Part shown: positions 1-14,543 of the stretch, piece by piece | How positions within the stretch are numbered: the first letter of the stretch is position 1 | How the letters are laid out: each line of letters opens with the position of its first letter | DNA from: Candidatus Iainarchaeum sp. | Lineage (GTDB): Archaea > Iainarchaeota > Iainarchaeia > Iainarchaeales > CSSED10-239 | Length of the DNA: 14,543 nucleotides | Reading direction: 5' to 3' | Assembly (NCBI GenBank): GCA_003559395.1 | Contig: PWLL01000014.1 | Coordinates: 1-14,543 of the forward strand | Position numbers and translations under genes: made by a program | The notes under the pieces: generated by a model | Told to the model about the DNA's origin: nothing | The model's input: the letters and a program-made list of their open reading frames with translations, nothing else | The model's database searches: none

Positions 1-83
1 AAGATATGCCTGTTGAGATAAGCTACACTATTGGAAGTTCAGCAATCAGATATTATTTAGCACCAAGAGTAGATAGTGAGTAA
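1..83 (+). CDS. pcn: 3' end of the DNA sliding clamp PCNA gene (partial; runs off the left edge)
   Basis: Frame 3 reads ...DMPVEISYTIGSSAIRYYLAPRVDSE* with TAA at 81-83. The motif [hydrophobic]-YYLAPR/K-[VI]-[ED] followed by an acidic tail is the characteristic PCNA C-terminus (human PCNA ends ...KYYLAPKIEDEEGS). Only 26 codons are visible. Confidence 0.6.
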   Translation, partial: DMPVEISYTIGSSAIRYYLAPRVDSE

Positions 84-90
84 GAAACGA

Positions 91-112
91 TTTGTCGTTT
101 TATTCCGACAAA
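91..112. repeat. 7-bp inverted repeat (possible terminator hairpin) between the convergent pcn and cdc6 genes
   Basis: tttgtcg (91-97) and cgacaaa (106-112) are separated by an 8-nt loop. A third related copy, ttgtcga, is at 124-130. No oligo-T tract follows on the plus strand. Confidence 0.25.
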
Positions 113-183
113 CAAAACCATGGTTGTCGATTTAACCTTATCGCCAAGAAGTATATGTCCTGAACTTGTTAGGTCATAGTAAT

Positions 184-1266
184 TCACATCGACAACAAAT
201 CTTTCTCAAAATTCAAAAAAATCTTTCTTTTTCTTCCTTTGCCTGTATTTATTTCTTCTATTCTTAAAATATTCTGTTTTTCAAACAAAGAAAGATATCT
301 TCTTGCACTTCTTTCAGAAACGATTTGTTTTTTATAAAGTTCAGAAGTTAACATTCCATCTTCTATATTTTTTAAAAAAACCATTTGTTCTTCAGAAAGA
401 AAAGATTTTTTTTCAGAAAACTTAATAGAGTCTATTAATTTTGCAGCTTCTAAAAGATTTTTTTTACTTATCTTTAAAGAGCCTTGTTTTTCAGAAAGCT
501 TTGCTGATTTATATAGAAGGTCAATAGCAATTCGTGCATCCCCTCCTCTTTTTGCAGAAAAACCAGCAACATATCCAATAAAGTCATCAGAAATAACATC
601 TTTAATCAAACCATACTCAACTCTTTCTTTTAATATTTCTTTAAGTTGTTTTGGAGAATATCTAGAAAAAGGAACATTATTTAAAAATAAAGAGCTTTGT
701 GTTCTGGCATCTAGATTTAAGAAAAAGTTTTTATTTTTTGTAATCAAGATTAAACAAAACCTGTTTTTATTTTCAGAAACACGAGATAGATCATATAGGA
801 TTTCAGAACAAGCATCTGAGGATATTTGATCTATTTCATCAATAACAATAATTGGTGTAAAAGAAGCTTTTGAAAGACTTTCTTTTATTCTTTGAAAAAT
901 CTCATCTACAGCAAGCCCTCTTCTAGGAAGAACAATATCAAACAAAAGAGCGATTTTGTGTAAGATAGAATGTTTGGTTTTGTCTGAAATTGCATTAATG
1001 TAGAGGAATTTTATGTTTGAGCTATAACTAATAAGATGATTTAGAATAAATTTAGTTACAAGTGTCTTACCTGTGCCAGGAGGCCCGTAAATAAGAACAT
1101 CTTGTGCTTTTTTCTTTGTTATTAATGGGGACAACAGGTGTTTTATTTCACTTGTTTCTCTCTCTCTTGCATGAATCTCTTCAGGACAATAATCTATATC
1201 AAAAACAGATTCATCTTTAAACAAAGTGTTTATTTTTTTTGAATCTGCGAATATGTTTTTTTTCAA
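184..1266 (-). CDS. cdc6: Orc1/Cdc6 replication initiator (AAA+ domain plus C-terminal winged helix)
   Basis: N-terminal LFKDESVFDIDYCPEEIHARERE matches the Cdc6 pattern (..L..dYvPe.l.hRe.E). Walker A is YGPPGTGKT and Walker B is IVIDEID. GGDARIAIDLL is the sensor-2 region and is followed by a winged-helix-like tail. There is no in-frame ATG upstream of the conserved N-terminus, so initiation must be at TTG (1264-1266), two codons after an in-frame TGA. Confidence 0.93.
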   Translation of the reverse strand: MKKNIFADSKKINTLFKDESVFDIDYCPEEIHARERETSEIKHLLSPLITKKKAQDVLIYGPPGTGKTLVTKFILNHLISYSSNIKFLYINAISDKTKHSILHKIALLFDIVLPRRGLAVDEIFQRIKESLSKASFTPIIVIDEIDQISSDACSEILYDLSRVSENKNRFCLILITKNKNFFLNLDARTQSSLFLNNVPFSRYSPKQLKEILKERVEYGLIKDVISDDFIGYVAGFSAKRGGDARIAIDLLYKSAKLSEKQGSLKISKKNLLEAAKLIDSIKFSEKKSFLSEEQMVFLKNIEDGMLTSELYKKQIVSERSARRYLSLFEKQNILRIEEINTGKGRKRKIFLNFEKDLLSM

Positions 1267-1384
1267 GATTGATCACTAATAAAATAAGAACAAAAGTTAA
1301 TAAAAAGAAATGGGTTTGATATTTTGTAGTTTTTTGTATAGATTTTGTTTTTGTTTTGTTGTTCTAAACTTTAATGTTTTTTAG

Positions 1385-1391
1385 AAAAAAA
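1385..1391 (-). terminator. Oligo-T tract (T7) immediately after the stop codon of the pilin-LamG gene
   Basis: The minus strand reads TAA-TTTTTTT-CT. Archaeal intrinsic termination commonly uses oligo-T tracts. The next gene (cdc6) starts ~120 nt further on. Confidence 0.45.
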
Positions 1392-2549
1392 TTATGCTTT
1401 TTCTAAATTATATAGCTTTTTTATTTCTTCTATAGTAAGTGCTCTATCATATATTCTAAGTTCATCAACAACACCATTAATTGCTCTTTCAAATGTTGTT
1501 GTGTAACCCCATTTTCCAACAAATATATTTCTATTGCTAAAATTATATTTTATCTCTTTAGAAACTTCTTCATAATTTCTTAAGATACCATCTACATAAA
1601 ATTTTGTTTTTTGTCCGTCATAAGTTGCAACCAAATGATACCATATATTTTCACTTACTGTAACATCATCTGCAAAAATTTGTGAACGTGTATCATCTGT
1701 AAATGATAAATAAAAACCAAATTTGCCTATATTTTCTTGATGTCTTATTATCCATGAATGATAAACAGGCCCTCCGGCCCTAGCTTTACTTAGTATCATG
1801 TTTCCTGTAGAATGGCTGCCAGCACCTTTAATTTTTACCCACAAAGACAAACTAATATTATTTACGTCATAAATAGAGTTATCTCCTAAATCAATATAAG
1901 TATTGATGCCATCATATTTATATGCTTGTCCAACAACTCCATCAACCATTGTTGCGCCCTGAACCGTGCCATGATTTTGATGTTGTGAAGAATCCTTTAC
2001 ATCACCTTCAAACTTCCACCAACCAACTAAACCACACAAAAAATTATCAACTTTTGATAAATCATTTTGAATTACATTTACTCTTATATACGCATTATTT
2101 TCTGTAATAAGATTTACTCTAAAACTAGTTTCTGGAAAACAATCAAGTCTGAAAATTTCTGTTGAGTTTGAAGATAGATAAATAGGTTCTTCTAGATCAA
2201 ACGTTTTATTGTGTAAAGAATCAAAAGAAATATGATCTTTAGAAGGCATGATCTGATAACCAACAATGTTTGCATCTTCTGAAGGATGACTGTTGGCTAA
2301 AGTTACAAAGTTTCCAGAAACTCTTTGAGAAGTAACAAAGCCAGTTAGATTAGATGTAGAAAAGATATCTTCTGTTTCTTTTGTTCTCTCTGTTAAAAAA
2401 TCTGTTCCCCAGCCTAACAAAAGACCAACTAAAGCAACAACGATGACGATCAATAAGATACTTGCGATTAATGGAGAGATGGTTTTTTTGGAAATTTTTC
2501 TTAGTTTAAGTCTATCTTTAAACATTGGGTTTCTTTTTCTTAAGGACAT
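1392..2549 (-). CDS. Pilin-like protein: archaeal class III (prepilin) signal and hydrophobic N-terminus fused to a C-terminal LamG/concanavalin-A-like lectin domain
   Basis: The N-terminus ...KISKKT-ISPLIASILLIVIVVALVGLLLGWGTDF shares its pattern with the three pilins at 5883-7315. The C-terminal ~210 aa carry Laminin_G_3 hallmarks: GLVGWWKFEGDVKDSS.H.NHGTV.GA..V.GVVGQAYKYDG.NTYIDLG, ISLSLWVK, WYHLVATYDGQKTKFYVDG and GVVDELRIYDRALTIEEIKKLY. The start is uncertain: Met1 at 2549 or Met9 at 2525. Confidence 0.85.
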   Translation of the reverse strand: MSLRKRNPMFKDRLKLRKISKKTISPLIASILLIVIVVALVGLLLGWGTDFLTERTKETEDIFSTSNLTGFVTSQRVSGNFVTLANSHPSEDANIVGYQIMPSKDHISFDSLHNKTFDLEEPIYLSSNSTEIFRLDCFPETSFRVNLITENNAYIRVNVIQNDLSKVDNFLCGLVGWWKFEGDVKDSSQHQNHGTVQGATMVDGVVGQAYKYDGINTYIDLGDNSIYDVNNISLSLWVKIKGAGSHSTGNMILSKARAGGPVYHSWIIRHQENIGKFGFYLSFTDDTRSQIFADDVTVSENIWYHLVATYDGQKTKFYVDGILRNYEEVSKEIKYNFSNRNIFVGKWGYTTTFERAINGVVDELRIYDRALTIEEIKKLYNLEKA

Positions 2550-2550
2550 A

Positions 2551-2562
2551 ACAATATATTGT
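2551..2562. promoter_or_regulatory. Perfect 12-bp palindrome ACAATATATTGT next to the pilin-LamG start codon
   Basis: It lies 1 nt upstream of the ATG at 2549 (minus strand). It sits between that start and a TATA-like TTTTTTAAAGG element (rc of 2568-2578). This is an operator-like position if the mRNA is leaderless. Confidence 0.3.
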
Positions 2563-2707
2563 CTAAAACCTTTAAAAAACTAACGATTCTTTATTTTTGT
2601 GCACATATTTTGCACTGGCCACCAACCCTCTTACAAAACAAACCCCCTTTCTGAAGACCTTATTATTTTAGAAACAATTTTAAAAAAATAAAAAAAGGGT
2701 GATATAT

Positions 2708-2884
2708 ATGCAAATAATAGATAAAAAAAGCTTATGTGAATTTCAAACAAGCTTCTTAATAAAAATAAAACACACGATCCTTAAAAGAATAGAAACAGAA
2801 AAAGAAATAAACAAACCACATACAAGAATGCTATTTGACGTTTTGTCTGAGCTAGATAATAGAAGAATTGATTTTTCTTCTTAA
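2708..2884 (+). CDS. Small hypothetical protein (58 aa from the ATG), possibly a ribbon-helix-helix-like regulator
   Basis: The ORF track begins at GTG 2699, but ATG 2708 has a GGGTGA Shine-Dalgarno-like element (2697-2702) 5 nt upstream. It sits in the largest intergenic region, between divergent pilus-related genes. The pattern KKSLCEFQTS (strand) - FLIKIKHTILKRIE (helix) - KPHTRMLFDVLSEL (helix) loosely resembles CopG/Arc-type RHH proteins. Coding status is unproven. Confidence 0.3.
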   Translation: MQIIDKKSLCEFQTSFLIKIKHTILKRIETEKEINKPHTRMLFDVLSELDNRRIDFSS

Positions 2885-2920
2885 TTTTTTTCTTAAAATT
2901 ACAAAAAATACAAAAAATAA

Positions 2921-2929
2921 AAATATATA
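2921..2929 (+). promoter_or_regulatory. TATA-box-like element for the four-gene pseudopilin-like cassette
   Basis: AAATATATA is centred ~26-29 nt upstream of the TTG/ATG at 2951/2954, which is the spacing expected for a leaderless or near-leaderless archaeal mRNA. It is preceded by a 2 x 9-bp tandem ACAAAAAAT (2901-2918). AT-rich background makes chance matches likely. Confidence 0.3.
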
Positions 2930-2953
2930 CAAAGAAAACAAAAACATTGTTTG

Positions 2954-3445
2954 ATGACAAAACAAAAAGGGTTTTTTAGTATAATAACATTAATGTATAT
3001 TTTAATAATAATAGTAACAACAGAAACAATCACACCACAACTACTAGAAATAGGAACAATGACACTTGCAGAAACACAAAAACAATCAAAAATAATAACA
3101 ATAGAACAGATTATAGAAAATAATCTTGATAACGATATTGAAAATACCTTTATTCTAAAACAAATGATTAATCTTAACTTGATTGCTTTTTTTGAAGAAA
3201 ACCCTCTTTTTGTTTATAACATAATAGATAAACAAAAACAAGAACTTACTTTTGAAAAACTAGACGAACTTTCTAACGTTATTGTCTATAAACCATCAAA
3301 ACATATGCTCATAAAAATATACACAATAACAAACGGTCGTGACAAAAACAAATTTGTTTCTGTAAACCTAAAAAACATAAACTATAAAACTTCTTTTCTT
3401 TTTCCAGAAGGATATACTAAAAGAGTGATTGTTTATAAGCTGTAA
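2954..3445 (+). CDS. Orphan prepilin/pseudopilin-like protein 1 (K-G-hydrophobic N-terminus)
   Basis: N-terminus is M(M)TKQKG-FFSIITLMYILIIIVTT: a short basic leader, then Lys-Gly, then a ~20-aa hydrophobic helix, which is class III signal-like. ATG is at 2954 (TTG at 2951). It is the first gene of a four-gene overlapping cassette. I recognise no family for the remainder. Confidence 0.6.
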   Translation: MTKQKGFFSIITLMYILIIIVTTETITPQLLEIGTMTLAETQKQSKIITIEQIIENNLDNDIENTFILKQMINLNLIAFFEENPLFVYNIIDKQKQELTFEKLDELSNVIVYKPSKHMLIKIYTITNGRDKNKFVSVNLKNINYKTSFLFPEGYTKRVIVYKL

Positions 3446-3665
3446 AGGTGTTTTATCTTTAGAGTTTTTATTCTTTCTTATGATCTTGTTAATGATTATT
3501 GGTTTGTTAATAAACCTTAACACAACAATAGTAAAAGGAATAGAAACACAAGAAATAGAAAAAGAATATATAAACAATATAAAAAACATAAAAAACGAAC
3601 ACTTAGAAAAAATAAACGGTGCTTTTTTTGAAAAAAATATCCAAAGGCCAAATTTTTATTTATGA
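3429..3665 (+). CDS. Orphan prepilin/pseudopilin-like protein 2 (78 aa)
   Basis: N-terminus is MFISCKG-VLSLEFLFFLMILLMIIGLL, with Gly followed by a hydrophobic segment and Glu at +5, as in bacterial type IV pilins and pseudopilins. The only possible start before the KG motif is TTG 3429, directly after an in-frame TGA. It overlaps the upstream gene by 17 nt. Confidence 0.5.
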   Translation: MFISCKGVLSLEFLFFLMILLMIIGLLINLNTTIVKGIETQEIEKEYINNIKNIKNEHLEKINGAFFEKNIQRPNFYL

Positions 3666-4020
3666 AATATTCATTATCTTACTGGTTGTGATTCTTATAA
3701 TATTTATACAACTACAAATAATCAACAACTATTTTTCAGAAATAAAAACAGAAACAAAAGAAACAAAGATTCTAGAAGAAATCTTGTTTGTTGAAACCCT
3801 GATCTCTGATTGTGAATTTCTTGCAAACCAAAAACAAAAAATTTGCTATAAAAATAATATTTCTTTTAATGAAGATATAGAATATAAAAAACACAACCTA
3901 ACAACAATAACAATCAACAACAAAGAATATTATAAATCTGGAGAAAAAAACCGTTGTTATAAAAGAGGAGTCATCTATAAAAGAGCTTTTGCTTTATTAG
4001 AGGTTTGTTATGAAAGATAA
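3619..4020 (+). CDS. Orphan prepilin/pseudopilin-like protein 3 (133 aa, four Cys)
   Basis: N-terminus is MLFLKKISKG-QIFIYEIFIILLVVILIIF, with an acidic residue at +6. The start is GTG 3619 (or TTG 3628) and overlaps the upstream gene. Cysteines are arranged C-x10-C ... C-x17-C. Confidence 0.55.
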   Translation: MLFLKKISKGQIFIYEIFIILLVVILIIFIQLQIINNYFSEIKTETKETKILEEILFVETLISDCEFLANQKQKICYKNNISFNEDIEYKKHNLTTITINNKEYYKSGEKNRCYKRGVIYKRAFALLEVCYER

Positions 4021-4363
4021 AGGTTTTTTTCTTATTGTTGATGTGATGATTGCATTAATAATGATTAGTTTGTTATTAAATCTAACATATGACTCCCACA
4101 CCTACAAAGAATATGAAAGAATAATAATTACTCAACAAATAAATGACCTATTGTTAACGTCTCAACAACAAAGCCTAACATTAAAAGAAATTACAGAAAA
4201 CGCAAAACTTCTTTTACCCCACAGAAGAATAAAAATAAAACATAATCAAAAAATAACTGAAATTAATAAAAATTTAAGATTTACAGAGAAAATCTCAAAT
4301 TCCATAAGATATATTAATAGTTCTAACAAAGAAATATATATAGAGGTAATTGTTTTTTATTAA
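4010..4363 (+). CDS. Orphan prepilin/pseudopilin-like protein 4 (117 aa)
   Basis: N-terminus MKDKG-FFLIVDVMIALIMISLLL strongly resembles the bacterial KGFTLIE-type prepilin N-terminus (Asp at +6). The ATG start overlaps the upstream gene by 11 nt. Confidence 0.6.
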   Translation: MKDKGFFLIVDVMIALIMISLLLNLTYDSHTYKEYERIIITQQINDLLLTSQQQSLTLKEITENAKLLLPHRRIKIKHNQKITEINKNLRFTEKISNSIRYINSSNKEIYIEVIVFY

Positions 4364-4383
4364 ATTTTAAAATAAGAGAATAT

Positions 4384-5115
4384 ATGTTTTACATAATCGG
4401 AATAGGACTACATCCTAAACAAATAACAAAAGAAGCTTTAGAAATTATTTCTTCTTGTGATAACGTGTATATAGACAACTACACAAACCAGTTCTCTTAT
4501 GGCAATACAAAAGACCTAGAAGAAATTATACAAAAAAAAATAAGCGTGCTTAACAGAGAAGAACTTGAACAAGAACAAGAGTTTATAAAAGATAATTGTT
4601 GTTTGTTAGTGATTGGAAATCCCTTATCTGCAACAACACATTTTACTTTGATAGAAGATGCAAATAAAAAAAACATTTCTACAAAAATAATTCCAGGCAT
4701 TTCTATCTTTAACTATAGAGGCGCAAGTGGTTTATCAGAATATAAGTTTGGAAAAACAACAAGTATTGTATTTCCTGAAAAAAACTATTTTCCTAAAAGT
4801 TTTTATGAAACAATTATAAACAATCTTAAAAACGAAGCCCACACCCTATGTTTGTTAGATATAAAAACTAAACAAAAAAAACTCATGAATGTTTTTGAAG
4901 CCTGTGAGATTCTTGAAAAAATTGATACACAAAAACTACTTGAAAATAAACCATGTGTTTTGTTAGCAGGAATGGGTTCTTTTAAAGAAAAAATAACCTC
5001 TTTTATTTTTAAAGATTATAAAAAAATAGAAGGGTCTGTTTATCCACAATCTTTAATAATCTGTTCTTCACTTAATAATATTGAGCAGGAGGCATTAAAT
5101 GAACACAGACAATAA
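4384..5115 (+). CDS. dph5: Diphthine synthase (tetrapyrrole-methylase fold, EF-2 diphthamide pathway)
   Basis: MFYIIGIGL....IT.EALEII..CD.VY.D.YT, GNPLSATTH, IPGISIF, YKFGKTTSIVFPE.NYFP.SFYE.I..N and HTLCLLDIK closely track archaeal Dph5 (for example the Pyrococcus sequence MVLYFIGLGL.., GDPLVATTH, YKFGKSATV.., HTLLFLDIK). Confidence 0.92.
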   Translation: MFYIIGIGLHPKQITKEALEIISSCDNVYIDNYTNQFSYGNTKDLEEIIQKKISVLNREELEQEQEFIKDNCCLLVIGNPLSATTHFTLIEDANKKNISTKIIPGISIFNYRGASGLSEYKFGKTTSIVFPEKNYFPKSFYETIINNLKNEAHTLCLLDIKTKQKKLMNVFEACEILEKIDTQKLLENKPCVLLAGMGSFKEKITSFIFKDYKKIEGSVYPQSLIICSSLNNIEQEALNEHRQ

Positions 5116-5386
5116 AGAATATTCTTTAAAATATAAAAACTTGCTTGAAAAAGCACATAAAACAATAAAGATAAACATACAAAATGATTCTTTCTTAAAA
5201 GAAGTTGCAGAAGATTTTTTATCAATGAGTAAAAACTATCTAAACGATGGCAAACACTTTGAAGACAAAAAAGACTATTCAAGAGCGCTTGCTTGTTTCT
5301 CTTATGCTTATGGATGGGTTGATGCCGGGGTTAGACTTGGTTTGTTTTATGGCATAGATAGAGATATGTTTACTCTATATAAATAA
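5099..5386 (+). CDS. Small helical archaeal protein, DUF357-like
   Basis: 95 aa. The motif YSRALACFSYAYGWVDAGVRLGLF resembles, from my memory, the conserved core of the archaeal DUF357 family. It overlaps dph5 by 17 nt. The family assignment was not verified. Confidence 0.5.
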   Translation: MNTDNKEYSLKYKNLLEKAHKTIKINIQNDSFLKEVAEDFLSMSKNYLNDGKHFEDKKDYSRALACFSYAYGWVDAGVRLGLFYGIDRDMFTLYK

Positions 5387-5388
5387 AT

Positions 5389-5886
5389 GTGAAAAAAATG
5401 ATTGTAAAGCTAGAAAATGATTTTTGTAAAATAGAAAATAATAATCTTAAAAGCCAGTTAACAAAAAAAGGAATTGGTTTTAAAAAAGAACTTGATTTCT
5501 ATATAGATCTTTATGAAACTTTTTACCTTTTTTGTAAAAACAAAATAACTGTTAAAAAAGATTCTAAAAACCTATCTAAAAAAGAAATATTAGAGATTTG
5601 TAAAAAAAACATAAAAGATTTTGAAAATAAATTCCTCGTCTATGAAGATTTGAAAAATCAAGGATATATTGTTAAAGATGGCACTAGTTTTGGTTTTGAT
5701 TTTAGAGTTTATAAGAACAAAAACGAACATACAGAGTTTGTAGTCGATGTAATCAAAAGTCAAAAAGATACTATAAACAAAATAATAAAATCAGAAAGAC
5801 TTGCAACAACTATAAACGCAAAATGCGTTTTAGCAATCGTTAGTTTAGAAAAAAAAATAATAAAAATAAAAATAGAAAAACTCTAA
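5389..5886 (+). CDS. endA: tRNA-splicing endonuclease, short catalytic-type subunit
   Basis: VYEDLKNQGYIVKDGTSFGFDFRVYKNKNEHTEFVV....RLATTINAKCVLAIV aligns with M. jannaschii EndA (VYKDLRTRGYIVKTGLKYGADFRLYE...HS.YLV...RVAHSVRKKLLIAIV). The Tyr/His/Lys catalytic residues are all present. The start is GTG 5389 or ATG 5398. Confidence 0.88.
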   Translation: MKKMIVKLENDFCKIENNNLKSQLTKKGIGFKKELDFYIDLYETFYLFCKNKITVKKDSKNLSKKEILEICKKNIKDFENKFLVYEDLKNQGYIVKDGTSFGFDFRVYKNKNEHTEFVVDVIKSQKDTINKIIKSERLATTINAKCVLAIVSLEKKIIKIKIEKL

Positions 5887-6338
5887 TTTTCTCTGCAAGT
5901 AACACTTCTTTGAACATTTGGACATAAACTAGGATTTATTTTTAATGTTGTTGGATTTGTAAAACTTTCAAGGTTTTCAATAGTAGCAGTTGTTGATACT
6001 CCCACACTTAAAGAATTAGTATCAAAATCAACTTCTGTTGTAAGAAAATTATCATCTCTATCTGTTATTACTGCATAGAATTTGTTTCTTTCTGGAAAAT
6101 CCAAATTACCTGTATTTGTTAAAATTACAAACATTTCATTTAATGATGGATAAAAACTACAAGAAGTAATTTTTATATCTGCACCCATACAACTAAAATC
6201 AATTGCATCATCTGCAGTATCTGTGCTACGTCTAACAAAATCAACACCCCAGTTAAGCACCAACGCAGTTATAGCAACTACAACTACGATTAACAAAATA
6301 GTGGCAATAACTGGGGATACTGATTTTTGTTTGTTCAT
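5883..6338 (-). CDS. Archaeal type IV pilin paralog C (class III signal peptide)
   Basis: N-terminus MNKQKS-VSPVIATILLIVVVVAITALVLNWG is of the archaeal pilin N-terminal domain type. There are four Cys: C-x9-C and a C-terminal C-P-x7-C. It starts 12 nt after pilin B, and its stop overlaps the endA stop on the other strand. Confidence 0.85.
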   Translation of the reverse strand: MNKQKSVSPVIATILLIVVVVAITALVLNWGVDFVRRSTDTADDAIDFSCMGADIKITSCSFYPSLNEMFVILTNTGNLDFPERNKFYAVITDRDDNFLTTEVDFDTNSLSVGVSTTATIENLESFTNPTTLKINPSLCPNVQRSVTCREN

Positions 6339-6350
6339 TTATTACACAAT

Positions 6351-6809
6351 TTAACTACATGTTTTTACAACATATCCATCTGATGGACAATCTTGTGCTT
6401 TTACTCTAACTTCGTACTCGTTTTCAGTAATATTCTCGTTTTCAATAGATATTGCTGCTGACTGACCAGGGTTTAACAACTCTAATGCTGAACCTCCGGA
6501 GTTAAGATCAGTTACTGAAATTAAATCGTTTCCAGAACTCAAGTCTGCATCAAATCCTGTAGAATGTACATATGATCCACTTCTATTTCTTAGGATCATT
6601 GATAAAACATTTCCATCTACTGAACAACTATCTATTGCTAGAGTTCCAATTGCTTCGTTACAAGCGCCACCAGCCATACCATCAGCGTCTGCTAATGCGT
6701 CTGTTGCAAAGTCTCTACCCCATGTCAAAACAACTGCGACAAGAATAACAGCCACAACAATTAATAAAATTGTTGCAATTAATGGTGAAACTGCTTTTTT
6801 TGAATTCAT
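6351..6809 (-). CDS. Archaeal type IV pilin paralog B (probable major pilin)
   Basis: N-terminus is MNSKKA-VSPLIATILLIVVAVILVAVVLTWG. The four Cys follow the same pattern (C-x11-C; C-P-x8-C). It has the only perfect GGAGG Shine-Dalgarno in the window, 7 nt upstream of its ATG. It is Gly/Ala/Ser/Asp-rich and visibly less AT-rich than its neighbours. Confidence 0.88.
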   Translation of the reverse strand: MNSKKAVSPLIATILLIVVAVILVAVVLTWGRDFATDALADADGMAGGACNEAIGTLAIDSCSVDGNVLSMILRNRSGSYVHSTGFDADLSSGNDLISVTDLNSGGSALELLNPGQSAAISIENENITENEYEVRVKAQDCPSDGYVVKTCS

Positions 6810-6816
6810 TATATTT

Positions 6817-6821
6817 CCTCC
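6817..6821 (-). promoter_or_regulatory. Shine-Dalgarno element (GGAGG) of pilin B
   Basis: The minus strand reads AAGGAGGAAATATA-ATG, with 7 nt between GGAGG and the start codon. Other genes here show only partial (GAGGT, GAGGA, GGGTGA) or no SD elements. Confidence 0.7.
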
Positions 6822-6841
6822 TTAATTTGTATTAAGATTTA

Positions 6842-7315
6842 TTAACGACAAGTTGCTGTCGTAAATTGATCTGGACAAGAATCTACAAAAATTCTTGTTC
6901 TAACAGGACTTTCAAGTCCTTCAAAGTCTTCTGGATCGTTTGGATCTTCAAAGTTTATTGATCTTATTTGCATGGCTCTGTTTGTAAATGCTGTTTCTAA
7001 TGCGGCTGTAGCTATATCTCCGTTTGCATCTGTTACTAGTATGTTTAATTTATCATTTATTTCAACTGTTGAATTATCCATAAGAACTAATGATAGACCA
7101 GTTGAAGGATCGTAACTACAACCAGTATCAATATTAATTCTTACATAATTACACTCACCCCATGCTTCTGTGGTTTCTGTAATTGACTCTGTTGTTTCTC
7201 TCGCACTTTGAGAAGACCAAGAATATAAAATACCTGCTAATGATAAAGCAACTGCAACTAACAAAATAGTTGCAATCAATGGCGAAACTGCCTTAGATTT
7301 TTTTTTTAATATCAT
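6842..7315 (-). CDS. Archaeal type IV pilin paralog A
   Basis: N-terminus is MILKKKSKA-VSPLIATILLVAVALSLAGILYSW. The four Cys follow the same pattern (C-x10-C; C-P-x8-C). It is preceded by a 2 x 23-bp tandem repeat in its promoter region. Confidence 0.87.
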   Translation of the reverse strand: MILKKKSKAVSPLIATILLVAVALSLAGILYSWSSQSARETTESITETTEAWGECNYVRINIDTGCSYDPSTGLSLVLMDNSTVEINDKLNILVTDANGDIATAALETAFTNRAMQIRSINFEDPNDPEDFEGLESPVRTRIFVDSCPDQFTTATCR

Positions 7316-7327
7316 AAATCTCTAACT

Positions 7328-7373
7328 TTTAATTTATTATTTATCTTATTTTTAATTTATTATTTATCTTATT
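7328..7373 (-). repeat. Perfect 2 x 23-bp tandem direct repeat in the pilin A promoter region
   Basis: tttaatttattatttatcttatt occurs at 7328-7350 and again at 7351-7373. On the coding (minus) strand this reads AATAAGATAAATAATAAATTAAA x2, ending 12 nt upstream of the pilin A ATG. Each unit contains TATA-box-like sequence. Confidence 0.9.
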
Positions 7374-7408
7374 TCTTATATATATGTATTACACAAATAT
7401 TTATAAAC

Positions 7409-7430
7409 GTTTGTTATTTATTAAACAAAC
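7409..7430 (-). terminator. 7-bp-stem hairpin just downstream of the FlaJ-like gene stop
   Basis: gtttgtt (7409-7415) and aacaaac (7424-7430) are perfectly complementary, with an 8-nt loop. The hairpin begins 6 nt after the TAA at 7437-7439 (minus strand) and is followed by U-rich sequence. The stem is weak and AU-rich. Confidence 0.3.
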
Positions 7431-7436
7431 AATTTT

Positions 7437-8252
7437 TTAAACAATAAACAATAATGACACCACCACATATACAGGAATAGAAACACACAACAAAATTATC
7501 GAATGTTTGATGCCCGCAGTCGCACTACCTTCTGAGATTTTACCAATTACGGGCCCTGCAAAACCTCCCTGAATAACTAAAAGATACAAAAAATATGTGT
7601 TAAAGTTAACTTCCTCCATAGAGGTGTCTCCGCCTGTAGCCCCTGCAAGTTCTGTTGTTGTTAACATTGGCAAAAACACAATTTGAATAATTAATATAAT
7701 AGCAATAAAAACAAAAAACATAAAATATGAAGAAAAAACAGAAGTAAATGTTTTTGATTTCCTTTCTTCTGTCATTTCATTTATTGTTTTTACATAACCA
7801 GAAACAGAAGAAAAAATCTTAATTAAATTTCCTCCGTATTTTGTACTTTCTGAAATTACTTCTGCAGATTTTGCAAACATAGGACTATCGATTTCTGAGA
7901 AAATGTTTACTAGTGCTTGGTCAAAAGGGATCCCTATTTTTACTTGTGCAGCTAATCGTTTTACTTCTGTATTTAAAGAACCATAATTGTTATCACACAA
8001 AATCTCCATAGAAGTAACTATATTCATTCCACCTCTTAAAAGGTCTTTTAGATCTTCTAAGAAAACAAACAGATTTTGTTCATAGGACTTAATTTTTGCA
8101 GTATATATTCCTGCAGCAATTCCAACACTTACTACAAAAGGAAAAATAGAAAAAACAAACAAATTAGTATTGAACAATAAAATTGCTGCAATTATTGAGC
8201 CAATTGCGCCCTTGATCGCAAAGCCCTTTATATATTTTAATCTTTTGTTCAT
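7437..8252 (-). CDS. FlaJ/PilC/TadC-like polytopic membrane protein with a single T2SS-F-type domain (platform, second half)
   Basis: N-terminal TM helices are followed by a cytoplasmic helical domain (FLEDLKDLLRGGMNIVTSMEIL...LNTEVKRLAAQVKIGIPFDQALVN....SPMFAKSAEVISESTKYGGNLIKIF) and then C-terminal TM helices. This is the T2SSF-domain architecture. Confidence 0.75.
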   Translation of the reverse strand: MNKRLKYIKGFAIKGAIGSIIAAILLFNTNLFVFSIFPFVVSVGIAAGIYTAKIKSYEQNLFVFLEDLKDLLRGGMNIVTSMEILCDNNYGSLNTEVKRLAAQVKIGIPFDQALVNIFSEIDSPMFAKSAEVISESTKYGGNLIKIFSSVSGYVKTINEMTEERKSKTFTSVFSSYFMFFVFIAIILIIQIVFLPMLTTTELAGATGGDTSMEEVNFNTYFLYLLVIQGGFAGPVIGKISEGSATAGIKHSIILLCVSIPVYVVVSLLFIV

Positions 8253-8264
8253 ATTTTATTTCCT

Positions 8265-9152
8265 CTACGAAAGCATTTGTAATAAAACTAAAAAAATTAT
8301 ATTTACTACAGGTATTAAAAAAAATATTCCTATTAACATTAAAGCAGACACACTAAGCCCGCCAATAGCAGTGCCTCCAATCATTCCTAACAACATTATG
8401 GTTGAAAACAAAAACAATGGACCAGCAATAACAACAGCAGAATAAATGTCTCCAAAAGTTTCTGCTTTTTTATTCATTTTATCAAGCATAAGGTTGTACA
8501 TAAACTGAGCATGTTCTGCTTTCTTTTTCATAAAATCAGAAATGGACCCACCTGCTTGTATATTTGACTTAAGTTCTCTTAAAAACTTTTTAAGTTCTAA
8601 AGAAGGTGTTTTTTCTGAAACAATATCTATGGCCTCTAGTAAAGAAATTCCTAAATTGTCTATATAGTGTGTAAGTTTATTAAGTTCCTTATTAACATAT
8701 GGCGTTTCTTTACTTATTGAAGCTGTATGAAACATAGCTTCTGGTGGTGCACCAGATTCAGCAATACTTGACATACTTAATATAGATAAAGAAAAATTAT
8801 TTTTTATTTGTTCTGTTTTTGTCATAACATCAATATATGGTTTAACCATTGCGTAAATAATCACACCTAAAAAAACAAAAATACCAATAATAAATAAAAT
8901 AAAAATATCTTCTAAAGAATTAGTTACAACTAAAAACAGACTTCCAAAAAACAACAACAAAATAGTTGCAAACACAGCAAAAAAAAGATATTTGGACATA
9001 TAATAATCAAGATCATCTAGATTATCTGATTGTTGCAATTTGAGTTCTATTTCTGGAATTTGAATTTTTTTAGTAATAGGCATAAATAACGTATACATCT
9101 GTTCTTCAAACTTATCTGGTTTCTTTTTTGGAATTGTCTTTTCTTTTTTCAT
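8265..9152 (-). CDS. FlaJ/PilC/TadB-like polytopic membrane protein with a single T2SS-F-type domain (platform, first half)
   Basis: TM helices are followed by LSILSMSSIAESGAPPEAMFHTAS....YVNKELNKLTHYIDNLGISLLEAIDIVSEKTPSLELKKFLRELKSNIQAGGSISDFM and then further TM helices, which is the typical FlaJ/TadB cytoplasmic domain pattern. It lies 12 nt upstream of the second half-gene. Confidence 0.78.
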   Translation of the reverse strand: MKKEKTIPKKKPDKFEEQMYTLFMPITKKIQIPEIELKLQQSDNLDDLDYYMSKYLFFAVFATILLLFFGSLFLVVTNSLEDIFILFIIGIFVFLGVIIYAMVKPYIDVMTKTEQIKNNFSLSILSMSSIAESGAPPEAMFHTASISKETPYVNKELNKLTHYIDNLGISLLEAIDIVSEKTPSLELKKFLRELKSNIQAGGSISDFMKKKAEHAQFMYNLMLDKMNKKAETFGDIYSAVVIAGPLFLFSTIMLLGMIGGTAIGGLSVSALMLIGIFFLIPVVNIIFLVLLQMLS

Positions 9153-9175
9153 ATTTACAGATATTTATTCGTCAT

Positions 9176-9228
9176 TTTATTATATATAATATAAGTAATG
9201 GTTTTTAATACTTTACTAATCTTAAAAA
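9176..9228 (-). promoter_or_regulatory. T5 tract after the DRG stop, plus a TATA-like element upstream of the first FlaJ-like gene
   Basis: On the minus strand TAG is followed directly by TTTTT (9224-9228). TTATATTATATATAATAAAAT lies roughly 25-45 nt upstream of the ATG at 9152. This is consistent with a separate, short-leader transcription unit for the pilus genes. Confidence 0.3.
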
Positions 9229-10335
9229 CTACATCAAAAACTCAACAATATCTTTATTTTTAAGAATATAATTTTTAGAAACTTTTTGACCATTATACTT
9301 AGAACTACCCCAAACTCTTGCAGATTTAAGATTCTTATAAATCGTTTTATGTATATCTTTTGAAGCATCCATAACAGTTGAATTGTTATCTAAAACTAAT
9401 GGTTCTTTTACATCTGCTTTTTTACCTGGTTTTTTTGTATAAACAACAATTTTATCTAGCATATAAAAGATTTCATCTGTTAGATCTTCTTTTTCTTCTA
9501 AATCATAGATTTTTATTTTTTTATAAATATTTGTTTTTTTTTTAATATTGTTAATAGGCAAAGATACACAAATCGCTTTCATATACTTTGCTCTTGGATT
9601 TATTAATAACAACAAATCGTCCATATCTATTTTTTGATTTAAAATAAAGGTATGTGATCTATATCCTGAATCTCTTAAAAGATTTATTGCTTTTTGTTTA
9701 TCTATTAAAAGATTATGTTGATTAACAAAAGAGACGCCAACAAAATCACTTTTTACAATCTTTACATTTGGTCTTTTTTTAGTTAAATAAACATCTTGTT
9801 TTTCTAAGTTTTCTAACAACAAATCTATTTGATAAAATTGACAATCACTAATAACCAACACTAAAGCATCTGCAACTCTTATCATCGAATAAACTTGAGA
9901 CATTAGTTCTCCACCATCTAGAAAAGAAGGGAGTTCTACTAGCTGAATGTGTGCACCTCCATAATTTAAGGTGCCAATCTCTGGTTTAGTGGTTGTAAAA
10001 GGGTACGCTGCAATTTCTGGTTTTGCATTTGTTATTTCTGCTAAAAAAGTGCTTTTTCCAGAATTTGGCAAACCTACCACCAAAACCTGACCAGCTCCTT
10101 CTTTTTTAATATTTATTGTATGTCCTGTTTTTTTTGCAGCTTGTGTTTGTTTTTCCATCTTTGATTTTAAACTTGCAATCTTTCTACTAAGATCTTTTCT
10201 TAGATTTTCTGCACCTTTATGAGAGGGGGCTGTAGAAAGCATTTCTTGCAAGCCAATTAACTTTTCATCATTAGTTTGTGCTTCTTCATACTTTTTTTTT
10301 GCATTTGCAAATTCATAATTTACGTTTGCGGGCAT
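9229..10335 (-). CDS. DRG/Obg-like GTP-binding protein with C-terminal TGS domain; G3 and G4 motifs are non-canonical
   Basis: G1 is VGLPNSGKSTFL and G2 is YPFTTTKPEIG. An S5D2L-like insert (LTKKRPNVKIVK...) and a TGS-like tail (VYTKKPGKKAD..EPLVL...STV.D....IHK.....LK.ARVWG.S....GQKV....IL...DIVE) are both present. G3 reads VELPS instead of DxPG, and no NKxD occurs at the aligned G4 position. Confidence 0.85.
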   Translation of the reverse strand: MPANVNYEFANAKKKYEEAQTNDEKLIGLQEMLSTAPSHKGAENLRKDLSRKIASLKSKMEKQTQAAKKTGHTINIKKEGAGQVLVVGLPNSGKSTFLAEITNAKPEIAAYPFTTTKPEIGTLNYGGAHIQLVELPSFLDGGELMSQVYSMIRVADALVLVISDCQFYQIDLLLENLEKQDVYLTKKRPNVKIVKSDFVGVSFVNQHNLLIDKQKAINLLRDSGYRSHTFILNQKIDMDDLLLLINPRAKYMKAICVSLPINNIKKKTNIYKKIKIYDLEEKEDLTDEIFYMLDKIVVYTKKPGKKADVKEPLVLDNNSTVMDASKDIHKTIYKNLKSARVWGSSKYNGQKVSKNYILKNKDIVEFLM

Positions 10336-10348
10336 GGTTAGTTTTACC

Positions 10349-10960
10349 TCATTTAAGAATTTTTAAAATTAACAATTCTTCAAAAAACAATTTTTTTTTA
10401 TTTATTATTTTTACAGAAAATTCTTTTTTTATATTTTTGATAATTCTTTCAGGATTATTTAAAGAAGAAATCAAAAGATAACAAACCCCTTCTTTTTCTA
10501 AAAACTTATTAAGATTTTTAAGAAACTGATCTATTATTTCCGAACCTTCTTTTCCTCCATCTGTTGCTATTGCTTCTTTATCTTTTAGATTTATTTTTTC
10601 TGAAGGAACATATGGGGGATTAAAAACAATCACATCATATTTTTTATTTATGTTTGTAAAAAGATTTGATTTTATAACGTTTATGTTTAAGTTTTCTTTA
10701 TCTACTAAATTTTTAAAATAATCAATCACATCTTCGTTAATATCACAACAATCAACCATGTTAATTTTCTTAGAAAGATAAAGAGAGATTATGCCTGATC
10801 CAAAACCAAGCTCAAGGGTGTTTTTATAATTATTTAAAGCTTCTTTTTTTAAAGCATCTAACAAAAGAAAAGTATCATCTGAAGGAAGATAACAGGTTTT
10901 TGGTAGATTTAAAGAATAATCGTCATATCTGTATATTGTTTTTAAAGTTGTTTCTTGCAT
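10349..10960 (-). CDS. HemK/Mtq2-type SAM-dependent N5-glutamine methyltransferase
   Basis: CYLPSDDTFLLLDAL, SAM motif I LELGFGSGIISL, CCDIN and the catalytic motif IVFNPPYVPS are present. The ~200-aa length is typical of archaeal Mtq2 homologs. Confidence 0.85.
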   Translation of the reverse strand: MQETTLKTIYRYDDYSLNLPKTCYLPSDDTFLLLDALKKEALNNYKNTLELGFGSGIISLYLSKKINMVDCCDINEDVIDYFKNLVDKENLNINVIKSNLFTNINKKYDVIVFNPPYVPSEKINLKDKEAIATDGGKEGSEIIDQFLKNLNKFLEKEGVCYLLISSLNNPERIIKNIKKEFSVKIINKKKLFFEELLILKILK

Positions 10961-11048
10961 AAATATATTATTACTATAAATCTTCTTTTAAACCTATTTT
11001 CTAGAAAATAACAATCTTTTTATTTGCTTTCAACCTACATTATATTTT

Positions 11049-11777
11049 ATGAGTAAAAAATATATAGACGTACACACACACTATGCCTTCAAAGACTATG
11101 AAGATCTTAAAAAAATTTATGAAACAGAAAATATAGTTGGCTTGTGTTCAAGCACAGACCTTCATTCATATAAAGATTTAGAAAAACTAAAAGAAAAAAA
11201 CATAAACAACCTTTTCTTTTCCCATGGCCTTTATCCAGACGTACTTAATAACAAAACCCTTGAAGAATGTTATAAAGAGCTAGACCAAATAGATTTTTCA
11301 AAAGGTATAGCTATAGGAGAAATAGGTCTTGATAACAAAATAACAAAAGACAAACAAAAAAGAGAAGAACAGAAAAAACTCTTTGAAAAACAATTAGAAA
11401 TTGCAGAGTCTAAAAAACTACCAGTTGTTGTTCATAGCAGATATGCAAGCAAACACGTTCTAGAAACCCTCACAAACTTCAAAATACCAACTATTCTTCA
11501 TTGGTTCTCAGGAACAGACAAAGAAATTGATGAAGCTTTTTCTAGAGGTTATTTTCTTTCTCTTAACTATGATAGAACAAAAGTAAACATAACAGAAGAA
11601 AATATAAACCAAATATTTATAGAAACAGATTATCCTATACCTTACAACAACAAAACTAACATTCTTAATATTAAAGAAGCCTACAAAATAGTAGCATATA
11701 AAAACAGTTTGAATATTAATTATTTACAAGAGAAAATACAAGAAAACTTTTATAGACTATTTAAGATAAAAATATGA
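11049..11777 (+). CDS. tatD: TatD-family metal-dependent hydrolase/DNase
   Basis: IDVHTHY, AIGEIGLD, the QKKLFEKQLEIA helix, PVVVHSR, ILHWFSG and FIETDYP together form the TatD amidohydrolase metal-ligand series. Confidence 0.88.
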   Translation: MSKKYIDVHTHYAFKDYEDLKKIYETENIVGLCSSTDLHSYKDLEKLKEKNINNLFFSHGLYPDVLNNKTLEECYKELDQIDFSKGIAIGEIGLDNKITKDKQKREEQKKLFEKQLEIAESKKLPVVVHSRYASKHVLETLTNFKIPTILHWFSGTDKEIDEAFSRGYFLSLNYDRTKVNITEENINQIFIETDYPIPYNNKTNILNIKEAYKIVAYKNSLNINYLQEKIQENFYRLFKIKI

Positions 11778-11783
11778 ACTTTT

Positions 11784-12395
11784 ATGAAATTTAAAAAACA
11801 AGAACTAAATGATTTGTTAATAGCTTGGTTAGGGATATCTGTATGTTTCACTATTATCTTAGGCGGATATAGTTTATTGCTAGGAGATTTAATACCAATA
11901 ATAAAAGGAGAAATTCCTTTTAGTTTTATATCTTTTTTAACTTTATTATTTGTTAGTTTGATAGTTACTGGTTCTTCTTTTATCTTACACGAACTAGCAC
12001 ACAAATATGTTGCAATTTACTATGGAGCAAAAGCAAGGTTTGTTATGTGGATTCAATATATTGTTGGAGCGATCTTTGTTTCTTTCTTTTTAGGGTTTAT
12101 ATTTATTGCTCCAGGAGCAGTATATATTTATGGAAAACAAGTATCTATTAAAGAAAACGCAATCATTTCTTTAGCAGGCCCACTAACAAACATAATAGTT
12201 GCTTTTTTGTTTTTAGTAAGTGCTCTTTTTGGAATGCCTGGTTTAATCGTGGCTTTAGGTTTTCAAATAAACCTATGGATTGCTTTTTTTAATCTTTTAC
12301 CAATAGGTCCTTTAGATGGAAAAAAGATAATGATGTGGAGTCCATTGATTTGGGGAATTATGATTGCAATTCCTGTGGTAATTATATTTTTTTAA
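11784..12395 (+). CDS. Peptidase M50 (site-2 protease-like) minimal membrane metalloprotease
   Basis: HELAHK (HExxH) lies within a TM segment, followed by the downstream FFNLLPIGPLDGKK motif. The protein is polytopic and has no PDZ or CBS insert. Confidence 0.88.
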   Translation: MKFKKQELNDLLIAWLGISVCFTIILGGYSLLLGDLIPIIKGEIPFSFISFLTLLFVSLIVTGSSFILHELAHKYVAIYYGAKARFVMWIQYIVGAIFVSFFLGFIFIAPGAVYIYGKQVSIKENAIISLAGPLTNIIVAFLFLVSALFGMPGLIVALGFQINLWIAFFNLLPIGPLDGKKIMMWSPLIWGIMIAIPVVIIFF

Positions 12396-12400
12396 AAAAA

Positions 12401-14542
12401 CTATGAAATATAGTTTGCAATATCTGAATCTGATTTAAAGGAATCATAATAATTTATTTGTTCTTTTGAAACAGTTGGTTTTAATTTTTTAAGAACATTT
12501 AAGATATGATCTTGAGAAACTTTTGTTTCTTTATAGTTGTTTTCTTTTATAGCTAACAAAGTTGCTTCCTTTATTAAAAGATTAAGATCAGCTCCAGAAA
12601 ACCCTTCAGTTTTATCTAAAATTTCTTCTAAATCTATTTTCTTACAAGGAGTTTTTTTAAGAAATAAAGAAAGTATTTGTTTTCTTTCTTCTCTTTTAGG
12701 AATATTAAACTCAATAATCTTATCTATTCTTCCACTTCTCATAAACGACTTGTCTATTAGTTCTGGTCTATTTGTTGCTGCAACAAAAATAATATCTTTA
12801 ATAGAAACATTATCAAGCTCTGTTAACAACTGATCTAAAACCTTGGGCTGATTTTCAGAACCTTGTTTTTCAAGAGCAAGAGAATCAATTTCATCAAAAA
12901 ACAAAATACATGGCGAAACATCTCTTGCTTTTTTAAAAATATCTCTTATGGTTTTTTCTGATTGTCCAAGCCATTTATTTAATATCTCAGGACCCTTTAC
13001 AGAAATAAAATTAATTCCAAAAGACTTTGCACAAGCTTTTACAAACATTGTTTTTCCTGTACCTGGCGGGCCATACAACAACAAGTTTTTAGGAACTTTT
13101 AGGTTCATTTTAGATACAACTTCTTTTTTATTTAAAGACAATTTTACAATATCTTCAATAATTTCTTTTTGAGAAGATAAAGCACCAACCTCTGACAAAT
13201 CAATTTGTGGAACTTCAACAAAAACTTCTCTTAAAGCAGATGGTTGTACAACCTTTATCGCGTGATTAAAATCTTTGTTACTAAGTTTTAGATTTTCGAT
13301 TATTTTAGGTGTTTGTTTTTCTGGATCGCTCATTGTTGAAATTGCTTGAGTTATACAATAGATTCCAGCTTCTTTAACCAAAGCAGCAAGATCAGCACCT
13401 ATATACCCGTGTGTTTTTTGTGCAATTGTTTTTAAGGAAATATCTTTTGATAAAGGAACGTTTCTAGTATGTATCTTTAAGATATCAAGTCTTCCATTTT
13501 CATCAGGCACACCAATTTCTGCTTCTCTATCAAATCTTCCTGGTCTTCTTAAGGCCACATCAATATCCTGCGCTCTGTTGGTTGCACCTATAACAACAAC
13601 GTCACCTCTTTCACTCATTCCGTCCATAGACGCCAACAATTGAGCAACAACTCTTTTTTCTACTTCACTAACCATCCCTTCTCTTTTAGAAGCAATAGCA
13701 TCAATCTCATCTATAAAAATAATTGTTGGAGAAGATCTTTGTGCATCTTCAAATATTTTACGTATTTTTTCTTCTGCTTCACCTACAAACTTGGCCATTA
13801 TCTGTGGGCCATCAATAGAGATAAACTTTGCATTAAGTTCAGTTGATATGGCTCTAGCCAACAAAGTTTTGCCAGTTCCTGGTGGGCCATACAATAACAC
13901 GCCTTTAGGGGGTGTAATATTTAACTTTTTAAAAAAATCTGGATATTTGATAGGCAATTCGACCATTTCCCTTATAGATTCTATTTCTTTCTTAAGTCCT
14001 CCAACATCTTCATAACCAATAATTTGTTTAGTTTGTATTTTTTGTTTTGGTTTTGTGTGTATGGTTAAGTTAGTGGCCTCTGACAAAACAACTGGTCCTT
14101 TTGGAGTTGTATTTGTTATAACAAACAAATAGCCAGTACCAAAAAGATTAATCATAACATTATCACCAGAAACAAAAGATCTTCCTAAAAAATTCTTCTT
14201 AACAACCAAGTCATAGTTATCATACATAAACTTAACTTCCTTTACAGGAGACAAAGTTATTTGTGTTGCGTTTGGTGGATCAATTTTTTGAATTTCAACA
14301 AAATCACCTATAGATACTCCTGAGTTTTGTCTTATATATTGATCCATTCTTATAATATTTTCTTGTGAAGATGTATTTTCTGGCCATACTTGTGCAGTTG
14401 TTGTTTTTTTACCATCTATCTCAATAATATCTCCAGAAACAATGTTTAGTTTTTGTTTTACAGAGATGTTTAAGGTAACTATATTTTTTCCAACATACTC
14501 TTCTTGAGCTTCCATTACTTTAAGTTTTATTGTGTTTTTCAT
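12401..14542 (-). CDS. cdc48: Cdc48/VCP-type AAA+ ATPase (N domain plus D1 and D2)
   Basis: The N-terminal double-psi-barrel-like segment is LKVMEAQEEYVGKNIVTL......GD.IEIDGKKTT.AQVW. D1 has GPPGTGKT and IIFIDEIDA. D2 has GPPGTGKT and ILFFDEIDS, with the second region of homology in both. The ATG at 14540-14542 fits the usual archaeal Cdc48 N-terminus, but the window ends 1 nt later, so an upstream extension cannot be excluded. Confidence 0.93.
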   Translation of the reverse strand: MKNTIKLKVMEAQEEYVGKNIVTLNISVKQKLNIVSGDIIEIDGKKTTTAQVWPENTSSQENIIRMDQYIRQNSGVSIGDFVEIQKIDPPNATQITLSPVKEVKFMYDNYDLVVKKNFLGRSFVSGDNVMINLFGTGYLFVITNTTPKGPVVLSEATNLTIHTKPKQKIQTKQIIGYEDVGGLKKEIESIREMVELPIKYPDFFKKLNITPPKGVLLYGPPGTGKTLLARAISTELNAKFISIDGPQIMAKFVGEAEEKIRKIFEDAQRSSPTIIFIDEIDAIASKREGMVSEVEKRVVAQLLASMDGMSERGDVVVIGATNRAQDIDVALRRPGRFDREAEIGVPDENGRLDILKIHTRNVPLSKDISLKTIAQKTHGYIGADLAALVKEAGIYCITQAISTMSDPEKQTPKIIENLKLSNKDFNHAIKVVQPSALREVFVEVPQIDLSEVGALSSQKEIIEDIVKLSLNKKEVVSKMNLKVPKNLLLYGPPGTGKTMFVKACAKSFGINFISVKGPEILNKWLGQSEKTIRDIFKKARDVSPCILFFDEIDSLALEKQGSENQPKVLDQLLTELDNVSIKDIIFVAATNRPELIDKSFMRSGRIDKIIEFNIPKREERKQILSLFLKKTPCKKIDLEEILDKTEGFSGADLNLLIKEATLLAIKENNYKETKVSQDHILNVLKKLKPTVSKEQINYYDSFKSDSDIANYIS

Positions 14543-14543
14543 A

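Follow-up and report, generated by a model that had tools for sequence, protein, structure and literature searches.

Ten genes for pilus-type components lie between positions 1392 and 9152 of the 14,543-nucleotide stretch of DNA analysed here (the window). They raise the question of whether they form a surface system of unusual composition with no secretion ATPase or prepilin peptidase nearby, as proposed in an earlier note, or one part of a machine whose other parts are encoded elsewhere. The organism, taken in that note for a reduced archaeon, is a member of a small-genome DPANN lineage, and all ten genes were found where the note had placed them: two single-domain T2SSF platform genes (F1 and F2) and, alongside this pair, eight pilin-type genes, namely three tandem pilins (p1–p3), a pilin-LamG fusion and the ORFs s1–s4. 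From 2951 to 5886 the packing is as tight as described, with neighbouring genes overlapping or ≤20 nt apart, but the statement that all spacers are ≤76 nt fails because gaps of 121 nt (F2 to p1) and 149 nt (LamG-pilin to the next gene) exist. When a simple class III signal filter was applied to the window ORFs of ≥50 aa, eight of the 35 passed, comprising seven pilin candidates and the N-terminus of one platform gene, whereas 200 shuffles of the window gave a mean of 0.19 passes and a maximum of 2. Membership in unrelated protein families was ruled out for seven of the ten genes.

Platform genes and full-size pilins

F1 (8265–9152, minus strand, 295 aa) and F2 (7437–8252, minus strand, 271 aa) each contain one T2SSF domain, found as a single Pfam match (3.5e-10 and 40.3 bits for F1, 1.1e-15 and 58.1 bits for F2; cut-off 25.2). 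F1 covers positions 7–239 and F2 positions 304–546 of the 555 in the ArlJ/FlaJ model; because they align to opposite halves, they are true half-size genes, equivalent to the N- and C-terminal halves of FlaJ/TadC, and together they make up a membrane platform of the FlaJ/TadC type. Orthologues of F1 in 10 genomes show 56–62% identity, and the homologues of F2 form 62 clusters (58–100% identity), nearly all of 269–293 aa.

Three archaeal type IV pilins, p1 (6842–7315, 157 aa), p2 (6351–6809, 152 aa) and p3 (5883–6338, 151 aa), follow on the minus strand in a tandem, duplication-prone array, and match the archaellin/pilin N-terminal model TIGR02537 at 37.1, 28.2 and 20.2 bits, respectively (cut-off 20). 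The most conserved of them is p1 (orthologues 41–56% identical), which contains four conserved cysteines and for which AF2 gave a low-confidence model (pLDDT 62) of a helix (residues 12–39) followed by an eight-strand beta domain. The paralogue p2 occupies a variable middle position, represented by one to three copies in the relatives (26–41% identity), and the related loci carry three to five pilins in total; p3, last in the array, has an orthologue kept in the relatives with the pattern SP[IV]IATILL...SWGQNF.

The fusion gene (1392–2549, minus strand, 385 aa) encodes a pilin N-terminus (TIGR02537, 21.3 bits; cut-off 20), a beta-rich middle and a C-terminal lectin-like domain (Laminin_G_3, 82.8 bits), and its product is a candidate adhesin pilin. 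It is missing at the equivalent position in all 13 related loci, and was seen in no related locus examined. The NCBIfam model of TafC, a component of the Tat-dependent fimbriae ('tafi') of Haloarcula hispanica (PMC11821415), aligns to its residues 78–382 (5.5e-12), probably because both proteins contain lectin-like beta-sandwich domains; membership in TafC was rejected, as the score was 45.5 bits (cut-off, 410) and the N-terminus is of the class III pilin type, not a Tat signal.

The s1–s4 cassette

The four overlapping genes s1–s4 form a conserved plus-strand cassette with prepilin-type N-termini, each consisting of K-G and then 20 hydrophobic residues. The class III-signal-like proteins s1 (2951–3445, 164 aa), s3 (3619–4020, 133 aa) and s4 (4010–4363, 117 aa) are candidate minor pilins. 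The first has K-[GA] before F and no acidic residue in the helix, and both its N-terminus and its C-terminal region are conserved in 12 orthologues (alignment A4); s3 has K-[GA] before Q, with Q(+1) invariant in 12 orthologues (alignment A6) and Asp/Glu at +6; and s4 has K-G before F/Q, with an invariant Asp at +6 (alignment A7). The remaining member, s2 (3429–3665, 78 aa), is a class III signal peptide protein with K-G before xxSxE and Glu at +5; K and E(+5) are invariant and G nearly so in 10 orthologues (alignment A5). It is a candidate minor pilin too, or possibly the major one, the latter role being known for small proteins of ~70 aa in Methanococcus-type systems (PMC4858521).

Family searches matched TadF in six of the 10 s2 orthologues (best 0.0018) and Class_IIIsignal in four (best 1.5e-4), while the window s2 matched ComGE below the cut-off (2.5e-5) and s4 matched ComGD weakly (0.0097). 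No family or PDB match was obtained for s1, no family match in any of 12 orthologues each of s3 and s4, and no family, PDB or fold match beyond the N-terminus for any of these three. A single-sequence AF2 model of s4 (pLDDT 63) showed a 52-residue N-terminal helix and then strands; neither this model nor that of p1, both of low confidence, gave specific fold matches. The pilin label of s1–s4 is thus a putative one, drawn mainly from N-terminal motifs: of the four proteins called prepilin-like in the earlier note, s2 alone gained a weak family match, and s1, s3 and s4 keep the name by motif and context.

An alternative is that s1–s4 act outside any pilus, as unrelated small signal-anchored membrane proteins sharing an operon with dph5, DUF357 and endA. 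The missing matches of s1, s3 and s4 point in this direction, as do the location of the cassette on the strand opposite to the platform, with three housekeeping genes between, and a profile comparison in which the resemblance to class III ORFs of canonical pilus operons was limited to the first 15–30 residues. However, all four proteins have a short basic leader with G/A at -1, all except s1 have a conserved acidic residue at +5/+6, this pattern holds in 10–12 orthologues, and four consecutive class III-like ORFs contrast with the 0.19 expected per shuffled window; the TadF, Class_IIIsignal and ComGE/ComGD matches argue the same way, and this alternative seems unlikely. Four-member sets of minor (pseudo)pilins are familiar from bacterial T2SS, T4P and Com systems (GspH-K, FimU-PilVWX and ComGD-G), and these also contain one member without the conserved acidic residue. 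Like them, s1–s4 are a run of four short, overlapping genes whose products start with prepilin leaders, s1 being the member without the acidic residue; s4 and s2 have weak ComGD and ComGE matches, respectively, although no homology is detectable beyond the N-terminal helix. By analogy, s1–s4 might serve as a priming or tip complex.

The distant motor ATPase

The order CDC48-M50-TatD-MTS-DRG-F1-F2-pilins-endA-DUF357-dph5-s4-s3-s2-s1-sORF-Orc1 recurs, with the ORFs intact, in 13 related contigs (F2 identity 63–79%), which carry the whole 14-kb order and no ATPase; the neighbourhood is thus conserved. The reported lack of a secretion ATPase and a peptidase nearby was borne out: no window ORF matched T2SSE or A24, tblastn of the window with three DPANN ATPases gave a best E of 0.68, the hydrophobic window ORFs contained no GxGD motif, and in none of the 13 relatives is either enzyme encoded less than 10 kb from the platform. 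In two relatives, however, the contig with the platform locus also encodes a FlaI-family ATPase (P0446 and P0447), at a distance of ~65 kb and ~231 kb, respectively. These ATPases belong to a second conserved locus, which also holds a large LamG/DUF2341 adhesin-like surface protein and two pilin-like genes, a120 and a166, and which was found on 38 further metagenome contigs, none with F1/F2. One of these 38, L050, comes from the metagenome sample that also gave the window; it has a GC content of 27.8% (window, 28.2%), and the ATPase it encodes shares 86% identity with the ATPase of a MAG that is one of the window's two closest relatives by F2 (77%). The ATPase of the window organism can thus be inferred from its relatives and from L050, whose origin in the same cell is unproven. 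The ATPase is accordingly not missing: in relatives, and in the window's own sample, it lies at this second locus.

In about 25 loci of more distant DPANN, such as those of Pacearchaeota BPGA01000001.1 (L007) and the Iainarchaeum-labelled contig JAWALG010000009.1 (L023), the ATPase, F1 and F2 are always adjacent and class III signal ORFs flank them. As in the window, the platform consists of two single-domain genes, N-half then C-half, and SP[LV]IATxLL-type pilins are mixed with pilin-like proteins of the type K-G then Q/F...E; a platform split in two and an operon with both types of N-terminus are standard among the other DPANN loci retrieved, and the composition of the window is therefore not unusual. 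Split platforms have also been described in archaeal 'system 1' and some DPANN 4A systems (PMC4858521; bioRxiv 10.64898/2026.04.22.720090). The 87 fetched loci yielded no prepilin peptidase, and because none adjoins the ~25 canonical operons examined, its absence from the window is normal. The ATPases of the canonical operons are 39–53% identical to that of the present clade, which differs in an extra N-terminal extension of ~200 aa and in its location in a separate conserved locus 65–231 kb from the platform; the accessory pilin-like proteins are alike at their N-termini only. What sets this Iainarchaeota-labelled clade apart is solely that its ATPase and platform genes are unlinked.

Nature of the proposed filament machine

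We consider, with a probability of about 0.8, that a type IV pilus-like filament machine of this Iainarchaeota/Diapherotrites-labelled DPANN clade is encoded jointly by two or more loci, of which the window holds one. The pilus gene set is real and probably functional, and the distant ATPase locus together with the fairly ordinary pilus parts suggests a rearranged but familiar attachment machine, whose role in adhesion, uptake or motility can only be inferred. After insertion into the membrane, prepilins would be cleaved behind K-[G/A/S] by a class III signal peptidase encoded elsewhere, and an F1/F2 heterodimer, powered by the distant ATPase, would polymerise subunits of the p1–p3 type into a filament that s1–s4, as low-abundance minor pilins, may prime or cap. 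The lectin-like LamG-pilin in the window genome, and at the ATPase locus the LamG/DUF2341 protein, would mediate binding to surfaces or host cells. An ancestral ATPase-F1-F2 operon, as seen in all neighbouring lineages, may have been split once at the base of the clade, after which both pieces would have become fixed among housekeeping genes.

A real but non-adhesive type IV filament, such as a short pseudopilus for secretion, substrate binding (bindosome-like) or DNA uptake, is unlikely: the clade ATPase has a hit to the bindosome model BasE as well (214 bits, far short of the cut-off) and the cassette ORFs weakly resemble the competence pseudopilins ComGD and ComGE, but the loci encode tandem, duplication-prone full-size pilins with disulfide-type cysteines and lectin-like LamG/DUF2341 proteins, and neither class III-signal substrate-binding-protein domains nor DNA-binding/translocation genes were seen in them. 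That the window genes are decaying remnants, made redundant by a canonical operon elsewhere that is complete, platform and pilins included, is very improbable; the ATPase locus does have pilin-like genes and an adhesin-like protein of its own, but no T2SSF gene adjoins the ATPase in any of 40 clade loci, no long contig yielded more than one F2-type protein, and F1, F2, the pilins and s1–s4 remain intact and conserved between genomes that have diverged to ~60% identity, although a second platform of very divergent sequence may still exist in the clade. Least tenable, and already largely refuted, is the view, in line with the earlier note, of a self-contained surface system, unusual in composition, that works without dedicated FlaI/PilB and GxGD enzymes or borrows unrelated ones, since the absence of both from the vicinity of the platform is outweighed by the FlaI-family ATPase on contigs of two relatives and of the same sample, by the orthology of this ATPase to the platform-adjoining one of the closest outgroup (53% identity), and by the unlinked peptidase and matching composition of the canonical operons.

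Among known systems, the two-locus machine resembles archaeal TFF 'system 1' (clade 1), the Epd pilus of Methanococcus maripaludis (Makarova et al. 2016, PMC4858521; bioRxiv 10.64898/2026.04.22.720090), which has been reported in some DPANN, in its split platform, many minor pilins, class III pilins of ~70 aa, large DUF2341-type adhesin-like proteins and pilin genes outside the main locus. It differs in that the system 1 ATPase and platform genes are described as co-localised and in that an EppA-type dedicated peptidase was not seen in the loci here, and the platform-adjacent PilA/Pilin_N-type pilins are closer to euryarchaeal/halobacterial PilA sets. The bacterial Tad pilus (TadA ATPase, TadB and TadC platform, Flp and TadE/F pseudopilins) shares the two-protein platform and a small pilin with G then xxxxE, besides the weak TadF matches of the s2 orthologues. 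However, secretin, TadZ and TadD are all absent here, the lineage is archaeal, and the top-scoring models are archaeal too: ArlJ/UpsF for F1 and F2, and FlaI for the ATPase.

Directly upstream of the cassette lies a small ORF (sORF; 2699–2884, plus strand), absent from the gene list of the earlier note. Family searches gave no match; it encodes a conserved soluble protein of 51–64 aa, with orthologues in L003, L005, L014, L016, L020 and L022.

Gene content of the window

The window is 14.5 kb long, has a GC content of 28% (28.2%), and matches contigs of a soda-lake sediment metagenome (JGI 3300000563, SL_3KL_010_SED). Its genes encode, in order, Orc1/Cdc6 (184-1266, minus strand), a pilin-LamG fusion (LamG-pilin; 1392-2549, minus), a conserved small protein of 61 aa (sORF; 2699-2884, plus), four small proteins in overlapping ORFs, s1-s4 (2951-4363, plus), a dph5-like methylase, a DUF357 protein and a tRNA-splicing endonuclease (4384-5886, plus), the pilins p3, p2 and p1 (5883-7315, minus), the two T2SSF proteins F2 and F1 (7437-9152, minus), a DRG-type GTPase (9229-10335, minus), an NPPY methyltransferase (10349-10960, minus), and TatD, an M50 peptidase and CDC48 (11049-14542, mixed strands). 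Along the plus-strand run from 2951 to 5886 the gaps are 20 nt or less, as the earlier note had stated; its wider statement that all spacers are at most 76 nt is wrong, since F2 and p1 are 121 nt apart and LamG-pilin and sORF 149 nt. A crude class III filter was passed by eight of the 35 window ORFs (mean of 0.19 in shuffled sequence), and an Rfam search of the window gave no match. Exact look-ups with the window's Orc1 and CDC48 proteins gave no entry for either. No window ORF matched T2SSE or a prepilin peptidase; tblastn of the window with three DPANN ATPases was likewise negative, as was a scan for GxGD motifs. The window itself thus holds neither a FlaI/PilB-type ATPase nor a prepilin peptidase, just as had been noted.

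F1 (8265-9152, minus) and F2 (7437-8252, minus) show no mutual resemblance, and each contains a single T2SSF domain, which exceeds the Pfam cut-off. Together they span both halves of the ArlJ/FlaJ models, F1 the N-terminal and F2 the C-terminal half, and thus are real, half-size platform proteins. The VSP[LV]IATILL-type pilins and the pilin-LamG fusion are likewise genuine members of the pilin family, because TIGR02537, the curated archaellin/pilin N-terminal model, is above its cut-off for p1-p3 and for the N-terminus of LamG-pilin, and the LamG domain is unambiguous. All three tandem pilins have four cysteines in common, arranged as two pairs. The best conserved is p1 (orthologue identity 41-56%); related loci have three to five pilins in total, of which the middle copies are variable both in number and in sequence (26-41%), and the last pilin of the array keeps its SP[IV]IATILL...SWGQNF N-terminus across relatives, although its overall BLAST identity (31-41%) does not exceed theirs. 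The low-confidence AF2 model of p1 (pLDDT 62) has an N-terminal helix and a beta-sandwich without a specific structural match; Foldseek with this model and that of s4 (pLDDT 63) gave generic Ig-like matches or none. We favour p1-p3 over s2 as candidates for the major filament subunit because they form a tandem variable array behind a spacer of 121 nt, which could hold a separate promoter. In Methanococcus-type systems the major subunits are small pilins like s2 (PMC4858521).

LamG-pilin is absent from all 13 related loci, so at this position the gene has been inserted or lost. Its resemblance to TafC of the Tat-fimbriae of Haloarcula hispanica (NCBIfam) was rejected as an assignment, the score being 45.5 bits against an equivalog cut-off of 410 and the N-terminus being of the class III pilin type. 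Imperfect A/T-rich inverted repeats (71-76% complementary) at 1319-1394 and 2882-2946 flank the segment of LamG-pilin and sORF; as a meaningful element they were discounted, being likely a chance occurrence in DNA of 28% GC.

The platform block in relatives and in other DPANN archaea

F2 has 62 close cluster representatives (58-100% identity, nearly all 269-293 aa), several of them labelled Diapherotrites or Candidatus Iainarchaeum. Thirteen related contigs (ten of them from GTDB species genomes, the other three retrieved by exact look-up) share the whole block CDC48-M50-TatD-MTS-DRG-F1-F2-(3-5 pilins)-endA-DUF357-dph5-s4-s3-s2-s1-sORF-Orc1 with its genes intact, so that the neighbourhood, whose conservation the earlier note had raised, is kept in related genomes. 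Because the block is syntenic as a whole, the interleaving of pilus and housekeeping genes represents an inherited gene order and cannot be taken to show that they are functionally linked. In none of the 13 loci was an ATPase found near the platform, in flanks of up to 10 kb on each side.

About 25 more distant loci were compared, namely those of the closest outgroup (F2 37-39% identical, one contig labelled Ca. Iainarchaeum), Pacearchaeota, Woesearchaeota, Aenigmatarchaeota and others. In all of them a T2SSE ATPase directly adjoins the same two half-size platform genes, and this trio is flanked by class III-type ORFs of both kinds, SP[VI]IATxLL and K-G|Q/F...E; no GxGD peptidase was found in their flanks. 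DPANN pili thus normally have a split platform, prepilin N-termini of two kinds and an unlinked peptidase, and the composition that the earlier note regarded as non-canonical is standard. Euryarchaeal systems, too, commonly have two tadC genes and pilin genes that stand alone (PMC4858521), and a 2026 survey describes a platform split into two genes in "system 1" of methanogens and DPANN archaea and in some DPANN 4A systems (bioRxiv 10.64898/2026.04.22.720090). Many representatives of the 50%-identity clusters of the DPANN pilus ATPase (P0229-P0260) are 1,000-2,100 aa long and were matched by the 519-aa query in two to four separate stretches, which looks like insertion of inteins.

At one edge of the block, Orc1/Cdc6 is followed by PCNA, and several relatives have another Orc1/Cdc6 paralogue, of about 30% identity, at the opposite edge (regions concerned: 184-1266 of the window; 15879-17809 of locus L003; 1063-2271 and 16587-18540 of locus L006). 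These genes on both sides suggest that a replication origin may be close to the block. Beside PCNA, L003 has an extra Epd-like class III pair (17979-19105, minus), consisting of a 62-aa protein that exceeds the Pfam Class_IIIsignal cut-off and one of 143 aa with K-G|QISLEY, followed by a small HExxH membrane protein; the pilin genes of the clade (the Iainarchaeota- and Diapherotrites-labelled relatives of the window) are therefore scattered over more than two loci.

The distant ATPase locus and assignment of the system

Queries with Pacearchaeota ATPases gave 7,858 matches, the best 120 all from Pace/Nanoarchaeota, and the ATPase of the clade was not reached in this way. It was traced from the outgroup ATPase that adjoins its platform (locus L009), by way of a group of low-GC representatives, among them one with the label Diapherotrites, and a profile search based on this group. 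In two relatives the ATPase lies on the same contig as the platform, about 65 kb away in GCA_030154545.1 (contig JASEYN010000020.1) and about 231 kb away in JGI Ga0209340_1000002. A metagenome scan recovered the arrangement of the ATPase locus on 38 further contigs, never with F1/F2, and no T2SSF gene accompanies the ATPase in any of the 40 clade loci. For P0001 and P0514, whose contigs have the same length (7,907 bp), an adjacent ATPase was considered and rejected because the look-up led to an unrelated contig. One of the ATPase loci (L050, SL_3KL_010_SEDDRAFT_10020744; GC 27.8% versus 28.2%) comes from the window's own assembly; its ATPase shares 86% identity with that of NPIE01004678.1, part of a MAG that is among the closest relatives of the window (F2 77% identical). 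From these relatives and the same-sample contig we infer that the window's own genome encodes a FlaI/PilB-family ATPase. The apparent lack of an ATPase would be explained by its position at a locus apart from the platform, as seen in the two relatives and the 38 contigs.

The clade ATPase scores 108 bits with T2SSE and 317-331 bits with the FlaI model, and is a FlaI-family protein under the archaellum cut-off (550). It shares 53% identity with the ATPase of the outgroup, where ATPase and platform are still neighbours. Most simply, an ancestral ATPase-F1-F2 operon would have been broken once, at the base of the clade. The locus starts with a large protein of LamG or DUF2341 type that has a membrane helix at its N-terminus; then come Sec61beta (opposite strand), a304 (304-332 aa, membrane-anchored), a120 (120 aa, starting MxKS-x-E), a166 (160-170 aa, K-G|FTYII), a115cc (115 aa, coiled-coil) and the ATPase; on the other strand follow a448 (430-450 aa, secreted, with a Sec signal and a C-terminal anchor) and a328 (320-340 aa, a polytopic membrane protein). 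The protein upstream of the ATPase in relatives is of DUF2341 (655 aa) or Laminin_G_3 (961 aa) type and is absent from the window. For the six conserved, clade-specific genes (7815-14377 of L010; 7608-14564 of L012; 38 loci), a304, a120, a166, a115cc, a448 and a328, no family could be detected. A PibD/FlaK/EppA-type peptidase (two Asp, GxGD) was found neither in the window nor in any fetched locus by regular-expression and family searches, and a328 has no peptidase signature.

The window's genes belong to an archaeal type IV filament system whose platform is split, and such systems have been described before in DPANN archaea. The system has a T2SSF platform and filament subunits with a class III signal and a hydrophobic N-terminal helix, and a FlaI/PilB-family ATPase, for the window's own genome by inference. 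Co-localisation of ATPase and platform, which neighbourhood-based classification assumes, is lacking, the two being 65 and 231 kb apart. In the Epd-like archaeal system 1 the platform is likewise encoded by two genes (PMC4858521; 10.64898/2026.04.22.720090), as it is here by those of F1 and F2; a large DUF2341-type adhesin-like protein is likewise present at the ATPase locus of relatives, though not in the window. An archaellum was rejected, as F1 and F2 reach 47-80 bits with ArlJ models whose cut-offs are 400-570, and the ATPase 317-331 against 550; no other archaellum gene (ArlH, ArlF/G, ArlC/D/E or ArlX, archaellins) was found in the platform or the ATPase locus. A bacterial Tad pilus was dismissed, the best models being archaeal, the TadF matches weak and other Tad genes (secretin, TadZ/TadD) not found.

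The family identities and the two conserved loci are established here, with no second platform at the ATPase locus. In such a system the prepilins would be cleaved by an unlinked class III peptidase, the F1/F2 heterodimeric platform would be energised by the distant ATPase, the p-type pilins would build the filament with s1-s4 as minor pilins, and the LamG/DUF2341 proteins and the window-only LamG-pilin would determine which surface or partner cell is bound. A tentative joint reading, to which we give about three chances in ten, is that the pilus is permanently split in the clade into platform plus pilins and ATPase plus adhesin, with modules fixed in housekeeping operons (DRG GTPase-F1-F2; s1-s4-dph5-DUF357-endA, whose genes overlap or nearly abut) and parts made constitutively with the translation apparatus; s1-s4 and the six ATPase-locus proteins, clade-specific and without detectable relatives, would possibly be tuned to host attachment.

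The comparative data explain away the apparent lack of ATPase and peptidase. No new kind of machine is revealed by these genes; what they add is modest in detail, namely that ATPase and platform are separated throughout the clade and that accessory proteins are specific to it. Detection based on co-localisation could score the complete-looking pilus set of the clade as incomplete, because ATPase and platform are far apart, and surveys and annotation pipelines should rely on it with caution. A dependence on contact with other cells is assumed for DPANN archaea, with type IV pili as leading candidates for making that contact. Candidates for studies of attachment are p1, the variable middle pilins, LamG-pilin and the LamG/DUF2341 protein beside the ATPase.

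The s1-s4 cassette and neighbouring small elements

The N-terminus of all four cassette proteins consists of a short, basic leader, K-G and a hydrophobic stretch of about 20 residues, and alignments of 10-12 orthologues indicate that they are real, constrained proteins. The s1 orthologues (164-173 aa) have K-[GA]|F and no acidic residue; K-[GA] and an acidic residue are conserved in those of s2-s4. In s2 (68-84 aa) the K and Glu(+5) are invariant and the G nearly so, in s3 (about 135-149 aa) Gln(+1) is invariant and followed by Asp/Glu(+6), and in s4 (about 117-135 aa) Asp(+6) is invariant.

No family was above threshold for s1-s4. Weak matches (E >= 1.5e-4) linked s2 orthologues to Pfam TadF (six of ten) and Class_IIIsignal (four of ten), and the window's s2 and s4 weakly matched ComGE and ComGD, respectively. 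Beyond the N-terminus, nothing was matched by s1, s3 and s4 in Pfam, PDB profiles, hhalign or Foldseek on a low-confidence model; the s1-s4 profiles gave nothing below E = 0.1 against PDB sequences, and PHROGs nothing meaningful on the cassette. In hhalign comparisons with 86 class III ORFs from other loci, similarity outside the clade covered only the N-terminal 15-30 columns. Judged by motif and context, s1-s4 as a set are probably minor pilins and, by analogy with four-member bacterial minor-pilin sets, may prime or cap the filament.

Directly upstream of s1-s4, in the window and at least six relatives, sORF (2699-2884, plus) encodes a soluble protein of 51-64 aa with the motif LxDVLSELD that matched no family; it may act as a regulator or represent the first gene of the cassette operon. 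In the AT-rich intergenic DNA upstream of sORF is a GC-rich island (2600-2665; CACTGGCCACCAACCCTC...AAACCCCC; consensus GCACCGGCCACCnACCCTCC) without an Rfam match, which is conserved in four of five aligned loci (the window, L005, L006 and L014) and weakly in L003. Since in relatives it lies between the cassette and orc1/PCNA, this island may serve as a promoter element or an origin-recognition box, or may encode a small RNA.

Follow-up and report, generated by a model that had tools for sequence, protein, structure and literature searches.

The window, that is, the whole 14,543-nucleotide stretch of DNA analysed in this study, carries on its minus strand an ORF at 1392-2549 that begins with ATG, encodes a protein of 385 amino acids, and ends with a stop codon at 1392-1394. 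The protein combines an N-terminal type IV pilin module with a C-terminal LamG/concanavalin-A-like head. The features of the gene and its surroundings are listed in Table 1. Exact-sequence look-ups of this protein and of its closest homolog, P0001, retrieved no recorded gene.

Table 1. Features of the LamG-pilin gene and of its neighbourhood in the window
Feature	Position	Strand	Evidence
Whole gene, 385-aa bimodular pilin-LamG protein	1392..2549	minus	ORF list; Pfam and NCBIfam matches; AF2 model
TATA-like box TTTTAAA	2571..2577	minus	Position scan; alignment with L007
Basic leader, residues 1-23	2481..2549	minus	Composition; family alignment of cleavage motifs
α1 helix, residues 24-58	2376..2480	minus	TIGR02537 match; AF2; identity to pilins 1 and 2
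Pilin globular β-sandwich, residues 59-172, seven strands	2034..2375	minus	AF2; conserved columns; Foldseek; hhalign
LamG/concanavalin-A-like jelly-roll head, residues 173-385	1395..2033	minus	Laminin_G_3, PDB and Foldseek matches
Four overlapping small ORFs with G/xxxx(E/D) class III-like N-termini (slash, cleavage site)	2951..4363	plus	Weak ComGD/ComGE matches; conservation in L007
Three small type IV pilin genes (151, 152 and 157 aa)	5883..7315	minus	TIGR02537; alignment; hhalign; BLASTP
Two T2SSF-domain genes, split TadB/TadC-like platform protein	7437..9152	minus	Pfam T2SSF (1.1e-15 and 3.5e-10)

The three small pilins are candidate major or minor filament subunits. Two T2SSF-domain genes, which by their sequence represent filament assembly machinery, lie directly upstream of them in an arrangement that is identical in L007, the syntenic locus of a relative. 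The pilin and T2SSF genes fit within 5 kb of DNA and are located 3.3-6.6 kb from the LamG-pilin gene, which stands outside the pilin operon with other-strand housekeeping genes in between. Pfam searches of this 14.5-kb contig identified no assembly ATPase and no prepilin peptidase. The four small ORFs divergent from the LamG-pilin gene are kept one-to-one and in the same order in L007 at 27-40% identity; their sequences make them a candidate minor-pilin set, and a partnership between them and the LamG-pilin is speculative. The LamG-pilin gene is absent from this position in L007, and the L007 assembly carries four tandem genes of the pilin-module family elsewhere. The locus comparison marks the LamG-pilin gene as accessory.

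Searches around the gene for direct or inverted repeats as insertion scars revealed only AT-rich low-complexity matches, PADLOC returned no match, and Rfam at E<=0.1 returned only a chance miRNA match within the coding region. A 28-nt, 82% match between the 5' coding ends of orc1 (1213-1240) and of the LamG-pilin gene (2514-2541) was considered as a duplication scar and rejected; it was judged to be a chance match because P0001 has the same MF.D start without that context. The centre of the TATA-like box lies approximately 25 nt upstream of ATG1, and a position scan located no Shine-Dalgarno sequence upstream of ATG1. This layout is compatible with a putative promoter and a leaderless mRNA starting from M1. 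The identical TTTTAAA box is kept upstream of orc1 in L007, a locus without the LamG-pilin gene.

The leader contains 10 K/R among its 23 residues, and its KKT end precedes a predicted class III cleavage site between T23 and I24. The leader had been described as basic and unusually long; the first description holds, whereas the second depends on the start codon. An alternative start at M9 (2523-2525) would give a leader of 15 residues against 23 from M1, P0001 starts at the equivalent of M9, and the called leaders across the family range from 2 to 45 residues. The class III motif, KK-T/ISPLIASILLIVIVVALVGLLLGW (the slash marks the cleavage site here and below), is canonical apart from the Thr at position -1. 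The family alignment of cleavage motifs revealed K/R at position -2 in 132 members and, at position -1, S in 84, A in 42, G in 13, and T in 2. Thr at -1 is rare, being shared by just 2 of some 145 other members of the family. P0001 likewise carries Thr at this position; the residue is therefore conserved and not a lesion. The N-terminal signal is of the class III type and not of the Tat type, and the bacterial IPR012902 N-methylation motif is absent, the protein having the archaeal KKT/ISPLIA and no Glu5. Two signal classes, [KR][SAT]/xSP and KG/xxxxE, occur side by side.

The α1 helix consists of a hydrophobic assembly segment (residues 24-47, ISPLIASILLIVIVVALVGLLLGW) and an amphipathic continuation. 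The original prediction proposed a pilin N-terminus fused to a LamG/ConA-like domain, and this fusion was borne out by a TIGR02537 match above the cutoff, by a Laminin_G_3 match (E=3.5e-23), and by a confident AF2 model. NCBIfam TIGR02537, the archaellin/type IV pilin N-terminal domain, matched residues 24-47 with 21.3 bits against a cutoff of 20. Of the two Pfam domains expected in the protein, Laminin_G_3 was matched but Pilin_N (PF07790) was not, TIGR02537 being matched instead; PF07790 matches only 6 of the 99 family members scanned. An alignment centred on the SP[LV]IA motif gave 19 identities in 31 residues with each of pilins 1 and 2, and 13 in 31 with pilin 3.

The resemblance to the pilins at 5883-7315 had been placed in the first 47 or so residues, followed by a Ser/Asn/Thr-rich spacer of approximately 125 residues. 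The N-terminal similarity was found, but it is not limited to 47 residues: BLASTP against pilin 2 aligned 147 residues (30.6% identity, E=4e-12), and hhalign aligned the pilin module with the neighbouring pilins over 108 columns (99.6% probability, E=1.7e-23). Residues 48-172 are 30% S/T/N compared with 22% for the whole protein, but the supposed spacer proved to be the folded β-sandwich of the pilin (residues 59-172). This domain displays the family motifs L.GF, I.GY.I, and C.PE..F...L.T..N.YI. Its two Cys residues, correctly reported as 35 residues apart, are Cys137 (2139-2141) and Cys172 (2034-2036); the pair occurs in 86 of 88 scorable family members with a spacing of 29-35 residues and probably forms a disulfide.

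The AF2 model of the 385-residue protein (mean pLDDT 83.8, pTM 0.74) comprises a helix (26-58), a β-domain (72-160, with pLDDT above 90 across most of it), and a jelly-roll (174-384). Structure prediction and Foldseek, the check suggested at the outset, recovered both an archaeal pilin fold and the jelly-roll. The N-module alone matched best to 8fk7, a Pyrobaculum pilus subunit (E=2.9e-6, probability 1.0), followed by 6w8x, 8q30, 6nav, and 8tib, which are all filament-forming archaeal pilins. The lollipop fold, a long α1 with a globular β-sandwich, was seen in the AF2 model and backed by Foldseek. The TM-scores of residues 1-172 against archaeal pilins were modest (0.34-0.46), as expected because lollipop-shaped proteins have variable helix angles. 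We conclude that residues 1-172 are a complete archaeal type IV pilin, paralogous to the three neighbouring pilins.

The head follows without a linker, the first LamG strand starting straight after Cys172. Pfam Laminin_G_3 (PF13385), a family in which binding sites have no universal signature, matched residues 213-377 (1419-1913) along its whole profile (1-151/151) and scored 82.8 bits, the cutoff being 27.6. The four LamG motif strings cited in the original prediction are all present, at residues 173-182, 210-222, 303-321, and 361-380. PDB sequence searches matched the head to 4qvs (3.9e-9) and to 5hon (1.5e-4), the latter being the carbohydrate-binding domain of an arabinanase. Foldseek of the head retrieved, at E values of approximately 1e-12, the lectin-like domains of neurotoxin HcN, a sialidase entry, and AbnA domain 4 (TMt 0.80).

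An exhaustive search of cluster representatives placed the pilin module at the head of 184 or more protein clusters; among the 150 representatives listed, all except two have it at the N-terminus. This search was more informative than a word-indexed profile search with the N-module, which yielded no more than 18 proteins, the majority of them small pilins similar in the helix. The family members carry canonical [KR][SAG]/[ILV]SP motifs. Surveying the distribution of the fusion had been suggested as well, and a C-terminal LamG was identified in 24 of the 99 members scanned; the other heads among these 99 include GLUG, RCC1, Lcl_C, PKD, Kelch, and Gly-rich domains. Other members have no adjacent pilus machinery. 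In addition, a Woesearchaeota MAG contains an independent class III and LamG fusion. Public annotations name the family members "LamG domain-containing protein", "flagellin-like protein", or "hypothetical protein", which misses the combination of pilin and head.

The identity between the LamG-pilin and P0001 is 85% in the helix and 77% in the β-domain but only 30% in the LamG head. The high identity of the pilin module compared with that of the head indicates, at the level of sequence, that the head has been replaced between the two proteins. Another member, located at 5578-8163 of locus L005, is targeted by a DGR-like cassette of VR, TR, and bAvd: it joins a pilus-subunit module to a C-terminal C-type-lectin/FGE-sulfatase domain bearing the variable repeat, and it adjoins bAvd and the template repeat. 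Only a reverse transcriptase remnant was seen there. No DGR was identified at the LamG-pilin gene itself, and pilins are unmentioned in Handa 2016.

The architecture of the protein, a pilin (1-172) with a head (173-385) in which one carrier serves many heads, matches that of the modular pilins sensu Raynaud et al. 2021. The modular-pilin concept originated in work on bacteria, in which 264 architectures have been described, with PF13385 among the commonest heads and with GLUG/M26-type heads occurring there too (PMC8179133). PilC of Streptococcus sanguinis, like PilB, also joins a pilin module by a short connection to a C-terminal ConA-like/LamG-type lectin module (PMC8179133, PMC9934059); PilC binds glycans and has been modelled at the pilus tip (PMC9934059). 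However, the bacterial proteins have the IPR012902 motif (G/FTLIE) and a bacterial α/β pilin fold, whereas in the product of the ORF at 1392-2549 the motif is the archaeal [KR][SAG(T)]/[ILV]SP and the pilin domain is an Ig-like β-sandwich of the archaeal kind, and the sequence relationship is limited to the LamG superfamily. By analogy, the protein would work in the manner of a modular pilin, yet it lies outside the bacterial family as defined by Raynaud et al. 2021. The modular-pilin survey did not include archaea, and the word "archaea" occurs zero times in it (PMC8179133). The protein is best read as the archaeal equivalent of a bacterial modular pilin, for instance S. sanguinis PilC.

Four further systems were compared. 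The archaeal type IV pilins of P. calidifontis (8fk7) and Saccharolobus/Sulfolobus (6w8x, 6nav, 8tib) and Aap (8q30) share the long helix and the Ig-like β-sandwich with the LamG-pilin and have the class III signal that is predicted for it; however, they are single-module proteins of 130-140 residues, to which the LamG-pilin adds a head of 213 residues. TafC of Haloarcula hispanica (PMC11821415; NF052521) is similar in size (37.8 kDa) and has an N-terminal β-sandwich and a C-terminal laminin-G-like domain; it has been proposed as the tip subunit of Tat-fimbriae, with the laminin-G-like domain pointing outward as an adhesin (PMC11821415). It differs in being a Tat substrate assembled through donor-strand exchange, without a class III signal or an α1 helix. 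Membership in the TafC family was rejected: NF052521 scored 45.5 bits against an equivalog cutoff of 410, and the similarity is confined to LamG, the LamG half alone scoring 43 bits and the β-domain alone yielding no match. The bindosome sugar-binding proteins of Sulfolobales use a class III signal, as the LamG-pilin is predicted to do, for mounting a ligand-binding protein at the archaeal surface, but they have no pilin globular domain, and their cargo is an ABC-transporter substrate-binding protein and not LamG. The DGR-diversified tip adhesins of Bacteroides type V pili (bioRxiv 10.1101/2024.11.15.621889) find a parallel in L005 5578-8163, with its pilus-subunit module and variable-repeat domain; the filaments (type V versus type IV) and the domains of life differ.

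On the basis of these results, we regard the product of the ORF at 1392-2549 as probably a bimodular (modular) archaeal type IV pilin that is displayed on a pilus and binds a glycan or protein ligand through its LamG head, a reading that we favour with some reservation. A class III signal peptidase whose gene lies elsewhere in the genome would cut off the basic leader. The neighbouring split-platform machinery (T2SSF x2) would then build the protein into a type IV pilus as a low-abundance subunit, docked through its α1 helix and β-sandwich. The analogy with bacterial modular pilins makes the pilus tip its most likely location, because a 213-residue linkerless head would clash inside the filament sheath. 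The exposed head may then bind its ligand on another cell, whether host or conspecific, or on a surface. The original prediction of a filament-displayed adhesin fits the fold matches to filament-forming archaeal pilins and the presence of a pilus locus 3.3 kb away, and the protein is, from sequence and model, a candidate for this role.

The rare Thr at -1 keeps an uncleaved signal-anchor in consideration, in which the helix would be a type II membrane anchor and the β-domain and LamG would form a tethered surface lectin without any filament. The family overwhelmingly has S, A, or G at this position, the long and very basic leader would also suit a positive-inside anchor, and the gene lies outside the pilin operon. 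We nevertheless consider this explanation unlikely: the rest of the class III motif (KK-T/ISPLIAS) is canonical and common to 150 family members and the adjacent pilins, the Thr is conserved in P0001, and the protein retains a complete β-sandwich with the conserved Cys pair, for which a simple anchor has no reason. A bindosome-like role appears similarly improbable. The class III signal would in that case direct the protein to a short cell-proximal pseudopilus or surface array capturing substrates (e.g., polysaccharides) for uptake. Class III signals have been described on archaeal binding proteins, and a recent survey found such proteins to be widespread (bioRxiv 10.64898/2026.04.22.720090); the arabinanase carbohydrate-binding domain (5hon) is among the nearest solved LamG relatives. 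Bindosome proteins, however, are ABC substrate-binding proteins lacking the pilin globular domain, whereas the pilin module of the LamG-pilin is complete and a paralog of filament pilins, and Pfam identified no substrate-binding (SBP) domain in the protein; the ORF list and Pfam revealed no ABC transporter genes nearby. Moreover, the family includes GLUG, RCC1, Kelch, and DGR-diversified lectin heads, which characterise adhesins rather than nutrient receptors.

Ups pili of Sulfolobales mediate aggregation among conspecifics, and archaeal surfaces are heavily glycosylated. The LamG head could bind the S-layer or pilus glycans of the cell's own kind, leading to conspecific aggregation or pilus bundling and not to host attachment. 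The N-terminus of the module resembles UpsA (profile match, E=7e-5), and the protein has five N-glycosylation sequons. The lifestyle of the organism also bears on this explanation. It had been called an episymbiotic archaeon, which was assumed and not established; its neighbours by marker gene (DRG GTPase) are Iainarchaeota/Diapherotrites-like DPANN, for which an independent lifestyle has been proposed and which may be free-living (PMC6349945). However, the UpsA similarity is limited to the signal and helix, and the rapid turnover of heads, the presence/absence polymorphism, and the DGR-targeted member better fit variable foreign ligands. We consider self-recognition less likely still than the two preceding explanations.

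If the LamG-pilin is a pilus-displayed adhesin, the pilin module would be a constant carrier at the level of the family, on which heads (LamG variants, GLUG, RCC1, Lcl_C, PKD, and the DGR-targeted C-type lectin) are exchanged or diversified, and each genome would therefore have a variable repertoire of pilus-borne binding specificities. We tentatively extend this reading to a cassette system in Iainarchaeota-related DPANN, a possible but rather doubtful proposal in which interchangeable heads at the pilus tip determine attachment to surfaces or host cells, each head sitting on a constant pilin carrier made up of the signal, the α1 helix, and a disulfide-clamped β-sandwich. The heads would be swapped by recombination at the carrier-head junction (CG-LVGWWKF), with tandem amplification, gain and loss between close relatives, and, in some members, DGR hypermutation. 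The repertoire might be primed by the conserved four-gene G/xxxxE minor-pilin-like set nearby.

To our knowledge, no adhesin of archaeal origin has been identified for the pili that join ultrasmall cells to larger ones. Such pili have been imaged in DPANN or CPR (PMC7906910). Adhesin-like accessory proteins are mentioned in surveys of archaeal type IV filaments, but the present pilin-module family is not described there (PMC4858521; bioRxiv 10.64898/2026.04.22.720090). An archaeal carrier module with many different putative binding heads and signs of rapid turnover is now recognisable, and its family members are good candidates for the means by which such cells hold on to surfaces or hosts. 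If the cassette reading is true, pilus-mediated host recognition in DPANN would gain its first molecular candidate, and an archaeal type IV pilin would for the first time have been shown to be targeted by a DGR. The heads are concrete candidates for addressing host or surface specificity in an uncultivated lineage.

All four LamG motif strings of the original prediction were located in the LamG-pilin protein (residues 173-182, 210-222, 303-321, and 361-380), as were the cysteine pair (Cys137 and Cys172, 35 residues apart) and the N-terminal resemblance to the neighboring pilins, with 19/31 identities to pilins 1 and 2 around the cleavage motif. The Ser/Thr/Asn content of residues 48-172 was 30%. 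Profile searches bore out both the LamG domain and the pilin N-terminus: the entire Laminin_G_3 profile (Pfam) was covered (E=3.5e-23), and TIGR02537, the NCBIfam archaellin/type IV pilin N-terminal domain, scored 21.3 against a curated cutoff of 20; the Pfam Pilin_N profile yielded no match to the protein. These motif and profile matches lie far beyond chance.

Coordinates of features in the window (14,543 bp, the entire NCBI contig; G+C approximately 28%) and in compared loci of other genomes (L001-L007)
Feature	Window	Strand	Other locus	Remarks
LamG-pilin gene	1392-2549	minus		385-aa product (ORF list)
28-nt match, orc1/LamG-pilin	1213-1240; 2514-2541			82% identical
GC-rich block	2612-2669		L007 about 18495-18560	
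Small ORF	2699-2884	plus	L007 18298-18585 (minus)	61 aa
Four overlapping small ORFs	2951-4363	plus	L007 16739-18202	164, 78, 133, 117 aa
Split platform and DRG-type GTPase region	7437-10335		L007 10001-12900	
Tandem array			L004 6285-11101	four pilin-module genes, unlike heads
LamG protein gene and pilin-like gene			L001 9644-11471	Woesearchaeota MAG
DGR-like cassette			L005 5578-9349	also L006
Variable repeat (VR)			L005 8045-8134	90-nt repeat, 3' end of 861-aa gene
bAvd gene			L005 8859-9188	
Template repeat (TR)			L005 9260-9349	just past bAvd; 80% identity to VR
P0034 and next gene			L005 10001-11689	

The supposed Ser/Asn/Thr-rich spacer proved instead to be a pilin domain, as conserved motifs, the fold model, and paralogy to the pilins reveal. 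Residues 9-173 were searched against 1.84 billion cluster representatives, of which 184 matched with E-values up to 1e-3, 77 of them at 1e-10 or better; among the 150 matches listed, the module was N-terminal in all but two, in proteins of 102-1,271 aa. The family alignment contains the motifs WG..F, L.GF, I.GY.I, and C.PE..F...L.T..N.YI plus a second Cys, well past the helix. This second Cys lies 29-35 residues downstream of the first in 86 of the 88 scorable members; judged from the alignment, the pair in LamG-pilin is a family-wide feature, and because of this conservation a disulfide is likely.

An AlphaFold2 model of the full protein, built on a 24-sequence alignment (mean pLDDT 83.8, pTM 0.74), comprised a helix of 33 residues (26-58), a β-domain of seven strands (72-160, with pLDDT >90 over most of it), and a jelly-roll spanning 174-384; the LamG domain begins directly after Cys172. 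The pilin module (residues 1-172) folded separately at pLDDT 84.5, and the fold search agreed with the predicted pilin identity: a type IV pilus subunit of Pyrobaculum calidifontis, 8fk7, ranked first among the PDB matches (probability 1.0, E=2.9e-6), ahead of the Saccharolobus/Sulfolobus pilins 6w8x, 8q30, 6nav, and 8tib. Profile-profile comparison with pilins 1-3 and their relatives gave 99.6% probability (E=1.7e-23, 108 columns), and a BLASTP alignment with pilin 2 spanned 147 residues. Together, the fold matches and both comparisons identify residues 1-172 as a complete archaeal pilin, paralogous to pilins 1-3.

A Pfam scan of 99 full-length family members revealed various heads behind this module: Laminin_G_3 (24), GLUG (15), RCC1 propellers (9), Lcl_C (8), DUF285, PKD, and DUF5122 (5 each), CHB_HEX_C (3), Kelch and Gly_rich_2 (2 each), and others. 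P0001, the closest homolog of LamG-pilin, shares 85% identity in the helix, 77% in the β-domain, and 30% in the LamG domain, the last not above that of distant family members. Identity is kept through CGLVGWWKF and collapses beyond, which indicates that the head was replaced, or diverged to an extreme degree, where the two modules meet. In the tandem array of L004, a 105-kb contig of a relative, three genes encode divergent LamG_3 heads and the fourth a 479/482-aa protein without a Pfam match. The L001 protein is built differently (class III signal MKRG/ISGVIV, acidic Cys-rich linker, and LamG), is followed by another pilin-like gene, and represents a separate origin for the combination of pilin and LamG.

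The assembly carrying the L004 array also contains L007, a contig syntenic with the entire window, in the order CDC48, M50, TatD, methyltransferase, DRG GTPase, two T2SSF genes, four pilins, tRNA endonuclease, DUF357, diphthine synthase, four small ORFs, and orc1. The LamG-pilin gene is absent from L007, where the intergenic block, conserved together with its TTTTTAAA box, leads straight into orc1; the gene is thus a single-gene accessory element.

Also conserved in both genomes is a GC-rich block, AATAAGGTCTT…GGGGGT…GTA.G.GGG.TG.TG.CC.GTG, which sits in a 28% GC genome and, in L007, immediately upstream of orc1/cdc6. It had no match in Rfam and could be an origin-recognition-box-type element or an undescribed small RNA. 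Between it and the pilin genes lies the 61-aa ORF (IDxKxLCxFQTS…ILKR…ELDxRxxDF), 50% identical between the two genomes and without a family match. The 28-nt stretch common to the orc1 5' coding region (…NTLFKD) and LamG-pilin (…NPMFKD) sits at the edge of the gene missing in L007; the match is probably chance because P0001 also begins MF.D.

Two T2SSF genes (a split platform) directly precede pilins 1-3, a layout described for archaeal 'system 1/4A' loci, including DPANN (bioRxiv 10.64898/2026.04.22.720090); a DRG-type GTPase lies immediately upstream, as in L007. Neither an assembly ATPase nor a prepilin peptidase was found on the 14,543-bp contig. The four overlapping small ORFs, divergent from the LamG-pilin gene, have the N-termini QKG/FFSII, CKG/VLSLEF, SKG/QIFIYE, and DKG/FFLIVD, that is, bacterial/Epd-like class III signals of the type G/xxxx(E or D), in contrast to the [KR][SAT]/xSP of the other pilins; the acidic residue is missing in the largest. 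Their ComGD/ComGE matches are weak, and they are kept one-to-one in the same order in L007 (27-40% identity). They may be a minor-pilin (HIJK-like) set.

PDB sequence relatives of the LamG head were 4qvs, a LamG domain of an S-layer-domain protein (3.9e-9), and 5hon, domain 4 of the arabinanase AbnA; its fold matched AbnA domain 4 (TMt 0.80), the lectin-like HcN domains found in clostridial neurotoxins, and an entry for a sialidase. Kinship with TafC, a protein with a LamG domain that is proposed to form the tip of the Haloarcula Tat-fimbriae (PMC11821415), was ruled out: its NCBIfam profile scored 45.5 bits (cutoff 410), all from the LamG half (43 bits alone; β-domain alone, nothing). TafC is a functional analogue from an unrelated filament type.

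The best-supported reading, by analogy with the mechanism of S. sanguinis PilB and PilC (PMC8179133, PMC9934059), is a pilus-displayed LamG adhesin: the leader would be removed, the pilin module would carry the protein into the filament, with the tip as its likeliest position, and the head would be exposed as an adhesin. The main caveat is the Thr at -1, before the predicted cleavage site, also present in P0001; the family counts are S 84, A 42, G 13, and T 2. A TATA-like box lies approximately 25 nt before ATG1 and no SD is present, which would fit a leaderless mRNA beginning at M1. P0001 begins at the M9 equivalent, and the choice between M1 and M9 is ambiguous; the predicted mature protein is identical from either start.

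At L005, an 861-aa protein encoded near P0034, another family member, opens with the family's pilin module, followed by PKD-like repeats and, at the C-terminus, a domain of the FGE-sulfatase/C-type-lectin type. When VR and TR were compared in a 110-nt window that takes in approximately 12 non-homologous positions per flank, the window contained 29 mismatches, 18 of them at template adenines (A is 32% of the template). Such adenine bias is the characteristic signature of diversity-generating retroelements (DGRs). Current activity is uncertain because only an N-terminal remnant of the reverse transcriptase (…YEPKERIINAPCFRDVVVQ) was seen, on the opposite strand and abutting the TR. DGR targets are ligand-binding proteins, which supports a recognition role for the family heads. 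P0034 itself (226 aa; pilin module and short tail) and the following 261-aa gene (PKD and Lcl_C) have a 300-nt segment (85% identity) and 255-nt repeats in common with the target gene, and may be its split or decayed paralog.

The DRG GTPase of the window is 57% identical to that of 'Candidatus ainarchaeum sp.' and about 42-45% to those of 'Candidatus Diapherotrites' MAGs, with further relatives at 62-64%; named pilin-module family members are likewise 'Ca. ainarchaeum sp.' These identities place the lineage among Iainarchaeota-related DPANN. The predicted episymbiotic lifestyle is an assumption, since Ca. Iainarchaeum has been proposed to be free-living (PMC6349945). In bacteria, modular pilins bearing PF13385 heads are established; the survey describing them was based on the bacterial IPR012902 motif and never mentions archaea (PMC8179133). 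For archaea, published work reports binding proteins with class III signals (bioRxiv 10.64898/2026.04.22.720090) and adhesin-like accessory proteins; in the papers covered by our literature search we found no account of this family of carriers and heads, or of an archaeal pilin targeted by a DGR. We classify the pilin-module family as what corresponds in archaea to modular pilins; the LamG-pilin gene itself is an ordinary member, and the interest lies in the behavior of the family.

Follow-up and report, generated by a model that had tools for sequence, protein, structure and literature searches.

Among the closest described systems is the Epd system of Methanococcus maripaludis, whose major pilin MMP1685/EpdE and minor pilins EpdA–D belong to PF04021 (DUF361) and which is assigned to 'system 1', or clade 1, of the archaeal TFF. 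The Epd pilins carry leaders of 5–13 aa that end in Gly and are followed by Gln at +1 and Glu at +5, and they come in two sizes, 67–76 aa or 130–156 aa (PMC3875500). Several of the minor Epd pilins are essential, the ATPase and two membrane components are encoded at another locus, and in Methanococcus EppA and FlaK have separate substrates (PMC3875500). At archaeal pilus loci of clade 1, no fewer than five genes encode presumed minor pilins (PMC4858521), and system 1, with its two platform genes, is present in DPANN archaea (bioRxiv 10.64898/2026.04.22.720090); two platform genes also occur in DPANN subsystem 4A, so the number of platform genes does not fix the system type. In bacteria, the minor pilin or pseudopilin sets GspH-I-J-K, FimU-PilV-W-X and ComGD-E-F-G, which prime the assembly of filaments, each bring together four distinct small genes of pilin-like type in a tightly coupled operon. 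Pilin-like proteins are also documented outside filaments, FlaF being an example (PMC4425475).

Here we describe a cassette of four small overlapping genes, ORF1–4, in a 14,543-nucleotide stretch of DNA from the DPANN archaeon Candidatus Iainarchaeum sp. (the window; Table 1). We propose, with a probability of roughly 60%, that each of the four genes encodes a different type IV pilin-like protein with a class III signal peptide and that these proteins serve as minor pilins of this archaeon's filaments.

Table 1. Positions and strands of the cassette and of neighbouring features in the window; an arrow marks the boundary between leader and mature N-terminus.
Feature	Position	Strand	Remarks
Modular pilin, Pilin_N-type N-terminus (..KKT↓ISPLIASILL) plus LamG/ConA-like domain	1392..2549	-	Laminin_G_3 E 3.5e-23
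ORF0, conserved 58-aa soluble protein	2708..2884	+	precedes ORF1 in every related locus examined
TATA-box-like AT element	2921..2932	+	~25-30 nt upstream of ORF1 ATG
ORF1, 163-aa pilin-like protein	2954..3445	+	leader MTKQK-G; largest of the four
ORF2, 78-aa short pilin-like protein	3429..3665	+	TTG start; leader MFISCK-G; mature VLSLEF, Glu +5
ORF3, 133-aa pilin-like protein	3619..4020	+	leader ..KKISK-G; mature QIFIYE, Gln +1, Glu +6
ORF4, 117-aa pilin-like protein	4010..4363	+	ATG, GAGGT before; leader MKDK-G; mature FFLIVD, Asp +6
Three tandem Pilin_N-type pilin genes, 151, 152 and 157 aa	5883..7315	-	..K[AS]↓VSP[LV]IATILL; PF07790
Two adjacent TadC/FlaJ-like platform genes, 271 and 295 aa	7437..9152	-	PF00482 T2SSF E 1.1e-15 and 3.5e-10

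A conserved cassette of four overlapping genes

The ORF list of the window contains four consecutive overlapping ORFs of 163/164, 78, 133 and 117 aa, and re-examination of the sequence bore out what a preliminary description had said of their sizes, of their overlaps of 11–47 nt (17 nt for ORF1/ORF2, 47 or 38 nt for ORF2/ORF3 and 11 nt for ORF3/ORF4) and of the non-ATG starts of two of them. In particular, the Lys-Gly of ORF2 can be reached only from the TTG at 3429, because the codon before it is a TGA stop, and this TTG is kept in all relatives except the one at locus L009, which has CTG; the Lys-Gly of ORF3 requires a start at GTG 3619 or at TTG 3628, the TTG being preceded by GGTG. ORF1 can begin at TTG 2951, which gives 164 aa, or one codon on at ATG 2954, which gives 163 aa. 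The public annotation has ORF2 and ORF3 begin further in, at 61 and 110 aa; these starts are too late, and the Lys-Gly motif is consequently absent from both database entries.

Every related Diapherotrites/Iainarchaeota locus that we fetched has the same order, ORF0-1-2-3-4-dph5, and the same overlaps, which answers a question about gene order in related genomes that the preliminary description had raised; the synteny persists in relatives as distant as ~30–40% identity, and in relatives ORF4 adjoins or overlaps dph5. In relatives at 30–60% identity the four frames all remain open and retain their length, and dN/dS for the cassette is 0.11–0.20 in the unsaturated pair L009/L011. By gene, dN/dS was 0.11–0.49 for ORF1, up to 0.85 for the fast-evolving ORF2, and 0–0.28 for ORF0, which has a Shine-Dalgarno-like GGGTGAT motif 5 nt upstream of its ATG and gave no significant match in Pfam and PDB searches. 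These findings demonstrate that ORF1–4 are real, conserved genes under purifying selection. Protein database searches returned homologues from a single archaeal lineage only. Among 1.84 billion proteins the ORF1 family counts just 19 representatives, which are all ~160–175 aa long and have an N-terminal [KR][GA]↓F.S; the ORF3 family has 26 clusters, all of ~122–138 aa and all sharing K[GA]↓Q[IV]x[IV]x[DE]. Literature searches found no description of the cassette.

Most orthologous intergenic regions contain, at a comparable distance from ORF1, an element similar to the AT element upstream of ORF1 in the window (TATAAATA/ATATATA). This element may be an archaeal promoter that gives rise to a short-leader or leaderless ORF1–4 transcript, though a TATA-like sequence is weak evidence in DNA that is ~76% A+T.

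Class III-type N-termini and predicted folds

Each of the four proteins begins with a basic leader of 3–10 residues that ends in Lys-Gly and is followed by a hydrophobic stretch: MTKQKG↓FFSIITLMYIL (ORF1), MFISCKG↓VLSLEFLFF (ORF2), ..KKISKG↓QIFIYEIFII (ORF3) and MKDKG↓FFLIVDVMIAL (ORF4). This arrangement had been pointed out before in the window's own proteins, and we find it conserved across all four families, with [KR][GA] placed right before the hydrophobic segment in 17 ORF1, 7 ORF2, 25 ORF3 and 10 ORF4 sequences. The prospect, also raised before, that the ORFs or the motif might be lacking in relatives did not materialize: both are kept, in all four families. An acidic residue at +5/+6 in three of the four proteins was likewise described correctly: ORF2 has it at +5, ORF3 and ORF4 have it at +6, and there is none near the N-terminus of ORF1. 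After the Gly/Ala, the ORF1 family conserves Phe at +1 and the ORF2 family Ser-x-Glu at +3 to +5; ORF3, like some orthologues of ORF2, keeps Gln at +1, and ORF3 and ORF4 both keep Asp/Glu at +6. In the 10 ORF4 orthologues Gly5, Asp11, Ala15, Leu16 and most of a C-terminal YINSSNKEIYIE motif are invariant.

The motif K[GA]↓xxS[LI]EF of ORF2 is conserved in relatives; the mature N-terminus in PF04021 is of the QxSxExxxL type. Four of the seven ORF2 orthologues match PF04021 (Class_IIIsignal; best E 2.6e-5), the window's copy being without a match, and ORF2 orthologues also give a weak match to TadF. No ORF3 orthologue matched PF04021.

A class-III-like N-terminus was defined by a simple rule, namely K/R-G/A in the first 15 residues followed by at least 14 strongly hydrophobic residues in 20 with at most one charge. 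In first-order-Markov random windows this rule gave 0.015 matches per window (maximum 1 in 200), whereas in the real window it matches the adjacent ORF2, ORF3 and ORF4 together with two known pilins, and ORF1 fails it narrowly with 13 hydrophobic residues in 20. The clustering of the motif in the window is thus far beyond chance. (Note that the rule has one false positive in the window, a TadC-like polytopic protein, so the motif by itself is unspecific.) In hhalign comparisons the N-termini of ORF3 and ORF4 align over 33 columns (probability 73%, E 3e-5), as do those of ORF2 and ORF3 (E 2.6e-4), and the head domains are unrelated; alignable N-termini joined to unrelated heads are the typical pattern of pilin paralogues. 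Cys residues, of which ORF3 has four, appear, shift and vanish in pairs in the ORF3, ORF2 and ORF1 families, and this paired gain and loss implies disulfides and an extracytoplasmic location.

AlphaFold models predict a pilin-like lollipop layout for ORF1 and ORF3, in which an N-terminal helix of ~55 residues precedes beta-strands. Specifically, the ORF1 model (pLDDT 87.8, pTM 0.71) has helices at 4–58 and 65–79 and then seven strands, and the ORF3 model (pLDDT 85.8) has a helix at 9–63 and then six strands; ORF2 is too short for a head domain. The helix and beta headgroup that the preliminary description had looked for are therefore present in ORF1 and ORF3 as a predicted order of secondary structure, but a match to a pilin is not: Foldseek searches of the PDB with the two models returned no pilin and nothing meaningful (best E 0.29 and 2.2). 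Profile searches of PDB sequences with all four families and ORF0 gave nothing significant, Pfam gave nothing at E<=1 beyond noise for the window's own four proteins, and Pfam and NCBIfam searches yielded no family for ORF1, ORF3, ORF4 or ORF0. The earlier impression that the globular parts resemble nothing known thus stands in Pfam, PDB sequences and Foldseek alike.

Neighbouring pilus genes and relation to described systems

The platform and Pilin_N genes lie 1.5–4.8 kb downstream of the cassette and are conserved in all relatives, the three Pilin_N genes in synteny and the TadC-like genes as a pair. Three housekeeping genes, dph5, DUF357 and EndA, stand between the cassette and these pilus genes; because of them, and because the synteny is uniform within one narrow lineage, gene order alone does not link the cassette to the pilus. 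The three Pilin_N pilins, candidate major filament subunits, score 15–21 bits against PF07790 (E 5.8e-4 to 0.036, N-terminus covered), below the cut-off of 25.2, and their genes have a GC of 0.32–0.35 as against 0.24 for the cassette. The preliminary description had proposed looking for co-occurrence with a prepilin peptidase; neither the window nor loci L001–L019 showed such a peptidase (A24), and none of the fetched loci, nor the window itself, showed a PilB/FlaI-type ATPase. Relatives have two more PF04021 genes a few kb upstream; in relatives a PF04021 gene of 67 aa stands upstream of PCNA/Cdc6.

The modular LamG pilin gene is transcribed divergently from the cassette, and the suggestion had been made that the four proteins present this pilin. 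We find that suggestion weak: most relatives (L003, L004, L009 and L013) lack the gene at that position, and in one (L007) the same slot is occupied by a different modular pilin, which is of Pilin_N type and has a weak Pfam match to FGE-sulfatase. The position is a variable slot, and we rejected a conserved partnership between the cassette and the LamG pilin since the LamG gene is not conserved.

The cassette shares with the Epd system a short leader ending in Lys/Arg and then Gly, a Gln at +1 in ORF3 and in part of the ORF2 orthologues, Glu at +5 (ORF2), two size classes (~70 aa and ~115–165 aa), several different pilin-like genes in one operon, and two TadC-like platform genes with no ATPase in the same locus. 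It differs in that the heads of ORF1–4 have no detectable homology to any described family, ORF3 and ORF4 have their acidic residue at +6 and ORF1 has none, the platform genes adjoin Pilin_N-type rather than PF04021-type pilins, and neither the window nor the fetched loci showed an EppA homologue.

Like the bacterial minor pilin sets, the cassette groups four distinct small pilin-like genes into a tightly coupled operon, shows mutual similarity only in the N-terminal helix and has, as in the case of GspK, a larger member (ORF1) that lacks the conserved acidic residue. Unlike those sets, however, it belongs to an archaeal host whose other pilins are of archaeal types, and its proteins match neither the bacterial N-methylation domain nor GspH-K/PilVWX structures; in Pfam, no N_methyl match was found for the window's four proteins. 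The bacterial pattern G↓FxxxE has its Glu at +5; the acid of ORF3 and ORF4 stands at +6. The matches to NCBIfam models of ComG proteins are all below the curated cut-offs (24.3 bits against 49 for the window's ORF2 and ComGE, 16.3 bits against 70 for ORF4 and ComGD), and the Forterrea orthologues of ORF2 and ORF4 matched neither model. The preliminary description had called the N-terminal motif bacterial and not archaeal, an attribution that is not supported, given the PF04021 matches of ORF2 orthologues, the two further PF04021 genes upstream in relatives and the presence of the same features in Epd pilins. Bacterial-type pilins, possibly acquired by transfer from bacteria, were accordingly rejected, given that the motif is that of archaeal PF04021/Epd proteins and all homologues come from one archaeal lineage.

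Like ArlF and ArlG (FlaF and FlaG), which are of similar size, the pilin-like proteins would carry a hydrophobic helix at the N-terminus and after it an extracellular domain rich in beta structure, but unlike them the ORF1–4 families retain the [KR][GA] cleavage-type motif. Sequence searches with the ArlF and ArlG models found no match for ORF1–4; the only match, a weak one to ArlG (E 0.0067), was given by the neighbouring 67-aa PF04021 protein of a relative.

Proposed minor pilins and alternative readings

Real conserved genes, pilin-type N-termini and the fold predicted for ORF1 and ORF3 together make a set of minor pilins the best reading, one that the preliminary description had raised, although its bacterial-type attribution is not supported. 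Most likely the four proteins would be lineage-specific minor pilins that serve the downstream pilus machinery. Each would be inserted in the membrane through its N-terminal hydrophobic helix, and a PibD/EppA-type class III signal peptidase would cut the leader of 3–10 residues after the conserved Gly/Ala to yield mature proteins of ~158, 71, 123 and 112 aa. These would then assemble through their N-terminal helices by a type IV filament machinery to which the two TadC-like and three Pilin_N genes downstream would belong, and act as low-abundance subunits, plausibly in a complex for initiation or at the tip. The reading frames overlap in all relatives, which would couple the synthesis of the four proteins; for a complex, this conserved overlapping arrangement is the one indirect support. 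ORF1 exceeds the other three in size and alone lacks a conserved N-terminal acidic residue, which makes it a natural candidate for the distal-most subunit. Cleavage, filament incorporation, the machinery used and minor rather than major status are what we infer.

By analogy with bacterial systems, the four proteins could form a 1:1:1:1 priming or tip complex that caps the pili of these DPANN cells, which are host-dependent or of minimal metabolism, and displays interchangeable modular adhesin pilins from the variable slot, making it an archaeal functional counterpart of GspHIJK/FimU-PilVWX built from unrelated heads; we regard this elaboration as possible but unlikely. The displayed adhesins would be the LamG domain here and, in a relative, the domain with a weak FGE-sulfatase Pfam match.

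We think it distinctly unlikely that the cassette instead builds a short filament or pseudopilus of its own, apart from the Pilin_N pili, with ORF2 as the repeating subunit and ORF1, ORF3 and ORF4 as minor ones, for host-cell adhesion or for DNA or nutrient uptake. The size of ORF2 (mature ~71 aa, Epd/Flp-like) and its PF04021-type N-terminus fit small Epd-type pilins, the cassette has its own candidate promoter, and its K-G↓Q/F.. N-termini with an acidic residue differ from the neighbouring K-A↓VSPLIATILL as the EppA and FlaK substrates of Methanococcus differ from one another. Yet relatives have a better candidate for an Epd-type major pilin in the 67-aa gene upstream of PCNA/Cdc6, ORF2 evolves fast (dN/dS up to 0.85), the GC of the cassette, low beside that of the Pilin_N genes, does not suggest high expression, and no second machinery was seen.

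It is just as unlikely that the four remain uncleaved and sit in the membrane or envelope by an N-terminal anchor, so that they merely resemble pilins and act as anchors or accessory factors rather than subunits, on the model of ArlF/ArlG, which are monotopic, with a pilin-like helix and a beta-rich head, and function in S-layer binding or as a stator. FlaF provides the precedent (PMC4425475), and several observations point the same way: Foldseek found no pilin fold in the PDB for the heads, none of the loci showed a peptidase, the acidic residue is missing from ORF1 and out of register in ORF3 and ORF4, and the motif rule flags the polytopic TadC protein too. However, a plain anchor needs no invariant Lys/Arg-Gly/Ala at the start of the hydrophobic segment and no conserved +1 and +5/+6 positions, maintained across four unrelated head families, and the PF04021 matches of ORF2 orthologues also argue against it.

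Finally, that the ORFs are chance, untranslated reading frames, as might be supposed from a GC of 0.24 that favours long ORFs rich in Ile, Lys, Asn and Phe, from the two non-ATG starts and from the disagreement of gene callers over starts, is ruled out for practical purposes by the conservation of frames, length, order and overlaps at 30–60% identity, the cassette's dN/dS of 0.11–0.20, the random expectation for the motif and the confident AlphaFold models of ORF1 and ORF3.

The cassette is a lineage-specific example of a known archaeal pilin-like kind; it is neither a bacterial-type oddity nor a system of a new kind. The genomes of DPANN archaea are tiny, the surface filaments of these archaea are thought to mediate contact with other cells, and their pilin genes are mostly unannotated. 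To the inventory of the Iainarchaeota pilus region our analysis adds four undescribed, lineage-restricted pilin-like families and a linked fifth small protein, and it corrects the start codons of two publicly mis-called genes, ORF2 and ORF3. The cassette also offers a four-protein candidate for asking whether minor-pilin initiation complexes operate in archaeal pili as they do in bacterial ones.

Conserved overlapping genes

Among the genes of the window are archaeal housekeeping ones (Orc1/Cdc6, diphthine synthase, tRNA-splicing endonuclease, CDC48 and a DRG-type GTPase) and those of a type IV filament region, which comprises a pair of T2SSF/TadC-like genes, three genes for Pilin_N-type pilins and one for a protein joining a pilin N-terminus to a LamG domain. 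Inspection of ORFs and start codons confirmed every detail that the preliminary description had given of the cassette, namely four small ORFs, their sizes, overlaps (17, 47 and 11 nt, the middle one 38 nt if ORF3 begins at TTG 3628), non-ATG starts and Lys-Gly leaders.

Coordinates of the cassette genes and of neighboring features
Feature	Coordinates	Strand	Description
Orc1/Cdc6	184-1266	-	adjoins cassette
LamG pilin	1392-2549	-	Pilin_N N-terminus fused to LamG domain
Intergenic region	2550-2700		150 nt, 5' of ORF0
ORF0	2708-2884	+	conserved 54-59 aa soluble protein, 5' of cassette in every relative
ORF1	2951/2954-3445	+	164/163 aa; ATG one codon 3' of TTG
ORF2	3429-3665	+	78 aa; TTG start
ORF3	3619-4020	+	133 aa; GTG 3619 or TTG 3628
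ORF4	4010-4363	+	117 aa; ATG
151-aa pilin	5883-6338	-	Pilin_N type

The Lys-Gly of ORF2 can be translated only from its TTG, immediately 5' of which lies a TGA stop, and that of ORF3 requires one of its two listed starts; GGTG lies 7 nt 5' of TTG 3628, and GAGGT 5 nt upstream of the ORF4 ATG. Public gene calls on the same DNA (L001, 922-1107 and 1130-1462) choose internal starts for both ORF2 (ATG, 61 aa) and ORF3 (GTG, 110 aa). The signal motif and some of the hydrophobic helix are thereby lost, so that database entries of both families are partly truncated. Ahead of these public starts the protein sequence is conserved, and all relatives but one (CTG in L009) have the TTG of ORF2.

Relatives found via the cassette are from Candidatus Iainarchaeum sp., a Diapherotrites archaeon and Candidatus Forterrea multitransposorum, which places the window in the Diapherotrites/Iainarchaeota group of DPANN archaea. 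Homologues of ORF4 show 41-61% identity, a search of 1.84 billion proteins yielded 19 representatives of ORF1, and a profile search with ORF3 returned 26 clusters, all of ~122-138 aa and all 'hypothetical'. The four-gene order, which the preliminary description had marked for checking, holds in every fetched locus spanning the region, within the string Cdc6-ORF0-ORF1-ORF2-ORF3-ORF4-diphthine synthase-DUF357-EndA and with overlaps, computed from coordinates, of 7-17, 38-47 and 8-11 nt; beyond EndA, where contigs reach, lie 3-4 pilins, two TadC-like genes, DRG, a methyltransferase and TatD. In the least saturated pair (L009 versus the Forterrea locus L011, dS 0.3-0.5), dN/dS was 0.11, 0.15, 0.20 and 0.18 for ORF1-4 and 0 for ORF0. 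Homologues, constant gene order, conserved overlaps and low dN/dS thus exclude chance ORFs in A+T-rich DNA (window GC 0.24-0.35): ORF1-4 are real genes. The GC content of the cassette (0.24-0.25, 3001-4500) is lower than that of the three Pilin_N genes (0.32-0.35, 6001-7000), consistent with lower expression of, or weaker constraint on, the cassette.

The strongest constraint of the five genes falls on ORF0 (dN/dS 0-0.28), which has a good ribosome-binding motif (GGGTGAT) and the consensus M.I..R.EL..F.T.FL..IK.TLLKR...MLIDVLSE.D.R. Against Pfam and the PDB it matched nothing significantly, the best hit being a 'putative transcriptional regulator' (7kd3, E 0.038).

Signal motifs and predicted folds

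In each of ORF1-4 a basic leader with Lys-Gly at its end runs into a hydrophobic stretch, with Glu at +5 in ORF2 and Glu or Asp at +6 in ORF3 and ORF4, respectively (+1 being the first residue after the proposed cleavage point). A class-III-like rule that gives 0.015 matches per Markov-random window matched ORF2, ORF3 and ORF4 in succession; ORF1 falls just below it (13 of 20 residues strongly hydrophobic), and one TadC-like protein of the window is a false positive. Among orthologues the motifs, with the cleavage point as a vertical bar, are [KR][GA]|F[FAIV]S[IVL]..LLF (ORF1), K[GA]|[QVIS]xS[LI]EF (ORF2), K[GA]|Q[IV]x[IV]x[DE] (ORF3) and [KR]G|[FI]x[FL]x[IV]D.x[IL]AL (ORF4), so that in all four families the hydrophobic segment is always preceded by Gly or Ala, and this in turn by Lys or Arg. 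In hhalign comparisons the N-termini alone could be aligned (ORF3 with ORF4 over 33 columns, E 3e-5; ORF2 with ORF3, E 2.6e-4) and the head domains were unrelated, as is usual for pilin paralogues. The predicted -1 residue is usually Gly or Ala; two Pilin_N-type proteins of the window are atypical there, the LamG pilin having Thr (KKT|ISPLIAS) and the 151-aa pilin Ser (KQKS|VSPVIAT).

AlphaFold models of ORF1 (17-sequence alignment; pLDDT 87.8, pTM 0.71) and ORF3 (25 sequences; pLDDT 85.8, pTM 0.58) both predict a helix followed by strands: in ORF1, helix 4-58 (with lower confidence at ~21-40), a second helix 65-79 and seven strands; in ORF3, helix 9-63 and six strands. This predicted order is as expected of a type IV pilin. 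As first described, the globular parts match nothing familiar: Foldseek found nothing in the PDB for either model (best E 0.29 and 2.2), nor did searching PDB sequences with profiles of all four families. As far as these searches can see, then, the heads are new, a negative result that is weak evidence of novelty because pilin heads are notoriously variable.

In ORF3, Cys65 and Cys76 are nearly invariant (two family members lack both), and a second pair differs in position between two clades and is always paired; one clade has two Cys in ORF1 and two in ORF2, and the other clade lacks them in both. Gain and loss in pairs implies disulfides, and hence an extracytoplasmic domain. Near the C-terminus of ORF4, the motif YINSSNKEIYIE (residues 101-112; window 4310-4345) is almost invariant in the family, and the N-S-S sequon within it could be a conserved N-glycosylation site.

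Archaeal affinities and genomic setting

The preliminary description had set the cassette apart as bacterial (G-FTLIE) from the archaeal VSPLIATILL-type pilins nearby; both types here are archaeal. Of seven ORF2 orthologues, four match the archaeal Pfam family PF04021 Class_IIIsignal (best E 2.6e-5) and three weakly match TadF. Two further PF04021 genes, scoring at about the gathering score, lie a few kb upstream in relatives, past Cdc6 and PCNA (in L013, 67 aa, ..EKA|QLSAEM, and 134 aa, ..QKA|QISLEY). These two are the L013 members of a conserved trio that lies beyond the left end of the window's counterpart region (L013 5822-6956, L004 2525-3647, L015 2799-3908): a PF04021 short pilin of 63-67 aa, a gene of 132-136 aa (PF04021 in L013) and, adjoining these pilin genes, a 170-172 aa zinc-protease-like membrane protein with weak Peptidase_M50B/DUF3267 matches and, in L013, a HELAH motif.

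Matches to ComGE and ComGD, Bacillus-type competence minor pilins, were below the NCBIfam cut-offs (ORF2 to ComGE, E 2.5e-5, 24.3 bits against 49; ORF4 to ComGD, E 0.0097, 16.3 bits against 70) and, among the copies tested, confined to those of the window. Since the Forterrea orthologues have neither match, these probably reflect the shared N-terminal helix and a Lys/Ile/Asn-rich composition. The cassette instead resembles the Epd pilins of Methanococcus maripaludis, in which class 3 signal peptides of 5-13 residues end in Gly, +1 Gln and +5 Glu are conserved, and small pilins of 67-76 aa accompany minor pilins EpdA-C of 130-156 aa (PMC3875500). Clade 1 archaeal pilus loci, as described by Makarova et al. 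(PMC4858521), contain a pair of TadC genes along with five or more presumed minor pilins; two platform genes characterize 'system 1' of methanogens, Thermococcales and DPANN and also occur in some DPANN subsystem 4A loci (bioRxiv 10.64898/2026.04.22.720090). No ATPase was found in any fetched locus, and no A24 prepilin peptidase either, the enzyme whose co-occurrence had been proposed as a check; in M. maripaludis a locus of their own holds the ATPase and two membrane components (PMC3875500).

Pilins and TadC genes are never far from the cassette, but it lies just as constantly beside Cdc6, dph5 (diphthine synthase), DUF357 and EndA, and in relatives ORF4 runs up to dph5 or overlaps it (by 14 nt in L003). 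Because every known family member belongs to a single lineage whose gene order is frozen, synteny cannot separate functional linkage from inheritance. The LamG pilin, put forward as a possible partner of the cassette, is not a conserved neighbor: in L003, L004, L009 and L013 no gene lies in its slot between Cdc6 and ORF0; L015 has a KilA-N gene there (with Fic nearby) and L007 (36-1436, -) a different Pilin_N-type protein with a weak FGE-sulfatase Pfam match on record. The presence of two different modular pilins in one slot hints, but does no more than hint, that the cassette is linked to adhesin-like pilins, and the slot's contents suggest a hot spot for surface-protein exchange. In the complete Forterrea genome, a record of 839,632 bp, the cassette is found right at the end (CP045477.1 827817-839632); together with the Cdc6 neighbor, this position raises the possibility that the whole pilus region may be origin-proximal.

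A probable minor-pilin set

ORF1-4 are best explained as four lineage-specific, pilin-like proteins bearing class III signal peptides, most probably minor pilins of the neighboring Epd-like or 4A-like filament system; the conserved translational coupling suggests that they act together. Of the earlier reading, the minor-pilin part is thus the best explanation and the bacterial type is not supported, the motif being archaeal. One less probable alternative is a separate short filament built on ORF2, the family with the PF04021 matches. Another, also less probable, is that these are envelope proteins which resemble pilins but stay uncleaved, like ArlF/ArlG; the conserved [KR][GA] has the look of a class III signal peptidase site, for which a simple membrane anchor would have no need. 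That archaeal type IV filament systems include small operons of diverse minor pilins is well established; the four families themselves are undescribed.
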